DNA of 64,000 nucleotides from NCBI GenBank assembly GCA_946612115.1, contig CAMOEI010000001.1, positions 40,813 through 104,812 of the forward strand. Reading direction: 5' to 3'. The DNA is from an uncultured Bacillales bacterium. Its GTDB lineage: Bacteria; Bacillota_I; Bacilli_A; RFN20; CAG-826. Below the pieces are notes generated by a model. That model was not told the origin of the DNA, searched no databases, and saw nothing but the letters and a program-made list of their open reading frames with translations. The translations under genes and the position numbers were made by a program. Positions within the stretch are counted from its first letter, which is position 1, and each line of letters opens with the position of its first letter. Below are positions 1 through 64,000 of the stretch, piece after piece.

Positions 1-635
1 GGGAATCCTGGGCCATATTCAGAAAGCATGAATAAACCTAATTGTCTTCCTAAGACACGATGATCTCTTTTCTTTCTTTCTTCTAAATCGTTTAAGTGAT
101 TCTTTAAATCTTCAGCGCTAAACCAGCTTGTGCCGTATATTCTAACAAGCATCTTGTTTTTGCTATCGCCTCTCCAATAAGCACCCGCTAAGTTTAATAA
201 CTTAAAGTGTTTGATTTGGCCAGTAGATAATAAGTGCGGTCCACGGCATAAATCAGTAAAATTGCCTTGAGTGAAAATAGTGATATCTTCATCGATATCT
301 TTAATTAATTCGACTTTATATGGATTATCTTTAAATCTTTCTAAAGCTTGTTCTTTAGGAAGTTCTTCTCGAATAATTCTTTCATCTTTACTCGCTAATT
401 CGTGCATCTTTTTCTCGATGGCAGGCAAATCAGCGTCGGTAATTGGCTCTTTAAAGTCAATATCGTAATAGAAACCTTCTTCAATAGCAGGGCCAAATCC
501 AAATAAGGCATCTGGATATAATTCTTTAATGGCTTCCGCTAATAAGTGACTAGTTGAATGGTTAAGCACTTCGAATGCTTCTTTTGAGGATTTTTCAATC
601 TCAACGATTGATCCATCATGTTGTTGAATTCTCAT
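1..635 (-). CDS. thrS: threonyl-tRNA synthetase, N-terminal part (gene runs off left edge)
   Basis: Not in ORF track because truncated. My minus-strand translation from ATG at 635-633 (GGAG upstream) reads MRIQQHDGSIVEIEKSSKEAFEVLNHSTSHLLAEAIKELYPDALFGFGPAIEEGFYYD...CRGPHLLSTGQIKHFKLL..AYWRGDSKNKML..ERKKRDHRVLG. This is the ThrS editing-domain HxxxH motif and the entry into the class II core. Confidence 0.85.
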   Translation of the reverse strand, partial: MRIQQHDGSIVEIEKSSKEAFEVLNHSTSHLLAEAIKELYPDALFGFGPAIEEGFYYDIDFKEPITDADLPAIEKKMHELASKDERIIREELPKEQALERFKDNPYKVELIKDIDEDITIFTQGNFTDLCRGPHLLSTGQIKHFKLLNLAGAYWRGDSKNKMLVRIYGTSWFSAEDLKNHLNDLEERKKRDHRVLGRQLGLFMLSEYGPGF

Positions 636-696
636 AATTTTCTCCTTTTGTTCCTCCACAATACAATAGTGGGCTAATTATTTTATAATTAAATGC

Positions 697-1653
697 TTAT
701 TGAAGCATGTTAATTAACTTGAGTAAGTTTTCGTGTTTATTTCTTGGTCTTTCAAGAGCTTCGTCAATATCCATAGCGACGACATCTTCATCGATGATTC
801 CGACGACTTTTCCGCCTTCTTCGCTTATACTATCGACTGCGCATGCTCCCATTCTAGAAGCTAAGATACGGTCAAATGCACATGGTGCGCCGCCTCTTTG
901 AAGGTGACCAAGAATCTCAACGTTGGTCTTAAAGCCAGTATTTTCTTCAATCTTCTTACCAAGTTCATGAACATCGAGAAGATTTTCACTGACGATAACG
1001 ATCGCGTGAGATTTATTTTGAACTTTCATCTTTCTTAATTTCTTAAAGATATGTTCTTCATCATATGGATGGTCAAAACTAATGGTTAATTCGGCAGCTT
1101 CTGCAATTGAAGAGAAGATGGCGAGATCTCCACAGTGACGACCCATAACTTCAATAACACTACATCTTTGATGAGAAGAAGAAGTGTCTTTAATTTTATC
1201 GACACAATCACAGATTGTATTTAAAGCAGTCATAAATCCGATCGTGTAATCGGTTGAACTTACGTCGTTATCAATACTTCCAGGGATACCAACGACTGGG
1301 AAGCCAAGTTTAGATAAGTCTTTTAATCCACGATATGTACCATCTCCTCCGATACCGATAAGTCCATCGATATCTAAATCTCTAAGGATTTGAACACATT
1401 TCTTTTGAACTTCAACATCTTTGAATTCTGGAAGTCTACTACTTCCTAAGATAGTGCCACCGCGAGTGATGATATCTTGAGTGAATTCTTTATTGACTTG
1501 TTTGATCTTTCCTTCGAGGATTCCGCGGTATCCATCATAGATAACAAACATTTCTTTGCCAGCGTATAAGCCAGCTCTGATAACTGCTCTAACAGCAGCG
1601 TTCATTCCAGGGGCGTCTCCCCCACTTGTTAAGACTGCAATTCTTTTAATCAT
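697..1653 (-). CDS. pfkA: ATP-dependent 6-phosphofructokinase
   Basis: 318 aa; MIKRIAVLTSGGDAPGMNAA, IGIGGDGTYRG, GIPGSIDND, MGRHCGDLA motifs typical of PfkA. Confidence 0.95.
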   Translation of the reverse strand: MIKRIAVLTSGGDAPGMNAAVRAVIRAGLYAGKEMFVIYDGYRGILEGKIKQVNKEFTQDIITRGGTILGSSRLPEFKDVEVQKKCVQILRDLDIDGLIGIGGDGTYRGLKDLSKLGFPVVGIPGSIDNDVSSTDYTIGFMTALNTICDCVDKIKDTSSSHQRCSVIEVMGRHCGDLAIFSSIAEAAELTISFDHPYDEEHIFKKLRKMKVQNKSHAIVIVSENLLDVHELGKKIEENTGFKTNVEILGHLQRGGAPCAFDRILASRMGACAVDSISEEGGKVVGIIDEDVVAMDIDEALERPRNKHENLLKLINMLQ

Positions 1654-1718
1654 ATTTTTTTACCTTTGCTATAATAATAGCACTATACAATTTTTTGGTT
1701 AATAGTTTATTTATGAAA

Positions 1719-1830
1719 CTTTCCACAATTTTCAATGTGGATAATTATTTATTATTACTAAATCAATATAAATGATTTATATAAAATATAAATCTTTAAG
1801 TGGTAGAATGTGGATAACTTATCCTACCAC
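1719..1830. promoter_or_regulatory. DnaA-box cluster flanking an A/T tract, upstream of the initiator/helicase-loader operon
   Basis: Two perfect TTATCCACA boxes on the minus strand (TGTGGATAA at 1736-1744 and 1809-1817). Weaker boxes CTTTCCACA at 1719-1727 and TTATCCTAC at 1819-1827. 1741-1800 is almost pure A/T. 1800-1830 is an imperfect palindrome (GTGGTAG 1800-1806 / CTACCAC 1824-1830 around GGATAAcTTATCC). Confidence 0.5.
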
Positions 1831-1905
1831 TCATTACACTACTTTTTGGTATTGAAAACTTGTTTTCCTTTAATCATAATTAGTTGCAAAAGCGGGAGAG
1901 AAGCA

Positions 1906-3171
1906 GTGGTAATTTTATCAAATAGTGACATGTTCGAAGTACGTCTAGCGACCCTTCTTGCAGACTATGATCGCGAAACATTAACAAACCTTTATCAGCC
2001 AATTATTGGATATCAATCTTTGGCGGTTTATTTTACTTTGTGGAGCGAGGCTAATAACCAAAAAGTCAATTCGTTAGGAACTCATGAAGAGTTACTTTTA
2101 AGAATGAAAATCGCTACTGGTGAATTCATCGAAGCTAGAAAAGTATTAGAAGCAGTGGGATTAGTAAAGACTAGATTAGAAAAAGCACACGGCATCGCGA
2201 TATATCATTACGAACTACACGCTCCAAAAACTCCTGCTGGATTTTTCAATGACACTCTTTTATATGGTTTATTTCTCCAGAATCTTGGTGAGACAAATGC
2301 ATCGAAAATCAAAAGAGTGTATGAATTGGATAAAGCTAGCGAATTAGGTGAAGATGTCACAACTTCCTTTAATGATATTTTTCATCCTGATTTTGAAGAT
2401 GCTGCATTTATGCAGGCTAGTAATAAAACAAATAACACTTTAGGAAGAGTCAAAGGTAAGATTGATACTGAATTTAGCTTTGAAAAATTCTTCTCATATT
2501 TATCTGAAATTAGTCAAATTAACGAGAATTCTTTAACTAAAAAAGAATTAAAGGAAATTGAAAGATTAACTTCTTTATATGGATTAAATGAAGAAATTGC
2601 CGCTAGTAGTGTCGCTAAAGTCTATCTACCTGAAGGAAATAAAGGCAAAAGAGTGGATTTAGTTGCCTTAAATGAAGATTTTAAGAACACCCTTTCTTAT
2701 AAGAACTACTCAAGAGCGAGAAGCAATAAGAAAAACTTTGTTTTAGGAGATAATGGTCTTGCGGCTAAAATCAAATTATTTGAGATGAAATCTCCTGCAG
2801 AAGTCCTCTCTTATTTAAGAAATAATACAAAACCTGCAAAAGCAGATTTAAATGTTATTTATTCTTTAAGTACTAACTATAATCTTCCTAACGCTGTTAT
2901 TAATGTAATCGTGGATTATGTTTTAAGTACTAATGATAATATTTTAAGTAGTTATAAAGCAGAACAAATAGCAGCTAGCTTTGCTGGATCTAATATTGTT
3001 ACTGCCGTAGATGCGATGGAATATTTAAAGACTAAGTTCTATAAGAAAAATGGAACAAAGAAAAAAGAATTCATCAAAGATGAAAAAATCGAAGAGAAAG
3101 TTGAAGAAATAAAAGAAAAAGAATCTAATAATAAAGATGATGATGTCTTAAATTTCTTCAAGGATTGGTAA
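1906..3171 (+). CDS. replication initiation and membrane attachment protein (B. subtilis DnaB/DnaD family, not the helicase)
   Basis: LTNLYQPIIGYQSLAVYFTLW near the N-terminus resembles Bacillus DnaB/DnaD-family proteins. It lies 1 nt upstream of dnaI, as in the Bacillus dnaB-dnaI operon. The track start 1810 lies inside the DnaA-box palindrome. GTG 1906 has GGGAGAG 5 nt upstream; ATG 1930 is an alternative start. Confidence 0.7.
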   Translation: MVILSNSDMFEVRLATLLADYDRETLTNLYQPIIGYQSLAVYFTLWSEANNQKVNSLGTHEELLLRMKIATGEFIEARKVLEAVGLVKTRLEKAHGIAIYHYELHAPKTPAGFFNDTLLYGLFLQNLGETNASKIKRVYELDKASELGEDVTTSFNDIFHPDFEDAAFMQASNKTNNTLGRVKGKIDTEFSFEKFFSYLSEISQINENSLTKKELKEIERLTSLYGLNEEIAASSVAKVYLPEGNKGKRVDLVALNEDFKNTLSYKNYSRARSNKKNFVLGDNGLAAKIKLFEMKSPAEVLSYLRNNTKPAKADLNVIYSLSTNYNLPNAVINVIVDYVLSTNDNILSSYKAEQIAASFAGSNIVTAVDAMEYLKTKFYKKNGTKKKEFIKDEKIEEKVEEIKEKESNNKDDDVLNFFKDW

Positions 3172-3172
3172 T

Positions 3173-4078
3173 ATGGAAAGACTCAAAATTAGTAAAAATA
3201 TAATAATAGATGAAGTCACTATCAAAGAAATGGTGAAGACTGTTTTTGAAAACCCAAAATGCCTTAAATATCTTTATAGTTTAGGATTAGACGATAAATT
3301 AATCGAAGATAATATCTCTAAGGTTTATGACTTATCAGTGGATATGACCAACTGTAAAGGGTGTAAAGGATTAAAATACTGTAACAAAGATCCTAAGTAT
3401 TTAGTGAGCGCTGTAACTTTTAAAAATGGTGTTGTTGATCGAGAAATCGTTCCTTGTAAAAAATATCTAGAATTTGTTAATTTTAAATCTAAATTTAAAA
3501 TGCTCGATTTTGAGGAAGCATGGCTTGATAATCAGATTAATCGGGATGTTCAAAATAAAGAAGCTAAAGGACAAAAAGAAGCATTAGCGATTTTTAAAGG
3601 ACAAATCGATTCTCCACATAATGGAAAATGGTTATATTTATTTGGTGAAATCGCTAGTGGAAAAAGCTTTTTAGCAGCCACTATGGCGGTAGTTGGAGCA
3701 AGAAATAATGTCTTCTCTTCTATTTGCTTTGCAAATACACCTGCTAGATTCAAACTTTTAGCGGACTATGCCTTCACTAAAAATCCTCAATTTGATGAAG
3801 ATTTAGAAAAACTTAAAAGCTGCGATTTATTAGTCCTTGATGATTTTGGTAATGAATTTAAATCTGATTTTGTTAGAGATAATATTCTTTATCCACTTAT
3901 TTCTAGTAGAGCAAAAGAAAAGAAGTTTACGATCTTTACTTCTAATTATTCAATAGAAGATATCGCTACTATGTATCAGACTACAAAAGCAAGTCTTCCA
4001 AAAGTGAATCAAATTAAAAGCATGCTCAAGATGGCATGCTCTAAGGAAATTAAGATAAATAACCCTTCAAATCTTTAA
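3173..4078 (+). CDS. dnaI: primosomal helicase loader DnaI (IstB/DnaC-type AAA+)
   Basis: 301 aa; N-terminal Cys-rich module (CKGCKGLKYC), Walker A GEIASGKSF, Walker B DLLVLDDFG; position after the DnaB-like gene. Confidence 0.8.
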   Translation: MERLKISKNIIIDEVTIKEMVKTVFENPKCLKYLYSLGLDDKLIEDNISKVYDLSVDMTNCKGCKGLKYCNKDPKYLVSAVTFKNGVVDREIVPCKKYLEFVNFKSKFKMLDFEEAWLDNQINRDVQNKEAKGQKEALAIFKGQIDSPHNGKWLYLFGEIASGKSFLAATMAVVGARNNVFSSICFANTPARFKLLADYAFTKNPQFDEDLEKLKSCDLLVLDDFGNEFKSDFVRDNILYPLISSRAKEKKFTIFTSNYSIEDIATMYQTTKASLPKVNQIKSMLKMACSKEIKINNPSNL

Positions 4079-5459
4079 CGATTTCCTTAACCTGTTTTCT
4101 TAAGTTAGTTAAGTCGCCATTATTTGAAATAATATAGGTGGCTTTTTTCTTATTTAAATCAATCTTATTTGACTTATTAATTTCTAATAGATGCTCGTAA
4201 TTATCAGGGTTTCTAGATTTTAATCTAGCAATTTGAGTTTTACTATCAATATCACTTACGATAATGACATCAAATAGATCATCAAAATGAGCTTCAAATA
4301 ATAGTGGAACTTCGACAATTTTTAAAGGAGATTTATCCTTCTTTATAAATGATTCGACTTCCTTTCTTACTAGTGGGTGAATGAGCTTTTCAAGTTTTCT
4401 TTTTTCGCCCGGATTAATTAAAAGATGATTTCTTAAAACGTCATGATCAACCTTAGAAGAATGGAATTTAATCTTTAATAATTTTTCAATCTTACTAGCT
4501 ACTTCTTCTTTTTCGTAAAGTTCCTTAACAATCTCGTCGCTAGAAATTACTGAGTAGCCTAAAGATTTAAATTCTTTTAGAATTTCTGATTTTCCTGAAG
4601 CAATTTTGCCAGTTACTCCAATAGATAACGACTTAGCGATTCTTTTTTGACAAACTGGACAGAATGTCGTTCCTCTTCCTCCAACTTTTATAAAGCGATA
4701 TGTTGCTTTGCAAATTGGACAAGTTTCTCCAGATTTGCCGTATATTTTTATTCTAGTTTGGAAATTACCATCGATATCTTTTCCTGGATGATAGCTTTTT
4801 ATTGTGCTTCCTCCCATTTTGATAGCGATATTAAGTATTTCTTTAGAATTATTAATAATTCTATTCCAATCTTCTTTTGTCAATAATGAGGCAGGAGTTA
4901 AAGGATGAATTTTACTCGCATAAAGAACTTCATCAACATAGATATTGCCTAATCCAGTAGTTAATGTTTGATCTAATAAAGCGGTTTTAATTGGTTTATT
5001 AATTCTTTTGGCTTTCCTATATATTTCAGTTACATCATTTATATCAAATGGCTCTGGACCTAATTTAGCGATTTCAGGAAGATTTTTATATTCTTTTTCG
5101 CTTGTTAATTTTAAGATTCCAAAGCATCTCATATCATCAAAGCATAGTTTATGATTATTATCTAAATGAAAGACGACTTTCGCATACTTACTATCAGGTT
5201 CGCTTTCTAAAAATTCGTAATATTTTCCTTCCATTCTCAAATGAGAAATAATGACTTTGTCATTACTTATGTGGAAAATCAAATATTTTCCGATTCTAGA
5301 CAAGCTTAAAAATGTCTCGTTAACAAGGCTAGATTTAAATTCATTAACATCTCCTTCGATCGTTTTATCTCGGTAGACATCAACACTTTTAATCGTGTGA
5401 TTGATAACGATTTGTTTTAAGACATTTTTAACTGTTTCAACTTCTGGTAACTCTGGCAT
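4050..5459 (-). CDS. mutM: fusion protein: formamidopyrimidine-DNA glycosylase (Fpg/MutM) + dephospho-CoA kinase (CoaE)
   Basis: Start moved to ATG 5459 so the protein begins MPELPEVETV (catalytic N-terminal Pro). Zinc finger CPICKATYRFIKVGGRGTTFCPVCQ is followed in the same frame by the CoaE P-loop GVTGKIASGKSE and the rest of a ~190-aa kinase module. Confidence 0.9.
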   Translation of the reverse strand: MPELPEVETVKNVLKQIVINHTIKSVDVYRDKTIEGDVNEFKSSLVNETFLSLSRIGKYLIFHISNDKVIISHLRMEGKYYEFLESEPDSKYAKVVFHLDNNHKLCFDDMRCFGILKLTSEKEYKNLPEIAKLGPEPFDINDVTEIYRKAKRINKPIKTALLDQTLTTGLGNIYVDEVLYASKIHPLTPASLLTKEDWNRIINNSKEILNIAIKMGGSTIKSYHPGKDIDGNFQTRIKIYGKSGETCPICKATYRFIKVGGRGTTFCPVCQKRIAKSLSIGVTGKIASGKSEILKEFKSLGYSVISSDEIVKELYEKEEVASKIEKLLKIKFHSSKVDHDVLRNHLLINPGEKRKLEKLIHPLVRKEVESFIKKDKSPLKIVEVPLLFEAHFDDLFDVIIVSDIDSKTQIARLKSRNPDNYEHLLEINKSNKIDLNKKKATYIISNNGDLTNLRKQVKEIVKDLKGYLS

Positions 5460-5460
5460 A

Positions 5461-8067
5461 TTATTTACAATCGTACCAAGATTTTCCAAATCCTCCACTG
5501 ACTTCTAGTGGAACGGATAAGTTCATGGCGTTCACCATTTTTTCTTGGATAATCTTGTAGGCGATTTCCTTTTCTTCTTTTGGAACTTTAAAGATTAGTT
5601 CATCGTGAATTTGAAGAACCATCTTGGTTTTTAATTTGGCATCTTTAATAGCTTTTTCTACTGAGATCATCGCTAATTTGATTAAATCAGCCGCACTTCC
5701 TTGAATAGGAGCGTTCATCGCTGCTCTTTTAGCAAATTCTCTAACTTGATAATTAGAATCGTGGAATTCTCTTAAATATCTTCTTCTACCTAGCATTGTA
5801 GAAACATAACCATCTTTTTGAGCTTGACTGACGAGATTTCTAAAGTATTCGCTAACCTCTGGGAACGCTTCATAGAAATTATTAATAATTTCTTTTGCTT
5901 CTTTTACTGGGATTTCAATTTGATCTGCAAGACCCCAATCAGAGATACCGTAGATAATTCCGAAATTAACCGCTTTAGCTTTTCTTCTTTGTAAGGAAGT
6001 AGGTTCATCATTTAATTTAAAAATCTTTTTAGCAGTAGCAGCGTGAATATCTTCGCCTGATTCAAAAACACTTTTAAGATTAGCGCAGTTAGACATATGG
6101 GCGAGTAAACGAAGCTCGATTTGAGAATAATCTAAAGATAAGATTTCAACATTAGGATCATCATAATAGAAAGCTTTTCTAATTAGTTTACCTTCTTCAT
6201 CTCTAACAGATATATTTTGTAAGTTTGGATTAGAAGAGCTTAATCGTCCAGTTTGAGTTTGCGCTTGATTAAAATTAGCATGAATCTTTTTATCTTTATA
6301 GATATGTGGTTTTAATCCTTCAACATAAGTTGAAATAAGCTTGAAATATTTACGATACTCTAAGATTTTGTTAACGATTGGATGTAAATCGGTTAATTCT
6401 TTTAAATTATCAAAACTAGTGGAGCCTTTTTTATTAGAAGGTAAACCGAGTTTTGTATATAAAATCTCAGCGAGTTGTTTACTAGAAGCAATATTAAATT
6501 TTTCTCCCGCTAGTTCATAGATTTCTTCTTCTAATTTTTTAAGTTCTTTTTTGAAATTATCTCCAAATTCATCTAAGACTTCTTCATGAATTGGGAAACC
6601 TTCAATCTCCATATTCGCCAAAGTGGAGATAAGTGGGAGTTCTAGATTTTTATATAAATCTAGAGCGCTTATCTTAACTAGTTCTGCATTCACTCTACCT
6701 AATAAGTAGTGGCAGTAAAATGCGATTTTAGAAGTCTTTTCAGGATTCGCGGAACTAAATAATGAGATTTCATCTTCTTTTTTACTAGCGATATCGATTC
6801 CGAATAAAGAGAAAACTGTTTCGACATTATTTTTCATTGAAGAATCAATTAAGTAACTAGCGATTAACAAATCGAGCTCTAATCCTTCGATAGAAATATT
6901 ATATTTGCTTAAGCAAACTTTAATAGCTTTATAGTCATAGCAATATTTTTTATATTCAGGATTTTTAAGGATTTCTAGTAGGACTTCATCCTTTTTAAAG
7001 GATTCAAAATCCATATAGTAGGTCTTTCCTTTACTAGAAAAACTTACTCCTAAAATTTCACTTCTAAAATAATCGTCCTCGTTGTCGTAGTCTAAGGCAA
7101 AACCAAAATCTTTATCTAAATCCATCTCTTTAGATGAAGTGACTTCGATAAAGGAGAAATCTTCGATATTGCCTTCATTTCTTTTCCATTTCGGAGAGAC
7201 TTTATTTAAGAATTGCTTTAATCCATATTTTTGACAGAATTCATTAATCGATTTAAAGGAATATCCTTGATAGACAGTATCTTCAACAGTGAAAGGTAAA
7301 TTGATATCGGTTTTAATAACCGCTAAATCGCGAGAAATTCTTCCGATATCATGATGCTCTTTAATGTTTTCTCCTAACTTTCCTTTGATGTTATCAACAT
7401 TAGCGATGATATTATCAAAAGAGCCATAGGTTTGGATGAGTTGAACTGCGGTTTTTTCACCAACTCCAGGGATACCTGGAAGATTATCAGAACTATCTCC
7501 TCTTAACCCTTTATAATCGATGATTTGTAAAGGTTCAAAGCCGTACGTTTCCTTTACAACACTAGGAGTCATTTCTACGACATCGCTAAGACCTTTTCTG
7601 ATGATATGGACCGTGGTTTTATCATCTACTAACTGCAAGAAATCTCGATCACTAGTGTAGATATGAACTTCATAGCCATTTTTTTCTGCAAGTTTAGCAA
7701 TGCTACCAGCGATATCATCTCCTTCAAATCCTTCTTCTTCAAATTGGAAGATACCAAAAGATCTTAAGAAATCTCGAGCGATAGGGAACTGCTCGACTAA
7801 TTCTTTTGGCGCAGGTTTACGGTTAGCTTTATAAGTTTCTAAAGCGTCATGTCTAAAATTATGTTTTGCAGCATCAAAAGCCACAAAGATTCCTTCACCT
7901 TCTTTAATAGTAGAAACGATTTTATTAATCATGTTGCTAAAAGCAAAAATCGCATTAGTTGGAATTCCCTCTTGACTACGCATGATTTCCATTCCTGGAT
8001 AGGCGGTAGCAAAATACGCTCTAAAGAGTAAGGAATTGCCGTCGATAATTGTAATTTTTTTACTCAT
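5461..8067 (-). CDS. polA: DNA polymerase I
   Basis: 868 aa; 5'-3' exonuclease N-terminus (IIDGNSLLFRAYFA); family A motifs DYSQIELR, RRKAKAVNFGIIYG, QIHDELIF. Confidence 0.95.
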   Translation of the reverse strand: MSKKITIIDGNSLLFRAYFATAYPGMEIMRSQEGIPTNAIFAFSNMINKIVSTIKEGEGIFVAFDAAKHNFRHDALETYKANRKPAPKELVEQFPIARDFLRSFGIFQFEEEGFEGDDIAGSIAKLAEKNGYEVHIYTSDRDFLQLVDDKTTVHIIRKGLSDVVEMTPSVVKETYGFEPLQIIDYKGLRGDSSDNLPGIPGVGEKTAVQLIQTYGSFDNIIANVDNIKGKLGENIKEHHDIGRISRDLAVIKTDINLPFTVEDTVYQGYSFKSINEFCQKYGLKQFLNKVSPKWKRNEGNIEDFSFIEVTSSKEMDLDKDFGFALDYDNEDDYFRSEILGVSFSSKGKTYYMDFESFKKDEVLLEILKNPEYKKYCYDYKAIKVCLSKYNISIEGLELDLLIASYLIDSSMKNNVETVFSLFGIDIASKKEDEISLFSSANPEKTSKIAFYCHYLLGRVNAELVKISALDLYKNLELPLISTLANMEIEGFPIHEEVLDEFGDNFKKELKKLEEEIYELAGEKFNIASSKQLAEILYTKLGLPSNKKGSTSFDNLKELTDLHPIVNKILEYRKYFKLISTYVEGLKPHIYKDKKIHANFNQAQTQTGRLSSSNPNLQNISVRDEEGKLIRKAFYYDDPNVEILSLDYSQIELRLLAHMSNCANLKSVFESGEDIHAATAKKIFKLNDEPTSLQRRKAKAVNFGIIYGISDWGLADQIEIPVKEAKEIINNFYEAFPEVSEYFRNLVSQAQKDGYVSTMLGRRRYLREFHDSNYQVREFAKRAAMNAPIQGSAADLIKLAMISVEKAIKDAKLKTKMVLQIHDELIFKVPKEEKEIAYKIIQEKMVNAMNLSVPLEVSGGFGKSWYDCK

Positions 8068-11000
8068 TAGTTACTTCCTCCATTAAGGTGATGTTATCTG
8101 CGGTATAGCCTTCTCTATCATTACTTGATTCATATCTACCGCTTATAATGACGATTTGATTTTTATTTAAGATTTGGAACGACTCTTGATAAACTCTTGA
8201 GAAGACTGTGACTTCAACTTCACCAGTTTCATCAAAGACTTTGATAAAGGCCATAGTGGAGCCGTTTTTTCTCACTTTGATGGTTTTCACACTAGCGATA
8301 ATTCCAGCAATCTTTGTTTTTCTATTAGATTTAATTGCTTCTTCAATAGAAGAGATACCTTGCTTAGCGAGTTCTTCTCTTTTGTATTTAAGCGGATTAT
8401 CACTAAGCATAATTCCAAGAGCATCATATTCTAAATTTAGATTATCAATTGGATTATCAATATCTGTGAAGAATTGCTTTTGACTATCTAAAGTAATATC
8501 TAAGATTAATTGTCCGTTTTTATCATAAGATAACTCCGCTAATTGGTAGGCGTATCTTATGGTGTTTCTTAATGTTGCTCTAGATGAGTTAAATCGATCT
8601 AACGCTCCAGAATTAATTAGTTTTTCAATGACTTTATCACTAATTTTTAAAGCATACATTCTGCTAACGAATTCAAAATAGTCTTTATATTCTCCGTTAA
8701 TTTCTCTATCCGCTAGAATTTTATCACTGGCGTCTCTATTTAAACCTTTGATATTAGTAAGTGGGAAAATTAATCCATCATCGCAAGCGATGAATGTATC
8801 TTTCGATTTATTGATATCTGGTGGATAGACCTTTAAATTACGAGATTTAATTTCAGAGACATATTCTGAGAATTTAGTGTCGTTTTCTCCAGAAGTAATA
8901 CTTAATATCGAAGTGTAGAATTCAAGAGGATAATAATATTTGAGATACGCCATACGGCACGCTAAAATAGCGTAAACTACCGCATGGGATTTATTAAATC
9001 CATAATTACCAAATTTGAGGATGTCATTAAACATCTTCTCACTATATTCTTTAGAATATCCTTTAGATATAGCTCCTTTAATGAAATCCACTCTATTGGA
9101 TTCGATTTGTTCGACGTGTTTTTTAGAGACAGCGCTTCTAAATAAATCAGCTTTTTCAGGAGTGAATCCGCCCATAACGGTGGCGATTTGCATAACTTGT
9201 TCTTGATAGATTAAAACTCCATAGGTTGAAGAAAGAATCTTTTTTAAATCTCCATTAACATAGCTAACTTTTATTTTTCCTTCTTTTCTATTGGCGTAGT
9301 CTTTGATGTTATCTTGTGGGCCTGGTCTAAATAAGGCGAGAAGAGCAACAACATCTTCAAAAACTTTTGGTTTTAATGTTTTAATCGCGTTTCTCATACC
9401 AGAACTTTCTAATTGGAAAATTCCGATAGTTTGAGTAGTGCATAATAGTTTGAAGATATTTTCATCTTCATAAGGAATCTCATCGACTTTAAGATTAATA
9501 TTGCGATTTTGCTTAAGCAATTTCAAACAGAAATCGACAGTGGTTAAATTTCTTAAAGCGAGGAAGTCGATTTTTAAGAAACCCTGCTCTTCTAGATAAT
9601 CTTTCTCATATTGAGAAACAAGCCTACCATCAAGATCAACAGTGGTTGGAATAACTTCTCTAAGAGGAGCGTTATTTAAAATAACACCTGCCGCGTGTAA
9701 ACCTGATTGACGAGGAAGTCCTTCAATTTTGCTCGCTAAAGAGACAATCTCTAAGAAATATTTATCGCTATCGACTAACGATTTAAATGAAGGGATAGAT
9801 TTATAAGCACTTCTTAAAGAAATCTTTTCAGTAATTGATTTAGATAATAAATCGATGTGTCTAGTAGGAATGTCATAGATTCTTCCAATATCTCTAAGAG
9901 CTTGTTTAGCTTGGATGGTTTGGAATGTAACAATGTTACCAACTCGATCTTCACCATATTTTTTAATGACATAATCGATGACTTCATCTCTTTTAGTGTC
10001 CATAAAGTCGATATCGATATCAGGCATGCTTTTACGAGATTTGTTCAAAAATCTTTCAAAGAGTAAATCGTATTTTAGTGGGTCAACTTCAGTGATGTTT
10101 AAAGCGTGAGACACTAAAGAACCAGCCGCAGAACCTCTACCTGCTCCAACGATGATGTCGTGACTTTTCGCATAGTTAACAAAATCACTGACGATTAAAA
10201 AATAATCGCTATAACCCATTGAGGAGATGACATCTAGTTCATAATTCGCTCTATTTACATGAGCGTCATCAGATAGATTTAATCTTTTTAGTCCTTCAAA
10301 GACTTTGTTTTTAAGTTCTTCATTTGGATTAGGAGAAAATTTAACGATTTCTCCTCTTTTCTTTTCAAAAACAAAAGTGGAGGAATTCACTAATTCTTCA
10401 GTTAAATCGATTTCTTTTTTGGTGTAGAGCTTTTGATAATATTCTATAGTGTTGAAATAATGTGGTCCATTTTGCTCTTTTACATCTAACTTTTCATCTT
10501 TATCAATTGCATTTGCAATAGATAAGATAATTGCATCTTCCTTCTTTTGATATCTGATTTGAGGGAAAGCGATAGTCTCATATAGATGTTCTTTAGCGAA
10601 CTCTCTTACCTTTTGAGCGTAGTTAAATTCCTCCCTGGAATTAACTTCTAATCCGAGATAAAACTTATCGCTATAAGAGGAAATCTCCGCTAAAGGTTTG
10701 GTGAATTCATTAATTCTATCTTCAATAAATAGTTCTTTAAATTTACCATAATTAGTTTCTAATATTGTCGCTAAGCCTTTGCTGTGAATTTTATATTCTC
10801 CAATAGTTAATTTATCTTCACTAGCTAAACTAGATAAATAAAGCAAATTTAAATATCCTTCTTCGTTAAGGACATAGGAGACTAAATTACAATCTAAAAG
10901 ATTTATTTCCATTCCAATAAGTGGATTCTTTTTGGCTTTTTTCATCTCCTTGATAAAAGAAGGAACGCCATATAAAACGTGATGATCACTAATTCCAGCA

Positions 11001-11101
11001 GAGGAATAACCAAGTTTCTTAATTGAGTCAACAATTCTTTCAATAGTTAATCCACTTTGCAAGAAGGAATATCCAGAAATAATTCTTAATGGTGCAAACA
11101 T
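8060..11101 (-). CDS. dnaE: DNA polymerase III alpha subunit (DnaE type)
   Basis: 1013 aa; PHP-domain N-terminus, GSAAGSLVSHALNITEVDP and PDIDIDF core motifs, OB-fold C-terminus; 8-nt overlap with polA start. Confidence 0.95.
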   Translation of the reverse strand: MFAPLRIISGYSFLQSGLTIERIVDSIKKLGYSSAGISDHHVLYGVPSFIKEMKKAKKNPLIGMEINLLDCNLVSYVLNEEGYLNLLYLSSLASEDKLTIGEYKIHSKGLATILETNYGKFKELFIEDRINEFTKPLAEISSYSDKFYLGLEVNSREEFNYAQKVREFAKEHLYETIAFPQIRYQKKEDAIILSIANAIDKDEKLDVKEQNGPHYFNTIEYYQKLYTKKEIDLTEELVNSSTFVFEKKRGEIVKFSPNPNEELKNKVFEGLKRLNLSDDAHVNRANYELDVISSMGYSDYFLIVSDFVNYAKSHDIIVGAGRGSAAGSLVSHALNITEVDPLKYDLLFERFLNKSRKSMPDIDIDFMDTKRDEVIDYVIKKYGEDRVGNIVTFQTIQAKQALRDIGRIYDIPTRHIDLLSKSITEKISLRSAYKSIPSFKSLVDSDKYFLEIVSLASKIEGLPRQSGLHAAGVILNNAPLREVIPTTVDLDGRLVSQYEKDYLEEQGFLKIDFLALRNLTTVDFCLKLLKQNRNINLKVDEIPYEDENIFKLLCTTQTIGIFQLESSGMRNAIKTLKPKVFEDVVALLALFRPGPQDNIKDYANRKEGKIKVSYVNGDLKKILSSTYGVLIYQEQVMQIATVMGGFTPEKADLFRSAVSKKHVEQIESNRVDFIKGAISKGYSKEYSEKMFNDILKFGNYGFNKSHAVVYAILACRMAYLKYYYPLEFYTSILSITSGENDTKFSEYVSEIKSRNLKVYPPDINKSKDTFIACDDGLIFPLTNIKGLNRDASDKILADREINGEYKDYFEFVSRMYALKISDKVIEKLINSGALDRFNSSRATLRNTIRYAYQLAELSYDKNGQLILDITLDSQKQFFTDIDNPIDNLNLEYDALGIMLSDNPLKYKREELAKQGISSIEEAIKSNRKTKIAGIIASVKTIKVRKNGSTMAFIKVFDETGEVEVTVFSRVYQESFQILNKNQIVIISGRYESSNDREGYTADNITLMEEVTNE

Positions 11102-11194
11102 AGTTTCATTTTATCGCATATATAGGCGATTTTCACGTAAATAAACGCATTTATTTTATGAATTTACAAGTAAGTTAGCTAAATCTCAAGTTTA

Positions 11195-11235
11195 TAAAAA
11201 AAGAACCGCAGATAAGCGATTCTGTTATTTTTTTA
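11195..11235 (-). terminator. rho-independent terminator after nrnA
   Basis: Minus-strand reading AGAATCGC-ttatct-GCGGTTCT (8-bp stem with one G.U; plus-strand arms 11202-11209 / 11216-11223) followed by a T run. A T run also follows on the plus strand. Confidence 0.65.
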
Positions 11236-11244
11236 GATTGTAGT

Positions 11245-12243
11245 TTATTTCACTAATGCGTCTAAAGCTTCGATGAATTTTGGAAGTTCCGCTAAAGTGG
11301 TAATCTTCGCGCCACTAGCTTGTTTATGACCTCCGCCACCAAATTCAGCAGCAACTCCGTTAATGACATATTCTCTAGAACGGATAGAAATTCTCCAACA
11401 TGGTTCTTTTGGATCGGTATCTTCAGTGATTGAGCACCAGATATTAATTCCTTCGATATTAGAGAAAAGGTTAACGTTTTCTTTTCCTCTTTCGGTGGTG
11501 ATCTTAAGATCTTTTTGAGTTTTATCATCTAAAACGTAATAGGCCACACCTTTAGGGGAAACTTTGAAATTATTAAGAATATATGCGGTAACCGCTAAAT
11601 CATCGATTTGTTTGAGATACATCTTCCCATAAATTTCATTTAAGTTAATTCCGCATTTGATTAAGACGCTAGCAACAGCGAATGTATGAGCGCTGGTACT
11701 GGAATATTGGAAGCGTCCGCTATCTCCAACGATTCCGATATAGAAATAGTGGGCAGCTTTTTCACTTAAGACATATTTGCCTTTGAAATTTAAGATGATT
11801 GAGACCATCAGTTCAGCAGCGGCAGCCATAGAAGTATCGACTATGTCGACGTTAGCGAATTCTTCAACTTTTGGATGGTGATCAACCTTTAAAATCTTCG
11901 CAGCTTTTTCAAATCTAGGATCAGCGATTCTTGATTTATTGGAGACATCGCAAATAATCGCTAAAAATGGTTCATCAAAGAACGAATCAGATAACTTATC
12001 CATTTCTGGGAATAATCTAGGAGTGAAAGCAACGTGATTATCTCCAACGACTTTGATGGTTTTATTTGGGAAATTTTCCTTTAGGAAAGTATATAAACCC
12101 ATCTGGGTTCCTAAAGCGTCATAATCAGGCATGATATGTCTAAAGATGACGATCCTATCGTATTCCTTAAGGGCTTTTTCAAATTCTTTAATCTCGGTTT
12201 TGAATTTCTTTCCGAGTTCTTTAATCTCTTTTGCAAGTTTCAT
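11245..12243 (-). CDS. nrnA: DHH/DHHA1 phosphoesterase (NrnA-like oligoribonuclease/pAp phosphatase)
   Basis: DYDALGT, VDHHP, GGGHKQASGA motifs; start moved to ATG 12243, 1 nt after the ackA stop (track start 12282 would overlap ackA). Confidence 0.8.
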   Translation of the reverse strand: MKLAKEIKELGKKFKTEIKEFEKALKEYDRIVIFRHIMPDYDALGTQMGLYTFLKENFPNKTIKVVGDNHVAFTPRLFPEMDKLSDSFFDEPFLAIICDVSNKSRIADPRFEKAAKILKVDHHPKVEEFANVDIVDTSMAAAAELMVSIILNFKGKYVLSEKAAHYFYIGIVGDSGRFQYSSTSAHTFAVASVLIKCGINLNEIYGKMYLKQIDDLAVTAYILNNFKVSPKGVAYYVLDDKTQKDLKITTERGKENVNLFSNIEGINIWCSITEDTDPKEPCWRISIRSREYVINGVAAEFGGGGHKQASGAKITTLAELPKFIEALDALVK

Positions 12244-12244
12244 A

Positions 12245-13441
12245 TTATAAATCCTTGCACATTCTATAAGCGTCTCTGGCAATCATGACTTCTTCATTAG
12301 TTGGGATGACTGCAACTTTGATTTTGCTATTAGGGGTAGAGATTAAGCATTCTTTTCCGTGAATGGTGCTATTGAGTTCTTCATCAATTTCAACACCTAA
12401 AGCGTCTTTAAGTAATTTACAGACGTCTCTTCTGGTTCTTGGTTCGTTTTCTCCAATACCAGCAGAGAAGATGATGAGGTCTGCTCCACCTAATCTAACG
12501 AAATATTGTCCGATAAAATCGGCAATTCTTCTATTGAAGAGATTGTTGGCTAAGATAGCGTGCTTATTACCAGCTTCAACCGCTGCTAAGACATCTCTAC
12601 TATCTGGACCGACAGTGGACATTCCTTTGAAACCACTTTCTTTATTAAACATTTGATAAACTTCTTCAGCGGATTTTCCTGTTACTTTACAAACGTAGTT
12701 GAATACAGATGGATCCATATCTCCAGTTCTTGTTCCCATTAAGATTCCACCTAAAGGTGTTAATCCCATAGAAGTGGCGACACATTTACCGTTATTAATC
12801 GCGGTGATACTCGCACCTGAACCGATGTGACAAGAAATAATTCTTTTTCCTTTAGTGTCTTTTAAATATTTCTCACCTTCTAAAGCGAGATAGTTATGAG
12901 AAGTACCATGCGCACCATAACGTCTAATATCATATTTCTCACTTAATTCATAAGGAATACCAAAGGTATAATCTTCAGGGGCCATGGTTTGATGATAGGC
13001 TGTATCAAATACAGCAATCATTGGACAATTTGGTAAAACTTGTTTAAAGGCTCTAAAGCAAGTTAAGTGAGCAGCGTTATGAAGTGGGGCAAGTGGAATA
13101 AGAGATTCAATCTTATTTTCTGTATCTTTATCAAACATTGCACTTTCAGAGAAGTATTTTCCTCCTTGAACGATACGATGTCCTGCCGCCATGATTTCAT
13201 CATAGCTTTTAATAATTCCTTTCTCTAAAAGGATATCGACAACTTTTTGAGCAGCGACTTTGTGGTCTGGGAAGACTGGTTCGCTGACTTCTTTTTTGCC
13301 GTCATATTTAATTGTGAATAATCCACTAGGTAAACCAATCTTTTCACAGTTACCAGAGCAGATTTCTTTTTCTTCTGGCATCTCATAAAGTTTAAACTTA
13401 AGAGATGAACTACCAGAATTTATCGTTAAAACTTTTGCCAT
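12245..13441 (-). CDS. ackA: acetate kinase
   Basis: 398 aa; MAKVLTINSGSSSLKFKLY N-terminus and full-length acetate/propionate kinase pattern. Confidence 0.95.
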   Translation of the reverse strand: MAKVLTINSGSSSLKFKLYEMPEEKEICSGNCEKIGLPSGLFTIKYDGKKEVSEPVFPDHKVAAQKVVDILLEKGIIKSYDEIMAAGHRIVQGGKYFSESAMFDKDTENKIESLIPLAPLHNAAHLTCFRAFKQVLPNCPMIAVFDTAYHQTMAPEDYTFGIPYELSEKYDIRRYGAHGTSHNYLALEGEKYLKDTKGKRIISCHIGSGASITAINNGKCVATSMGLTPLGGILMGTRTGDMDPSVFNYVCKVTGKSAEEVYQMFNKESGFKGMSTVGPDSRDVLAAVEAGNKHAILANNLFNRRIADFIGQYFVRLGGADLIIFSAGIGENEPRTRRDVCKLLKDALGVEIDEELNSTIHGKECLISTPNSKIKVAVIPTNEEVMIARDAYRMCKDL

Positions 13442-13540
13442 AAAATTCTCCTAAACGTTCAATTCATTATCTCACAAGTTCAATTTTATTGAAATAATTA
13501 GATTTATTTTGTGAGGCCACTTCTTCTATAATAGAACTAG

Positions 13541-14311
13541 ATGAGAGTAATTGACTTAACATATCAGCACAATTTAAGAGATTTAGGTGGCTATACTGGA
13601 TTTAACGGAAAGAAGGTTAAATACGGTAAGATTTTTAGAAGTGGAGTTATGAACAAAGTTACTCCTAGCGATATCGAGAAAATTAAAGAATTAAAAATCA
13701 CTGATGTTATCGATTTTAGATCCGAAATTGAATTCATTAATCACCCTGATGCACATATCGATGGAATTAGATATCATAATATCCCTTCTATGGAAGATGA
13801 CCCAGAACTTAGAAAGATGAAAAGTGCGGATTCAAATCTATTATGGTTTTTAAAAGATGAATCTGACGGATTTGGTCATATGTGTAATATTTATAAGGTT
13901 TTAGTCACTAGTGAAATAGGTATAAAAGCCTTTAGTAAATTCTTTGAATTAATATCTCAGGATGATGTTGTTTTTGATTTCCATTGCTCTCAAGGTAAAG
14001 ATCGTGCAGGCATTGCTTCTTATTTCTTTTTAAAAGCTCTAGGAGTTAGCGATATCGACGCTTTAGCGGACTATTTATATAGCAATGAGGCAATGAGATT
14101 AAAAATTGAAAAATTTGAAGAAGAATATAGTGATAAACCTTATTGGAGTGAGACATATAAAAGATCTTTACAAGATGTTTTTTCTGCACGAATTGAATAT
14201 CTTCAAGGCGCGTTAGAAGAAATAAATAAAAAATATAGCTCTTTAGAGAACTATATTGAGAATGTTTTACATGTTAATCTTAAAAGATTAAGAGAACTTT
14301 ATTTAGAGTAG
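13541..14311 (+). CDS. protein-tyrosine phosphatase (IphP/Y_phosphatase3-like)
   Basis: NLRDLGG near the N-terminus and CX5R P-loop HCSQGKDRAG. Confidence 0.75.
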   Translation: MRVIDLTYQHNLRDLGGYTGFNGKKVKYGKIFRSGVMNKVTPSDIEKIKELKITDVIDFRSEIEFINHPDAHIDGIRYHNIPSMEDDPELRKMKSADSNLLWFLKDESDGFGHMCNIYKVLVTSEIGIKAFSKFFELISQDDVVFDFHCSQGKDRAGIASYFFLKALGVSDIDALADYLYSNEAMRLKIEKFEEEYSDKPYWSETYKRSLQDVFSARIEYLQGALEEINKKYSSLENYIENVLHVNLKRLRELYLE

Positions 14312-14737
14312 AGCTTCAAACTCTTCAATCGTATAGACTTGGATTCCTCTTTGTTTTAAGGCAGCTGTGAGAACGCCTTGACCTGGAATCTTTTTATTTT
14401 TAAAAGAGCCATCATGAATTTCATGAACTCCACAAGAAGGAGAACCCTCTTTTAAAATTGCGATTTTGATTTGATTGTAATTACAAATATTAACCGCTAA
14501 ATCGACACCCTTTAAATAATACTTAGTGACATCTTTTCCTTTGGAGTTGATTAACTTACCATCTTTTTGAATTTCGCTAGGATCTCGAGGAATTGGTAAG
14601 CCACCTTCGACTTCGCAGCAAAAAGGAACTAATTCATATTTTTCTAATATTTTATTAATAATAGGAGAATAAGAACTTTTCCCATCGTAACGAGTTTTAT
14701 CTCCAACTAAACAGGCACTGATTAAAATCTTTTCCAT
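14303..14737 (-). CDS. DUF523 family protein (2-thiouracil desulfurase-like)
   Basis: 144 aa; ILISACLVGDKTRYDG N-terminus and spaced Cys residues typical of DUF523, from memory of the family. Confidence 0.6.
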   Translation of the reverse strand: MEKILISACLVGDKTRYDGKSSYSPIINKILEKYELVPFCCEVEGGLPIPRDPSEIQKDGKLINSKGKDVTKYYLKGVDLAVNICNYNQIKIAILKEGSPSCGVHEIHDGSFKNKKIPGQGVLTAALKQRGIQVYTIEEFEALL

Positions 14738-14755
14738 AATTCGGAATTATTTTAT

Positions 14756-15430
14756 ATGGCAATAAGAGTTACATCAAGTATAATTAAGCAGATGAACAAT
14801 TTCTTTTACAAAGTAAATGACATAGATTACGAGGTCGTTGTCGTTCATAAAAGAATCAAAAACATCCATTATCGATTTAAGGATGGGAAATTTTTTGTTA
14901 GTTGCAATCGATTTATTTTGAAATCTCAAATCACAAGTGGGTTAGATAAATTCGGTGAAAGTTTAATTAAAAGAAGCACTAAACCAAATGCGATAGGAGG
15001 AGATTATATTTTTCTATTCGGTGAAAAAGTAAATATCTACGACAAAGGTCAATTATCTTTTAAGGAATATGGAGAATTTACTTATAAAAATAAGGAAGAC
15101 ATGCTTAAACAATGCAAAAAAGTTTTCCAGCAAATCCTTGAAGAAAGAACAAAATATTACTCAAAGTTAATGGATTGTCCAACTTACAAAGTCACTGTGA
15201 GAAATATGAAAAGTAGATACGGCAGTAATTCTAGAAAAACCAAGCGAATCAGCTATGCTTTTAGTTTAATTCATTATTCGATTGAGATAATTGATTCAGT
15301 CATCGTTCATGAACTAGCGCACTGCAAAGTATTTAACCATTCCAAATCATTTTATGATGTAGTGTATAAATATTGTCCAAATTATAAGATTTATCGTGCT
15401 AAACTAAATAAAGGAGAATTCCATGCTTAA
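14756..15430 (+). CDS. YgjP/DUF45-type metal-dependent hydrolase
   Basis: C-terminal VIVHELAHCKVFNHSKSFY zinc motif. Only 18 bp separate it from the divergent gene ending at 14737, so the true start may be the internal ATG at 14792. Confidence 0.65.
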   Translation: MAIRVTSSIIKQMNNFFYKVNDIDYEVVVVHKRIKNIHYRFKDGKFFVSCNRFILKSQITSGLDKFGESLIKRSTKPNAIGGDYIFLFGEKVNIYDKGQLSFKEYGEFTYKNKEDMLKQCKKVFQQILEERTKYYSKLMDCPTYKVTVRNMKSRYGSNSRKTKRISYAFSLIHYSIEIIDSVIVHELAHCKVFNHSKSFYDVVYKYCPNYKIYRAKLNKGEFHA

Positions 15431-16139
15431 AGTCATCACAAGTAAAGAAAATCCTCGAATAAAATTTGCCTATTCTTTGAAAGATAAGAAAAATCGTCTT
15501 GAATATAAGATGTTTTTAGCTGAATCATTTAAATCTTTAAAAATGGCGATTGAACATCATAAAGTAGTGGAAGTCTTTACTACTTCTTACTTAGATATTG
15601 ATGAAGAAATTCCTCAAAATTTAGTCAGTGAAGACGTCATTAAAAAGCTCTCGAGCACAGTTAATCCAGAAGGGATTGTTTTCATTTGTAAAATAGAAGA
15701 AGTTTCTTTAGAAAACCCAAAGAAAATCCTATATCTAGATGAGATTAATGATCCAGGAAATATGGGGACATTAATTAGAACCGCTTTAGCTTTTTCTTAT
15801 GATTTAGTGGTCACTAGTGATAAATGCGTCTCTCCATATAATGAAAAAGCAGTGGCGGCCTCTAAAGGGGCAATCTTTGCTTTACCAATTAAAAAAGGTG
15901 AATTAAAAGACTACAAAGGAAGTCATAAAATCATCGTTTCAACTTTATCCAATAAAGCCAAATATTTAGAGGAAGTTGAAGTACCTGAAAAGTTTGTTTT
16001 AGTTATTGGAAATGAATCGCATGGAGTTAGTAAAGAAACAAGAAATCTAGCAGATCTTGATGTCAAAATCAAAATTGATAATATCGACTCCCTTAACGCA
16101 GCGATTGCGGGTGGAATTTTGATGTATAAATTCCATTAA
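15423..16139 (+). CDS. TrmH/SpoU-family RNA 2'-O-methyltransferase (YsgA-like)
   Basis: NDPGNMGTLIRTA, IGNESHGVS, SLNAAIAGGILMY SPOUT motifs; position immediately upstream of pheS as in Bacillus ysgA. Confidence 0.8.
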   Translation: MLKVITSKENPRIKFAYSLKDKKNRLEYKMFLAESFKSLKMAIEHHKVVEVFTTSYLDIDEEIPQNLVSEDVIKKLSSTVNPEGIVFICKIEEVSLENPKKILYLDEINDPGNMGTLIRTALAFSYDLVVTSDKCVSPYNEKAVAASKGAIFALPIKKGELKDYKGSHKIIVSTLSNKAKYLEEVEVPEKFVLVIGNESHGVSKETRNLADLDVKIKIDNIDSLNAAIAGGILMYKFH

Positions 16140-16293
16140 TAAAATCTCTGATTTTAAACACTAACAAAATTTCACTAGAGTTTTATTCAAAATTAATTAT
16201 GAATAAAGCCCTTTTTTATTTTGAATAGTGAAATATAATTTCAAATTAATTAAATTGTGCTATACTTTTCAAGAAAGTTTGAGGTTACCACAT

Positions 16294-17331
16294 ATGGCAA
16301 ATGAAAATATGGAGAAGATTTATCAAGAAGCCCAAAGTGAAATCGCTTCTAGTGAATCAAATGAAAAACTTCAAGAACTCAGAGTTAAATTTTTAGCAAA
16401 GAAAAGTATCATCATGACCATGCTTTCTACTTTAGGACAATTACCTCCTGAAGAAAGAAAGACTGTCGGACAAAAACTTAATGAAATTAAGAATTTAATT
16501 ACTGCTGCAATTGATGCCAAAGAAAAAGAATTATCCGCGAAAGAATTAGCGAAGAAGCTTCAAAAAGAGACAATCGATATCTCTTTACCTGGAAGAAACT
16601 ATAACGTTGGAGGAAAAAATCCATTCCACGTTGTCAAAGATGAGATTACTGACATCTTCCTTTCAATGGGTTTTGAAGTCGCTGATGGACCAGAAGTGGA
16701 GACTGATTTATATAACTTTGAACTTTTAAATATTCCAAAAGATCATCCAGCTAGAGATATGCAAGATACTTTCTATATCGATGAAAATACCTTACTTAGA
16801 ACGCATACTTCCCCAGTTCAAGCTAGAACAATGGAACTCGCAAAAGGTCAACCAATTAGAATTATTTGTCCAGGAAAGACTTATAGAAGAGATGATGATG
16901 ATGCGACACATTCACATCAATTCGCTCAAATCGAAGGTCTTGTCATAGACAAAGATATTAATATTGGACATTTAAAAGCAACTTTAGAACTCTTTGCTAA
17001 AAAGATGTTTGGCGAGAAAAGAGAAATTAGATTAAGACCATCTTATTTCCCATTTACTGAACCAAGCGTTGAAGTTGATATCACCTGCGCGAATTGCGAC
17101 GGGAAAGGTTGCTCGATGTGTAAAGGAACTGGCTATATTGAAATCCTCGGTGGAGGAATGGTTCACCCTAACGTTTTAAAAATGAACGGTTATGATCCAG
17201 ATCAATATAGTGGATTTGCTTTTGGAATCGGAATTGAAAGAGTTGCTATCTTAAGATATGGGATCGATGATATCCGTAAATTCTATCAAAACGATATCCG
17301 CTTCTTAAGACAATATAAAAAGAAAGCTTAA
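16294..17331 (+). CDS. pheS: phenylalanyl-tRNA synthetase alpha subunit
   Basis: Class II core ([18 protein letters not shown]). Start moved to ATG 16294 ([10 protein letters not shown]) downstream of GAGGT; the track start 16228 adds an implausible leader peptide. Confidence 0.93.
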
Positions 17332-17347
17332 TAAGGAGGAAAGAATC

Positions 17348-19744
17348 ATGTTAGTGAGTTTAAAAGAAATTAAAAACTACGTAAATATCGATGGATATAC
17401 CGCTAATGAGATTGCTGATAAATTAACATTTGCTGGCATTGAAGTTGAAGAAGTTTCCTCTTTGGCAAGTGGAACGAATTTAGTGGTTGGTCACATTTTA
17501 GAATGTGAAAAACACCCAGATAGCGATCATCTTCACATTTTAAAAGTGGATTTAGGCCCTAAATATGGAGTAGAACAAATCGTTTGTGGCGCACCAAACG
17601 CGAGAAAAGATTTAAAAGTGATCGTTGCTAGAGTGGGAGCAAAACTTCCTGGAGGAGAAATCAAAAAGGGAGTCATTAGAGGAGTGGAATCTAATGGAAT
17701 GTGCTGTTCACTTCTTGAACTCGGTGTCGATGCTAAATCTTTAAGCGAAAAACAAACTAAAGGCATTGAAGAATTACCAAGCGATGCAGTTACTGGTAAT
17801 GAAGACGTTTTAGGCTATTTAGGTTTAGATGATGAAGTCTTAAATCTAAAGATTTTGGCTAATAGACCAGATTTACTTTCGATTTATAATGTCGCTAGAG
17901 AAATCGCAGCGATTTTAGATTTAAAAGCCAATATTCCAACTCATGAAGTTAAAGAAACATTTAAAACTGATTTAGTAGTGGGTTCATCTACTAGTAGATG
18001 TTCTCAATTCTCTGGAAGAGAGATTAAAGGTATCAAGATTAAAGAATCTCCTAAATTCATGAAAGAAGCTTTAACCGCGATGGGAGTTAGAAGCATCAGC
18101 AATATCGTTGATATCGGTAACTATGTCATGTTACTAACCGGTCAACCACTTCACATGTATGATGCGGATAAACTAGAAAAAGCCGAATTAATCGCTAAAG
18201 ATGATTATCAAGGTGACTTTGTCGCGTTAGATGAAAAGAGCTATAAAGTCATTCCTAATGACATAGTCATTACCACCAATAATAAACCGATGTGTTTAGG
18301 TGGAGTGATGGGTAGTTTAGCCTGCGCAGTTGATAGTAATACCACACGTATTTATATCGAAGCCGCAAGCTTTGATGGAGCGAGTATTCGTCATACCTCT
18401 AACCGTTTAGGTTTAGTGAGTGAATCTTCTCAAAGATTTGTTAAAGGCACCAACCATAATCAAAGTGAACAAGTTATTAACTTTGCATCATATTTGATCA
18501 AAGAATATTGTGAGGGAAAGGAATTCTCCAATATTGTTAAATATCAAAAAGAAGAAGAGAAGTTAAATGAACTCAAATGTTCAGTTAAACGTATTAATAA
18601 TCGTTTAGGAACTTCATTCACTAAAGAAGATATCCATAATGTTTTAGCAAGACTCTCCTTTGGAGTTAAAGAAATAAATAATGATGAATTCATCGTCAAG
18701 ATTCCTGAATTCAGATTAGATGTCACTTGTGAAGCTGATATTTCTGAAGAAGTAATTCGTATTTTAGGTTTTGATAATGTCAAAAGTGAATTGCCTCAAC
18801 TCGATAGTAAAGTTGGAGGCTACACCTTAAGACAATCTAGACTTAGAGAAATTAGAGAATATCTCTTACTTAACGGATTAGATGAATGTTTAACATATTC
18901 TCTTCTTAGCAAAGCTAATGCGGAAAAATTCAATTTGCTTAATAATGAAGAACATTATCAAATTCTCAACCCATTAACCGACGAAAGAGAAGTCTTTAGA
19001 ACTCATATTCTATATAGCTTACTTGAAAGTGCTTCATATAACACTAGTAGGCAAAATAAAGATTTATCTTTATTTGAAACCAGCAACATGGTTTCTAAAG
19101 CTAGTAGAAGTGAACACTTAGCGATCGTCTTAGTGGGCAATAAGCTTAACCAAGCTTATATGAATAAAACCCCATATGATTTCTACTCGATGAAAGGAAT
19201 CGTTGAAGGAATCTTTGAACTATTAGGTGTTGAACAATCTAGATATAGATTTGATCGTTATTTAGATGAAAAAGAAGAATTACATCCTGGTAGAAGTGCG
19301 AAAATTATTTTCCAAAACCAAGTTATCGGTGTCTTTGGAGAACTTCATCCAAGTCAATATTCGAAATTAGGCCTAGGAAAAACTAACGCGGTTGTTTTAG
19401 AAATGAACTTAGAAAGTTTATTAAATGCGAAAGTTAGTATTTCTAAAATGTCACCTATTTCTAAATTCCCAACCGTTTCCCGTGACCTTGCTTTAGTGGT
19501 TGATAAATCAGTCGCTGCTAGTGAAATTATCAAAGTCATCAAAGTGAGCGGCAAAGGCATCGTTAAAGAAGCAAACATCTTTGATGTTTATACAGGTATT
19601 CCGCTACTTGAAAGTAAAAAATCTGTTGCAGTTAATATCACCTTAGGTAAAGACGAAACCTTAACTGAAAAAGATATTAACGAAGCCATGGATAAAATTA
19701 AATACGAATTATCCAAGTCCTTAAAAGCAGAATTAAGATTATAA
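17348..19744 (+). CDS. pheT: phenylalanyl-tRNA synthetase beta subunit
   Basis: 798 aa; N-terminal tRNA-binding domain, B3/4 and B5 regions, C-terminal anticodon-binding-like domain; AGGAGG upstream. Confidence 0.95.
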   Translation: MLVSLKEIKNYVNIDGYTANEIADKLTFAGIEVEEVSSLASGTNLVVGHILECEKHPDSDHLHILKVDLGPKYGVEQIVCGAPNARKDLKVIVARVGAKLPGGEIKKGVIRGVESNGMCCSLLELGVDAKSLSEKQTKGIEELPSDAVTGNEDVLGYLGLDDEVLNLKILANRPDLLSIYNVAREIAAILDLKANIPTHEVKETFKTDLVVGSSTSRCSQFSGREIKGIKIKESPKFMKEALTAMGVRSISNIVDIGNYVMLLTGQPLHMYDADKLEKAELIAKDDYQGDFVALDEKSYKVIPNDIVITTNNKPMCLGGVMGSLACAVDSNTTRIYIEAASFDGASIRHTSNRLGLVSESSQRFVKGTNHNQSEQVINFASYLIKEYCEGKEFSNIVKYQKEEEKLNELKCSVKRINNRLGTSFTKEDIHNVLARLSFGVKEINNDEFIVKIPEFRLDVTCEADISEEVIRILGFDNVKSELPQLDSKVGGYTLRQSRLREIREYLLLNGLDECLTYSLLSKANAEKFNLLNNEEHYQILNPLTDEREVFRTHILYSLLESASYNTSRQNKDLSLFETSNMVSKASRSEHLAIVLVGNKLNQAYMNKTPYDFYSMKGIVEGIFELLGVEQSRYRFDRYLDEKEELHPGRSAKIIFQNQVIGVFGELHPSQYSKLGLGKTNAVVLEMNLESLLNAKVSISKMSPISKFPTVSRDLALVVDKSVAASEIIKVIKVSGKGIVKEANIFDVYTGIPLLESKKSVAVNITLGKDETLTEKDINEAMDKIKYELSKSLKAELRL

Positions 19745-19748
19745 AAAT

Positions 19749-20240
19749 ATGAAAATCAATCGTTTCTTATTTAACCAAGATAAACCAGTTAATTTCGAGG
19801 AATCGATTGATTTTTCTAACGCTAAATTAGATCCATTACATATTCGAAAGATTGATAATTGTCTAGTTAAAGTATCTGGGCATGAATATGATGATTTATT
19901 AGTTCTTGAACTAGATATCAAAGTAGATGTTATTGGAGTTTGCTCTTATACTTTAGAAGATGTACCAATTAAGCTTCACTTCAAAGAAGTGCTTAACTTC
20001 ACTGATGTTGAAGATGATGAAGAGGAAGATATTATTTATGAACCTAAACCAATCTTTGATTTAGATCCATATATCTTAGGATTAATCATTTCTGAAGTAC
20101 CGCTTAAGATAGTTAAGCCTGGAGCCAAAATACCAAGTAGTGGAGAAGGATATCGAGTTTTATCCGAAGATGATTACGAAAATGAGCAAAAGAATAAAGT
20201 TGATCATCGGTGGGATAAGCTAAACGACATCAAATTATAA
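19749..20240 (+). CDS. YceD/DUF177 family protein
   Basis: 163 aa; acidic centre, IFDLDPYILGLIISEVPLKIV and C-terminal DHRWDKL pattern as in DUF177, from memory of the family. Confidence 0.6.
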   Translation: MKINRFLFNQDKPVNFEESIDFSNAKLDPLHIRKIDNCLVKVSGHEYDDLLVLELDIKVDVIGVCSYTLEDVPIKLHFKEVLNFTDVEDDEEEDIIYEPKPIFDLDPYILGLIISEVPLKIVKPGAKIPSSGEGYRVLSEDDYENEQKNKVDHRWDKLNDIKL

Positions 20241-20262
20241 GAAGAGGGCAACCTCTTTTTTT
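20241..20262 (+). terminator. rho-independent terminator after pheST-yceD
   Basis: AAGAGG (20242-20247) - GCAA loop - CCTCTT (20252-20257) followed by a T run to 20262. Confidence 0.6.
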
Positions 20263-20291
20263 CATTTTATGAAAAAAATATTAAATATTTA

Positions 20292-20353
20292 TTGCGTTAT
20301 TATTTTAATAATGGTTTAATATAGATGTGGTAAGAAGTGGGAGAAAGTGGTAA
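20292..20353 (+). promoter_or_regulatory. mraZ promoter with three phased GTGG repeats (candidate MraZ operator)
   Basis: TTGCGT (20292-20297), 17-nt spacer, TGgTTTAAT extended -10 (20312-20320). Then GTGG at 20327, 20337 and 20347, exactly 10 bp apart (aTGTGGTAAG aAGTGGGAGA aAGTGGTAAG). Confidence 0.55.
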
Positions 20354-20358
20354 GTAGT

Positions 20359-20793
20359 ATGTTTTACGGCTATTTCGAACATAATCTTGATGACAAAGGA
20401 AGGCTCATGATTCCTAAAGGAATTAAGCAAAATGTCAAAGGCGAAGAACTATATGTTCTTAAAGGCTTTGATGGCTGCTTATCCGTTTACGATATCGACG
20501 CTTTCAATTTGTTAGTGGAAAAAGTTAATAAACAAGACTTCAACAAACTTATCTCTCGTCAATACGTCAGAACTCTTCTTGGAAGTGTTGTAAATCTCAG
20601 CATTGATAAAGTTGGAAGAATTCAAATTCCAAACATGACGATCACAAAATATAAGATTGGCAAATCAGTTGTAGTTCTTGGAGTTGGAGACCATTTCGAA
20701 ATCTGGGATAAGAAAGCTTATCTCGAATATGAGAAAGTGGCGAATGAGAATTTCGAGAAAATCGCTGAAGAATTAGAGAAAAGCGATGCCTAA
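20359..20793 (+). CDS. mraZ: transcriptional regulator MraZ
   Basis: MFYGYFEHNLDDKGRLMIPK and second half-repeat DKVGRIQIP (duplicated SpoVT/AbrB-like MraZ repeats). Start moved from GTG 20347 to ATG 20359. Confidence 0.9.
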   Translation: MFYGYFEHNLDDKGRLMIPKGIKQNVKGEELYVLKGFDGCLSVYDIDAFNLLVEKVNKQDFNKLISRQYVRTLLGSVVNLSIDKVGRIQIPNMTITKYKIGKSVVVLGVGDHFEIWDKKAYLEYEKVANENFEKIAEELEKSDA

Positions 20794-21715
20794 CGAACAT
20801 ATTCCAGTTCTCTTAAATGAGACCCTTGAAGGGTTAAATATCAAACCTGATGGAACTTATCTAGATTTAACCCTCGGAAGAGCAGGACACAGCAGTGAAA
20901 TTCTTAAGCGATTATCCGATAAAGGATTATTAATCGGAGTCGACCAAGACATTGACGCAATTAGATATAGCCAAGAAAGATTAAGCAAGATTTCAAATAA
21001 CTTCAAACTAATTAAATCTAACTTCCAAAATATGGATAAAGTCTTAGATGAATTAGGTATAGAAAAAGTTGATGGAATATTAATGGATCTCGGAGTGAGT
21101 TCCCCTCAATTTGATGATCCAAATAGAGGTTTCTCTTATCGATATGACACCTTATTAGATATGAGGATGGATCAAGATCAAGAGCTAACCGCTAAAACAA
21201 TTGTGAACACCTATCCAGAAAGTGAACTAGTGAGAATCTTTAAAGAATATGGAGAAGAAAAATATTCCTATTCAATCGCTAGAAATATCTGCAAGGAAAG
21301 AGTGGATCACGAAATCGAAACTACCGGCCAATTAGTGGAGATCATCAAAAGAAGTAAACCTTCTAAAGAATTGAAGAAAGTTGGCCATCCTGCAAAACAA
21401 ATCTTCCAAGCCTTAAGAATCGAAGTAAACGATGAAATCAATGTTCTTAAAAGAACATTAACAAAAGCGGTTATCAGATTAAATAAAGGTGGAAGACTCG
21501 CAGTTATCACCTTCCATTCTGGAGAAGATCGAATCGTTAAAAATCTCTTCAAAGACTTAACAACAGTAATTGGTAATCGATATGACTTACCGAATAAGGA
21601 AGAAGATAAAGAATTCATTCTCATCACAAGAAAAGGAATTAGACCTAGTGAAAAAGAATGTAATGAAAACCATCGCTCAATAAGCAGTACATTAAGAATA
21701 ATTGAGAAAAAGTAA
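20786..21715 (+). CDS. rsmH: 16S rRNA m4C1402 methyltransferase
   Basis: 309 aa; HIPVLLNE, DLTLGRAGHS, DLGVSSPQFD, FHSGEDRIVK motifs. Confidence 0.95.
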   Translation: MPNEHIPVLLNETLEGLNIKPDGTYLDLTLGRAGHSSEILKRLSDKGLLIGVDQDIDAIRYSQERLSKISNNFKLIKSNFQNMDKVLDELGIEKVDGILMDLGVSSPQFDDPNRGFSYRYDTLLDMRMDQDQELTAKTIVNTYPESELVRIFKEYGEEKYSYSIARNICKERVDHEIETTGQLVEIIKRSKPSKELKKVGHPAKQIFQALRIEVNDEINVLKRTLTKAVIRLNKGGRLAVITFHSGEDRIVKNLFKDLTTVIGNRYDLPNKEEDKEFILITRKGIRPSEKECNENHRSISSTLRIIEKK

Positions 21716-21729
21716 AGGAGAAAAAAACT

Positions 21730-21939
21730 ATGGTTATGAAAAACAAGCTTTACAAGCATCACAAATCAAAAGCACATTATTTACTTCGCAGTGCGTCTTT
21801 ATTTACTTTGGTCTTATCTGCATTCGCTCTTGCGATCATCTTACCAGCGTATTTGAGCACCCAAAATAATGAGAATATCACAGTTAAAGCTGAAAGCGAA
21901 AACGCTAACTCAAGTAGTGAAGTAGCTTCATATAATTAA
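21730..21939 (+). CDS. small single-pass membrane protein in the ftsL position
   Basis: 69 aa; basic N-terminus, one hydrophobic helix (LFTLVLSAFALAIILPAYL), polar tail; AAGGAG 9 nt upstream. The position between rsmH and ftsA is the only functional hint. Confidence 0.4.
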   Translation: MVMKNKLYKHHKSKAHYLLRSASLFTLVLSAFALAIILPAYLSTQNNENITVKAESENANSSSEVASYN

Positions 21940-21964
21940 CTGTAATATATTACCCCCTTGGAAG

Positions 21965-21998
21965 CCCTACGGTATATAGACTGTCGGGTTTTCTTTTT
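21965..21998 (+). terminator. rho-independent terminator after mraZ-rsmH-small gene
   Basis: CCCTACGGT-atatag-ACTGTCGGG (9-bp stem with one mismatch and one G.U) followed by TTTTCTTTTT. Confidence 0.5.
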
Positions 21999-22141
21999 GC
22001 GTAAAATTAACCCACAAATATATTTTTAATAACATTGTTTTTGTTCCTAGCTAAAAATATCTAAATTTTGCGACATATATGGAATTTTATTAGATTAACA
22101 AATATATTGTTAATAAAATAACTAGAGTGTATGATATAAGC

Positions 22142-23338
22142 ATGAAAGAAAACGTTTTTGCTATTGAAATTTCACATAAATTTATCAAAGTCGTTAATGG
22201 ATTTTCTAACGGTAAGCAAGTCTATATTAACTACTGTAAGAAAATTCCTATTGATCATTATCTAGAAAACGGAATGATCATCGACAAAGAAATGCTTGTG
22301 AAAGAATTAAATAAGATTAGATCGATTAACGATCAACAACTCCATTTCTCCGCTTCGGTTAACGATGCGATTTTAGTTTTACCTCCATATGGATTAGAAG
22401 CTTATCGCACCAGTCAATTTACTTCAGTAATTTCTCCAGAAAAGATTATCGAAGAAACCGATGTGAGAAATTTATACTCTATTATTAGAAATAAGAAATT
22501 ACCTGTGAATAATGACTTAATTGAAATTATTCCAGAATATTTCCAAATCGAATCTGGAAAGAAATACGCTTTACCTCCAATTGGCACAGTAAGTAGCTCA
22601 ATTACTGGATATGTTAAAGTCCATTCTCTTCCAAATAAGATTAATGTTGCGTTCTCTGACGCTTTAACTAGCAGTGGGATTGATATCTACCGCAAAACTG
22701 TCTCTAGCTTTGCTGCGGTGGAATTATTATCAACTTATGAAGAGACTCCTGATCATTATTTCTTAATCGATGTTGGAGGAGAAAGTACCACCGTCTCTTT
22801 AGTGGGAAGCAAACAACTTATTGCTACTAGAAGCTTCTCCTTTGGAGGAGATAACATCACTGATGCGATCGTTCAAACATTTAATATTAATGTTAATGAA
22901 GCCGAAAAAATTAAAACTCTCTATGGCTTAGATAAGCGCGAAATGAAATTTGATTATCCAGTCGTCAGTAAATCTAGTGAAGACGGTGTCATTACACACG
23001 ATATCAAAGAGTTAAATGGAGTTATTGAATCTTCATTAGAAGATTTCTATAAATCACTTAATATCGTTATCGAACAACTTGCTTTAGCGTATAACGTTCA
23101 AGAATATTCAAAACTTCCAATACTTTTAATCGGTGGAGGAAGTAAACTAAGAGGATTCACTAATTATCTTAAAGATAAAACCGGTAATCCAAATATCAAT
23201 TTAGTTTCCCCAAAAACCATTGGGGCTAGAGACCCATCTATGTTCTCCGTTCTCGGAGCCATATATATCAATCACAGATATCCAAATCTTGGAGACGAAG
23301 CATATCATCAAATCGTTTCAGTCTCTCGAGAAGATTAA
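22142..23338 (+). CDS. ftsA: cell division protein FtsA
   Basis: Actin-fold pattern (FAIEISHKFIKV, IDVGGESTTV, LIGGGSKLRG) directly upstream of ftsZ. Start uncertain (GTG 22127 or ATG 22142; neither has a good SD). Confidence 0.85.
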   Translation: MKENVFAIEISHKFIKVVNGFSNGKQVYINYCKKIPIDHYLENGMIIDKEMLVKELNKIRSINDQQLHFSASVNDAILVLPPYGLEAYRTSQFTSVISPEKIIEETDVRNLYSIIRNKKLPVNNDLIEIIPEYFQIESGKKYALPPIGTVSSSITGYVKVHSLPNKINVAFSDALTSSGIDIYRKTVSSFAAVELLSTYEETPDHYFLIDVGGESTTVSLVGSKQLIATRSFSFGGDNITDAIVQTFNINVNEAEKIKTLYGLDKREMKFDYPVVSKSSEDGVITHDIKELNGVIESSLEDFYKSLNIVIEQLALAYNVQEYSKLPILLIGGGSKLRGFTNYLKDKTGNPNINLVSPKTIGARDPSMFSVLGAIYINHRYPNLGDEAYHQIVSVSRED

Positions 23339-23352
23339 ATGGAGGTAGACTC

Positions 23353-24453
23353 ATGAACAATTATGATTTAGACAATTTTGAACCCGCTGCAAAGATTGTA
23401 GTTATCGGAGTAGGAGGAGCAGGAAATAACGCTGTCAATCGTATGATTGATGAAGAAATTTCTAATGTTGATTTCTACGTTGCTAATACCGATAAACAAG
23501 CTCTTGCGACAAGTAAATCCCCTAATAGAATTATTTTAGGTGAATCTCTTACTGGTGGATTAGGCGCTGGAGGAGAACCTGAAATGGGAGAACAAGCCGC
23601 TGAAGCTAGTGCAGATGATATTAGAGATATCGTTAAAGACGCTAATATGGTCTTTATTGCCGCAGGTATGGGCGGAGGTACAGGTACAGGTGCTGCTCCT
23701 GTGGTCGCTCGTATTGCAAAAGAAGCTGGTGCTTTAGTCGTTGCTATTGTTACTCGTCCATTTACCTTTGAAGGTAAGAAAAGAATTGTTCACTCCATCG
23801 ATGGATTAAATAAATTAAAAAGTGCAGTCGATAGCCTTATTGTCGTTAGTAACGACAAATTATTAATCACTAATGGAAATACCTCTATTAGTGAAGCTTT
23901 TGACGCCGCTGATCGCGTCTTAGCTCAATCTGTGAAGACTGTTGTTAACCTCATTTTATTACCAGCAATTATAAATCTAGATTTCGCTGATGTTCGTAAC
24001 ACCTTAAAAGATAGTGGTATCGGCTTAATCGGATTTGGTATGGGTAGTGGACCAAATAGAGCCAAGGAAGCCGCAAGTAACGCTTTAGCCTCTCCACTAA
24101 ATGAAGCGAGCATTGCTGGAGCAAGAAAAGCGATTGTCGCTATTACATGTGGCACACAAGTCAGTTTATTTGAAGCTCAAGAATGCGTTAATTTATTAAT
24201 TGACGCTGCTGGAGGAAATATCGACATTAAATTTGGTATTACTATCAATGACCAATTAACCGATGAAATCTTATTAAGCATTATCGCAGCGGATTTTGAA
24301 AACGATGTCGACTTCACCGTTCAGAGCTTCTCACCACTAGTGAAACCAGTTACAGAAGATGAAGAAGTTAAAGAACTAAGCGAAGACGCTGAAAGAGAAA
24401 AAGAAAGATATTTTGAAGAAGATAGCATTATTCCTAACTTCTTAAAGAGCTAA
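23353..24453 (+). CDS. ftsZ: cell division GTPase FtsZ
   Basis: [13 protein letters not shown] and tubulin signature [10 protein letters not shown]; GGAGG upstream. Confidence 0.97.
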
Positions 24454-24515
24454 TTATATTAAGAATTAAACAATTTATTGTTTAAATTATTCGCATCACG
24501 AAAGAGAACTTTATT

Positions 24516-27257
24516 ATGGACTATAAAGATACATTATTAATGAATAAGACCGACTTTGAAATGAGAGGTAATCTCAACATCAAAGAACCAGTCTTAGTAA
24601 AAAAATGGCAAGAAGAAAAATTATATGAAGAAATGAACCTCAACCGTAAAGAGGCTAAGGAATTTATTCTTCATGATGGCCCACCTTACGCTAATGGGGA
24701 CATCCACTGCGGTCATATGTTAAACAGAATCTTAAAAGATTTTGTTGTTCGATATAAAAACATGCAAGGATATAAGACTCCATTTGTTTTTGGTTGGGAT
24801 ACTCACGGCTTACCTATTGAAAACCAAGTCACTAAAAACGGAGTTAATCGTAAAACAACTCCAATTGTCGAGTTTAGAAAAAAATGTGAAGAATACGCTC
24901 TAGTTCAAGTCAATCGACAAAAAGAACAAATTAGAAGACTTGGATTAGTCGGCGATTTTGATAATCCATATCTCACATTAAAAAAAGATTATGAAGCTAT
25001 GCAAATTAACGCTTTCTCCAAAATGGCGTTAAAAGGCTTAATTTATAAAGGTTTAAAACCAGTTTACTGGTCTCCTAGTAGTGAATCTGCTTTAGCAGAA
25101 GCGGAAATTGAATATCAAGATGTCGAGTCTCATTCAATTTATGTCGCTTTTAATGTTAAGGACGGCAAAGGTGTTGTTGATAATGACGCAAGACTCGTTA
25201 TTTGGACTACAACCCCTTGGACTTTACCTGCTAACTTAGCGATTTCTGCTCATCCAGATTTCATTTATGGAGAATATTTAACTAATAAAGGTAAACTCGT
25301 TTTCTTAAAAGAATTCGAAGAGAACTTAACTAAAGAACTCGATTTAGGAGAAGTTAAACTCTTAAAAGAGATCAAAGGTCAAGATTTAGAATTTGTCGTC
25401 TGTAAACATCCTTTCTATGATCGAGATTCCTTAGTCATTGTTGGCACCCACGTCACTAACGATGCAGGTACTGGACTAGTTCATACCGCTCCAGGACACG
25501 GTGTAGAAGACTATCAAGTCTGCTTAAATTATCCAGGAAAGGGATTAGAACCATATTGCCCAGTTGATGAAAAAGGCTATATGATGCCTGGAACTGGAGA
25601 AGGTATTGAAGGACTTTTCTATGAAAAGGCTAACGATGCAGTCTTAGAAATTATTAAAAATAATGGTAGTTTGCTTAAAAGCGAAGTCATTACCCATAGC
25701 TATCCTCATGATTGGAGAACACATAAACCATTAATCTTTAGAGCAACCGCGCAGTGGTTCTGCTCCATTGAACCAATTAGAGAAGAACTTATTAAAGTTA
25801 TCCACGAAACCAAATGGTATCCATCTTGGGGAGAAAATAGAATGGTCAATATGATTAAAGATCGTGGAGACTGGTGTATATCTAGACAAAGAGCATGGGG
25901 TGTACCAATTCCAATCTTCTACTGTGAAGATGGAACTCCAATTATCGAAGAAAAAGTCTTTAAACATATCGAAAAACTCTTTAGAGAATATGGTAGTAAC
26001 ATCTGGTATGAAAAAGAGGCTAAAGAACTTCTTCCAGAAGGATACACTAACCCTCATTCTCCTAAAGGAGAATTTACCAAAGAAAAAGACATTATGGATG
26101 TCTGGTTTGATAGTGGATCTAGTTGGAATGGAGTGTTAGTAAACCGCAATATTAAATACCCAAGTGATTTATATTTAGAGGGCAGCGACCAATATCGTGG
26201 TTGGTTTAATTCCTCTTTAATCGTTTCTGTAGCTTGTAATCACGTTGCTCCATATAAAACAGTTACATCTCACGGCTGGGTTTTAGATGAGCACGGTGAA
26301 CAAATGCACAAATCTAAAGGTAATGGAGTTGATCCAAATAAGATCGCTAACATATATGGAGCGGATATTTTAAGACTTTGGACAGCCTCAATTGATTATC
26401 AACAAGATGTGAGAATTGGAGATAACCTCATTAAACAAGTTGCTGAACAATATCGTAAGATTAGAAACACCCTTAAATTTATCTCTTGGAATTTAGCGGA
26501 CTACGATCCAAATAACCAAGCAAAAGAATTTTCTATAGTCGATCAATATATTTTAGCTAAGCTAAATCGACTTATTAAAGTCGTTACAGAAAGCTTTGAT
26601 AAATATGATTTTTCTAGCGCAACTAGTGAAATCTTTAATTTCTGTAGTAGTGATTTAAGTGCGTTCTATTTAGATATTTCTAAAGATATTCTTTATTGCG
26701 ACGATCGTAATAGCGTAAGAAGAAATCAAACTCAAACTGTTTTATATAAAGTTGGAGAAGCCTTACTTAGAATTCTTAATCCAATTCTTCCATTCACCAT
26801 GGATGAATTTAATAGATCTTTACCTGGTAAAAGAGTCTCTAATGCGCAGCTATTAGATTATCCAAAAGCAAATAACGAAGATGATTCTTCTATTTTAGAA
26901 GAATATGAATTATTAATCGCGTTAAGAAGTGATGTCTTAAAAGCTTTAGAAGAAGCTAGAACTAATAAAGTTATCGGTTCTTCTCAAGAAGCTCATATCT
27001 ATTTAGATATTAAAGATGAAAAGATTAAAAAGCTCACTATGCAATATACTTTAGAAGAACTCGCTAATGTCTTTGTCGTTAGTGAAGTAACTTATGAAAA
27101 TAGTGATGAATTAAAAGAATATGAAGTCTCAAAAGTTTTAGTTAAACATCATGATGGTAAATTCTGCTCAAGATGTTGGAATTATTCTAAACTTGCTTAT
27201 GTTCAAGAAGATGGGACTTATTTATGTCCAAGATGTCAGAAAGTGATTCATAAATAA
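24516..27257 (+). CDS. ileS: isoleucyl-tRNA synthetase
   Basis: 913 aa; PYANGDIHCGH (HIGH) and KSKGNG-type KMSKS region; C-terminal zinc-binding CxxC pairs. Confidence 0.97.
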   Translation: MDYKDTLLMNKTDFEMRGNLNIKEPVLVKKWQEEKLYEEMNLNRKEAKEFILHDGPPYANGDIHCGHMLNRILKDFVVRYKNMQGYKTPFVFGWDTHGLPIENQVTKNGVNRKTTPIVEFRKKCEEYALVQVNRQKEQIRRLGLVGDFDNPYLTLKKDYEAMQINAFSKMALKGLIYKGLKPVYWSPSSESALAEAEIEYQDVESHSIYVAFNVKDGKGVVDNDARLVIWTTTPWTLPANLAISAHPDFIYGEYLTNKGKLVFLKEFEENLTKELDLGEVKLLKEIKGQDLEFVVCKHPFYDRDSLVIVGTHVTNDAGTGLVHTAPGHGVEDYQVCLNYPGKGLEPYCPVDEKGYMMPGTGEGIEGLFYEKANDAVLEIIKNNGSLLKSEVITHSYPHDWRTHKPLIFRATAQWFCSIEPIREELIKVIHETKWYPSWGENRMVNMIKDRGDWCISRQRAWGVPIPIFYCEDGTPIIEEKVFKHIEKLFREYGSNIWYEKEAKELLPEGYTNPHSPKGEFTKEKDIMDVWFDSGSSWNGVLVNRNIKYPSDLYLEGSDQYRGWFNSSLIVSVACNHVAPYKTVTSHGWVLDEHGEQMHKSKGNGVDPNKIANIYGADILRLWTASIDYQQDVRIGDNLIKQVAEQYRKIRNTLKFISWNLADYDPNNQAKEFSIVDQYILAKLNRLIKVVTESFDKYDFSSATSEIFNFCSSDLSAFYLDISKDILYCDDRNSVRRNQTQTVLYKVGEALLRILNPILPFTMDEFNRSLPGKRVSNAQLLDYPKANNEDDSSILEEYELLIALRSDVLKALEEARTNKVIGSSQEAHIYLDIKDEKIKKLTMQYTLEELANVFVVSEVTYENSDELKEYEVSKVLVKHHDGKFCSRCWNYSKLAYVQEDGTYLCPRCQKVIHK

Positions 27258-27928
27258 TGAAAGAGAAAATTGTTTCGCTTTTGAAGTGGTTTTTTAAATC
27301 ATTTATTTGGTTAGGAATTCTTCTATACGTTATTGATATCGTTAGTAAAAACATCGTTGTCGCTAATAGAGCTAACATCTATGGTGGGTTAAACGGTGGA
27401 ATTGATATCATCCCTGGAGTTTTAGGAATTAACTATGTTATTAACGATACATTTATGATGGGTATTTCTTTTGGAAGTGCCCTAGCTAATAGAATTGTTT
27501 ATATCGTCATTGCCTTTATCGCCTTAGGGGTTCTAGGATTCATTTTAGTTAAATATTGGAAAAGACTTAATTCCTTTTATAAAGCTACTTTATTTATGAT
27601 CGCTGCTGGAGCTCTTGGTAATTTAACTGACCGCATCTTTTATAGCGCGGAATATCTTGGCTATTTAAGAGATGGAGAGTTGGTTCAAGGAGTCGTTGAC
27701 TGGATTGACTTTTATCCGTTTAGCTGGTGGCCATATAACTTTAATATCGCCGATGCCTCAATTGTAGTCGCGGCCTTTATGCTTATTATTTATCTCATTG
27801 TTGGAGAGATAATTGACTATCGCAAAAAGAAAGAATCTACTCCAAAAGTGGAAGATGATAGCAAGGTTCTGTCAAAGACAGAGCAAGAAAAAGCTCAATA
27901 TTTAAAGTCTAAAGATAAAGATGAATAA
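27257..27928 (+). CDS. lspA: lipoprotein signal peptidase (SPase II) with Lys/Glu-rich C-terminal tail
   Basis: Four hydrophobic segments; VDWIDF and FNIADASI motifs; ATG overlaps the ileS stop (TAATG). Confidence 0.85.
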   Translation: MKEKIVSLLKWFFKSFIWLGILLYVIDIVSKNIVVANRANIYGGLNGGIDIIPGVLGINYVINDTFMMGISFGSALANRIVYIVIAFIALGVLGFILVKYWKRLNSFYKATLFMIAAGALGNLTDRIFYSAEYLGYLRDGELVQGVVDWIDFYPFSWWPYNFNIADASIVVAAFMLIIYLIVGEIIDYRKKKESTPKVEDDSKVLSKTEQEKAQYLKSKDKDE

Positions 27929-28829
27929 ATCTTTTGTAATTGAAAATTTACAAACTAGTGAAAGACTAGATAAATATCTCACTAACGAACTTAGCGATTT
28001 TTCTCGTACACATATTGCTAAACTTATCGAAGAAGGAAATGTTTTAGTTAACGATAAAATCGCTAAAGGATCATTAAAAATTAAACTAGGAGATAAGATT
28101 GATATTTCTTTTCCAGAAGTTAAAGAATTAGAGATTAAAAAAGAAGATATTCCTTTAGACGTTATTTATGAAGATAGCGATATCTTAATTATTAATAAGC
28201 CTCAAGGAATGGTGGTTCACCCATCTAATGGACATAATGAACACACTTTAGTTAATGCAGTACTTGCTTATAGCGATGATCTTAGCGGAATTAACGGAGT
28301 AGCTCGTCCTGGAATTGTTCACCGCATTGATAAAGACACTAGTGGGTTAATCTGTATCGCTAAAAACGATAAGGCGCATTTATCATTAGCGGAGCAATTA
28401 AAAGACCATTCAATGAGTCGAACTTATATTGCTTTAGTTAAAGGAGTAATTAAAGAAGATACTGGAGAAATCAATCTTCCAATTGGTCGAGATCCTCATA
28501 ATAGACAAAAAATGGCGGTGACTCGCGAAAACTCTAAAAGTGCGATTACATATTTCAAAGTTTTAAAAAGATTTTCTGAACACACATTAGTGGAATGTAA
28601 ATTAAAAACTGGTAGAACTCATCAAATTAGAGTTCATTTATCTTATATTGGTTATCCTGTTGAAGGCGATCCATTATATTACGGCAAAGGCTACGATAAG
28701 CTATATAAAAATGGCCAGCTACTCGTGGCCACTGAATTAACATTAGTGCATCCTTCTACTAATAAGAAGATGTCTTTTAAAATTGAATTGCCTGATTATT
28801 TCAAAGAAATAATTAATCACTTGGAATAG
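27921..28829 (+). CDS. rluD: RluA-family 23S rRNA pseudouridine synthase
   Basis: S4-like N-terminus (RLDKYL), catalytic HRIDKDTSG, RTHQIRVH. Confidence 0.9.
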   Translation: MNKSFVIENLQTSERLDKYLTNELSDFSRTHIAKLIEEGNVLVNDKIAKGSLKIKLGDKIDISFPEVKELEIKKEDIPLDVIYEDSDILIINKPQGMVVHPSNGHNEHTLVNAVLAYSDDLSGINGVARPGIVHRIDKDTSGLICIAKNDKAHLSLAEQLKDHSMSRTYIALVKGVIKEDTGEINLPIGRDPHNRQKMAVTRENSKSAITYFKVLKRFSEHTLVECKLKTGRTHQIRVHLSYIGYPVEGDPLYYGKGYDKLYKNGQLLVATELTLVHPSTNKKMSFKIELPDYFKEIINHLE

Positions 28830-29722
28830 TTCTTGAAGTTTTTCTTCACTAATTTATCAAATTCCTCCTCTCCGACTTTATCTAAGAGGATTTTTTTAAA
28901 TTCATCTGCGGCTTTACCCGCTCCAAAAGGAATAGATAAACCTAACTTTTCTTCTAATTTATCTTTGTATAAAAGAAGTGAATATCTAGCGATAACGCTC
29001 GCTAAAGCGACTGAAGGGAATCTTAATTCACCTTTAGTTTTAAATGAGATTCCTCTAACAATTGGTTCATCATCTTTAGATAAATATTTATAGTAAGTAT
29101 TCTCATTAACGAATTGATCGACATAAATCGCATAGACATCTTCATATTCTTTATGTAGATTACTCAAGGCGCGATTATGCATTTTAGCCTTAAGGCTATT
29201 AAGGTTTTCTCCTTTAGCAATCATCTCGTTATATTTTTCATTAGGAAGAGTTAATTTGGAGAACTTAAATTCTTTAATCGCAATTTCTCCAATTTCTCTA
29301 ATCTTTTTATCAGTAAGTTTTTTAGAATCAGTAATTCCTAATTCTTTTAATCGTTGATATTGGTCTTTAGAGATATACGCAGCGACAACGATCATCGGTA
29401 AATAAAAATCTCCGACACCGACTTCATCGCTTCCAATTTGTTCTCCAAAATCGACGTAGTGGAGGTCTTTAATATCTTCTTTTTCTGGATTTTTATTTCC
29501 TTGAATAGCGCTTAAATCAAAGATTTGAGCTTCTTCTAATTCATGCTTTCCAGAAAATAAAACCTTACGATAAGTCTTTTTAGATGTATATCCCTTAATC
29601 GATGTTTCATCTTTAAAAGCGGAGAAAACTAAATATTCTCCAGATTCATCGATTAAATAATCTTTATAGTAATCTTTGATCGCTAATAGTTTTTCTTCGC
29701 TGACTTTAATCGTGACGCTCAT
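28817..29722 (-). CDS. rnhC: ribonuclease HIII
   Basis: 301 aa; N-terminal DUF3378-like domain then RNase HII/HIII core (GSDEVGVGDFYLP, SKKL, ASVIAR). Convergent 13-nt overlap with rluD. Confidence 0.85.
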   Translation of the reverse strand: MSVTIKVSEEKLLAIKDYYKDYLIDESGEYLVFSAFKDETSIKGYTSKKTYRKVLFSGKHELEEAQIFDLSAIQGNKNPEKEDIKDLHYVDFGEQIGSDEVGVGDFYLPMIVVAAYISKDQYQRLKELGITDSKKLTDKKIREIGEIAIKEFKFSKLTLPNEKYNEMIAKGENLNSLKAKMHNRALSNLHKEYEDVYAIYVDQFVNENTYYKYLSKDDEPIVRGISFKTKGELRFPSVALASVIARYSLLLYKDKLEEKLGLSIPFGAGKAADEFKKILLDKVGEEEFDKLVKKNFKNYSK

Positions 29723-29782
29723 ATAATTTATCGTATCAATTTATCTAAAAAAATTGAATTAAAACAATTATAATGATTTCAT

Positions 29783-32083
29783 ATGCAAGATATCTATCAG
29801 ACCTTTGAATTTAATAAAATCTTAGAGGAAATTGCCTTTTTAACGAAAACCGAAAAAGGAAAAGAGCTTGTTCTTTCTTTATCTTTTTCCGCTGATAGAA
29901 AAAAGATTAAATTTGATTTAGATGAACTTAACGAGATGATCACTTTCATCTATCGATATTCAAATCTTCCTATCGAAGCCAGTAAACACTTATTAAAGAT
30001 TATTGAGATGGGTAAGAAAACCGCAATTCTCACTCCAAATGATTTCTATTTCATCCTTAATGATGTTATTACATCAAATAAAATCTTAGAAACATTTAGA
30101 AAATATGAGTCTAATTTCCCATTATTAAAAGCAAGAGTGGATCTCTTCAAAGATTTATCTAGTCTAGAAAAAGAGATCAAAAGAGTGATTACTCCAAGTC
30201 TCACTATAAGTGATAACGCTACTCCAGAACTAAAAGAAATAAGAAGAGATATTAAAAATTTAGAAGCAAATTTACATTCTAAATTAGGAAGTATTGTCTA
30301 TAAATATTCTGAATATCTTAATGATGGCAATCTCACGATTAGAGATGGACATTTTGTTTTACCTGTAAAAACAGCCTATAAAAATAAAATCCTTGGTTTA
30401 GTCTACGATGTCTCCGATAGTGGTAATACCACATTCATTGAACCTTTAGAAATTGTTCAACTAAATAACGACATCGCTTCTAAAAGAGCTTTAGAAAATG
30501 AAGAAATAAGAAAAATCCTAAAAGGATTAACTTCTTTAGTGTTATTACAAGAAGATGAAATCATCAATAATAACGAAATCATTGCGTATTTAGATTTTTT
30601 AACCGCTAAAGCGAGATATTCATTGAATGAAGATTTAGTGATCGCTGAACTTTCTAATGATCAAGAAGTCTCTTTAATTGAGGCTAGACATCCATTAATT
30701 GATAAATCTAAAGTTGTGAGAAATGATTATGTCCTTTCTAAAGATAAACATATCGTGATTATTTCTGGACCTAACGCTGGAGGAAAAACAGTCTCAATTA
30801 AAACTGTGGGTTTACTTGTTTTAATGAATCAATCTGGACTAGCTGTGCCTGCTAAAAAAGCTAAACTAGGAATCTTCAACAACATTTATATTGATATCGG
30901 AGATAACCAATCATTAAGTGATAATTTATCAACTTTCTCCGCTCACATGAAAAATATCGGAGAAATCTTAGATGTTGTCAAAGGCAATGATTTAGTCTTG
31001 ATTGATGAATTAGGAACTGGAACTGATCCAAAAGAAGGAGAAATCCTTTCTATTGGAATAGTGAAGTATTTAGAAAAGAAGCATCCTGTGTGTCTAATTA
31101 GTTCTCATTATTCAAAACTCAAAGAATACGCTTATATTTCAAATAACATTGAAAATAGTTCGATGCTTTTTGACGAAGAAAAGTTGCTTCCAACATATAT
31201 TTATAAGCATTCCGCTCCTGGGAAAAGCTATGGTGTTGAAGTCGCTACACGATACGGAATCAAACAAGAAGTTATTAACGACGCCCAAGAGCTACTTAAT
31301 AAAGAAGATGATTCTTTTGAAATTATTATCGACAAACTCAATCGCCAAGTCGCTGAAAACGAACGTTTAAAAGGCGAATTAGAAAAAGAGAATAAAATAC
31401 TCGAAAATGAGAAAAAAGCCCTTGAAAGCGCTCAAAAAGCCTTAAAGAATCAAAAAGAACATCTCTTAGAGGAAGTCAAAAAAGAAAAAGAACAGATTTT
31501 ACTAGATACCAGAGAAGAAATTGATGAAATCATGTCGAGTTTATCTAAAGGAGATATCAAACTTCATGAAGTCATCGAAGCTAAAAAAAGATTAGATAAC
31601 TTAGAAGATAAAGAAGTAGAAATCATCTATGATGAGGAGATCAGATTAAATGATTATGTCTCCATTCCATCTTTAGGATTAGAAGGAAAAGTTAAAAGAA
31701 TTAATGGAAAGAAATGTCTTATCTCTTCTAGTGATGGACTTGATTTTGAAGTTGATAAAGAAAAACTTCACAAAATCGACGCTCCTAAAGTCAATAAAAC
31801 GAAAACAAGTAAGGCTAATTACGAATATAAGATCAACACGAAAGTTGGTCTAGAACTCAACATCATCGGTTTAAGAAGAGACGAAGCGAAGGCAGAACTC
31901 GTGAAATATCTTGATAATGTGAGACTAAAAAATATCAAGACCTGTCGAATAATCCACGGCTTTGGTAGTGGAATCTTAAGAAAGATGGTCCATGATTATC
32001 TAGACACTCAAAAAGATTTATCGTATCGCTTAGGAGATATTAATGAAGGCGGCGGAGGGGCCACTGTGGTGAACTTCAAATGA
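29783..32083 (+). CDS. mutS2: endonuclease MutS2 (MutS domain + Smr)
   Basis: 766 aa; Walker A GPNAGGKT, DELGTGTDP, coiled-coil linker, C-terminal Smr (LNIIGLRRDEA...IIHGFGSGILR). Confidence 0.93.
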   Translation: MQDIYQTFEFNKILEEIAFLTKTEKGKELVLSLSFSADRKKIKFDLDELNEMITFIYRYSNLPIEASKHLLKIIEMGKKTAILTPNDFYFILNDVITSNKILETFRKYESNFPLLKARVDLFKDLSSLEKEIKRVITPSLTISDNATPELKEIRRDIKNLEANLHSKLGSIVYKYSEYLNDGNLTIRDGHFVLPVKTAYKNKILGLVYDVSDSGNTTFIEPLEIVQLNNDIASKRALENEEIRKILKGLTSLVLLQEDEIINNNEIIAYLDFLTAKARYSLNEDLVIAELSNDQEVSLIEARHPLIDKSKVVRNDYVLSKDKHIVIISGPNAGGKTVSIKTVGLLVLMNQSGLAVPAKKAKLGIFNNIYIDIGDNQSLSDNLSTFSAHMKNIGEILDVVKGNDLVLIDELGTGTDPKEGEILSIGIVKYLEKKHPVCLISSHYSKLKEYAYISNNIENSSMLFDEEKLLPTYIYKHSAPGKSYGVEVATRYGIKQEVINDAQELLNKEDDSFEIIIDKLNRQVAENERLKGELEKENKILENEKKALESAQKALKNQKEHLLEEVKKEKEQILLDTREEIDEIMSSLSKGDIKLHEVIEAKKRLDNLEDKEVEIIYDEEIRLNDYVSIPSLGLEGKVKRINGKKCLISSSDGLDFEVDKEKLHKIDAPKVNKTKTSKANYEYKINTKVGLELNIIGLRRDEAKAELVKYLDNVRLKNIKTCRIIHGFGSGILRKMVHDYLDTQKDLSYRLGDINEGGGGATVVNFK

Positions 32084-33831
32084 ATGAAAGAATCAAAGTC
32101 TTAATCTCTAATTTAAAGCACTCCCCAGGAGTGTATTTGATGCACGATAAAAATGATACTGTCATTTATGTTGGCAAAGCTAAAGACTTGCAAAAAAGAG
32201 TCTCTCAATATTTTTTAAGGCCTCAAACTGGAAAAGTTTTTAAGATGGTCCAAAACGTTGAATATTTTGAAACGATCATCGTTAATAATGAAAAAGAAGC
32301 TTTGATTCTTGAAATGAATTTAATTCATCAATATTACCCAAGATATAACATCCTTCTTAAAGATGGGAGTCATTATCCATATATCGCGATTAAAAAGAAA
32401 GGTGACATCACCTTAACAATTAAAAGAAATAATAAGGATAAGAATTATGATTATTTTGGACCGTTCCCAAATAGTGGAGCGGCCTATAAAATGGTCGATC
32501 TCATCCATAAGATTTATCCGATTAGAAAATGCCGCAATATTCCAAGTAGTGTTTGCCTATATTACCATTTAGGTCAATGTTTAGGACCTTGTGTAAATAA
32601 AATCCCAGAAGAAACCTATAGTGAATATCGCTCTAAAATCAAAGAATTCCTAAGAGGTAATAACCACGTAGAATTAATGGAATTAAAAGCCAAAAGAGAT
32701 AAGGCCAGTGAAGAACTTAATTATGAACTCGCCAAAGAGTATAGTGATTTAATTAAATCAATTGAGCACATAAACACCACTAGTAGTGTGGAGACTAATG
32801 ATAAAGTTGACCGCGATATCTTCGCCTATTCTTCTAGAAACGGTTATCTCGCTTTAGCTTTTCTCATCTATCGTAACGGCATGTTACTAGGAAAGGAGAC
32901 CCATGTTGTTGAGGCTTTTGGAGATGAAGAAGAACAAGTCGCTGATTTAATCTTCCAGTTATACGAAAGATGTCCTTTACCAACTGAAATCATTATTAAT
33001 AATGAAAATATCATCGAGAATTTATCGTCTTACTTAGATGTTAATTTTAATAATGTCACTAAAGGGAAGATCTATGAACTAGTGGTCTCCGCTAAAAGTA
33101 ATGCGAATAACGCCTTAGATGAATATTTCCTTTCTAGTAAATTAGACACTGATAAAATCGCTTTATTAGATGAATTAGGGGAGTTATTAAAAATACAAAC
33201 TCCATATCATATCGAATTATTTGATAATTCACATTTGCAAGGTTCTTCTCCAGTAGGAGCAATGGTCGCCTATATTAACGGAGAACCAAATAAAAATCTC
33301 TATCGTAAATTTAAAATCGAACACGAAGAAGCTCGAGACGACTTTAAGAGCATGCAAGAAGTCATTACTCGACATTATTCAAGATTAAAAAAAGAAGAGA
33401 AGAAATACCCTGATCTAATCTTAGTGGATGGAGGACTTCCGCAAGTTAAAAGTGCCACCTCAGCGTTAAAAGATATCGAAGTGGATATTCCTATCTTTGG
33501 TTTATATAAAAATGATAAGCATCAAACAGAAGGATTAATTGATATAAACGGTAATACATATCCAATTACTGATAAGAAGTTATTTTTCCTATTGACCAGG
33601 ATGCAAGATGAAGTCCATCGTTTTGCGATCTCTTTCCACAAAGAAAAAAGAAATAAAGCGATGACTGTCTCTTTATTAGATGATGTCAAAGGACTAGGAA
33701 ATAAAAGAAAAGAACTCATCCAAAGACTTTATCCAGATATCAACGAATTAAAAAATGCTTCATTAGAAGATTTATTTCAAATCCTCCCTAGTGAAGTCGC
33801 TAAAGAATTATTTGAAAAACTCCATCATTAA
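32080..33831 (+). CDS. uvrC: excinuclease ABC subunit C
   Basis: 583 aa; GIY-YIG N-terminus (GVYLMHDKNDTVIYVGKAKDLQKRVSQYF), UVR domain, endonuclease V-like and (HhH)2 C-terminus; ATGA overlap with mutS2. Confidence 0.95.
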   Translation: MNERIKVLISNLKHSPGVYLMHDKNDTVIYVGKAKDLQKRVSQYFLRPQTGKVFKMVQNVEYFETIIVNNEKEALILEMNLIHQYYPRYNILLKDGSHYPYIAIKKKGDITLTIKRNNKDKNYDYFGPFPNSGAAYKMVDLIHKIYPIRKCRNIPSSVCLYYHLGQCLGPCVNKIPEETYSEYRSKIKEFLRGNNHVELMELKAKRDKASEELNYELAKEYSDLIKSIEHINTTSSVETNDKVDRDIFAYSSRNGYLALAFLIYRNGMLLGKETHVVEAFGDEEEQVADLIFQLYERCPLPTEIIINNENIIENLSSYLDVNFNNVTKGKIYELVVSAKSNANNALDEYFLSSKLDTDKIALLDELGELLKIQTPYHIELFDNSHLQGSSPVGAMVAYINGEPNKNLYRKFKIEHEEARDDFKSMQEVITRHYSRLKKEEKKYPDLILVDGGLPQVKSATSALKDIEVDIPIFGLYKNDKHQTEGLIDINGNTYPITDKKLFFLLTRMQDEVHRFAISFHKEKRNKAMTVSLLDDVKGLGNKRKELIQRLYPDINELKNASLEDLFQILPSEVAKELFEKLHH

Positions 33832-33844
33832 GTTAATATTTAAC

Positions 33845-33873
33845 TTGCAAAAAGATTGTCTTTTAGTGATAAT
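33845..33873 (+). promoter_or_regulatory. sigma-70-type promoter for tRNA-Arg
   Basis: TTGCAA (33845-33850), 17-nt spacer, GATAAT (33868-33873), about 22 nt before the mature tRNA 5' end. Confidence 0.5.
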
Positions 33874-33895
33874 AGATACGCTAAATAGAAAAAAT

Positions 33896-33972
<77 letters not shown>

Positions 33973-34112
33973 TAATCGTATACATACTTTGATACAAAGT
34001 GGAATATGCGAAAAACCGCAAAAATGCTCAGAAATGGGCATTTTTTCTTATATTTCTAATAAATAATGAATAATTAGTCAGCTCTTTTGACAGAATCCTT
34101 GCTTCAGCTAGG

Positions 34113-34195
34113 TACCCTTTAGAAATACGGAAGCACCCCTTGGAAATACGGAAATACCTATGGGTAAGACAGAACACCCTTTTTAATACAGAACA
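34113..34195 (+). repeat. four tandem ~21-bp iterons upstream of the R-M operon
   Basis: TACCCTTTAGAAATACGGAAG (34113-34133), CACCCCTTGGAAATACGGAAA (34134-34154), TACCTATGGGTAAGACAGAA (34155-34174), CACCCTTTTTAATACAGAACA (34175-34195). Head-to-tail with no spacers, period about two helical turns. Confidence 0.8.
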
Positions 34196-34260
34196 AAAAA
34201 TAAAGAAAAAAATCATTTATACCCTTCACTAGAGGGGTATTTTATGATAGACTAACCCTA

Positions 34261-35433
34261 ATGAAAAAGATGTTAACTTATATTTCTTTATTTAGTAGTG
34301 CAGGTGTTGGTTGCTTTGGATTCAAAGAAGCTGGTTTTGAATGTGTAGCCACCAATGAACTCATAAAGAGAAGACTCGATGTTCAAAGATTCAATAAAAA
34401 GTGTAAATTTGATAGTGGCTATATATGTGGAGACATTACCAAAAGTGAAACTAAAAAACTTTTATTTAATGAAATAGCACTTTGGCAAGAATCTTTTGGA
34501 ATAAAAGACATTGATGTAATAATTGCAACTCCTCCTTGCCAAGGCATGTCTGTTGCTAATCACAAAAAAGCTGATGATGAGATTATAAGAAATTCACTAG
34601 TCATTGAATCTATAAAACTCATCAAAGAAATTAAACCTAGATTCTTTGTTTTTGAAAACGTTCCTTTATTTTTGAAAACGATATGCACCGATATTGACAA
34701 AACAAATAAACCTATTTCAGAAGCTATAAGTTTAAATTTAGGAGATGATTACAATTATATTGGAGAGGTAATTAATTTTAAGAACTATGGCTCCAATTCA
34801 AGTAGAAAAAGAACGCTTGTAATAGGCGTGAGAAAAGACATAAATTGCAATCCTAAAGAATTATTTCCAGACTATACTGAGGAAAAAACACTTAGAGAAA
34901 CTATTGGGCATTTAATGCCTTTGACAGAACCTTATCAATTTGATCCAAATGATGCCTATCATTTTTTTAGAGGCTATCCAGAAAGAATGCGTAGATGGAT
35001 TGCTGCAACGCCAGAGGGATGCTCGGCTTTTGACAATAAAAGAATTGAAGATAGACCAAACCAAATCAAAAATGGAAAACTAGTTGAAAATGTTAGAAAA
35101 AATTCAGACAAATATACTCGTTTAAGATGGGACGTTGTTGGCCCTTGCGTTCATACTAGAAACGACCAATTAGCTAGTCAAAACACAATACATCCTAAGG
35201 ATGATAGAGTTTTCAGCATAAGAGAATTGATGATTCTAATGACCATACCAGAAACGTTTATGTGGTCTGAATATTCTCTTGAAGAACTTAATAAAATGAG
35301 TGTCGAAGAAAAAAGAGCTTATATGAAAAAGGAAGAAATAAAAATTAGGCAATCGATAGGGGAAGCAGTGCCTACTATAATTTTTAAGCAAATTGCTAAT
35401 AAAATAAAAAAATGGATAAAAAGTCAAAACTAA
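34261..35433 (+). CDS. DNA (cytosine-5) methyltransferase
   Basis: Motif I FSSAGVGCFGF, motif IV PPCQGMS, motif VI FENVP, SSRKRT (motif VIII-like), motif X GEAVP. No SD before the ATG. Confidence 0.9.
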   Translation: MKKMLTYISLFSSAGVGCFGFKEAGFECVATNELIKRRLDVQRFNKKCKFDSGYICGDITKSETKKLLFNEIALWQESFGIKDIDVIIATPPCQGMSVANHKKADDEIIRNSLVIESIKLIKEIKPRFFVFENVPLFLKTICTDIDKTNKPISEAISLNLGDDYNYIGEVINFKNYGSNSSRKRTLVIGVRKDINCNPKELFPDYTEEKTLRETIGHLMPLTEPYQFDPNDAYHFFRGYPERMRRWIAATPEGCSAFDNKRIEDRPNQIKNGKLVENVRKNSDKYTRLRWDVVGPCVHTRNDQLASQNTIHPKDDRVFSIRELMILMTIPETFMWSEYSLEELNKMSVEEKRAYMKKEEIKIRQSIGEAVPTIIFKQIANKIKKWIKSQN

Positions 35434-36758
35434 ACCTCGCAAAAGTATCAAGAATTATTAAAGAATATGGTTTGTCAACAACGGAAAAAATCATTTCTTT
35501 TTTAATTACCAACGAAAATAAGTACTCTTTTTTTGATTTGTCCAAAATTGCCGAAAATGCTAACCAGCTGAGAATGGAAAACTCGGCTTACTATACGGAT
35601 GAAGAATTATTAGAAGTAATCGAGAAAGAGCTTCCTGAGTTTCAAAAAGAAGATATCAGGATTTTAGAACCATCGGTTGGAGTGGGGAATTTTTTACCAT
35701 TACTTTTCAAAAAATATCAAGGCAAAAAAATGCGTATTGATGTTGTTGATTTAGATAATGATTCTTTGGAAATATTAAAGACTCTTTTAAGCTTTTTGGA
35801 CTTGCCATCCAATATTAAGATTTCTTTCTTCAATGAAGATTTCTGTTGCTGGAGCACTAAAAATAGATATGATTTAGCTATTGGCAACCCTCCATTTAGT
35901 AAAATAAAAAAAGATTATTTTACCAACAAAGAAACGAAATATTACTATAACTTAGACTCTACTAATTTGGCTTCTTATTTTTATGAAAAATGTGTCAATC
36001 TATCCGATTATGTTTGTATGGTTCTTCCAAAGAATATTCTTAATACTCCTGAATTCGGAAAAACTAGAGATTTTTTAAGAAAGAAAGATATTCAATCAAT
36101 AATAGATTTTGGTGAAAATGGTTTCAAAGGTGTTTTGGTTGAGACAATTTTTATCAAAACATCAACAATGACCTCAGGAAATAAAACGAAAGTTTATTCT
36201 TTGACTAAGGATTTAGAATTAGTACAAAAAAGAGATTATATAACTGATCCAAAACTCCCTTATTGGGTTATTTTTAGAAATGAATTTTTTGATGATTTTT
36301 CTTCAAAACTAGAGTTTGATGTTTTTACTTGTTTTAGAGATAGACAACTTACTTCAAAAAACACCTCTTTCTCCAAAGGAGAAATTAGGGTATTGAAGTC
36401 AAGAAATATATCAGATGATGGTCAATCGATAATTGACTTGCCTGGCTATGATGAATACATCTCAAAAGCTGAAGCTGAAAGCAAGGCTGTTTATTCTTAT
36501 CTTAACATGGAAAACGTTTATCTTACCCCAAACATGACTTATAAGGTAAGAGTAATGAAAAAACCAAATGGATATTTGGTAAATGGCTCTGTTGCTATAC
36601 TTCTTCCAAAAAGAAGGATAAACTTAAATAAAGAAGATCTCATTTTCTTCAGTTCAGACGAATATAGGAATTTCATGCAAATTGCAAGAAATTACCAAAC
36701 TAGAACCTTAAATATTGATTCTACGTCTGTTTACTTTTTTGGAATTAGGAGGAAGTAA
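35412..36758 (+). CDS. N6-adenine DNA methyltransferase (gamma class, Eco57I/TaqI-like)
   Basis: Motif I ILEPSVGVGNFL followed by motif IV GNPPF, then a long C-terminal target-recognition region. 22-nt overlap with the m5C MTase gene. Confidence 0.85.
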   Translation: MDKKSKLNLAKVSRIIKEYGLSTTEKIISFLITNENKYSFFDLSKIAENANQLRMENSAYYTDEELLEVIEKELPEFQKEDIRILEPSVGVGNFLPLLFKKYQGKKMRIDVVDLDNDSLEILKTLLSFLDLPSNIKISFFNEDFCCWSTKNRYDLAIGNPPFSKIKKDYFTNKETKYYYNLDSTNLASYFYEKCVNLSDYVCMVLPKNILNTPEFGKTRDFLRKKDIQSIIDFGENGFKGVLVETIFIKTSTMTSGNKTKVYSLTKDLELVQKRDYITDPKLPYWVIFRNEFFDDFSSKLEFDVFTCFRDRQLTSKNTSFSKGEIRVLKSRNISDDGQSIIDLPGYDEYISKAEAESKAVYSYLNMENVYLTPNMTYKVRVMKKPNGYLVNGSVAILLPKRRINLNKEDLIFFSSDEYRNFMQIARNYQTRTLNIDSTSVYFFGIRRK

Positions 36759-36760
36759 TC

Positions 36761-37993
36761 ATGTTATCTGATAGTGATGTTTTAAACTTTATTTCAAGTC
36801 ACCCATCTTATGATATTAGAGCATCGCACAATGCTAGATGGATAGATCAAAAATGCACTCCAGATGTTTTGTCAATGATAAGTGACTGTATTATGGACTA
36901 TTACTTCCATAATCCTGGTAGTTCATTTACTTCTCAAGATATATGGCATTCTGATTATGCTCGTGATAACGTTTTTGCTGTTTTCCAAAAGCCTGATGTA
37001 AATTCCAAAAAGGCTATTGCGGAATACAACAAATTTTTTATGCAACCAATGGAACTTTTGGCTTATTCTGGAGTTTTGAATCGTGTTAAGAAAGGTAATC
37101 AAAATGTTTATTCAATCGTTAATAAAGACGTTCTTGAATACATTGCAATTAGAGAAAGAAACGCTATTAAATTTTTAGTGGCCTATATAGAAAAAGTCCT
37201 TGAAGATTCTGGTATTTTTATTGCTTTTAAAATGTTCTTCGATAGACAAATTGCGACTCAATTTGACTCTTTGAAAGATTCTTATACGAATTTCATCATC
37301 AATAACACTCCAATTAATGGTGCAGTAGAAGTGCACAGAATTTTTACTAAAGTTATTAATCCTCTTGCATATGTTCGAACTGCATATGGAGCCGAAAGAG
37401 GTCACATGTCTAAAGACATTATTACCTTTGACATGCTTATGTATAATCGTAAAAATTTTAGAGATATTTATTCAGCTAAGCCAAAAGACGTCACAAGAAA
37501 AGAACATGCTTCAAGTGGAGCGATGGTTACTCCATCTGGTTCCGCTCTTACTACTTATTTAATTAATAGAGCCAAGAAATATGTTAGACAGTATAACAAT
37601 GACTTTAATGCTGGAAGACCTGAATATACTCCTGAATCAGGTGGGTTACCAGGTACTCATGTTCATCATATCTTTCCTGAAGCTTCATTCCCTACTTTAG
37701 CATATGTAGTAGAGAATTTGATTTGTATCACTCCTGGGCAGCATTTATCAAGAGCTCATCCTGGAGGCAATACTTCTCGTGTTGATACTAACTATCAAGC
37801 TCTTTTGCTCGTTGCGAAAGCAGATACTATTGAGCAGGATTACAGCATGTCTAGAGGTTTCTATGATTTTGACAGATTTATTGATGTTTTAGTTACTGGA
37901 TATGGAGATAAAAACTTTTCCGCTGTAAATCATTTAGATTTTCCTGTTGTTAAAACAATGATAATGAAATATTACGTTAGCGGTACAATTTAA
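36761..37993 (+). CDS. putative restriction endonuclease with C-terminal HNH (beta-beta-alpha-Me) motif
   Basis: 410 aa, no MTase motifs. GTHVHHIFPEASFPTLAYVVENLICITPGQHLSRAH reads as H..HH / N / H of an HNH site. Starts 2 nt after the m6A MTase stop. Confidence 0.6.
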   Translation: MLSDSDVLNFISSHPSYDIRASHNARWIDQKCTPDVLSMISDCIMDYYFHNPGSSFTSQDIWHSDYARDNVFAVFQKPDVNSKKAIAEYNKFFMQPMELLAYSGVLNRVKKGNQNVYSIVNKDVLEYIAIRERNAIKFLVAYIEKVLEDSGIFIAFKMFFDRQIATQFDSLKDSYTNFIINNTPINGAVEVHRIFTKVINPLAYVRTAYGAERGHMSKDIITFDMLMYNRKNFRDIYSAKPKDVTRKEHASSGAMVTPSGSALTTYLINRAKKYVRQYNNDFNAGRPEYTPESGGLPGTHVHHIFPEASFPTLAYVVENLICITPGQHLSRAHPGGNTSRVDTNYQALLLVAKADTIEQDYSMSRGFYDFDRFIDVLVTGYGDKNFSAVNHLDFPVVKTMIMKYYVSGTI

Positions 37994-38006
37994 AGGAGTC
38001 GTTTTT

Positions 38007-38435
38007 ATGAAGACAATTGTATTGAGATTTTCTGACAGCTTTGCTCCTAAGGATGGCACATTAGCTGAACATGAAAAAATGATCCAAGAATATGGATATG
38101 TTTGGTGGGGGAAAAGAGGACCAAGAATTTCACAAAAAGTAGTTAAAAATATTATTTGTGATGGAGTTGGAAAAGTTCTTTTAGTAAGAGGCGGAACTAA
38201 AGAAAAATATTGGGCCACTGTTACTGAAATATCAGATGGTTGTCCTCAAAAATCAAGAGTCCCTGAATACTATAGAGGAGACGTTGCGTTTTATGGCAGC
38301 TTCTTGAAAGTTACCAAAATTGAAAGAGCTCCAGATGATGTTTTGGAACATTTGTTTGTTTCCACAACTGGGGCAAAAATGTCCGATATTATAAATAAAG
38401 CGATGGCTTCTTATTTTATTGTTGAAGAAAAATAA
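38007..38435 (+). CDS. hypothetical protein, 142 aa, co-operonic with R-M genes
   Basis: AAGGAG 8 nt upstream. Beta-strand-rich pattern with GYVWWGKRGPRIS. No family recognised by eye. Confidence 0.6.
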   Translation: MKTIVLRFSDSFAPKDGTLAEHEKMIQEYGYVWWGKRGPRISQKVVKNIICDGVGKVLLVRGGTKEKYWATVTEISDGCPQKSRVPEYYRGDVAFYGSFLKVTKIERAPDDVLEHLFVSTTGAKMSDIINKAMASYFIVEEK

Positions 38436-38716
38436 TGCTCGATAAAAAACAACGAATCAAAATCTCTCAAGATAGAACTAAGATTTGCAAATACTGCATT
38501 GGTGATTTAGTTGTGGTCACTTTTGATAAATATGGCAAACACACCTTTATAGGTAAAGTAGAAGAAGTGGCTGAGAATATGCATGACCTTGAAGGTGTAT
38601 GGATTTCAGTGCTTCCAGTCAAAGAATACAATAGCGATGAAACCGCAAAAAGAATGATTCGTGAAAAAATCCGCTGCATGGTTCCACTTAAAGATATAAG
38701 GGATTTACCAAATTAG
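38435..38716 (+). CDS. hypothetical protein, 93 aa
   Basis: ATG overlaps the previous stop (TAATG). CKYC pair, otherwise no recognisable motif. Confidence 0.55.
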   Translation: MLDKKQRIKISQDRTKICKYCIGDLVVVTFDKYGKHTFIGKVEEVAENMHDLEGVWISVLPVKEYNSDETAKRMIREKIRCMVPLKDIRDLPN

Positions 38717-38717
38717 T

Positions 38718-38975
38718 ATGGCGGATTCAAGATTCAATAAACTCTATATCCTTAAAATAGAGGATGGCGAAATAGACCGTTTAAGACACGTTTGTGAGGA
38801 TTTCCGAATCTCGGACAATGGGGCATTTGAAAATGCCACCAGCTTCCATAGAATATGGGGAATTAACGAAAATGGACTCATTTATCTATCTTATGGAATG
38901 GCTCAACGAGGATTTGACTTTAATTCAATTGACGAGCTTGAAGATTTTCTAGATAAATTCGAAACGAAAAATTAA
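38718..38975 (+). CDS. hypothetical protein, 85 aa
   Basis: Starts 1 nt after the previous stop (TAGTATG). Acidic C-terminus. No recognisable motif. Confidence 0.55.
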   Translation: MADSRFNKLYILKIEDGEIDRLRHVCEDFRISDNGAFENATSFHRIWGINENGLIYLSYGMAQRGFDFNSIDELEDFLDKFETKN

Positions 38976-39016
38976 AAGAGGTGGAATTGTGAGAAATCGC
39001 AAATCCCCTCTTTTTT
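38975..39016. terminator. strong bidirectional terminator shared by the two convergent defence operons
   Basis: AAAGAGG-t-GGA-a-TTGTGA GAAA TCGCAA-a-TCC-CCTCTTT: about 16 paired positions closed by a GAAA tetraloop. T run on the plus strand (39011-39016), A-rich run on the left serving the minus strand. Confidence 0.8.
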
Positions 39017-39017
39017 A

Positions 39018-40652
39018 TTATTTGCTGAAGTCTACACCAAATAGTGAGCGGTCATCAGGACCAAGTTGTACTCTAGTGGCAAAATCAATAATTGCTTGGG
39101 CAGAAGAATCAAGATTCTTATTGCCGTCATAGACCATAAAGATTTGTTTGCCTTTTATTCCAGCATAGAGTTTTATAATTTCTTGCATTGAGTAGTCTTC
39201 AATTTGCTTTGATATAACGCTATCGTGAGCAAGGAGCGGAAGCTGGGATGTCATAAGTACAGCGATATCAAACATGATAAGAGCTCTTTGACTCGAACCA
39301 GTTCCTTCGTCATTAGGGATAGTAAAATAATACTTATTTAAATCGCTGAGTCTAATATTAGGAGCTTGTCTTCGTCCAGAATAGAAATTCCTATTTATCT
39401 CAGAAATTTTTCCATTAACAATATTTTGAACCTCAATTAAAGATGCTTTGCCTTCAGTGGCAAGCTTTTCCTGTTTCTTTCCTAGTGTTTCCTTGTTGTT
39501 TGAGTTTTCGACATAGAGTTCATTTTGCTTTGTAAGTCTTCTAACATCAGTTTCAAGTCTTAACATTTCTTGGAAAACAGCTTCAGGGACTGTCTTTTCA
39601 ATATGAACAATATTTTTATATTTGTCTTCAAGCTCTGTGATTTGTTCATCTAGTTTAGCTATGCTCTTTAAGGCTTTCTTTCTTTCATTTTCTGATTGCT
39701 CATTAAAAATGGAAGTAAGTTTTTGGTGGAAATCTTCAATGTCGGAAAGATGCTTGAATTCAAATCCAGGGAATATAAGTTTCAATTCTTCTAAATCACT
39801 TTCAAAGTCTTTGCTGCTTTTATTCTTGATTTTTTCAAGATTTTTTATTTGGTTTTCATATTGAGATTTAGTAGCTTTTAATGACTCGATAGCAGTAAGA
39901 AGAGTAACGGCTTCTTTGTTTTCTTGATAGTCCTTACTATAAGTGCCATCCAAGTATTGTTTTCTAAGTTCTCCCAATTTTTCGTTATATTCGTCAATTG
40001 TTTTTAGGTTCTTTTCGTATTTCTTTTTATCAATTTTTTCGACATATTTATAATCCGAAGATTTTTTAAAAGTAGAAATTTGATCCTCTAAGGTTTCAAT
40101 TTCTTCTTTCAAGGAATCTAGTTGCTTATGACTACCGAAAAGTTTCAAAAAGATTTCAATAGCTTTATCTTTTGGCTGTCTAAATGCAGCATTGATAGGA
40201 TACTTTTCGTTTGTAGTTTCTCTTTGATAAATTCTTAAATAAGGAGCTACCGCTTCTCTAAAGGTCAAATCATCACTGACTTTATATAAGTCATGAAGCT
40301 GCTTTAAATATTCATTGTTTGATAAAGTGGCCTCAATTTCTCCGCCATCATTATAAAAATAAACTTCTTCAGGATTATGCGTTCCCCTAGCATAGTGGTA
40401 TTCTTTTCCATCAAATTCAAAATATGCATGAATAAGGTGGTGTCCTATTTTGTTTACCGCGATATTGTTATGGAACTTATAATCATCTCCTCCAAGCATG
40501 AAATCAATAAGGAGAAGAAGTGTCGACTTACCAATGGAGTTTTTACTATCAGCGGTTCCTAAAACAACATTTAAGCCATCTTTGAAAGTAAAGGATTCTG
40601 GATTACCATTAGCATCTTTTCTAAATTTGTCACAACTCAGTTTAACTAACAT
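39018..40652 (-). CDS. SMC-like ABC ATPase with central coiled coil (LmuB / ABC-3C ATPase-like, DUF2326/DUF3732-type)
   Basis: 544 aa. N-terminal P-loop region GLNVVLGTADSKNSIGKSTLLLLIDFMLGG. About 230 aa of K/E-rich heptad sequence (LKEEIETLEDQISTFKK ... ITELEDKYKNIV). C-terminal GTGSSQRALIMFDIAVL (signature-like) and LPLLAHDSV (Walker B-like). AAGGGGGA SD; 11-nt overlap with the upstream gene. Confidence 0.75.
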   Translation of the reverse strand: MLVKLSCDKFRKDANGNPESFTFKDGLNVVLGTADSKNSIGKSTLLLLIDFMLGGDDYKFHNNIAVNKIGHHLIHAYFEFDGKEYHYARGTHNPEEVYFYNDGGEIEATLSNNEYLKQLHDLYKVSDDLTFREAVAPYLRIYQRETTNEKYPINAAFRQPKDKAIEIFLKLFGSHKQLDSLKEEIETLEDQISTFKKSSDYKYVEKIDKKKYEKNLKTIDEYNEKLGELRKQYLDGTYSKDYQENKEAVTLLTAIESLKATKSQYENQIKNLEKIKNKSSKDFESDLEELKLIFPGFEFKHLSDIEDFHQKLTSIFNEQSENERKKALKSIAKLDEQITELEDKYKNIVHIEKTVPEAVFQEMLRLETDVRRLTKQNELYVENSNNKETLGKKQEKLATEGKASLIEVQNIVNGKISEINRNFYSGRRQAPNIRLSDLNKYYFTIPNDEGTGSSQRALIMFDIAVLMTSQLPLLAHDSVISKQIEDYSMQEIIKLYAGIKGKQIFMVYDGNKNLDSSAQAIIDFATRVQLGPDDRSLFGVDFSK

Positions 40653-40866
40653 AGTGTAAGATTCCCCCTTTCAAAATTTCTATTTTCTTCAATGCATACA
40701 AGCAGTCTAATATGTCAATAAACTCATCGATTGGTATTTTGTTCATTTCTTTATCGGCTCTAAATTGTCTAATCGTCAAGTCTCCTTCCTGGAGCTTTTT
40801 TAGAACCTTAACAATGTATTTTAGTGATGAATCACTATACCTATTAAATTTACTAGGAAACTTCAT
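40642..40866 (-). CDS. small helical middle component of the three-gene system
   Basis: 74 aa from ATG 40866 (GAGGTG 8 nt upstream; track start GTG 40881 less likely). Predicted all-helical, wHTH-like length. Overlaps both neighbours (14 nt and 11 nt). Confidence 0.6.
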   Translation of the reverse strand: MKFPSKFNRYSDSSLKYIVKVLKKLQEGDLTIRQFRADKEMNKIPIDEFIDILDCLYALKKIEILKGGILHYVS

Positions 40867-41986
40867 GACCAAACACCTCACAATCTTGGATGAAATAACA
40901 AACCAAAATTAAACACTGCATATCAAAAGTGGCATATTCACTTGGATTCAATATTTCTCTTGAAATCCATTTCTTAATTTCGTCAATAATAAGCCTTTTA
41001 TCAGTTGTTGTGGTGGAAATAGCTTCGTAAGCATCTCTCACTGAAGAAAGAACGTTATTTAACTCGCTTGTTGATAAGTCTGTGTAAGAATTGAAATAAG
41101 TTTTAATCTTTGTGTAGTATTGGCTAGAGATGATGGAATAAATTTCATCATAATACTCAGTACCAAGTTTGGTTTCTATTGCAATCGGATCATAAAAAAT
41201 CTCTTTATCAACTTTAATGTGAGCTATTGAAGAATTTGATAATTTCTTAACGCATTCCTTAAGTTTTTCTGAAATTTCATAATTGTTTAATTCAGCTTTA
41301 ATTTCAGCTTTAAGGATAATCCCTCTTTTGATGTTGTAGAGGTCTACGATTTCATCTCGTTCAGCATTTGGAATCAAAGAGATAGCAACTTTATTAAAAG
41401 AACTCGATACTAATAAGCAGTTTTCATAATCGTCTTCGTTTTCAGGTTCTTTTATATTGAATGAACTAAAAAGTTCATCTTTAAGCTCTTGGCTAATACT
41501 TTTTTCATAAATATGAATGACTTTGTAAGTTGTTGAATCGTTTGGATTTAACTTTTTCCCTGTCATAGGACAAAGGCCATCAACTTCATTGCAAAGAAGA
41601 TTTATAAACTCAATATTTCTTTCGTCATTCATATAACAATAAGGAACTGAAAGAGCTCTTTCATACCAAGCCTTAAAATCATTAGAGTCGGTCACATCAT
41701 GATCGACTGTTTTTATTATGCTTATTAGTTTCTTTGCTAGAGCATATGCAAGAGGAAGCTTTAAAACGGAACCAGCAGTATAGCCAAATTCATTGGCTAT
41801 TCTTGAAAGTCTTCCGTCACTTAATTTTCCAACAAAATATTCAGTAGTTGATTCAATAGGATTTTCTTTCCTTAAAGGAAAAACCATAGAGGCGGTTAGC
41901 GTTTTGTTGACCATGAACTTAGAAGCATCGCCTTGTCTTGAAGGTGTAGAAAAATAAGGGCATCCGACAGCATCAAAAATTTCCAT
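40853..41986 (-). CDS. first gene of the three-gene system: putative effector/sensor, no recognisable catalytic domain
   Basis: 377 aa. C-terminal helical half ending FDMQCLILVCYFIQDCEVFG. N-terminal half has only a degenerate HNH-like string (CPMTGKKL..VIHIY ... ENCLLVSSSFNK). The open frame continues upstream to 42058, where AGGTGA precedes an in-frame ATC. Confidence 0.6.
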   Translation of the reverse strand: MEIFDAVGCPYFSTPSRQGDASKFMVNKTLTASMVFPLRKENPIESTTEYFVGKLSDGRLSRIANEFGYTAGSVLKLPLAYALAKKLISIIKTVDHDVTDSNDFKAWYERALSVPYCYMNDERNIEFINLLCNEVDGLCPMTGKKLNPNDSTTYKVIHIYEKSISQELKDELFSSFNIKEPENEDDYENCLLVSSSFNKVAISLIPNAERDEIVDLYNIKRGIILKAEIKAELNNYEISEKLKECVKKLSNSSIAHIKVDKEIFYDPIAIETKLGTEYYDEIYSIISSQYYTKIKTYFNSYTDLSTSELNNVLSSVRDAYEAISTTTTDKRLIIDEIKKWISREILNPSEYATFDMQCLILVCYFIQDCEVFGHEVS

Positions 41987-42410
41987 AACGAAAGGACCTG
42001 GCTGACAATCGATGCCATTTTTAGAATAAAAAGTTTCTAAGAATTCACGTAATAGGATAACAAATCACCTCTTTTTTCAACAAACTACTCGGAATTTTTT
42101 CCGAACAGTTGGAAGCTTGTCCATCTTTACTGAATCAAGCCGTCAACAAACCTATTATAAAATCAGTCTTCCCTTATTGTAGCACACGTTATAGCTACAA
42201 AAAGAGAGATTTCTATAGAAAGAAGTGCTGAAAACAGCAAAAACGATTGATGAGCATGCGTTGTAGACGTCAATCAAAACTATAGCAAACCAGCCTAATC
42301 TACAAAGGCTGTCTGCAAAACAAAATTAGCGGAGTAGCTAATTATGAAAAGCGGATAGTTTCTTTCAGGCTGCATTCATGATCCTCACTCCGCAATCGGA
42401 GGTAAGGAAA

Positions 42411-42962
42411 ATGAGTGAATACGTAGATTATTCAAAACCGTCAAAAGAAAGAACTTTTAAATATGCATTAGGTAGTTTCAAGAGCCATCCAATTTATCTA
42501 ACTCCTGAAATGGGAAGAAAGTTAATAAACATGGAAAGAAGAGTGCATCAAGCCCAAGAGAGACAAGAAAGATGCAAGATTCCATCTAAAAAATATGGAT
42601 TGGTTGTTTGTAGAGCTAAATGTAGTGAATGTCCTCTTCTTAGGATGGGAAAAACCATTTCTCTTACCGCATTTGAAGAATATGGCGATGAGCCAACGGA
42701 AGGAGAATTCGGTGAGATGCAAAGAAATGAAGATCCTAGAGAAATTATCAATAAAGAGGAACGTGATGCACGCATACATCAAATCTTTAACGAGATTGAT
42801 CCTTTAGCTTATGAGGTTTTGACTCTCAAATTTGTCGACAAGCTATCAATGGAAGAAATTTCAAAGATAGTAGGGATCAAAAGAACAACCCTAAATGACA
42901 AAGTTAAGAAATGGGTAGCAAAGCTAAAAGCTAAAGAATCCGATTTATTTGAAAACTTTTAA
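42411..42962 (+). CDS. sigma-70 region-4-like HTH regulator
   Basis: Start moved to ATG 42411 (GGAGGTAAGG upstream). C-terminus LAYEVLTLKFVDKLSMEEISKIVGIKRTTLNDKVKKW is a region-4-type HTH. Cys cluster CRAKCSEC upstream. Confidence 0.6.
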   Translation: MSEYVDYSKPSKERTFKYALGSFKSHPIYLTPEMGRKLINMERRVHQAQERQERCKIPSKKYGLVVCRAKCSECPLLRMGKTISLTAFEEYGDEPTEGEFGEMQRNEDPREIINKEERDARIHQIFNEIDPLAYEVLTLKFVDKLSMEEISKIVGIKRTTLNDKVKKWVAKLKAKESDLFENF

Positions 42963-43038
42963 GAAATTCCGTCAATTTCAACACTTACTGGTCCCTTTCC
43001 TACCAAGAGATAAGAACAGTCTCGGAAAGGAAGTAATC

Positions 43039-43326
43039 ATGAAAAAAGTTAATGTTCAAAAAGAACTCAACAACTTACTTGGAACATTCATGCTAATCGA
43101 AATGTTGGCGGATGATGCTGTTGAGCAAACGCAAAAACTTATCAAGTCTTTGCCAAAAGAAGGTAAAGAATCCTTCTCCACAAATCCAAGAAAAGAAACT
43201 GGTTGGGATGAAAATATTGAAATTCCTAGCGATGAAGAAATCGAAAAAGCATTTTCTGAAGTAGCTCAAGCATTCAAGAAATTCCTAGCCAATCCGTTAT
43301 TTGGAGGTAAGAAATGCCGCCAGTAA
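43039..43326 (+). CDS. hypothetical phage protein
   Basis: 95 aa from ATG 43039 (GGAAAGGAAG upstream); helical, acidic. Confidence 0.5.
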   Translation: MKKVNVQKELNNLLGTFMLIEMLADDAVEQTQKLIKSLPKEGKESFSTNPRKETGWDENIEIPSDEEIEKAFSEVAQAFKKFLANPLFGGKKCRQ

Positions 43327-44504
43327 CACATAGCAAAAAATATAGTCCATCTAAATCGTCAATTTGGACTAGATGTGCTTTAAGCACATTACTCAATCAA
43401 GGCGATGAATCTTATGGGGATGCCGCGATATTCGGAACGCAGTGTCATGAGTTAGGTCAAAAGCTCATTGAAAAAGCCTTAGGAATCACTAATTACGATG
43501 AAGAAGTTAAAGACATCGAAGAAGTGAAAAAAGGCTTAGACCATTATGACGATGATATGGAAAGTATCGCGAATAGCTATGCAGATTCAGTAGTGAAGCT
43601 ATTTGAATTCTACAAATCCATCTCATTTGAGAAGCCACTAATCTTCATTGAACAGCACATTGATACTGACTTCGATGAATCAAGTGGTGGAACTCTTGAC
43701 TTAGGACTCTATAGCGATGCCGATGGCGGAACAATCGTAGTGGAAGACCTAAAAACTGGAAGAAAACCAGTATCTGCAAAAGACCTAGAAAGAGGGGGAC
43801 CAAATAGCCAATTAGGTATTTATGCTCTCTATTTCTATGAATCAGTTATTAAGGATCTATATCCAGTTAAAAACGTAAGACTTATCATCCATCAACCGCT
43901 TATCGGCAACAACAATGAATACTCAATGAGTTTAGAAGAACTACTCAAATTTAAAGAAGAAATTCTTATACCAGCAGTTCTCAAAACGAAGGTTAGTAAT
44001 TTAGAAGCCAAAGCTGGTGCTCATTGTGAATATTGTGTTGGCCGTCATGTATGTCGCACATATCACGAAACTAATCAAAAAATTGGTGAAGAAATCTCTA
44101 AGCCAATAGACCAATTCACCGATGAAGAGATCGAAGCAATTATTCCAAAACTCGATGCCTTCATTAAATACGCTGAAGACCTAAAAGAGTATGCAACTAA
44201 AAAAGCTCAAGAAGGTCATAAGTGGAAGGGCTATAAGCTTGTCCCATCAAAGGTTACTAGAAAAATAACCAATGAAGAAAAAGTTAAAGAAATATTGGAG
44301 AATAACGGAATTTCTCCATTAAATCCTGGGAAATTACTGGGAATTACTGAAATTACAAAGAAGCTCGGAAAAGAGAAATTTAAAGAACTAATTTCTCCTT
44401 ACGTAGAGCTAGTTGAATCATCTTTAATCCTTGTCCCAGAAAGTGATCCTCGTAATGAGGCAGTTATCAATAAACCACAGGAGGAAAATAATCATGCAAA
44501 TTGA
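43314..44504 (+). CDS. PD-(D/E)XK nuclease, DUF2800/Cas4-like
   Basis: N-terminal SPSKSSIWTRCALS pattern, central DLGLY...VEDLKTGRK (D..E.K) and C-terminal Cys cluster HCEYCVGRHVCR, as in DUF2800 phage exonucleases. Confidence 0.7.
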   Translation: MPPVTHSKKYSPSKSSIWTRCALSTLLNQGDESYGDAAIFGTQCHELGQKLIEKALGITNYDEEVKDIEEVKKGLDHYDDDMESIANSYADSVVKLFEFYKSISFEKPLIFIEQHIDTDFDESSGGTLDLGLYSDADGGTIVVEDLKTGRKPVSAKDLERGGPNSQLGIYALYFYESVIKDLYPVKNVRLIIHQPLIGNNNEYSMSLEELLKFKEEILIPAVLKTKVSNLEAKAGAHCEYCVGRHVCRTYHETNQKIGEEISKPIDQFTDEEIEAIIPKLDAFIKYAEDLKEYATKKAQEGHKWKGYKLVPSKVTRKITNEEKVKEILENNGISPLNPGKLLGITEITKKLGKEKFKELISPYVELVESSLILVPESDPRNEAVINKPQEENNHAN

Positions 44505-45456
44505 AACTGGTATTCAAAATAAACCGCTTAGCCTCTTGCTCTATGGAGTGGAAGGCATCGGAAAATCAACACTCATCTCTAACGCTCCAGGAGTCTTATT
44601 CTTAGACACTGAAAACGGAACGATAAGAATTAATACTCGTAGGATAAAGATTGTAACTTGGGAAGACCTTCTCAACGCAGTCAAATACGTTAATGATAAT
44701 CCTACTATTTGTAAGACCTTGGCAATCGATACTGCTGACTGGGCTGAGATTAAAGCAATCCAATATGTCTGTCAAAAGAATCGCGTTGCTTCAATCGAAA
44801 ACATCCCATTTGGCAAAGGCTATTCATATGTAGCTGATGAGTTCTCAAATCTCTTAAAGCAATTGAATGCTCTTAAAGATAAGGGAATCAACATCGTCTT
44901 CATAGCACATGCCAAACCAAGAAAGTTCGAACTCCCAGAAGAAATGGGTTCATATGACCGCTATGAAATGAAGCTCTCAAAACAAGTGGCTCCATTGCTC
45001 AAAGAATGGTCTGATGCTCTCTTGTTCTGCAATTACAAAATCTTCGTGGTTACAACCGAAACAAATTCTAAAAAGGCTCAAGGTGGAAAAAGAGTTATTT
45101 ATACAACTCACTCACCAACTTATGATGCCAAGAATAGATTTGGACTCAAGGATGAGCTCGACTTAGATTTCAAAGAAATCTCTCATCTCTTTGCTGGTGA
45201 AGATGTTCCTACCGCTCCAGCGGTGGAAGAAGCACCAAAAGAAGAACAAGTAAGACCAACAGTAGCAAAAGTATTCGATTTACTCAAGGCAGCCAATATT
45301 GATGAAGCTGACCTTAGAAAACTAGTAGCGGCCAAAGGTCACTATAAAGAAGAAGTTGCTATCAAAGATTATAGCGATGACTTCATTACTCGCTGGATCA
45401 TCGCCAACTGGAAAAAGATCCAAGAAACAATCAACTCAAATAAGGAGGCTAAATAG
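44494..45456 (+). CDS. RecA-like AAA ATPase (AAA_24/Sak4-like)
   Basis: Start moved to ATG 44494 (GGAGGAAAATAATC upstream). Walker A LLLYGVEGIGKSTL, Walker B-like LAIDTADW. Confidence 0.75.
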   Translation: MQIETGIQNKPLSLLLYGVEGIGKSTLISNAPGVLFLDTENGTIRINTRRIKIVTWEDLLNAVKYVNDNPTICKTLAIDTADWAEIKAIQYVCQKNRVASIENIPFGKGYSYVADEFSNLLKQLNALKDKGINIVFIAHAKPRKFELPEEMGSYDRYEMKLSKQVAPLLKEWSDALLFCNYKIFVVTTETNSKKAQGGKRVIYTTHSPTYDAKNRFGLKDELDLDFKEISHLFAGEDVPTAPAVEEAPKEEQVRPTVAKVFDLLKAANIDEADLRKLVAAKGHYKEEVAIKDYSDDFITRWIIANWKKIQETINSNKEAK

Positions 45457-45458
45457 CC

Positions 45459-45917
45459 ATGGAAAATAACGTTAATCAAAACTTAGGATGGGACGATACC
45501 ATCGAACAAGATGGAGAAGAATATATTCTTCTTCCTGAAGGTGACTACAACTTTATCATCACCAACTTTGAAAGAGGCTCTTTCCCTGGTGGACAAAAGA
45601 TTCCACCTTGTAATAAAGCTAGCATTACCGCTCAAGTCATGACTGCTGATGGTGCTGCTAATGTAAAGTTCGACCTTCTCCTTCATAGAAGTGTTGAATG
45701 GAAACTCTCCGCTTTCTTCCGTTGCATCGGATTAAAGAAGAGTGGTGAAAAGCTTGTCATGGACTGGAACAAAGTTCTAGGTTCTCATGGAAGAGCCCAC
45801 TTCAAGCCAAGAAAATACACCAACACCTATGGTGAAGAAAAAGAAGTCAACGATCTCGATAGATTCATTGATTACGATGAAAAAAACTTCACCGAAGATG
45901 ACAAATTGCCATTCTAA
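45459..45917 (+). CDS. DUF669-like phage protein
   Basis: 152 aa. LPEGDYNFIITNFERG pattern and position between AAA_24 and helicase genes, as in DUF669 modules (family call from memory). Confidence 0.55.
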   Translation: MENNVNQNLGWDDTIEQDGEEYILLPEGDYNFIITNFERGSFPGGQKIPPCNKASITAQVMTADGAANVKFDLLLHRSVEWKLSAFFRCIGLKKSGEKLVMDWNKVLGSHGRAHFKPRKYTNTYGEEKEVNDLDRFIDYDEKNFTEDDKLPF

Positions 45918-45932
45918 GTGAGGTGACTGCTT

Positions 45933-47522
45933 ATGTACGATTTACGTCCATATCAAAAAGAAGCAGTCGAAGCCATTTGTAAAGAGTGGAGTGAGGGGCA
46001 TCAACACACGTTGTTGGTGCTCCCTACTGGCACTGGCAAAACAGTAGTATTTGCAAAAGTTGTGGAGCTCAAAGTAGGGGAAGGCAAAAGAGTTCTTATC
46101 TTAGCTCACCGAAATGAGCTCCTTGAACAAGCTAGCGATAAATTAAAAGCTGCATGTGGAATCGATACAGTCCTAGAAAAAGCGGAATCTAAATCCATTG
46201 GATCTTACCTTCCAGTAACTATTGGTTCTGTTCAAACTCTCTATAGAGAGAATAGGCTAACTCAATTTCCAAAAGACTATTTCGACATCATTATTGTTGA
46301 TGAAGCACATCATGCGATGAGTGATACCTATCAAAGAATATTAGAGTACTTCAATAAAGCTTTAGTTCTTGGGGTTACTGCAACACCAGATAGAGCGGAT
46401 AGAAAAAGCTTAGGTCAATATTTCGATTCTTTAGCTTACGAATATCCAATGAGAAAAGCAGTCAAAGAGGGATATTTGGCACCAATCAAAGCTCAAATGA
46501 TTCCTCTTAATCTTGATATCACAAATGTTGGAATCAGCAATGGTGACTATGCAGTTGGAGAAATCGGTTCAGCTTTGGAGCCTTATCTCAATCAAATTGC
46601 TAAGGAAATGCTTACTTATTGTCATGATCGCAAGACAGTTGTTTTCCTTCCTTTAATCAAAACTGCTCAAAGATTTTGTGAGCTATTAAATTCTTACGGA
46701 CTTAAAGCTTGCGAAGTAAATGGTGAAAGTTCTGATAGAGAAGAAAAGCTAAAAGCTTTTGAAAACGGAGAATACCAAGTTTTGTGTAATGCCATGCTCC
46801 TTACTGAAGGCTGGGATTGTCCTGATGTAGATTGCATTGTTGTTCTTAGACCTACTAAAGTTCGTTCTTTATATCAACAAATGGTTGGGAGAGGAATGCG
46901 ACTTGCTGAAGGGAAAACGGAATTATTACTTCTCGACTTTCTTTGGATGACCGAAAGACATGACTTATGTCATCCTTCATCCTTAATTGCTAAAACTGAA
47001 GAAGTAGCGGAAAGAATCAATCGAAAAGTTGCTGAAAATGCTGATGGTGTTGACCTTCTTGATAGTGAGGAAGAAGCGGAAAACGATGTTGTTCGTGAAA
47101 GAGAAGAAGCTCTCGCAAAACAACTTGAAGAAATGAAGAAACGTCAGAAGAGATTAGTTGATCCAATTCAATATGCTGTTTCTATTTCTGCGGAAGACTT
47201 AGTTAACTATGAGCCAACATTCGTTTGGGAACAAGGACCTGCAACCGAAAAGCAACTAGCTTTGCTAGAGAAGTGGGGAATTTGTCCTGATGAAGTTCCA
47301 AATGCTGGTATGGCTTCACTTCTTATTTCTCGATTATCATCTAGACAAGACCTAGGCTTAGCCACACCAAAACAAATCAAATGCCTTGAAAAATACGGCT
47401 TTATGCATGTTGGCACTTGGACTTTTGAAGAAGCCAGCAACATGATTACAAGAATTGCTAACTATAACTGGAAGATTCCTCATTGGTTTCACCCAGAAAC
47501 ATACATACCAAAGGAGAGCTAA
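45933..47522 (+). CDS. superfamily 2 DEAD/DEAH-box helicase
   Basis: Motif I LPTGTGKT, motif II VDEAHH, TATP, QMVGRGMR. C-terminal extension with two copies of an AT(E/P)KQ..LEK(W/Y)G motif. Confidence 0.85.
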   Translation: MYDLRPYQKEAVEAICKEWSEGHQHTLLVLPTGTGKTVVFAKVVELKVGEGKRVLILAHRNELLEQASDKLKAACGIDTVLEKAESKSIGSYLPVTIGSVQTLYRENRLTQFPKDYFDIIIVDEAHHAMSDTYQRILEYFNKALVLGVTATPDRADRKSLGQYFDSLAYEYPMRKAVKEGYLAPIKAQMIPLNLDITNVGISNGDYAVGEIGSALEPYLNQIAKEMLTYCHDRKTVVFLPLIKTAQRFCELLNSYGLKACEVNGESSDREEKLKAFENGEYQVLCNAMLLTEGWDCPDVDCIVVLRPTKVRSLYQQMVGRGMRLAEGKTELLLLDFLWMTERHDLCHPSSLIAKTEEVAERINRKVAENADGVDLLDSEEEAENDVVREREEALAKQLEEMKKRQKRLVDPIQYAVSISAEDLVNYEPTFVWEQGPATEKQLALLEKWGICPDEVPNAGMASLLISRLSSRQDLGLATPKQIKCLEKYGFMHVGTWTFEEASNMITRIANYNWKIPHWFHPETYIPKES

Positions 47523-47525
47523 TCT

Positions 47526-49544
47526 ATGAAGAGTGAATTATTATCAAATGCTTTGAATTATATAAATCCAAGCAATCTTTCTTACTTAGATTGGCTCCGT
47601 GTTGGTATGGCTTTAAAAACAGAAGGCTATTCAATCGATGACTTCATTAAATGGTCTTATAAAGATCCAGTAAAAGCCAAACTTACCGACTTTGAAAGAA
47701 AATGGAATTCCTTCAATGAAAGTGGTGTTACTGGTGCAACAATCATGGAACTTGCTAAGCAAGAAGGCTTCATTCCTAAAAGATATGAAGGCGATGGTTG
47801 CATGGATTTTAATGACACAATCGAATTTGATGGAACTCAAGAAATCCTCTCTAAGCCAGCTGAGCCAAGTGGTGGAGAGCAACTCATTAAATACTTAAAA
47901 GCTTTATTCAATGATTCTGACTATGTTGGTTTCGTTACATCAAATGCATTCTTTGATACCGCTAAAGGGAAGTGGCTTCCTGGGAATTGCGTTTATCATA
48001 AAACTTGCCGCGATATTATCGAGGATATTTATCATTATGGCGATGATTTAGGTGCCGCAATCGGAGATCCTAAATTAGAAGCTGGAGCTTGGATCAAATT
48101 CAATGCTTTAGATGGTAGTGGCTATAAGGATAAGAATGTAACTTCTTATAAATATGCATTAGTTGAAGCGGATGGAGAAACTCTTGAACTTCAAAGATTC
48201 ATCTATGATGATTTAAGGCTTCCAATTGCTGCTTTAGTGTTTAGTGGACTTCGTTCTTTACATGCTATCGTTCATGTCGATGCAATTAGTGAGAGGGAAT
48301 ATAAAGAGAGGGTAAATTTCCTTTATTCTTATCTCAAAAGCAAAGGCTTACGAGTGGATGAAAACAATAAGAATCCATCTAGGCTTTCAAGAATGCCAGG
48401 AGTAAGCCGCAATGGCGTTATGCAAAAACTTATTGCAACTAATATTGGCTGTAAAGATTGGGATGATTGGAGAAAATACATTGCTTCAATTGATAATCCT
48501 CTTCCTCAAATTAAGTTCTTTAAAGACTTAGATGGGTGGCCAGAACTCGCTCCTGAGTTAATTGAAGGAGTTTTGAGAAAAGGCCATAAAGCCATAGTCA
48601 CTGGAGGTAGCAAAACAGCCAAGACTTTTGCTCTAATGCAACTAGCAGTTTGCATAGCAAACAAACTCAAATGGATGGGTAAACTACAATGCTTTCAAGG
48701 CAAAGTACTTTATATTGATTTTGAGTTGAGCGAAGCTAGCTCATGGGATAGGCTCCATAAAATAATAGATGCCTTAGGCTTAGGCACTGATTGTTTAGAA
48801 AACATTGCTATTTGGTCATTAAAAGGCCAAGCAACAACTTTGGATAATCTCGCAGATAAAATCATTAGGAAATGCAAAGCTAATGGTTTTGATGTAGTCA
48901 TTTTAGATCCAATCTATAAAGTCTTATTCGGAGATGAAAATAGTGCTTCAGACATGGGCAAATTCACAAATCAATTAGATAGGATTGCCGCTGAAGCTGG
49001 AGTTTCAGTAATTTACTGTCATCATCACTCTAAAGGTGCTCAAGGAAATAAGAAATCTTTAGATAGGGGCAGTGGAAGCGGTGTTTTCTCTCGTGATGCT
49101 GATGCTATTATCGACATTATTGAACTTGAGCTATCTCAAAAAGTAATTGATGAATATGCGGACAAAAAGACCGATAGGGGTTTTCGCATCGAAATTACAA
49201 CTAGAGAATTCCTCAATCCTGAAAACTTCTATATTTGGTTTAGCTATCCTCTTCATAAGTTTGATTCAGCTGGAGCTCTTGGAAAATTGCATGCCGCTGG
49301 AGAAATAGAAGCAAAAGACAATAAAAAGTCCGCGGATGAAAAAAGAGCGGAAGAGATAGTAAGACGATATGAGGAAATTGCTTCATTCAAACAAGTTCTA
49401 GAATTAAGCGTTTCTCAAATTGCTGAATACTTAACTGTAGACGAAAAAACTATAAAAAGAGCAATCGCAGCATCTAAAGGCCGTCTTAAAATCGAAGACA
49501 AAACTAGAGTTATCTTAACTGGGGAAGGGGGTCAAGAGGGCTAA
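47526..49544 (+). CDS. phage DNA primase/helicase (PriCT-like N-terminus, prim-pol-like centre, RepA/AAA_25-like ATPase)
   Basis: 672 aa. LSYLDWLRVGMALKTEGYSIDDFIKWS (PriCT-like), Walker A-like VTGGSKTAKTF, Walker B VVILDPIYK, CHHHSKG. Confidence 0.65.
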   Translation: MKSELLSNALNYINPSNLSYLDWLRVGMALKTEGYSIDDFIKWSYKDPVKAKLTDFERKWNSFNESGVTGATIMELAKQEGFIPKRYEGDGCMDFNDTIEFDGTQEILSKPAEPSGGEQLIKYLKALFNDSDYVGFVTSNAFFDTAKGKWLPGNCVYHKTCRDIIEDIYHYGDDLGAAIGDPKLEAGAWIKFNALDGSGYKDKNVTSYKYALVEADGETLELQRFIYDDLRLPIAALVFSGLRSLHAIVHVDAISEREYKERVNFLYSYLKSKGLRVDENNKNPSRLSRMPGVSRNGVMQKLIATNIGCKDWDDWRKYIASIDNPLPQIKFFKDLDGWPELAPELIEGVLRKGHKAIVTGGSKTAKTFALMQLAVCIANKLKWMGKLQCFQGKVLYIDFELSEASSWDRLHKIIDALGLGTDCLENIAIWSLKGQATTLDNLADKIIRKCKANGFDVVILDPIYKVLFGDENSASDMGKFTNQLDRIAAEAGVSVIYCHHHSKGAQGNKKSLDRGSGSGVFSRDADAIIDIIELELSQKVIDEYADKKTDRGFRIEITTREFLNPENFYIWFSYPLHKFDSAGALGKLHAAGEIEAKDNKKSADEKRAEEIVRRYEEIASFKQVLELSVSQIAEYLTVDEKTIKRAIAASKGRLKIEDKTRVILTGEGGQEG

Positions 49545-49560
49545 TAAAAAAATTAGCTTC

Positions 49561-49652
49561 TCGCATGCGATGAGGACAAAAATAAACGGACAAATTGGAC
49601 AAGTTTTTAATAAACTTGTTCCATATTTGTACCTATTTATTGTCCCATGTCC
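49561..49652. repeat. inverted arrays of GGACAA hexamers in the primase-rusA intergenic region
   Basis: Palindrome TCGCATGCGA 49561-49570. GGACAA at 49574, 49588 and 49597. Complementary TTGTTCC 49616, TTGTACC 49627, TTGTCC 49640, TGTCC 49648. The central pair forms the hairpin GGACAAGTTT-ttaat-AAACTTGTTCC. Confidence 0.6.
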
Positions 49653-49693
49653 AACGCGAGTGAGAGGCTGAGAAAAAAGTCCGAAAAAGGAAC

Positions 49694-50116
49694 ATGAAAT
49701 TCTTCTTACTACTTGATCCACCTACAGTAACTGCTCAAGAAAAGAAAGTCGCTATCATTCGTGGCAAACCTAGAATCTATGAACCAGAAAATGTAGCTAA
49801 GGCAAAAGCCGAACTCAAAAAGTATCTCAAACCATTCGTTCCAAAAAGTCCACTTAATGGACCACTGAAACTTACGGTTAGCTGGCTATTCTATATAGGC
49901 ACTAAACATAAGCATATGGAATATAGGATGACTAAGCCTGATACCGATAACTTAGAAAAACTTCTCAAAGACTGCATGACTGAACTTAAGTTTTGGGAAG
50001 ATGATGCTCAAGTAGCGGTGGAGCATGTTGAGAAGCTGTGGTCTAAAGAGCCAACTGGAATCTCGATAGAAATCACCGCATTGCCAAAATTCAAGGAGGT
50101 AGCACATGACAACTGA
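49694..50116 (+). CDS. rusA: RusA-family Holliday junction resolvase
   Basis: KPDTDNLEKLLKDCM...WEDDAQV catalytic Asp pattern. Confidence 0.85.
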   Translation: MKFFLLLDPPTVTAQEKKVAIIRGKPRIYEPENVAKAKAELKKYLKPFVPKSPLNGPLKLTVSWLFYIGTKHKHMEYRMTKPDTDNLEKLLKDCMTELKFWEDDAQVAVEHVEKLWSKEPTGISIEITALPKFKEVAHDN

Positions 50117-50540
50117 TGAAGTGAAAAAGTACTTATCAAGCTATTACTACCTATCCCTCAAAGTTGATTCTCTAAAAGAGGAGCTTGGATATCTTGAAAT
50201 TTTAGCCAATGGTACGCAAGGGGTTATAACTGATGAACCAAGAGTTCAAAAGTCACCTTCATTAAAAGCTCCGTTTGTTAAATACATAGACAAGATATTC
50301 GCTAAGCAACAACAAATTGATGAGAAGGTTGAAGAACTCGTAAAGCTAAGAGGAGAGATTGAAAACGTTATCGCGAGCGTTGATAATCCACTTATAGAAA
50401 TCGTGCTCACGTATAGATATCTAAATTTCTTTTCTTGGAAAGAGATAGCCAAGAAGCTTAACTATGCTATTTCCTATATCTACGAGCTTCATCGAGATGG
50501 ACTTTGGAAGATAAGTTTGAAAGACCATAGTAAATCCTAA
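50106..50540 (+). CDS. ArpU/RinA-like (sigma region-4-like) phage late regulator
   Basis: 144 aa. C-terminal IEIVLTYRYLNFFSWKEIAKKLNYAISYIYELHRDGL HTH preceded by a coiled region, typical of DUF1492/ArpU-type regulators. Confidence 0.6.
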   Translation: MTTDEVKKYLSSYYYLSLKVDSLKEELGYLEILANGTQGVITDEPRVQKSPSLKAPFVKYIDKIFAKQQQIDEKVEELVKLRGEIENVIASVDNPLIEIVLTYRYLNFFSWKEIAKKLNYAISYIYELHRDGLWKISLKDHSKS

Positions 50541-50662
50541 AAAAGCATAGCTTTCCATAGTTGCTAAGAGTCGGTATTCCTTGATATGCTATAATCAGAA
50601 AAATTATAGAAACCTCGCTAGAAATAGTGGGGTTTTATTTTACACATTTGGAGGATACGAAA

Positions 50663-51172
50663 ATGGCAAAACCATTAGATACCTTTGAGATGTGGGTAAA
50701 TGATGGTTTGTGGCCAAAGTACCGAGATTTCTTAACAAAAGCAGTGAGAAACAATTTCTCCCAAAAAGAAATTTGCAGACGCCTTCAGATGGATCAAAAC
50801 ACATTCTCAAGGCTGAAGAAAAAACACGTAGAAATTGTCGAAGCTATGGAAGAAGGCAAAGTTGGCCTTAAAGAAGACTTAATCAATGCGATGCTTCAAC
50901 TCGCGTTAGGATATGACGAAGTTACCGAAACAAAGTTAGCTAGTGAAAAATCAAGTGCTGGTAGAGGTGGTGCTGATAAAAAGGCATACCGCCAAGTTAG
51001 ACACATTGGTCCTGACTATAAAGCAGCGGTTTATTTGCTCAAGATTAACTTTGGTCTCGATTACGATCCTAACTCTGAGCAAATCAAATTGATGATTAAA
51101 CGAGCTAAAGAAGGAAAGGAGACATGGGGTAATGGCAAAATTATCAAAGAAGATAGTGATAAAGAAGATTAA
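50663..51172 (+). CDS. HTH DNA-binding protein (TerS-like/Psq-like HTH), function unclear
   Basis: Start moved to ATG 50663 (GGAGGATACGAAA upstream). FSQKEICRRLQMDQNTFSRLKKK HTH. An extended -10 TGcTATAAT lies about 70 nt upstream. Confidence 0.45.
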   Translation: MAKPLDTFEMWVNDGLWPKYRDFLTKAVRNNFSQKEICRRLQMDQNTFSRLKKKHVEIVEAMEEGKVGLKEDLINAMLQLALGYDEVTETKLASEKSSAGRGGADKKAYRQVRHIGPDYKAAVYLLKINFGLDYDPNSEQIKLMIKRAKEGKETWGNGKIIKEDSDKED

Positions 51173-52385
51173 TGAACTAGTTGCCTATGGCAATAACCCA
51201 AGAATCAACGATGAAGCTGTCGATGCTGTTGCCGCTAGTATTCAAGCCTTTGGATTTAGAAACCCAATTCTAATTGATTCAAATAACGTTATTGTTGCTG
51301 GCCACACTAGATTAAAAGCCAGCCAAAAGTTAGGAATCGAAGAAGTCCCTTGTATTGTTATTGACGATTTAACTGATGATGAAGTTAGAGCATTGAGACT
51401 CGCGGATAATAAAACTGCTGAATTAGCTCGATGGGACATGGGCAAGTTAAGCGAAGAAATCAAAAACATCGATATGGATTTACTCCAATTCGGTTTTGAA
51501 GATTTGCTTGATAAATTAGATGATGAACCTGAAGAAGATGACTTTGCTGAAGATGAAGAGCTTCCTGAAGTTCCTTATTCTCAAAAAGGTGACTTATTTC
51601 TTCTTGGTAATCATAGATTAATATGTGGAGATTCCACAAAACTTGAGGATGTTAAAACTCTTGTTGGAGAAACTCAAGTCGACCTTCTTTTTACTGATCC
51701 GCCTTATAACGTGGATTATGAAGGTTCAACTGGAATGAAGATTCAAAATGATAAACAAGATAATGACTCATTCTTTAAGTTCTTAACAAGTGCATTTCAA
51801 AATGCCTTTGAAGTTCTTAAACCAGGAGCGGCTTTCTATGTTTGCCATAGCGATGTTGAAGAGCTCAACTTCCTCTTAGCAGTTAAAAATGCTGGATTCC
51901 ACATGAGCCAAATTATTATTTGGTTAAAGAATTCGTTGGTTCTTGGAAGAAAAGATTATCATTCAAGAAACGAACCAATCTTATATGGATGGAAAGAAGG
52001 TGCTGGTCATTACTTCATTGATGACAGAACCCAAGACACAATTTGGGAATATGATAAGCCAAAGCACAATGACCTTCATCCAACTATGAAGCCAATTCCT
52101 CTAGTGGCTAGAGCTATCAAGAATAGTTCAAGAAGAGGAGAAAACGTTCTCGACTTATTTGGTGGTAGTGGTACAACTCTCATTGCCGCTGAGCAAGATG
52201 GTAGAAATGCCTTCTTGGTCGAAATTGATGAAAAGTATGTAGATGTAATTGTTAAACGTTACATTCGATACATTGGCAGTCTTGATGGCTGCTTTTTAAT
52301 TAGAAACGGAGAAAAGATTCCTCTTAGTGATATTGAGGATTATCAAGTACTCCAAAAAGATGAAGAGCTAAGCGATAAAGCTTAA
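51132..52385 (+). CDS. ParB-like nuclease domain fused to N6/N4 DNA methyltransferase (beta class)
   Basis: N-terminal ParB/Srx box (NPRINDEAVDAVAASIQAFGFRNPILI, GHTRLKA). MTase motif IV TDPPYN and C-terminal FGGSGTT SAM motif. Confidence 0.88.
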   Translation: MAKLSKKIVIKKINELVAYGNNPRINDEAVDAVAASIQAFGFRNPILIDSNNVIVAGHTRLKASQKLGIEEVPCIVIDDLTDDEVRALRLADNKTAELARWDMGKLSEEIKNIDMDLLQFGFEDLLDKLDDEPEEDDFAEDEELPEVPYSQKGDLFLLGNHRLICGDSTKLEDVKTLVGETQVDLLFTDPPYNVDYEGSTGMKIQNDKQDNDSFFKFLTSAFQNAFEVLKPGAAFYVCHSDVEELNFLLAVKNAGFHMSQIIIWLKNSLVLGRKDYHSRNEPILYGWKEGAGHYFIDDRTQDTIWEYDKPKHNDLHPTMKPIPLVARAIKNSSRRGENVLDLFGGSGTTLIAAEQDGRNAFLVEIDEKYVDVIVKRYIRYIGSLDGCFLIRNGEKIPLSDIEDYQVLQKDEELSDKA

Positions 52386-52519
52386 GCTTTTTATTCGCGT
52401 GCAGGAACTAACCCTGCTTTTAAATTGACCTTATGGATTCATTTATTTCTCCATGATTACCTCCTTTACCAAGTGGGTGAGGTTGATGACGGTCAATCTC
52501 ACTCATGCGGAGGTGGCAT

Positions 52520-53677
52520 ATGTTAAAAGTTGTTGAATTATTTTCTGGGATTGGAGCTCAAAAAGAAGCCTTAAAAATTGCTGGTATTCCTCATGAAGTA
52601 GTGGCAACAAGCGAAATTGATAAGTACGCAATTAAGACTTATCGATTCCTTCATGGTTGGACTACTAATTTAGGAGATATCAAAACTATAAAAGAGCTTC
52701 CTCAAGTTGACCTTTGGACTTATAGTTTCCCTTGCACTGATATTTCTTTAAGCGGAAGACTCAAAGGATTTGAAAAAGGCTCCGAAACTGGATCATCTCT
52801 TCTTTGGGAAGTGCAAAGATTATTAGAAGTTTCTAAAGAAAAAGGAACTCTTCCTAAAGTATTGCTCATGGAAAACGTGAAAAACCTAGTCTCAAAAAGG
52901 TTTATTAACGAATTCCTAGTTTGGGTAGATTATCTCAAAGAGCTAGGATATAAATCTTTCTATAAAGTTCTGAATGCCAAAGATTATGGTGTTCCGCAAA
53001 ACCGAGAAAGAACAATAATGGTCTCCATTCTTGATTATGATGGAGATTTTATTTTCCCAGAACCAGTTGAACTAAAGGTTACTCTTCAAGACCTCTTAGA
53101 AAAAGAAGTGGAAGAGAAATATTTCCTTAGTGATAGGTTCATCAAATATGCATGCGATTTAAGTAATAGAAATGGTTTCATACGCGGAACCAAATTTAGA
53201 CCTCATGATAATAAAAGCAAAGTAGCTTATACCATCTCGACTTGTCCTGGTGGAAGAGCTACTGATAACTTTGTTATGATTCCAGCTAAAAACATTAGTG
53301 AAGAAGAAAAAGAAGTGATTCTAGTTCCTCAAGCTACTAAGGCTGGATATGCTGCTGCCGAAGTTGGAGACGGCATTTATACAAATAGATGCAAATCCAA
53401 AAGAGGGGTAGTGCAAAAGAGCATTATTCCAACTCTTAAATGTACAGTCACTGATGTTGGAGTTGTTGTAAATGACAAAAATGATCTCATCAATATTAGA
53501 AGGCTAACTCCTAGAGAATGTTGGAGATTGATGGGTTGGAATGATGAAAGAATCGATAGAGCTTTTGAAGCTGGATGTAGTGAAACTCAATACTACAAAA
53601 TGGCTGGAAATTCTATCGTTGTTAACGTCTTAGTTGAGGTGTTTAAATCCCTTAAAAATTGTATCAATATAACTTGA
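52520..53677 (+). CDS. DNA (cytosine-5) methyltransferase (orphan, phage-borne)
   Basis: Start moved to ATG 52520 (GGAGGTGGCAT upstream). ELFSGIGA, PCTDIS, ENVKN, QNRER, GNSI motifs. Confidence 0.9.
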   Translation: MLKVVELFSGIGAQKEALKIAGIPHEVVATSEIDKYAIKTYRFLHGWTTNLGDIKTIKELPQVDLWTYSFPCTDISLSGRLKGFEKGSETGSSLLWEVQRLLEVSKEKGTLPKVLLMENVKNLVSKRFINEFLVWVDYLKELGYKSFYKVLNAKDYGVPQNRERTIMVSILDYDGDFIFPEPVELKVTLQDLLEKEVEEKYFLSDRFIKYACDLSNRNGFIRGTKFRPHDNKSKVAYTISTCPGGRATDNFVMIPAKNISEEEKEVILVPQATKAGYAAAEVGDGIYTNRCKSKRGVVQKSIIPTLKCTVTDVGVVVNDKNDLINIRRLTPRECWRLMGWNDERIDRAFEAGCSETQYYKMAGNSIVVNVLVEVFKSLKNCINIT

Positions 53678-53727
53678 TAATAATCAAAGATTATTAGAGT
53701 ATATGTATGACCAAAGGAGGTCAGAAT

Positions 53728-53928
53728 ATGCACTATATCGAAACCAAGAAGGGACTTGAAACCTTGCTAAAAAGATATCAAGAAGCTGGAGTTACTGATG
53801 AAGCCTATCCAGTAGATAGATGGATTAGCGTTATCAAAGGCTGCCTTAAAGAAGGCTTAGCCATGGACGAAGTGGACTTTGAGAACACTCCTAAAGAATT
53901 AAAACCACTTTGGAGGGGGCTCAAGTAA
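53728..53928 (+). CDS. hypothetical phage protein
   Basis: 66 aa from ATG 53728 (AAGGAGG 7 nt upstream). Confidence 0.5.
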   Translation: MHYIETKKGLETLLKRYQEAGVTDEAYPVDRWISVIKGCLKEGLAMDEVDFENTPKELKPLWRGLK

Positions 53929-54179
53929 TGTACTTAGTAACTGAAGGCAAAAGAAAAGAAAACCAACTTGCTTATGCTCCAAAGACTCAAGAATATGTCT
54001 ATTTCCATCATGGAAAGGAAATATGGAGAGAAAAAGGAGATACTGCTCTATTAGATTATTTCAACGAAGTAAGAGCCGACATTCACTATTTTGAAGATAA
54101 GGATGTCGAAAATAATCCAATTTGGAAGAAATACAGTGATTCTTGCTTTGAATTTGAAAAGAAAGAGAGAGGCTGGTAA
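53928..54179 (+). CDS. hypothetical phage protein
   Basis: 83 aa; ATG overlaps the previous stop (TAATG), GGAGGGGG upstream. Confidence 0.5.
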   Translation: MYLVTEGKRKENQLAYAPKTQEYVYFHHGKEIWREKGDTALLDYFNEVRADIHYFEDKDVENNPIWKKYSDSCFEFEKKERGW

Positions 54180-54418
54180 TGAATAAGCTAGAAATAGTGG
54201 TAAAGCTCATTGATAACAAGGGTATCCAAATTGGAAGAACTGTCTTTCTCTTTAGTAAACCGAGAATGGTGGTAGGCTTTTGGAACAATTTCTTAGTCTT
54301 TGCGACTGATAACCCTAAAACAATGTCGGAAGCTCAAGTTCTAATCTATACGATTGATGAACTCAAAGAAATTTACAAAGAAGGGAGCCTACAAGGCTTG
54401 GTGGAAATAGATGGCTAA
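54179..54418 (+). CDS. hypothetical phage protein
   Basis: 79 aa; TAATG coupling to the previous gene. Confidence 0.5.
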   Translation: MNKLEIVVKLIDNKGIQIGRTVFLFSKPRMVVGFWNNFLVFATDNPKTMSEAQVLIYTIDELKEIYKEGSLQGLVEIDG

Positions 54419-54578
54419 AGTTGGTGACCATATCTTAATTATTGAAATGAAAGATGAACCTTCCTATAACGGAAAAGAAGGCGAAGTTCTCTTCATAGAT
54501 GACATCGGACAAATTCATGGTACTTGGGGTGGATGTGCTCTCATCCCAGAAGTTGATAAGTTCGAAGTTATTAGATAG
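54411..54578 (+). CDS. DUF4314-like small protein (not in ORF track, 55 aa)
   Basis: My translation: MAKVGDHILIIEMKDEPSYNGKEGEVLFIDDIGQIHGTWGGCALIPEVDKFEVIR. The GTWGGC motif and length match my memory of DUF4314. 8-nt overlap with the previous gene. Confidence 0.5.
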   Translation: MAKVGDHILIIEMKDEPSYNGKEGEVLFIDDIGQIHGTWGGCALIPEVDKFEVIR

Positions 54579-54612
54579 TCTCTAAGAATAAATTCTATAG
54601 AGTCTATCAATA

Positions 54613-54636
54613 AGCACTCTAAAAGGGGTGCTTTTT
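54613..54636 (+). terminator. rho-independent terminator separating the small-gene block from the metK-like/HNH/terminase block
   Basis: AGCACTC-taaaag-GGGTGCT (7-bp stem, one G.U) followed by TTTT. Confidence 0.5.
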
Positions 54637-54707
54637 ACTTCTTTACTCAATACATAGTATTCAGTAAAGGCAAAATGAGCATTTTTAAGAAAAAGGAGAA
54701 ACTATCT

Positions 54708-55490
54708 ATGATAGAAAAAGTGAATAAATTCCATCCAGACAAATTAGCGGATAGAATCGCTGGTGCTTTAGTTGACCTAGCTTATAAGGCCGAGAGAGCT
54801 CCAAAAATTGCAGTTGAGGTTTTAATTGGACATGGTTGTTGCCATATTATTTGCGAAACCTCGGTTCATCTTAAAAAGAAAGATGTTAGAAATGCCGTTT
54901 ATCGTATTGCTGGAAAACTAGCGGTGGACTATGTAGAAGTTCCTCAAGATTTCCATTTATCGCAAAACCAAGCTGTAAAGTTCCGCTGCGGTGATAATGG
55001 GATTTTCAAGGGTGTTCCTCTAACCGAAGAGCAAAAAAGACTTTCACAAATTGCTAGGGATATCACTGAAGCCTATCCATACGATGGGAAATATATACTT
55101 GATAAAGAAAGACTCATTATTTGCCAAAGCAATGCTGATTCTTCAGAACTTAAGAGGATCTTCAAAAATGCTGAAGTAAATCCAATTGGTGATTGGAGTG
55201 GTGGCACTAATGTAGATACTGGTGCAACGAATAGAAAGCTTGGCTCTGATATGGGAGATTCAATCACTGGCGGTGGTCTTCATGGGAAAGATCTCAGCAA
55301 AGCTGATGTTTCAGTAAATATCTATGCTTGGCTTAAAGCTCAAAGAACCAAAAAGGTTGTTGAACTCTCATGTGCAATCGGAGATGAATTCATTGATGGA
55401 AAACCATATGGTGAAATTGTTTGTATTGCTAAAGACTTCATTACAAAATTAGGTGGCTTCGAGAAGTTCGCTGAATGGGGCTTATTTTAA
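54708..55490 (+). CDS. compact S-adenosylmethionine synthetase (MetK) homologue, about 260 aa
   Basis: Start moved to ATG 54708 (AAGGAG 9 nt upstream). KFHPDKLADRIAGALVD vs MetK GHPDKIADQISDAVLD. CGDNGIF vs GDQGLMF. NPIGDWSGG..DTGATNRK..GGGLHGKDLSKADVS vs NPTGRFVIGG..DCGLTGRK..GGGAFSGKDPSKVDRS. Confidence 0.7.
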   Translation: MIEKVNKFHPDKLADRIAGALVDLAYKAERAPKIAVEVLIGHGCCHIICETSVHLKKKDVRNAVYRIAGKLAVDYVEVPQDFHLSQNQAVKFRCGDNGIFKGVPLTEEQKRLSQIARDITEAYPYDGKYILDKERLIICQSNADSSELKRIFKNAEVNPIGDWSGGTNVDTGATNRKLGSDMGDSITGGGLHGKDLSKADVSVNIYAWLKAQRTKKVVELSCAIGDEFIDGKPYGEIVCIAKDFITKLGGFEKFAEWGLF

Positions 55491-55783
55491 TGCTCAATAA
55501 GTGCAAAGCTATAAACCGCTTCTATAGAAGTAAAGAATGGCTCTTAGCTAGACAGCAAAAGATAGCTTCTTGTAATGGAAGATGCGAAAAGTGTGGTGCT
55601 ATAGGAGAGGAAGTTCATCATAAGATTCCTTTGACTCCTAAAAACATAACTGATCCGAGAATCACTCTTGGAGAAGATAATCTCATCTACCTATGTAAAG
55701 ACTGCCATAATAAGGAGCATCATAGGTTTGAAAAGAAAGAACCAATCTTTGATGAAGAAGGGAATCTCAAACCTTATAAATAA
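55490..55783 (+). CDS. HNH endonuclease (packaging-associated)
   Basis: CEKCG...VHHKIPL...DNLIYLCKDCHNKEHH. TAATG coupling to the previous gene. Position just upstream of terS/terL. Confidence 0.88.
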   Translation: MLNKCKAINRFYRSKEWLLARQQKIASCNGRCEKCGAIGEEVHHKIPLTPKNITDPRITLGEDNLIYLCKDCHNKEHHRFEKKEPIFDEEGNLKPYK

Positions 55784-56041
55784 AAAACCTCTATCTTACC
55801 GTCTTTCAAGCTCGGAGCTTAGAGGCTAGGGCTCGTTGCCAAGTTTCAAGCTCGGCCGATTCCCTAAAGAAAGATTAACATTTCTTTCTAGCTTATAAAA
55901 TATTTTTTCACCCCTCCCCAGGTCACTCTTTGAGTGATGCTCAAGGTACCGACGGCGGCTACCTCAGAAATACGTGGGGCAAAAATTTTGAAAAACTGAG
56001 TTTCCCAAAAACTGGGGAACTTTTTTCTAGGAGGAGAAGTC
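55784..56041 (+). other. non-coding packaging region, candidate cos site
   Basis: 258 bp without an ORF between HNH and terS. Direct repeat TTTCAAGCTCGG at 55804 and 55844. Locally GC-rich CCGACGGCGGCTACC around 55949-55963. Hairpin GTTTCCC-aaaaact-GGGGAAC + T6 at 56000-56026. Confidence 0.45.
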
Positions 56042-56371
56042 GTGGATACAAAAAAGATTAAAAAAGAGTATGAGCGACTTCATGCTCTATTTAAAGATGT
56101 CGATGAGACAAAAACAAAACTAGTAGATGAGCTGCTTCATAAAGCGGCTTTTTTAAAAGTTCAACTTGATGATCTCCAAGATGAAGTCATTAAACATGGA
56201 GCGGTGGAATATTCTTCCAAAGGAAACTCACGCCAAACACCATGCTATAAGACTTATCTAGCTTCTCTTGGAGTTTACCAAACTGTTATTAAAACTCTTA
56301 ATTCAATCATTGGTAAAAATGCCATTGATGAAGATGATGAGTTTGACGAATTTATGAAGCAAATAAAATAG
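56042..56371 (+). CDS. terminase small subunit (P27 family-like)
   Basis: 109 aa from GTG 56042 (AGGAGGAGAAGTC upstream). Helical protein in the canonical position; LHKAAFLKVQLDDLQDEV...NSRQTPCYKTYL resembles P27-type TerS. Confidence 0.65.
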   Translation: MDTKKIKKEYERLHALFKDVDETKTKLVDELLHKAAFLKVQLDDLQDEVIKHGAVEYSSKGNSRQTPCYKTYLASLGVYQTVIKTLNSIIGKNAIDEDDEFDEFMKQIK

Positions 56372-56382
56372 GAGATAGCTCA

Positions 56383-57861
56383 ATGGCTTACGAGATTAAT
56401 ATTCATGTTAACAAAAATGGGAAGCTAGAAACTGAAGAGCTTCCTTTGTCTATTTCTGTCTATAGAGAAAGCAAAAGAGTAAAACTCTTATTTGAGGTAG
56501 ATGAGGAAATCGATAGCACTTATCATTACCTTAAACTTACCCATGCAAAAGTAGCTTATCTTTATAGAATCCATAATAACGAATTTGAAATTCCTAAAGC
56601 GGTGACAGCATATGAAGGTAGATGGGAGCTTAGCTTTGTAGCTTGCGATGAAGTGGCTAATAGCGATTCAACGATTACCGCGAATTACATCTATGCTTCT
56701 GAGCCAATAGTGGCGGACGTCACTAAAGGCAACTTAGGAATCATCCATACTTCAGAAGAATTCACTTTGTTATCTCAGCTTGTTGAAGGTAGATTCGATC
56801 ACTTTGAAATCCCAGAAGGAGTGACTTATATAACCACCAACTTCCTAGCGGATGCCACAAATGAATTTACTGTATATATTCCTTACACGGTCACCACAAT
56901 AAAAGCCCATGCTTTTTATCAAAGTGGTTGCACTCATATCGAATTTGAACCTAGTAGTCAATTAGCAACCTTAGAGAATTATGCTCTTTATCGCATTGAG
57001 AATTTAGATGATATTAATTTCCCATCATCCTTATCGAGTTGGGGTCAATACAACTTAAGTGGATGCGGTAGTGAGATAGTCACCTTTGGTGCTAACTCAA
57101 ATTTAAGACAATTGAGTTCATATGCATTTTGGAATATTCCAAGATTAAAAAAGATATATTTGCCAGATAGACTGCAATCTTTCACTGGTGGAACAGCAGT
57201 GGTCAAGGGATGCCCTCTTTTAAACGAAATTTGGTTCCCTAACACGATTAATGTTCCTATTCCAATGGAAGCAATCCAAGATTGTCCACTGCTCACGAAG
57301 ATTACTCTCCAAAGTAATTTTAATGTTAATGCTAACTTCGGTAACTGCACCTCTTTAACAAAAGAATCAGTAGTAGCAATGTTTAGAGCTTTGAAGGATT
57401 TAAGTGGATCAGCTGCAAAGGTGATTTCTCTTCACCAAGTTGTGGTGGATAGACTTAGTGATGAAGATTTAGATATTGCTTATAACAAAAATTGGACTGT
57501 TGGTATTGTTGGCGGAGTTGATCCTCTTGCTGACAAACATTTCCATTACGAAAATAGCTCAACTTCAATCAACATCGATTTCGGCCAAGGAATTGGTTGT
57601 ATTTCTTCTGACTCCTTAGATGCTGCGGTCAACTTTGAATATGAATATTTAACTGATACAACTTTCAAAATTACTTTGACTGGTGATTATGTAGAAAGTT
57701 CATGGGGCGGATATAGACCTGCTCCAGTCGGTGAAAGAATCAATGAAACTGGAATCATTGCATTGAGTAGTGGAGAAGTTTCCTCGATTAAACTTAAAAC
57801 TTATTCCGCTAACAACGTTGGAACAAATAGAACATTCAATTTAGTTAGGGAGGAAGGATGA
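56383..57861 (+). CDS. BspA-type leucine-rich repeat (LRR_5-like) protein inserted between terS and terL
   Basis: 492 aa. Repeats of the type I.IP..VT.I...AF..C..L..I.. (TVYIPYTVTTIKAHAFYQSGCTHIEF, LENYALYRIENLDDINFP, LSSYAFWNIPRLKKIYLP, EAIQDCPLLTKITL). Confidence 0.7.
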   Translation: MAYEINIHVNKNGKLETEELPLSISVYRESKRVKLLFEVDEEIDSTYHYLKLTHAKVAYLYRIHNNEFEIPKAVTAYEGRWELSFVACDEVANSDSTITANYIYASEPIVADVTKGNLGIIHTSEEFTLLSQLVEGRFDHFEIPEGVTYITTNFLADATNEFTVYIPYTVTTIKAHAFYQSGCTHIEFEPSSQLATLENYALYRIENLDDINFPSSLSSWGQYNLSGCGSEIVTFGANSNLRQLSSYAFWNIPRLKKIYLPDRLQSFTGGTAVVKGCPLLNEIWFPNTINVPIPMEAIQDCPLLTKITLQSNFNVNANFGNCTSLTKESVVAMFRALKDLSGSAAKVISLHQVVVDRLSDEDLDIAYNKNWTVGIVGGVDPLADKHFHYENSSTSINIDFGQGIGCISSDSLDAAVNFEYEYLTDTTFKITLTGDYVESSWGGYRPAPVGERINETGIIALSSGEVSSIKLKTYSANNVGTNRTFNLVREEG

Positions 57862-57862
57862 T

Positions 57863-58042
57863 ATGGAAACAATCATTGAAAAAGGCAAAAAAGTCTTAGT
57901 GGCTAGAAGTGGATATTTAATCCAAAGTGTCACCGATGGCTCAATATTAGGAAAGAAACTCATCCTCAGCAAAAAGGATAGCGAAATCCATTATCGTGAG
58001 ATTCCTATTCCATCAGTTGAAAGTGAAAATAACCAAGAATGA
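57863..58042 (+). CDS. small hypothetical protein (59 aa, not in ORF track)
   Basis: My translation METIIEKGKKVLVARSGYLIQSVTDGSILGKKLILSKKDSEIHYREIPIPSVESENNQE. Starts 1 nt after the LRR stop (GGAGG upstream); ATGA overlap with terL. Confidence 0.45.
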   Translation: METIIEKGKKVLVARSGYLIQSVTDGSILGKKLILSKKDSEIHYREIPIPSVESENNQE

Positions 58043-59679
58043 GTTATTTAATCGATTATATAAACGAAATCGAAGCTGGACGAATAATTGCTGGGGAAGA
58101 ACTAAAAAGTGTCTTAAATGGTCTTAAAAATGATTTAAATGACCCTTCCTATATTTACGATGAAGCTCCTGGGAAACTAAGAATCGACTTTATTGAAAAA
58201 TTTTGCAAGCACACAAAATCTCCATTTAATGGTCAACCATTCATTTTAGAGCTATGGGAAAAGGCTTTATTAGAATGTGCCTATGGCTTTAAGATGGCAG
58301 ACACTGGCCTTAGAAGATTTAATGAAGTTATTCTCCTAATCGCTCGTAAAAATGGAAAGACAACGTTTATTGCTGGCATTGATTTATCGGAATTCTTCCT
58401 TTCAAAAGGCGGAACCGATATTGTGTGTGCTAGTAACACTAATGACCAAGCCAGCATCCTCTTTGAGGAAATCAACAACATGAGAGAGCAATCCAAAGCT
58501 CTTAGAAATGAAAGACGTTCCAAGAAGAATATCTTTTATATCTATTCTCCAAGGAACAAAAACAAGATTAAAAAGCTATCCGCTCAAAGCCGTAATAAAG
58601 ATGGTTATAACATCGAAGTTGGATGTATTGATGAAGTGCATGAGATGACTGATTCAAAAGTCTATGATGCAATCAAGCAATCTCAATCAACTAAGAAAGA
58701 ACCTCTAATCTTTATCATTACAACTGAAGGCACAACAGTGGATGGCTTTTTAGATAGTAAGCTCGAATATTGTCGAAAGATGATAAAAGGAGAAATCAAA
58801 GACATAAGAATTCTCCCATGGCTTTATACCCAAGATGGAGTTGATGAGATCTTTTCTGATCCGACTTCTTGGACTAAAAGCAATCCTTCATTAGGCAATA
58901 TTAAGCTTCGTTCTTATCTTGAAGACATGATGGTGAAGAGTCAAAACGACTTATCAACTAGAGTCACCATGCTATGCAAGGACTTTAATATCAAGCAACT
59001 TGATAGTGGTTCTTGGTTAACTTTCAATGATTTGAATAACGAAACACGATTTAAACTAGAAGAACTTAGAGATAGCTATGCTATTGGTGGAGTTGACCTC
59101 AGCTCAACAACTGACTTAACTGCTGCGGTTTTGCTAGTTATTAAAAATGGCAAGAAGTATGTAATCCCTCACTTCTTTATGCCAGGAGATTTAATTGAAC
59201 AAAGGGTAAAGGAAGATAAGATTCCATACGACCTTTGGATCAAAAAGGGATTAGTTTCAGTAACCAATGGAAATCAAAATGATTTTTCCTTAGTTACTCA
59301 ATGGTTCTTATCAATGGTGAGAAACTACGGCATTAGACCTCTATGGATCGGCTATGATCCGTGGAATTCTCAGTACTGGGTAAAGGAAATGGAAGATGCT
59401 GGATTCACAATGGAAAAAATCCGTCAAGGAATCTATACCCTTTCAGAACCAATGAAGCAGCTTGAAGGAGACCTAAAAAACAAGCTTGTTATCTATGATA
59501 ATAATCCTATTCTTAAGTGGTGCTTCTCAAACACTCAAGCCAAGATTGACATCAATGGCAACATTCAACCAAGCAAGTTAAATTCAAAGCTTAGAAGAAT
59601 TGATGGATGTGTTGCTTTGATTATTGCCTATGCAGTTTTAAACCGCTATAAGAACGATTACGAGAACATGATTAGTTAG
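58039..59679 (+). CDS. terL: terminase large subunit
   Basis: 546 aa. Walker A-like LLIARKNGKTT, Walker B IDEVHE, C-terminal RNase H-like nuclease (GGVDLS...D). Position upstream of the portal gene. Confidence 0.9.
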   Translation: MSYLIDYINEIEAGRIIAGEELKSVLNGLKNDLNDPSYIYDEAPGKLRIDFIEKFCKHTKSPFNGQPFILELWEKALLECAYGFKMADTGLRRFNEVILLIARKNGKTTFIAGIDLSEFFLSKGGTDIVCASNTNDQASILFEEINNMREQSKALRNERRSKKNIFYIYSPRNKNKIKKLSAQSRNKDGYNIEVGCIDEVHEMTDSKVYDAIKQSQSTKKEPLIFIITTEGTTVDGFLDSKLEYCRKMIKGEIKDIRILPWLYTQDGVDEIFSDPTSWTKSNPSLGNIKLRSYLEDMMVKSQNDLSTRVTMLCKDFNIKQLDSGSWLTFNDLNNETRFKLEELRDSYAIGGVDLSSTTDLTAAVLLVIKNGKKYVIPHFFMPGDLIEQRVKEDKIPYDLWIKKGLVSVTNGNQNDFSLVTQWFLSMVRNYGIRPLWIGYDPWNSQYWVKEMEDAGFTMEKIRQGIYTLSEPMKQLEGDLKNKLVIYDNNPILKWCFSNTQAKIDINGNIQPSKLNSKLRRIDGCVALIIAYAVLNRYKNDYENMIS

Positions 59680-59688
59680 GAGGCCGCT

Positions 59689-60942
59689 ATGGGTTTATTT
59701 GACATATTTAAACGAAAGAAAAAAGTAGTGGCACCTATTGAATATGATGCTCGTCTTTTTAAATCGACATTGAACCTCTTTACCGATTTTGGTGACAACA
59801 TTAACGCAAGCGACATCGTTAAGATTTGTATCGATAGAATCGCGACTCACTCAGCAAAGCTGAAACCAAGATATGTGAAGACTCAAGACGATAAAACAGT
59901 ACAAGAGAAAAAGGGTGACTTATCTTATCTATTAAAGTTTCAACCAAACCCACTCATGAGTCCTTATGACTTTATCTATAGAGTGGTTACTCTTTTGTAC
60001 TTAAACAATAATGCCTTTATTTATCCAGTTTATGATCCACTGACTTATGAACTTACTGAGCTTTGGCCACTTAAACCTAATTCGGTGGAAGCATTAAAAG
60101 ATGAAAGTGGAGCTTTATTTCTCCGCTTTTATTTTACTGATAAGAAGGCATTCACTCTTCCATATGAGTCACTTATACACTTAAGAAGATTCTATGGAAC
60201 AAACGATATCTTTGGTGGAAGCGGTGCAATTAGTGATCACTCAGCTTTACTGAAGACAATCAAAATTAATGATTCGGTGCTTCAAGGTTTGGATAATGCT
60301 ATTCGAACCTCATTTCAAATTAAAGGCTTGCTTAAAATAAACGGCATGCTTAACGAAAAAGACAAGAATGCTCAAAAAGCTGAATTTGAAAGAGCACTTA
60401 AAGATTCAACTGGAGATGGTAGCTCAATTATTCCAGTTGACCTAAAAGCGGATTATGTTCCGCTAACAGTTGATCCTAAATTAGTGGATTCAACAACCTT
60501 AACTTTCCTTCAAAAGAAGATAATCACTTACTTTGGTGTGAGTGACGCTATCTTTGATAACAAGTTCAATGAAAACGAATATAACGCTTTCTATGAAGGA
60601 GTGATTGAAGGAATAGCTATTGCTTTATCAGAAGCATTTTCCAAGGCATTACTTACAAGAAACCAATTAGAAAAAGGAGAGCAAATCATCTTCTATTCTG
60701 AAAGGCTCCAGTATGCTTCGTGGAATACTAAAGTCCAAGCCATCGAGAAATTGATGGGACTTGGCATTCTTTCTCTCAATGAATCGAGAGCTCTATTAGG
60801 CTTCGAACCAATTGAGGGTGGGAATAAACGTTTGCAGTCACTCAACTATGTTGATGCTGATAAAGCTAACGATTACCAATTAGAACCAATCATCTTGCAA
60901 CCTAAGAAGAAGGAGGACGATAAGGATGACAAAGGAAACTAG
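59689..60942 (+). CDS. portal protein (HK97 family)
   Basis: 417 aa; size, order and pattern (NAFIYPVY..., acidic C-terminus) typical of HK97-type portals. Confidence 0.85.
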   Translation: MGLFDIFKRKKKVVAPIEYDARLFKSTLNLFTDFGDNINASDIVKICIDRIATHSAKLKPRYVKTQDDKTVQEKKGDLSYLLKFQPNPLMSPYDFIYRVVTLLYLNNNAFIYPVYDPLTYELTELWPLKPNSVEALKDESGALFLRFYFTDKKAFTLPYESLIHLRRFYGTNDIFGGSGAISDHSALLKTIKINDSVLQGLDNAIRTSFQIKGLLKINGMLNEKDKNAQKAEFERALKDSTGDGSSIIPVDLKADYVPLTVDPKLVDSTTLTFLQKKIITYFGVSDAIFDNKFNENEYNAFYEGVIEGIAIALSEAFSKALLTRNQLEKGEQIIFYSERLQYASWNTKVQAIEKLMGLGILSLNESRALLGFEPIEGGNKRLQSLNYVDADKANDYQLEPIILQPKKKEDDKDDKGN

Positions 60943-61528
60943 ATTCTCAACCATAGCAAAGCGTGATGGTGAAGATGAAAACAAAATGATAGTGGAAGGC
61001 TATGCGATAGTCTTTGATGAAGAAACTCTTATCGGAGATGAAGAACGTGGCTTTATCGAAGTCATTGATAAAAATGCTTTAAAAGATACCAATATGAAAG
61101 ATGTGCCGTTTAAGTACAATCACAATGACGTCACATTAATCTTAGCGAGGACCAGAAATGGTTCTCTTTCTTTAGAAGTCGATGAAAAAGGGCTCAAGAT
61201 TAGAGCGGAACTCATCGATACCACTAGTAACGTGGATATTTATAAATCCATTGTTGCTGGCTTATTAGACAAGATGTCGTTTGCTTTTACTGTCAAAAGT
61301 CAAAGCTGGGATAGAAGTGGAAAGATACCAAAAAGAACTATTACGGCAATTGATAGGCTCTTTGATGTATCAGTCGTTGATTTGCCTGCATATGACCAAA
61401 CTTCAATCCAAGCAAGTGCTCGTTCTTTAGAGTTGGTGGAGACCGAACTAAAGGCATTGGATGATGCTGAGAACTTAGAAAGAAGACAAGTACTCGCAAA
61501 GCGAATAAAACTCAAAACAAAAATTTAG
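60926..61528 (+). CDS. prohead maturation protease (HK97 / S78 family)
   Basis: 200 aa; VEGYAIVFDEETLI, FKYNHN, SFAF motifs; between portal and capsid. Confidence 0.85.
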   Translation: MTKETRFSTIAKRDGEDENKMIVEGYAIVFDEETLIGDEERGFIEVIDKNALKDTNMKDVPFKYNHNDVTLILARTRNGSLSLEVDEKGLKIRAELIDTTSNVDIYKSIVAGLLDKMSFAFTVKSQSWDRSGKIPKRTITAIDRLFDVSVVDLPAYDQTSIQASARSLELVETELKALDDAENLERRQVLAKRIKLKTKI

Positions 61529-61544
61529 AAAGGAAAATTCAACA

Positions 61545-62726
61545 ATGAATCTTGAATTACGTTTAAAGGAAATTAAGACCCGCCTTGATGAAATTAGAGG
61601 TCTTGTTGATGCTGAAACTGATGCCGCTAAGCTTGAAGCTTTAGATGCTGAAGTCGATACATTAACTAACGAACGCAAAGCTATCGAAAAGAAACTCGCT
61701 ATGAGAGGTAAATTCGATGTTGCTAAAGTGATCGAAACTAAATCCACTGAAACTAATGAAGAATTAGAAGCACGTGGTAAAGCCTTAAAAGAAGGCAGAA
61801 CTGTCACAATTACTGCTGATGGAGTTTTACTCCCTGAACACGTTGATGACAAGATTTCTCCATACCCATTCCGTGAAGTTTCTACTTTAGTAGATGAAGT
61901 TCACACCGTTAACTTAAAAGGTGGAGAAACCTATAAGAAATCTTTCGTTAAATCTCACGGCACTGGCGGTTTAACTGATGAAGGTGATCCATACACTGAA
62001 GCAGAACCAACCTTTGGTTATTTAACAATCTCCAAAGTGAAAGTAACCGCTTATGCTGAAATCACTGAAGAGCTTGAAAAACTCCCAGCTGCTGATTATC
62101 AAGGAGAAGTTGTTAAAGGTGTTAACATTGCTCTCCGTAAAAAGATTTCTGAACAAATCTTACGTGGTGCTGGTACCACAAACACCTTCAAAGGTATCTT
62201 CTCTAATGCTTGTGAAGCTTTAGCCGATGCTACTGACTTAGAAATCAGTACAATCGATGAAAATACCCTTGATGAAATCGTCTACGCCTATGGCGGTGAT
62301 GAAGAAGTCGAAGGTGGCTGTGTCCTTATTCTCAACAAAAATGACTTACGTGCATTCGCTGGTTTAAGAACCGCTGAAGGTAGAAAAGTTCACACTGTTG
62401 ACTACAAGGCAAAAACAATCGATGGCATCCCATTCATCATTTCTTCTCACTGCAAACCAATCACTGCAGCGAGTACACAACCTGGTGAATATGGTATTGC
62501 CTATGGTCCTTTAGCAAACTACGAAGTCCCAATCTTCAGTGGTGTTGAAGTGTCCAAGTCAACCGATTACAAATTCAAAGATGGCATTATCTGCTATAAG
62601 GCTTCCGTCTTCACTGGTGGTAACGTCATCGGTTACAAAGGCTTCTTAAGAGTCAAAAAAGCTGGCAACAGCAACTCTCAAGAAACCAACACTCCTGATC
62701 CAGAAACAACTGATGATGGAGAATAG
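61545..62726 (+). CDS. major capsid protein (HK97 fold) with N-terminal delta/scaffold coil
   Basis: 393 aa. N-terminal coiled coil MNLELRLKEIKTRLDEIRGLVDAE..., followed by an HK97-like body. Canonical position. Confidence 0.88.
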   Translation: MNLELRLKEIKTRLDEIRGLVDAETDAAKLEALDAEVDTLTNERKAIEKKLAMRGKFDVAKVIETKSTETNEELEARGKALKEGRTVTITADGVLLPEHVDDKISPYPFREVSTLVDEVHTVNLKGGETYKKSFVKSHGTGGLTDEGDPYTEAEPTFGYLTISKVKVTAYAEITEELEKLPAADYQGEVVKGVNIALRKKISEQILRGAGTTNTFKGIFSNACEALADATDLEISTIDENTLDEIVYAYGGDEEVEGGCVLILNKNDLRAFAGLRTAEGRKVHTVDYKAKTIDGIPFIISSHCKPITAASTQPGEYGIAYGPLANYEVPIFSGVEVSKSTDYKFKDGIICYKASVFTGGNVIGYKGFLRVKKAGNSNSQETNTPDPETTDDGE

Positions 62727-62893
62727 ACCATAGGTCAAAACACGGAGGAGTGCTCGCTAACCTTGATAAGTCGCTAGTCGCAATGTAATTAGAATGGGAG
62801 AAATCCCTTTTTGTTTACATGAAGGCGAGTCCTTCCGTTTAAGAGTGATAGGAAGAATTCTTGATGGAATTAAAAGAAGAGGAGGTGTCTAAA

Positions 62894-63205
62894 ATGTCGA
62901 GTGAAAACATGCTTGAATTGATGAAAAAAGCTTTGCTTATCCCTGCAACAGAAAACTATGCTGATGATGAGATTTTGATTCATATTGCCTCGTGCCGCCA
63001 GTTGTTAGTCACGGCTGGTATTCCTCGTGAAATCGCTGAATCAAATGACGATCCTTTAGTAAAAGCTCTCATTACCATATATGTGAAGACCAATTTCGGA
63101 TTTAAAAGCAGTGGAGAAGTGAAAGAGCTTCCTAAGAGCTTTGACGTCTTACTTAGGCAACTATGCTTGCATAGACCTGAGGTTGATGGAGGTTCTTCCT
63201 CGTGA
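62894..63205 (+). CDS. head-tail connector (gp6-like)
   Basis: Start moved to ATG 62894 (GAGGAGGTG upstream). About 100 aa helical protein with the pattern ADDEILIHIASCRQLL typical of gp6-like connectors. Confidence 0.6.
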   Translation: MSSENMLELMKKALLIPATENYADDEILIHIASCRQLLVTAGIPREIAESNDDPLVKALITIYVKTNFGFKSSGEVKELPKSFDVLLRQLCLHRPEVDGGSSS

Positions 63206-63552
63206 TAGCCTATCCTAATTCCGCCAACATCTCCTTATTCCTATTACGTGTTAAAACAGATGCTGATGATTTGGGAAACCAAGTCTTGCGTTTGGTTGGC
63301 TCCAAAGAGGTGGTAGGGGTGACTTCCTCTATCACTTCTAAGGAATTCTATCAATCTAAAGAAACAAAAGTTTTGCTTGATTTCAAAGTTTCGATTCAAG
63401 CTTTCCTTTATGACAAAAGTAAATACGTTTATGTGCCTAATGAAGACACTATCTACAAAGTAGAAAGAAGTTATCAGAATGGTATGTGGATGGAACTTTA
63501 TTGTTCTGAAACTCAACTTAAAAAGGAGGAAATCGAAGGATGGAATCTTTAA
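63202..63552 (+). CDS. head closure / head-tail adaptor protein
   Basis: 116 aa; GTGA overlap with the previous gene; size and order as for SPP1 gp16/HK97 gp9-type proteins. Confidence 0.55.
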   Translation: MIAYPNSANISLFLLRVKTDADDLGNQVLRLVGSKEVVGVTSSITSKEFYQSKETKVLLDFKVSIQAFLYDKSKYVYVPNEDTIYKVERSYQNGMWMELYCSETQLKKEEIEGWNL

Positions 63553-63938
63553 AACTAGAAGCTTTAACCCCTGAAATTGAAACCGCAGTCAAAAGTTATT
63601 CTGAAGATGTAGAACTAGCAATAGTTGCTACCTTAGAAAAAACCGCGGATCAAATTCTTGAGTACATAAAAGAAAATGCTCCAAGAAGCTCGTTTAACCA
63701 TGAACATCTTGGTGACTCTTTTATAAAAGAATCCTATGGAAGTGGAGTAAATAAGACTATTGTCATTTATTCCAAATCTAAAGGACATATCGTTCATCTT
63801 ATAGAACTTGGCTTCAAACATCGAAGCGGAAAGATGATTCCTGCTCGTCCATTTATGAGACCAGCATATGATGAATTCTCTCCCAAAATGCTTGAAGAAA
63901 TTAAAAAGATAATTGAAAGAGGTGGTGGTAATGCTTAA
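63540..63938 (+). CDS. HK97 gp10-like tail-completion protein
   Basis: 132 aa; IELGFKHRSGKMIPARPFMRPA motif typical of the gp10 family. Confidence 0.65.
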   Translation: MESLKLEALTPEIETAVKSYSEDVELAIVATLEKTADQILEYIKENAPRSSFNHEHLGDSFIKESYGSGVNKTIVIYSKSKGHIVHLIELGFKHRSGKMIPARPFMRPAYDEFSPKMLEEIKKIIERGGGNA

Positions 63939-64000
63939 GAAATTAAGACAAGTCTTACTGACTGTATTACCCACTGTTATTTATGCTCATATCGATTATG
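63931..64000 (+). CDS. next head/tail-joining gene, 5' fragment only
   Basis: ATG 63931 overlaps the previous gene by 8 nt; MLKKLRQVLLTVLPTVIYAHIDY runs off the window. Confidence 0.35.
   Translation, partial: MLKKLRQVLLTVLPTVIYAHIDY

Follow-up and report, generated by a model that had tools for sequence, protein, structure and literature searches.

The window, a stretch of 64,000 nucleotides from an uncultured Bacillales bacterium, carries on its minus strand three open reading frames, called at 40853-41986 (377 aa), 40642-40881 (79 aa) and 39018-40652 (544 aa). The first overlaps the start of the second by 14 nt, and the second overlaps the start of the third by 11 nt, just as the first-pass annotation had described. 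It had also read the arrangement as the layout of Lamassu or an ABC-three-component (ABC-3C) system, and profile searches bear this out: all three proteins match Pfam families at E-values of 1e-12 to 1e-16, the order being that of an A-C-B operon, with a CTD11 effector (E about 1.3e-16 to 1.5e-16), an MC7 middle component (PF20292; E 9.5e-16) and a DUF2326 coiled-coil ABC ATPase (E 1.5e-12). PADLOC recognises one component of the trio, matching the ATPase as LmuB (PDLC03859, 2.4e-16; aa 15-506 aligned with positions 12-581 of the model's 611); its LmuA and LmuC models find no match in the effector or the middle protein. Judged by these families, the operon is a genuine three-gene Lamassu (ABC-3C) of the short type II, CTD11-MC7-DUF2326 family. 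The system type is already known and Pfam already models all three component families; the effector is a variant within a known system. Standard tools nevertheless under-annotate it, since PADLOC sees the ATPase alone and ORF callers miss what is probably the true start of the effector.

The ATPase (39018..40652, minus strand), which we take as the LmuB-type sensor, belongs to the SMC/Rad50-like ABC ATPases, and the split head and K/E-rich coil previously proposed for it are both found, with the motifs at the expected sites. Walker A, GTADSKNSIGKST, occupies residues 32-44 in the N-terminal part; the C-terminal part carries GTGSSQRALIMFDIAVL at 450-466, which opens with the signature-like GTGSSQ (450-455), and LPLLAHDSV at 471-479, within which LLAHDS (473-478) is the Walker B. 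Between the two parts runs a K/E-rich stretch of ~250 aa that forms a coiled coil at about residues 170-420, with a K+E content of 30% as against 12% in the head parts, and with an apex motif, FPGFEFKHLSDIEDFH, at about 294-309. There is no CxxC zinc hook, the sole cysteine being C7, and the Walker B conforms to the consensus hhhhD[Q/S/T/E] that characterises short Lamassu (PMC12663957). NCBIfam models gave the ATPase no RecN or SbcC match, and housekeeping scores of 12-20 bits against cut-offs of 300-390 (RecF, PRK14079: 12 bits against 386). Single-sequence and profile searches of PDB sequences returned no solved LmuB, and weak Rad50 N-terminal matches at E ~0.01; as similarity to solved LmuB is not detectable at sequence level, any transfer of mechanism rests on family classification. 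The 90% identity cluster of the ATPase has 30 members, on many contigs, and a homolog bears the annotation 'YydD (DUF2326 family)'.

The LmuC-type middle component (40642..40866, minus strand) is 74 aa long if translated from the ATG at 40866, and 79 aa from an alternative GTG at 40881. Its association with the two other genes is a property of the subfamily: the trio stands in tandem and in the same order in 73 of 83 related loci, a count obtained by ORF parsing and confirmed by called genes in two of them (L001 and L002), and MC7 is present in all 73 middle genes, as is CTD11 in all 73 upstream effectors. The trio is thus strictly co-conserved as an overlapping A-C-B operon. Its hosts include Streptococcus suis, S. 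infantis, Limosilactobacillus pontis, Selenomonas, Clostridium, Gardnerella and many gut MAGs, and IMG/VR viral contigs carry 128 relatives of the ATPase. Its occurrence is strain-specific and patchy, with prophages and viral contigs as carriers and restriction-modification (R-M) or McrBC genes as neighbours; the GTDB representative of the window's own species lacks the operon, its best genome match being 37% identical. We found no paper in the literature that tests any CTD11/MC7/DUF2326 system, and no published phage test of the subfamily.

The neighbourhood in the window is of the same kind. A type II R-M operon flanks the trio on one side and a prophage on the other, and a tRNA-Arg(TCT) is found at 33896-33972, so that the defence island between a tRNA and a prophage suggested in the first-pass annotation is indeed there. 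The convergent R-M operon comprises two methyltransferases and a REase_II (E 1e-126); the prophage genes, beginning at 42378, include exonuclease, Sak4, primase, large terminase, portal and major head genes. The strong terminator thought to be shared with the R-M operon was also located, as a bidirectional intrinsic hairpin (38974..39014, both strands) flanked by A-run and T-run, with dG of -20.8 (plus strand) and -17.6 (minus strand) kcal/mol and z of -6.5 and -6.4. In two loci at ~49% identity (L001 and L002), this trio again borders the phage replication module seen here, but its restriction neighbours are McrBC or MutH-type. The occurrence of different restriction systems at the same phage module marks a variable defence hotspot, and the operon occupies a variable defence slot at the prophage edge. 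Neither operon nor prophage matched a phage in INPHARED.

The 377-aa reading frame of the effector is probably under-called. The frame upstream of its ATG at 41986 is open for 24 further conserved codons, to an ATC at 42058, the coordinate at which the first-pass annotation already ended the operon; and alignments show an N-terminal extension beyond the 377-aa form in all effector homologs. In the translation start region (42056..42071, minus strand) a perfect Shine-Dalgarno (SD) sequence, GAGGTGA (42071-42065), is followed after a 6-nt spacer by the in-frame ATC (42058-42056), and an in-frame ATY codon 6 nt after the SD is kept in all five loci of a DNA alignment. The GTG within the SD is the called start in homologs and is out of frame in the window and in L083; the sole upstream in-frame ATG of the window effector is missing in L083. 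On the strength of conservation and spacing, the LmuA-type effector (40853..42058, minus strand) would thus start at the non-canonical ATC and have 401 aa. A 423-aa form of one homolog (P0001) is an artefact, requiring TGA to be read as Trp. Upstream on the same strand, the 5' leader has a conserved inverted repeat (42086..42107) with a CGGAA-aaaa-TTCCG core, a predicted hairpin of 9 pairs of which 2 show compensatory changes across 5 loci (RNAalifold). Further out, a putative promoter (42150..42190, minus strand), read from invariant columns of the five-locus alignment, contains an extended -10-like TGcTACAAT (42184-42176) and a TATAAT (42159-42154).

Purifying selection on the effector gene is strong: the window and L083 differ in it by 30 synonymous changes against 6 non-synonymous (dN/dS 0.05), of which 10 and 2 fall in the HNH-like part described below.

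Three regions can be distinguished in the 401-aa protein. The CTD11 docking domain (residues 255-396; 40871..41296, minus strand) ends in the hallmark YFIQDCEVF. Before it lies a module (residues ~154-230; 41369..41599, minus strand) that Pfam HNH_2 (PF13391) and HNH models do not score at all. It is nonetheless related to HNH: BLASTP aligns it with the HNH region of P0008 (E 1e-7); hhalign of the HNH core alone against the HNH_2 of canonical ~255-aa HNH+CTD11 effectors gives 97.2% (E 3.4e-11); and an HMM of the canonical core hits aa 154-217 with 25.7 bits (i-E 4.1e-8). By these profile comparisons residues ~154-217 are a diverged, degenerate HNH_2 domain. C163, D209/D210, the general-base His at the end of strand 1 (H182) and the conserved Asn (N213) are retained; T166 now stands in place of the other Cys of the first CxxC and N222 in place of the final His, and both cysteines of the second CxxC are gone. 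Of the Cys4 zinc site C163 alone remains, the three other positions being T, S and F, and SSSFN stands where the canonical domain has CxxCH. The earlier view that the effector bears no nuclease signature therefore fails for this module, while most of the zinc ligands and the last metal His are indeed gone. All 8 close homologs, the most divergent at 48% identity, share H182, N213 and D209/D210, whereas the final metal-His position varies among N, H, Y and E even there; farther out in the N-domain family, P0041 and P0042 have V and Q in place of His182 and lack the DD pair. The short-class HNH effectors all keep C,C,H,N,C,C,H (23 of 23). Among the 45 loci of the long class, whose effector has a helical N-domain of ~150 aa, the catalytic His1 is kept in 7 and His2 in 1.

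That N-domain (residues about 1-150; 41609..42058, minus strand) belongs to no named family. Pfam gives no match even at E<=10, and a profile search of the PDB yields ribosomal uL18 alone (E 0.05), which we judge spurious. CTD11 effectors elsewhere in the long class have homologous N-domains (hhalign 92.5%, E 4.9e-7), and among 1.84 billion representative proteins only 3 real relatives appeared, all of them CTD11 proteins; two further candidates, P0043 and P0044, proved to be spurious, with unrelated domains. None of its residues is invariant among 39 sequences, and no polar residue is conserved. Four loci (L027, L060, L064 and L080) join the N-domain to CTD11 with no HNH between (HMM E 6e-5 to 7e-11). 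The claim that the effector lacks an assignable domain thus holds for the first ~150 aa, without family or fold match, and is superseded for the HNH_2-derived module.

Two AlphaFold2 (AF2) models of the effector, built from 9 and 29 sequences, are mediocre, at mean pLDDT 54.6 and 67.9. The first is all helices over aa 1-135 (pLDDT 75-87) and poor outside; Foldseek of this model against PDB and BFVD found nothing below E 0.8 and left the N-domain unmatched. The second is better over the HNH module (pLDDT 80-90) and linker, and its module draws weak matches to Cas9 HNH and to PtuB (9e90_B, prob 0.60), at E of 0.2-1, which we treat as supporting evidence only. Structural comparison, which the first-pass annotation had proposed for this protein, therefore leaves the N-domain without a relative and offers faint HNH-fold matches for the module. 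The top-probability match of the C-terminal region is YydB in the YydD-YydB model (9a6c_B, prob 0.97, E 0.4).

Taken as a whole, the locus is likely to be a short type II Lamassu defence operon at a prophage edge, working by sequester-and-release with an effector head that is part HNH-derived and part helical. Solved Lamassu complexes are LmuA1:LmuB2:LmuC1 and sense DNA ends, whereupon LmuA is released and tetramerises (bioRxiv 10.1101/2025.06.23.660979; PMC12663957); this complex with DNA-end sensing is known for the Vc, Se and Bc systems only (bioRxiv 10.1101/2025.06.23.660979). By analogy, two LmuB and one MC7 protein (LmuC) would hold one LmuA through CTD11, inactive and monomeric; the ATPase heads would bind DNA ends or replication intermediates of an infecting phage; and the effector, then freed, would self-associate through its C-terminal domain. 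The probable AUC start would hold the effector at a low level relative to the ATPase. The effector step is the least certain, and we favour action on DNA after oligomerisation.

What that action might be depends on which part of the head still works. With the HNH active site dead or absent across the long class, the conserved activity most likely lies, on present comparisons, in the helical N-domain, and is perhaps non-enzymatic; in the window's own clade, which has kept His182 and Asn213, some nicking or cleavage may persist. We tentatively consider that the N-domain could be a new Lamassu effector head replacing the ancestral HNH, along a series from HNH+CTD11 through N-domain with dead HNH and CTD11 to N-domain+CTD11. 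Having no conserved polar residue, such a head would act without catalysis, for example by coating or binding DNA or a replication factor after CTD-driven oligomerisation; with neither such a residue nor a fold match to go by, its activity is a guess. If true, it would mean that an SMC-based immune system can use an abortive or blocking mechanism that is not enzymatic.

It is also conceivable, if somewhat unlikely, that this is an ordinary HNH-type Lamassu, whose effector is an active H-N-N HNH nuclease degrading DNA upon its release and whose N-domain serves only to stabilise a fold now without its structural zinc. HNH is a listed effector head of ABC-3C and of Lamassu, short Lamassu included (PMC12663957, PMC10586767); the invariance of His182, Asn213 and D209/D210 in close homologs, the occupation of the last-His position by Asn222, the purifying selection in the HNH-like region and the standing of Cas9 HNH domains as Foldseek's best high-probability matches would all fit an active nuclease. 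Yet that last metal-ligand position drifts even among close homologs, three of four zinc cysteines are lost, Pfam HNH models are silent, P0041 and P0042 share the N-domain family without His182 or the DD pair, the His is missing in 38 of 45 long-class effectors, and architectures lacking HNH exist.

It is improbable that the copy is a decaying, functionless remnant that has lost its effector start codon and zinc site. The out-of-frame GTG in the window and L083, the missing ATG in L083 and the lost zinc ligands might suggest it, but the 401-codon frame is intact, both loci share the frameshift and still differ mostly by synonymous changes, a perfect SD stands 6 nt ahead of an in-frame ATY kept in all five loci, and intact genes remain for MC7 and for the ATPase, whose cluster has members on many contigs; a dN/dS of 0.05 speaks against the effector being a pseudogene. 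A housekeeping repair ATPase of RecN, RecF or SbcC type, with two accessory proteins and no defence role, is scarcely credible: the head has its weak Rad50 likeness and a descent of Lamassu from SbcCD has been suggested (PMC12663957), but the NCBIfam scores, the ABC-3C-specific partner families, the patchy distribution and the absence of the operon from the species representative all speak against it.

Among the nearest known systems is the HNH-bearing short type II Lamassu, a listed subtype (Haudiquet et al. PNAS 2025), with an LmuA of ~255 aa. It has the same CTD11, MC7 and DUF2326 families, the same gene order and overlapping genes, and an HNH domain homologous to the middle region of the window effector; the latter differs in adding the ~150-aa helical N-domain and in lacking three of four zinc cysteines and the His of CxxCH; its HNH also escapes the Pfam models. 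The combination of HNH_2 and CTD11 with MC7 and DUF2326 was reportedly listed as ABC-3C by Krishnan and colleagues in 2020. YydB-YydC-YydD of Bacillus subtilis is likewise an ABC-3C with a DUF2326 ATPase (YydD); the head of YydB is a metallophosphoesterase, and its likeness to the effector's C-terminal region comes from the fold search, at E 0.4 only. DdmABC, the Vc-Cap4 Lamassu of Vibrio cholerae, shares the A-C-B layout, the short LmuB without zinc hook, the D[QSTE] Walker B and, by inference, the sequester-and-release logic, but has a Cap4 nuclease head and other CTD and middle-component families, and sequence and fold searches found no similarity between its solved chains and the window proteins. 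In Septu, too, an ABC ATPase sensor (PtuA) works with an effector of HNH fold (PtuB), but that system has two genes, an active HNH and no middle component or CTD11.

Lamassu occurs in about 15% of prokaryotic genomes, and its sensing and release were solved in 2025 for Cap4 nuclease effectors only; the authors of that mechanism ask whether non-nuclease or "effector-less" LmuA behave alike. Since cultured hosts exist, the subfamily is a tractable test case for an SMC-type sensor with a non-canonical output: it is widespread, and in it the ancestral HNH head appears to be visibly in retirement, with an unnamed domain in its place. A parallel by description is 'clade O' of short Lamassu, in which LmuA seems to have lost its effector domain (Haudiquet et al. 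2025; PMC12663957). There, as here, LmuB and LmuC are intact beside an LmuA without any recognisable active effector domain, and the description resembles the four N-domain+CTD11 loci; the difference is that in the window the 'missing' head is a conserved unnamed domain together with an HNH relic.

The three overlapping minus-strand genes described in the first-pass annotation are present at the sizes it gave: an ORF scan places the 544-aa ATPase at 39018-40652, the small protein (74 or 79 aa) at 40642-40866 or 40881, and the effector, as called, at 40853-41986 (377 aa), with overlaps of 11 and 14 nt. The Lamassu/ABC-3C layout proposed for them is borne out by profile searches. In Pfam the ATPase matches DUF2326 (1.5e-12), the small protein MC7 (9.5e-16) and the last ~140 residues of the effector CTD11 (1.3e-16); by profile match each protein thus falls in one of the three ABC-three-component partner families, ABC-3C being type II Lamassu in published usage. 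The PADLOC LmuB model matches nearly the full length of the ATPase (2.4e-16), and among housekeeping models RecF reaches 12 bits where the cut-off is 386. The trio is also co-conserved. It recurs, in identical order, on two contigs with ~49%-identical effectors (loci L001 and L002); an ATPase profile scan of one genome per species yielded 298 relatives, and in 73 of the 83 loci examined by our own ORF parsing effector, small gene and ATPase lie in tandem, with CTD11 in 73/73 effectors and MC7 in 73/73 small proteins. Neither a housekeeping ATPase nor a lack of co-conservation, either of which would have refuted the proposal, is therefore seen.

The ABC head of the ATPase is split as first read, its motifs lying at residues 32-44, 450-466 and 471-479 and the 250-aa coil between them being richer in Lys+Glu (30%) than the head parts (12%). 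Walker B (LLAHDS) fits the form reported for 'short' Lamassu, hhhhD[Q/S/T/E] (PMC12663957), and the 544-aa length fits the same group; like several short Lamassu clades, the protein has no CxxC zinc hook. Where the hook would be, at the coiled-coil apex (aa 290-309; about 39726-39785), there is a conserved FFPxV...LxEIExFH, with F294 and F308 invariant and H309 nearly so, which may be a dimerisation element of this LmuB family. Comparison of the ATPase sequence with solved LmuB chains gave no detectable similarity.

It is in the effector that the earlier reading, which saw no assignable domain or nuclease signature, has to be revised. Relatives of this protein are few: only 8 in a search of 5.8 billion proteins and, for its N-terminal 254 residues, only 3 real ones among 1.84 billion representatives. 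A distant relative, P0008, is a 254-aa HNH_2 + CTD11 protein whose HNH domain aligns with residues ~154-217 of the window effector. Homology of this segment to HNH_2 is supported by three sequence tests with CTD11 left out: BLASTP restricted to the N-terminal regions (E 1e-7), an hhalign comparison in which only the HNH core was set against 22 canonical HNH_2+CTD11 proteins (97.2% probability, E 3.4e-11), and a canonical HNH core HMM run against the window effector (25.7 bits, i-E 4.1e-8). The best high-probability Foldseek matches of the second AF2 model, whose pLDDT is 80-90 across aa 150-260, are Cas9 HNH domains, the Septu nuclease PtuB and YydB (B. subtilis YydD-YydB model), a resemblance for which E is only 0.2-1.

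Comparison of 73 CTD11 effectors distinguished three architectures. The short one (251-278 aa, 23 loci) has an intact HNH, its CxxC, His, Asn and CxxCH kept in 23/23. The long one (384-436 aa, 45 loci including the window) carries an extra ~150-aa N-terminal domain and an HNH module in which the zinc cysteines are usually kept, the general-base His is kept in only 7/45 and the final His in only 1/45. In the third, found at loci L027, L060, L064 and L080 (270-296 aa), the helical N-domain of the long class is fused straight to CTD11, without HNH; the N-domain HMM matches these four at E 6e-5 to 7e-11. Long-class systems are also present in cultured hosts, among them S. suis YS56 (L007) and L. 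pontis (L058). The simplest reading would be a replacement series, with the ancestral HNH head on its way out and the helical domain serving as the head that the long class conserves.

The N-terminal domains of the window clade and of other long-class proteins are homologous (hhalign 92.5%, E 4.9e-7). The domain is all-helical in the AF2 model, has no match in Pfam, PDB sequences or the fold search, and shows no invariant residue among 39 sequences; a new, possibly non-catalytic role for it is one candidate, which we hold less likely than not. Unusually for the long class, the window clade keeps His182, Asn213 and Asp209/210; of its four zinc cysteines three are gone, as is the final His, and in its remoter cousins P0041 and P0042 His182 is lost too. 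To residual HNH nuclease activity in this clade we give a probability only slightly lower than to the new role of the N-terminal domain.

In homologs the called start of the effector gene is a GTG within a perfect Shine-Dalgarno, GAGGTGA. A 1-nt insertion, common to the window and L083, a 99%-identical locus from an independent metagenome, puts this GTG out of frame (42045-42071, minus strand) and leaves a 7-codon uORF; the ATG at 41986 is absent from L083. Between these two effector genes there are 30 synonymous and 6 non-synonymous changes (10 and 2 in the HNH-like part), a dN/dS of 0.05, which argues that the protein is made and constrained despite the out-of-frame GTG. An in-frame ATC or ATT 5-6 nt past the Shine-Dalgarno is kept in 5/5 loci (window, L083, L084, L001, L002), and on this ground ATC 42058 is taken as the likely start, giving 401 aa; its conservation points to a toxic effector whose translation begins at a non-canonical AUY codon. 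A 423-aa form of the L083 effector (P0001) was rejected: it translates only with Trp at the TGA that directly precedes the gene, an artefact of gene calling with genetic code 4, and relatives of its contig use the standard code. The 5' leader contains a conserved inverted repeat, CGGAA-aaaa-TTCCG (42086-42107, minus strand), with compensatory changes at two pairs in the ~49% relatives L001 and L002; this hairpin may act as an operator or as a regulatory RNA element. Upstream of it (42150-42190), TGcTACAAT and TATAAT boxes resembling a promoter are conserved as well.

The surroundings agree with the defence-island context originally suggested, with type II R-M on one side, prophage on the other, and relatives beside McrBC or MutH-like systems. 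A tRNA-Arg lies at 33896-33972. The upstream R-M operon, convergent as claimed, comprises two methyltransferases and a 410-aa restriction enzyme (36761-37993, plus strand; PADLOC REase_II PDLC03488, E 1e-126), and a single strong bidirectional terminator hairpin (38974-39014, both strands; dG -20.8 and -17.6 kcal/mol, z about -6.5 on each strand) serves both operons. The restriction enzyme has no Pfam match; read by eye, it holds an HNH-like 'HVHHIFP...N...H' stretch. Between it and the terminator are three small co-directional genes (38007-38975, plus strand), one of them encoding a 142-aa PUA-like protein (Pfam PF24405, 9.5e-13). The remaining pair (93 and 85 aa) match nothing in Pfam or PADLOC. 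Because PUA-like readers often accompany modification-dependent restriction, these genes may be an additional module, for defence or as R-M accessories.

The prophage runs from 42378 to beyond the window end, with genes for an exonuclease, a Sak4-like protein, primase, methyltransferases, large terminase, portal and major head protein. Its own DNA methyltransferases (51132-53677, plus strand: a 417-aa ParB-like/MTase fusion and a 390-aa MTase) likely provide anti-restriction self-protection next to host-side or cargo R-M. The phage module adjoining the operon (sigma-like regulator, DUF2800/PD-(D/E)XK exonuclease, AAA_24 protein, helicase, primase) is common to L001, L002 and the window; the other flank is McrBC with two Dcm methylases in L001, a MutH-like nuclease with methylases in L002 and, unlike either, type II R-M in the window. 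A constant phage module with a differing restriction flank is what a variable defence slot on a temperate-phage edge looks like, the prophage boundary here lying beyond the window's reach; 128 ATPase relatives are on IMG/VR viral contigs.

If the operon works like the Lamassu complexes solved from Vibrio, Salmonella and Bacillus (bioRxiv 10.1101/2025.06.23.660979; PMC12663957), the LmuB dimer and MC7 would hold one effector via CTD11, phage DNA ends or replication intermediates would trigger its release, and the freed effector would oligomerise via its C-terminal domain. The kind of system is not new, since its type, each of the three protein families and the HNH head have been catalogued before, HNH being a listed Lamassu effector head (PMC12663957, PMC10586767). 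The effector variant, an unnamed N-terminal domain joined to an HNH relic, appears to be undescribed in the literature consulted. The N-domain + CTD11 effectors of L027, L060, L064 and L080 possibly correspond to clade O, the short Lamassu whose LmuA seemingly lost its effector domain, and the variant described here may correspond to, or explain, that 'effector-less' clade of Haudiquet et al.

Follow-up and report, generated by a model that had tools for sequence, protein, structure and literature searches.

A short metK gene between prophage replication and packaging genes

The window (the whole stretch of DNA analyzed here, 64,000 nucleotides from an uncultured Bacillales bacterium) contains an open reading frame (ORF) for a 260-residue protein resembling the S-adenosylmethionine (SAM) synthetase MetK; Pfam, phmmer, hhalign, and Foldseek agree with the initial annotation on this assignment, and the good Shine-Dalgarno sequence it described is present (Table 1). 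We place the start at the ATG at 54708 because homologues begin MFEKVN or MIEKVN, and rejected the in-frame ATG at 54675, which would give a protein of 271 residues. The TAA stop codon (55488 to 55490) shares its last A with the ATG of an HNH endonuclease ORF, forming the TAATG overlap recognized earlier, and the HNH ORF has a further in-frame ATG at 55475. A consensus scan found a sole promoter-like site near metK, a weak one with 9 of 12 matches that overlaps the start codon; such sites are rarer around metK than in shuffled sequence.

The genes 5′ of metK, all on the same strand, code in order for a PD-(D/E)XK/DUF2800 nuclease, an AAA_24 protein, an SNF2-type helicase, a primase, and RusA, followed by a DUF1492 regulator, a 181-aa ORF, a ParB_N-fused N6/N4 methylase, a C5 methylase, and four small ORFs, one of them a DUF4314 gene. 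Pfam places both methylases 1.0 to 3.6 kb upstream of metK and in the same direction, in accord with the 1 to 3.5 kb first given, and no ORF the size of a restriction enzyme lies between the two methylases and metK; metK is 1 kb 3′ of the Dcm-type gene, with the four small ORFs and a terminator-like hairpin intervening. On the other side, a gap of 258 nt containing a second hairpin separates the HNH gene from a phrog_1066 gene, whose product has its function listed as unknown in PHROGs and which, from its position, appears to be the small terminase; genes for a BspA-type leucine-rich-repeat protein, the large terminase, the portal, the prohead protease, and the capsid follow. From this gene order, metK lies in a prophage, at the junction of its replication/modification and packaging genes.

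The best matches of the large terminase, from Bacillus, Caldibacillus, and C. difficile phages, are 40 to 41.5% identical, and gut phages of the "NatCom_" Heliusvirales series are absent among the 12 large-terminase matches listed from deposited phages; the prophage is therefore probably not a close member of the Heliusvirales. A megablast search with positions 54000 to 58000 gave no match to deposited phages, so none of them is closely related to the locus at the DNA level.

Table 1. Features of the short metK locus (window coordinates)
Feature	Coordinates	Strand	Basis and remarks
ParB_N-fused N6/N4 DNA methyltransferase	51132..52385	+	Pfam ParB_N and N6_N4_Mtase
C5 cytosine DNA methyltransferase (Dcm-type)	52505..53677	+	Pfam DNA_methylase, E 1e-67
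Terminator-like hairpin with T-rich tail	54612..54633	+	Between DUF4314 gene and short metK; consensus scan only
Shine-Dalgarno AAGGAG	54693..54698	+	9 nt 5′ of ATG; read from sequence
Short MetK-type SAM synthetase CDS	54708..55490	+	260 aa plus stop; phrog_1569, fold, and profile matches
HPDK motif (H9, D11, K12 = E. coli H14, D16, K17)	54732..54743	+	Alignments and conservation
GDNG motif (residues 95-98; D96 = E. coli D118)	54990..55001	+	hhalign and conservation
DGK motif (D126, K128; probably E. coli D163, K165)	55083..55091	+	Family invariance and strand position in the model
GGGLHGKDLSKAD loop (K194, D195, K198, D200 = E. coli K265, D266, K269, D271)	55269..55307	+	Alignments and conservation
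HNH endonuclease gene	55490..55783	+	Pfam HNH, E 5e-7; PHROG HNH families
Terminator-like hairpin (10-bp stem and T run)	55998..56022	+	After HNH gene; consensus scan only
phrog_1066 protein, 109 aa (putative small terminase)	56042..56371	+	PHROGs
Large terminase	58039..59679	+	Pfam TerL_ATPase and TerL_nuclease

Fold, active-site residues, and selection

The window protein is homologous to MetK, far beyond chance. Pfam recognizes the N-terminal domain (S-AdoMet_synt_N, PF00438; 39.2 bits against a gathering cutoff of 33.1, E 1.1e-9), phmmer against the PDB retrieves MetK-type enzymes (MATs) only (E down to 1e-9, covering query residues 3-68 and 123-235), a 45-member family profile matches PDB MATs at E 5e-17, and hhalign places residues 2-260 on residues 8-344 of E. 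coli MetK with a probability of 98.3%. Identity to the solved MATs is about 20%; the canonical MetK equivalog TIGR01034 gives 47.3 bits, below its curated cutoff of 309.4, the Pfam C domain (S-AdoMet_synt_C, PF02773) gives 13.1 bits, under its cutoff of 25, and the M domain (S-AdoMet_synt_M, PF02772) was undetected in the protein. Residues 1-260 match phrog_1569 at E 2.5e-66; this is the short MetK family, of about 260 to 290 residues, which PHROGs labels "unknown function" and NCBI names [quoted passage not shown]

AlphaFold2, run on a 45-sequence family alignment, gives a model with a pLDDT of 96.1 and a pTM of 0.93, in which no segment falls below 50 and confidence is lowest at residues 81-100, the position of the MAT gating loop. 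The model's order of secondary-structure elements agrees with the MetK alignment and, presumably, with the layout of E. coli MetK in its published structures. The best 50 Foldseek matches in the PDB are all MATs (E down to 2e-19), with alignments spanning 340 to 365 columns and TM-scores of 0.68 to 0.79 when normalized to the query and about 0.5 when normalized to the target, a pattern such as a full but smaller copy of the MAT fold should give; Foldseek against the viral BFVD library returned nothing below E 0.001.

At 260 versus 384 aa, the protein is shorter than the E. coli enzyme by one third, as first noted, and the 124 fewer residues are spread over about a dozen places. Deletion of a whole domain was considered and rejected, as the model and Foldseek keep all three pseudo-symmetric MAT domains; by the model, only peripheral loops, hairpins, and helix ends are lost, together with about 40 residues at or near the C-terminus. 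In an alignment anchored on conserved motifs, and in E. coli gene numbering, the trimmed segments are the 78-89 loop, part of the 100-116 loop, 127-137, the loop before the DxK strand, the hairpin 174-182, about 20 residues of the 192-224 helix and loop, two turns of the 271-289 helix, and the 302-320 hairpin, in addition to the C-terminal residues; the family ends in a conserved GGFEKFAEWGL motif. The mapping of missing segments proposed with the initial annotation thus finds the full fold, and with no domain deleted, "trimmed" fits the protein better than the "truncated MetK fold" written there.

The motifs claimed by eye are all present: HPDKLAD at residues 9-15, GDNG at residues 95-98, and the C-terminal MetK-like region NPIGDWSGGTNVDTGATNRKLGSD...GGGLHGKDLSKAD at residues 158-200. 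Written as query/E. coli mature numbering, the alignments pair H9/H14, D11/D16, K12/K17, E37/E42, E50/E55, Q80/Q98, D96/D118, W163/F230, D170/D238, R176/R244, K177/K245, G188-190/G259-261, K194/K265, D195/D266, K198/K269, and D200/D271. Two further pairs, D126/D163 and K128/K165, are probable: the DGK motif is invariant in the family and, like its counterpart in MetK, opens the strand behind the long helix, which points to DGK = D163-A-K165. On this motif and secondary-structure logic we rejected both the MAFFT register, which sets the family DGK on the E. coli "DDGK," and the central register of hhalign, which is three residues off and unreliable there. We take the residue roles (catalytic, Mg2+, K+, methionine, and adenine ligands) to be those of published MetK structural work, by which the HPDK residues would be phosphate and Mg2+ ligands and the GGGLHGKDLSKAD loop would bind the triphosphate and Mg2+.

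All mapped ATP, methionine, Mg2+, and K+ ligands are present in the window protein. The mapped catalytic and ligand positions are conserved in 119 to 120 of the 120 closest listed homologues, which are themselves only 70 to 89% identical overall. Among 38 full-length representatives of 50%-identity clusters, 30 retain the complete set of 14 core positions, and in a second set 115 of 119 sequences retain each of the 17 positions checked. Several catalytic residues are lost in the divergent clusters P0141, P0191, P0197, P0217, and P0242, which look like degenerate offshoots. The gene is under purifying selection, with a median dN/dS of 0.13 over the 764 gene pairs with unsaturated dS. Because a proper alignment finds the key residues in place, we consider it most likely that the enzyme is active, and predict with good confidence that the short MetK is an active SAM synthetase. 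Each MAT active site is built from residues of both subunits of a dimer, and conservation of the residue sets from both subunits suggests that the homodimer still forms.

Set against canonical E. coli MetK (PDB 7LOO and 1FUG; TIGR01034; PF00438, PF02772, and PF02773), the short form has the same three-domain fold (Foldseek E 2e-19), shares by alignment its catalytic, Mg2+, K+, methionine, and adenine ligands, and retains the gating-loop region; it differs in its length, its GGFEKFAEWGL end, its phage-borne location, and its lack of a SAM riboswitch.

In one long member of the family, P0121, the GGGLHGKD loop is the exact site of an intein-like insertion. A Pfam scan of this protein recognized no intein or Hint domain; the insertion may be an intein. 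Inteins tend to insert at functionally critical sites, and this loop would fit such a preference.

Family distribution, methylase linkage, and regulation

The short MetK family has at least 8000 homologues in a database of 5.8 billion sequences, the 120 listed being mostly 260 to 262 aa, and at 50% identity it comprises 211 clusters with scores below E 1e-30. Among species-representative genomes, at least 547 stretches carry a member (among the matches listed, mostly Clostridia, Erysipelotrichia, and Bacilli), as do at least 548 stretches from IMG/VR viral contigs and 25 deposited phages, including gut "NatCom_" Heliusvirales (68 to 73% identical to the window protein), Streptococcus Javan prophages (62 to 68%), and Terrisporobacter phage TPDSL_ph1. 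The member in Gardnerella phage vB_Gva_AB1 is annotated as an S-adenosylmethionine synthetase.

In relatives, the usual gene order is DUF1492 regulator, HNH, an ORF of about 180 aa, short metK, ParB-N6/N4 methylase, and Dcm, with gaps of a few nucleotides between short metK and the ParB-methylase gene. In viral loci that extend far enough 3′ of short metK, the next gene is a homologue of the ParB-methylase in 62 of approximately 72 cases, and in genomic loci it is so in 50 of 76. Among viral loci with full 5-kb flanks, a homologue of the ParB-methylase is present in 36 of 36, with a Dcm homologue in 32 of 36; these counts are not independent, as many of the loci come from related phages and the synteny is partly inherited. 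The order in the window (ParB-methylase, Dcm, small ORFs, metK, HNH, phrog_1066, leucine-rich-repeat protein, large terminase) is a minority arrangement, common to four viral loci (L004, L031, L032, and L055) and five genomic loci.

The linkage extends to distant relatives and to unrelated phages, whose terminases and methylases differ. In P0216 (46% identity), the metK gene is followed by separate ParB_N and N6_N4 methylase genes, a Terminase_6C terminase, and a Mu-type portal; in P0198 the genes next in line are for a DAM-like/GNAT protein and a ParB_N protein, and in P0291 for three different methylases, namely a ParB-methylase, a D12 methylase, and a C5 methylase. Together with the divergent terminase of the window, this indicates that the metK-methylase genes are shared across different packaging modules. 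The HNH gene was considered as a functional partner and rejected, since in most relatives it lies 5′ of metK with the ORF of about 180 aa between them. The coupling to the HNH/terminase block initially claimed is thus positional only, whereas conserved adjacency supports the proposed link to the DNA methylases of the phage; by gene order, the short MetK has its conserved partner in the methylase set and in neither the HNH gene nor the terminase. Some relatives have no methylase nearby and lie in the baseplate modules of contractile tails, adjoining PAAR proteins; 21 genomic loci with "other/unknown" downstream neighbors have heterogeneous or spurious ORFs there, with no second conserved partner.

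A cellular homologue provides a regulatory comparison. The 284-aa protein P0176 (MDR0975718.1; 48% identical to the window protein; named [quoted passage not shown] at NCBI) is encoded chromosomally in a Christensenellaceae metagenome-assembled genome, among housekeeping genes for EF-G, RNase J, McsB, ClpC, a SpoU methylase, and YebC. A complete SAM-I (S-box) riboswitch lies 5′ of its gene: after a TTGACA/TATAAA promoter come the aptamer (E 9.5e-10; 51.7 bits, gathering score 44.4) and a terminator, the 5′ arm of which is able to pair with the closing helix of the aptamer. SAM-I riboswitches control genes of methionine and SAM synthesis and transport in Bacillota, including metK in many of them, and the position of P0176 under such an element indicates that SAM level governs a short MetK in at least one cell. 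Around the window metK, Rfam detected neither a SAM riboswitch nor another cis-regulatory RNA (whole window at gathering thresholds, and 53600-56400 at E up to 1), the only Rfam match in the window being a tRNA at 33896-33969. At most phage loci, the upstream ORF ends a few nucleotides before the metK start, which leaves no room for a riboswitch.

Predicted role and alternatives

The short metK family, common in gut and streptococcal phages, is already described, and the novelty assumed at the outset does not stand: viral metK with conserved motifs and dcm co-occurrence, and a truncated prophage MetK, are published (bioRxiv 10.1101/2021.01.05.425418; PMC11283538; PMC8223999). According to Kieft et al. 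(bioRxiv 10.1101/2021.01.05.425418), viral metK is a widespread auxiliary metabolic gene with dN/dS below 1 and conserved MetK motifs, on the same motif list as used here; metK and dcm are connected and co-occur on viral genomes, with complete Streptococcus suis viruses carrying both. By the count of de Jonge et al. (PMC11283538), 58.9% of Ca. Heliusvirales genomes have K00789 and 67% have Dcm. Both read metK as cysteine/methionine or sulfur metabolism, and in their available portions the short form is not set apart and the tight ParB-methylase adjacency not noted. Renard et al. (PMC8223999) described a MetK of the Streptococcus agalactiae prophage 12/111phiA with a "135-amino-acid truncation" relative to E. 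coli MetK, and made mutants; from the description and the related Javan prophages, it probably belongs to the same family as the window protein. It is likewise prophage-encoded and shortened, with an endonuclease gene 1 nt away, although there the order is endonuclease then metK, whereas in the window metK precedes HNH, and the study concerns host phenotypes, not enzymology or DNA methylation. In the literature searched, where absence is not proof, we found no enzymology or structure of a phage or short MetK; recognition of the trimmed but complete fold, the tight ParB-methylase adjacency, and the riboswitch-controlled cellular homologue were likewise not found there.

Our preferred reading, which we hold with moderate confidence, is that the short MetK is a compact homodimeric MAT, riboswitch-free and expressed in lytic growth, that raises the SAM supply for the orphan methylases of the phage. 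The compact, complete enzyme would make SAM from ATP and methionine; its gene would be transcribed with the lytic genes, free of S-box feedback, and with no SAM riboswitch on the phage copy it would raise the SAM supply during phage development. The main beneficiaries would be the orphan ParB-N6/N4 methylase, likely the main SAM consumer, and the Dcm methylase, which would have to modify newly replicated DNA ahead of packaging.

A bolder version of this reading is doubtful. It predicts that the 260-aa protein is the smallest naturally active MAT scaffold and a dedicated, riboswitch-free cofactor generator for ParB-fused methylases, with which it may be paired functionally and perhaps physically; if so, phage DNA would be methylated at packaging independently of host SAM homeostasis. 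The family may also have been recruited elsewhere, as in the riboswitch-controlled chromosomal gene and the contractile-tail baseplate modules beside PAAR proteins, and the latter position could reflect virion-associated delivery.

Alternatively, metK could be a lysogenic-conversion or auxiliary metabolic gene, its expression in the lysogen altering host methionine, SAM, polyamine, or sulfur metabolism and phenotypes such as aggregation and biofilm formation, and not phage DNA methylation. We consider this unlikely. Deletion and complementation of metK in the S. agalactiae 12/111phiA prophage did alter flocculation, chain length, and glycocalyx, but by the authors' own account these phenotypes are confounded by secondary mutations (PMC8223999). 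Also in favor of this alternative, Kieft et al. read viral metK as an organosulfur auxiliary metabolic gene (bioRxiv 10.1101/2021.01.05.425418). The terminator-like hairpins flanking the metK-HNH pair would suit a separately transcribed cassette; however, metK lies inside the late lytic array, between the replication/methylase and packaging genes, the only nearby promoter-like site is the weak one at the start codon, of a type depleted relative to shuffled sequence, and the dominant conserved neighbor is a DNA methylase.

It is distinctly unlikely that the enzyme serves in counter-defense, either keeping SAM high against a host or competitor that lowers it or against a riboswitch-limited host metK, with the aim of altering the outcome of SAM-dependent host systems (Type I/III restriction-modification, BREX) and not of feeding the phage methylases specifically. 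The contrast between the riboswitch-free window copy and its riboswitch-bearing cellular homologue would fit such a role, but extra SAM should aid, not hinder, host restriction systems that require it, such as Type I/III, and no linkage to known anti-defense genes was found. We know of no SAM-depleting defense, and found none in the literature searched. In favor of counter-defense, phages are known to manipulate SAM, though in the opposite way: the T3 SAM lyase defeats Type I restriction-modification and BREX (bioRxiv 10.1101/2023.02.27.530186). A non-catalytic MetK mimic (a SAM- or ATP-binding regulator, a decoy, or a poison subunit heterodimerizing with host MetK) is highly improbable: the canonical thresholds are missed (TIGR01034 and the Pfam M and C domains) and the five divergent clusters have lost catalytic residues, but no catalytic, metal-binding, or substrate-binding residue varies across the window protein and the 120 relatives closest to it, dN/dS is about 0.13, and the cellular homologue sits under a SAM riboswitch, like genes of SAM synthesis.

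The general phenomenon is in the literature and in database annotations already, and this locus adds detail and testable predictions, with no new principle. If it is active, enzymologists and makers of SAM analogues could take an interest in the short MetK as a very compact MAT that already has a confident structural model. Many Bacillota phages would then bring their own cofactor supply beside their orphan methylases, free of host riboswitch feedback. This would be the mirror image of the strategy of phage T3, whose SAM lyase (SAMase) is likewise a phage enzyme that shifts the host SAM pool and affects DNA methylation and restriction, but is the product of an early gene with an unrelated fold and acts in the opposite direction, destroying SAM and inhibiting host MetK.

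Genes flanking the replication and packaging modules

A rightward segment begins with a tRNA gene and continues through a second C5 DNA methylase and two large ORFs (33896-37993); it may represent a site of integration together with a restriction-modification cassette. Immediately left of the prophage replication genes lie two leftward genes. One encodes a 544-aa DUF2326 protein, and the 377-aa product of the other carries at its C-terminus CTD11, a domain of ABC-three-component (ABC-3C) conflict systems; the pair may constitute a defence cassette.

On the packaging side, a BspA-type leucine-rich-repeat (LRR) protein is encoded between the phrog_1066 gene (a probable small terminase) and the large terminase gene, an unusual position for cargo, which is kept in relatives sharing the window gene order (L004, L031, L032, and L055). 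No terminase among 50,697 deposited phage records is more than 41.5% identical to the large terminase, whereas relatives of at least 70% exist for the window metK and replication genes; the packaging module appears to belong to a lineage lacking a close deposited relative. Terminator-like hairpins lie on either side of the metK-HNH pair, and the scanned region (49500-58200) contains 10 such sites, compared with 5.7 +/- 2.1 in shuffled sequence. A cos/pac region may also be located within the 258-nt gap 3′ of the HNH gene.

Positions of features in the window and in related loci
Feature	Locus	Position	Strand	Details
tRNA gene	window	33896-33969	+	
Second C5 DNA methylase	window	34261-35433	+	follows tRNA gene
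Large ORF	window	35412-36758	+	follows second C5 methylase
Large ORF	window	36761-37993	+	no Pfam match
DUF2326 and CTD11 gene pair	window	39018-41986	-	
Terminator-like hairpin	window	54612-54633	+	flanks metK-HNH
Terminator-like hairpin	window	55998-56022	+	flanks metK-HNH
BspA-type LRR protein	window	56383-57861	+	492 aa; Pfam LRR_5, E 8e-23
Large terminase	window	58039-59679	+	
Promoter, SAM-I riboswitch, terminator	L164	4812-5001		upstream of P0176
SAM-I riboswitch	L164	4845-4931		51.7 bits, E 9.5e-10
Short metK homologues in baseplate modules	L172, L173, L174	~3680-5230		

Short MetK homologues in other settings

The short MetK homologue P0176 (284 aa) is chromosomal, encoded on a Christensenellaceae MAG contig (L164) among the housekeeping genes for EF-G, RNase J, McsB, and ClpC; upstream of its gene are a promoter, a SAM-I riboswitch, and a terminator. 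Another family member, P0121 (582 aa), carries a ~380-aa insertion placed exactly within the GGGL/HGKD catalytic loop. Judged by its sequence, the insertion looks intein-like, beginning CLSGDS and ending ITGN followed by Cys; Pfam identified no intein domain in P0121.

Short metK genes in baseplate modules

Homologues P0288 and P0310, with all catalytic residues kept, are encoded within baseplate modules of contractile tails (L172, L173, and L174), flanked by a PAAR-motif protein on one side and a gp25-like sheath initiator or Baseplate_J protein on the other, and with no methylase near the short metK in these three loci. This position could reflect a moron insertion site, or else the short MetK could be a virion-associated protein.
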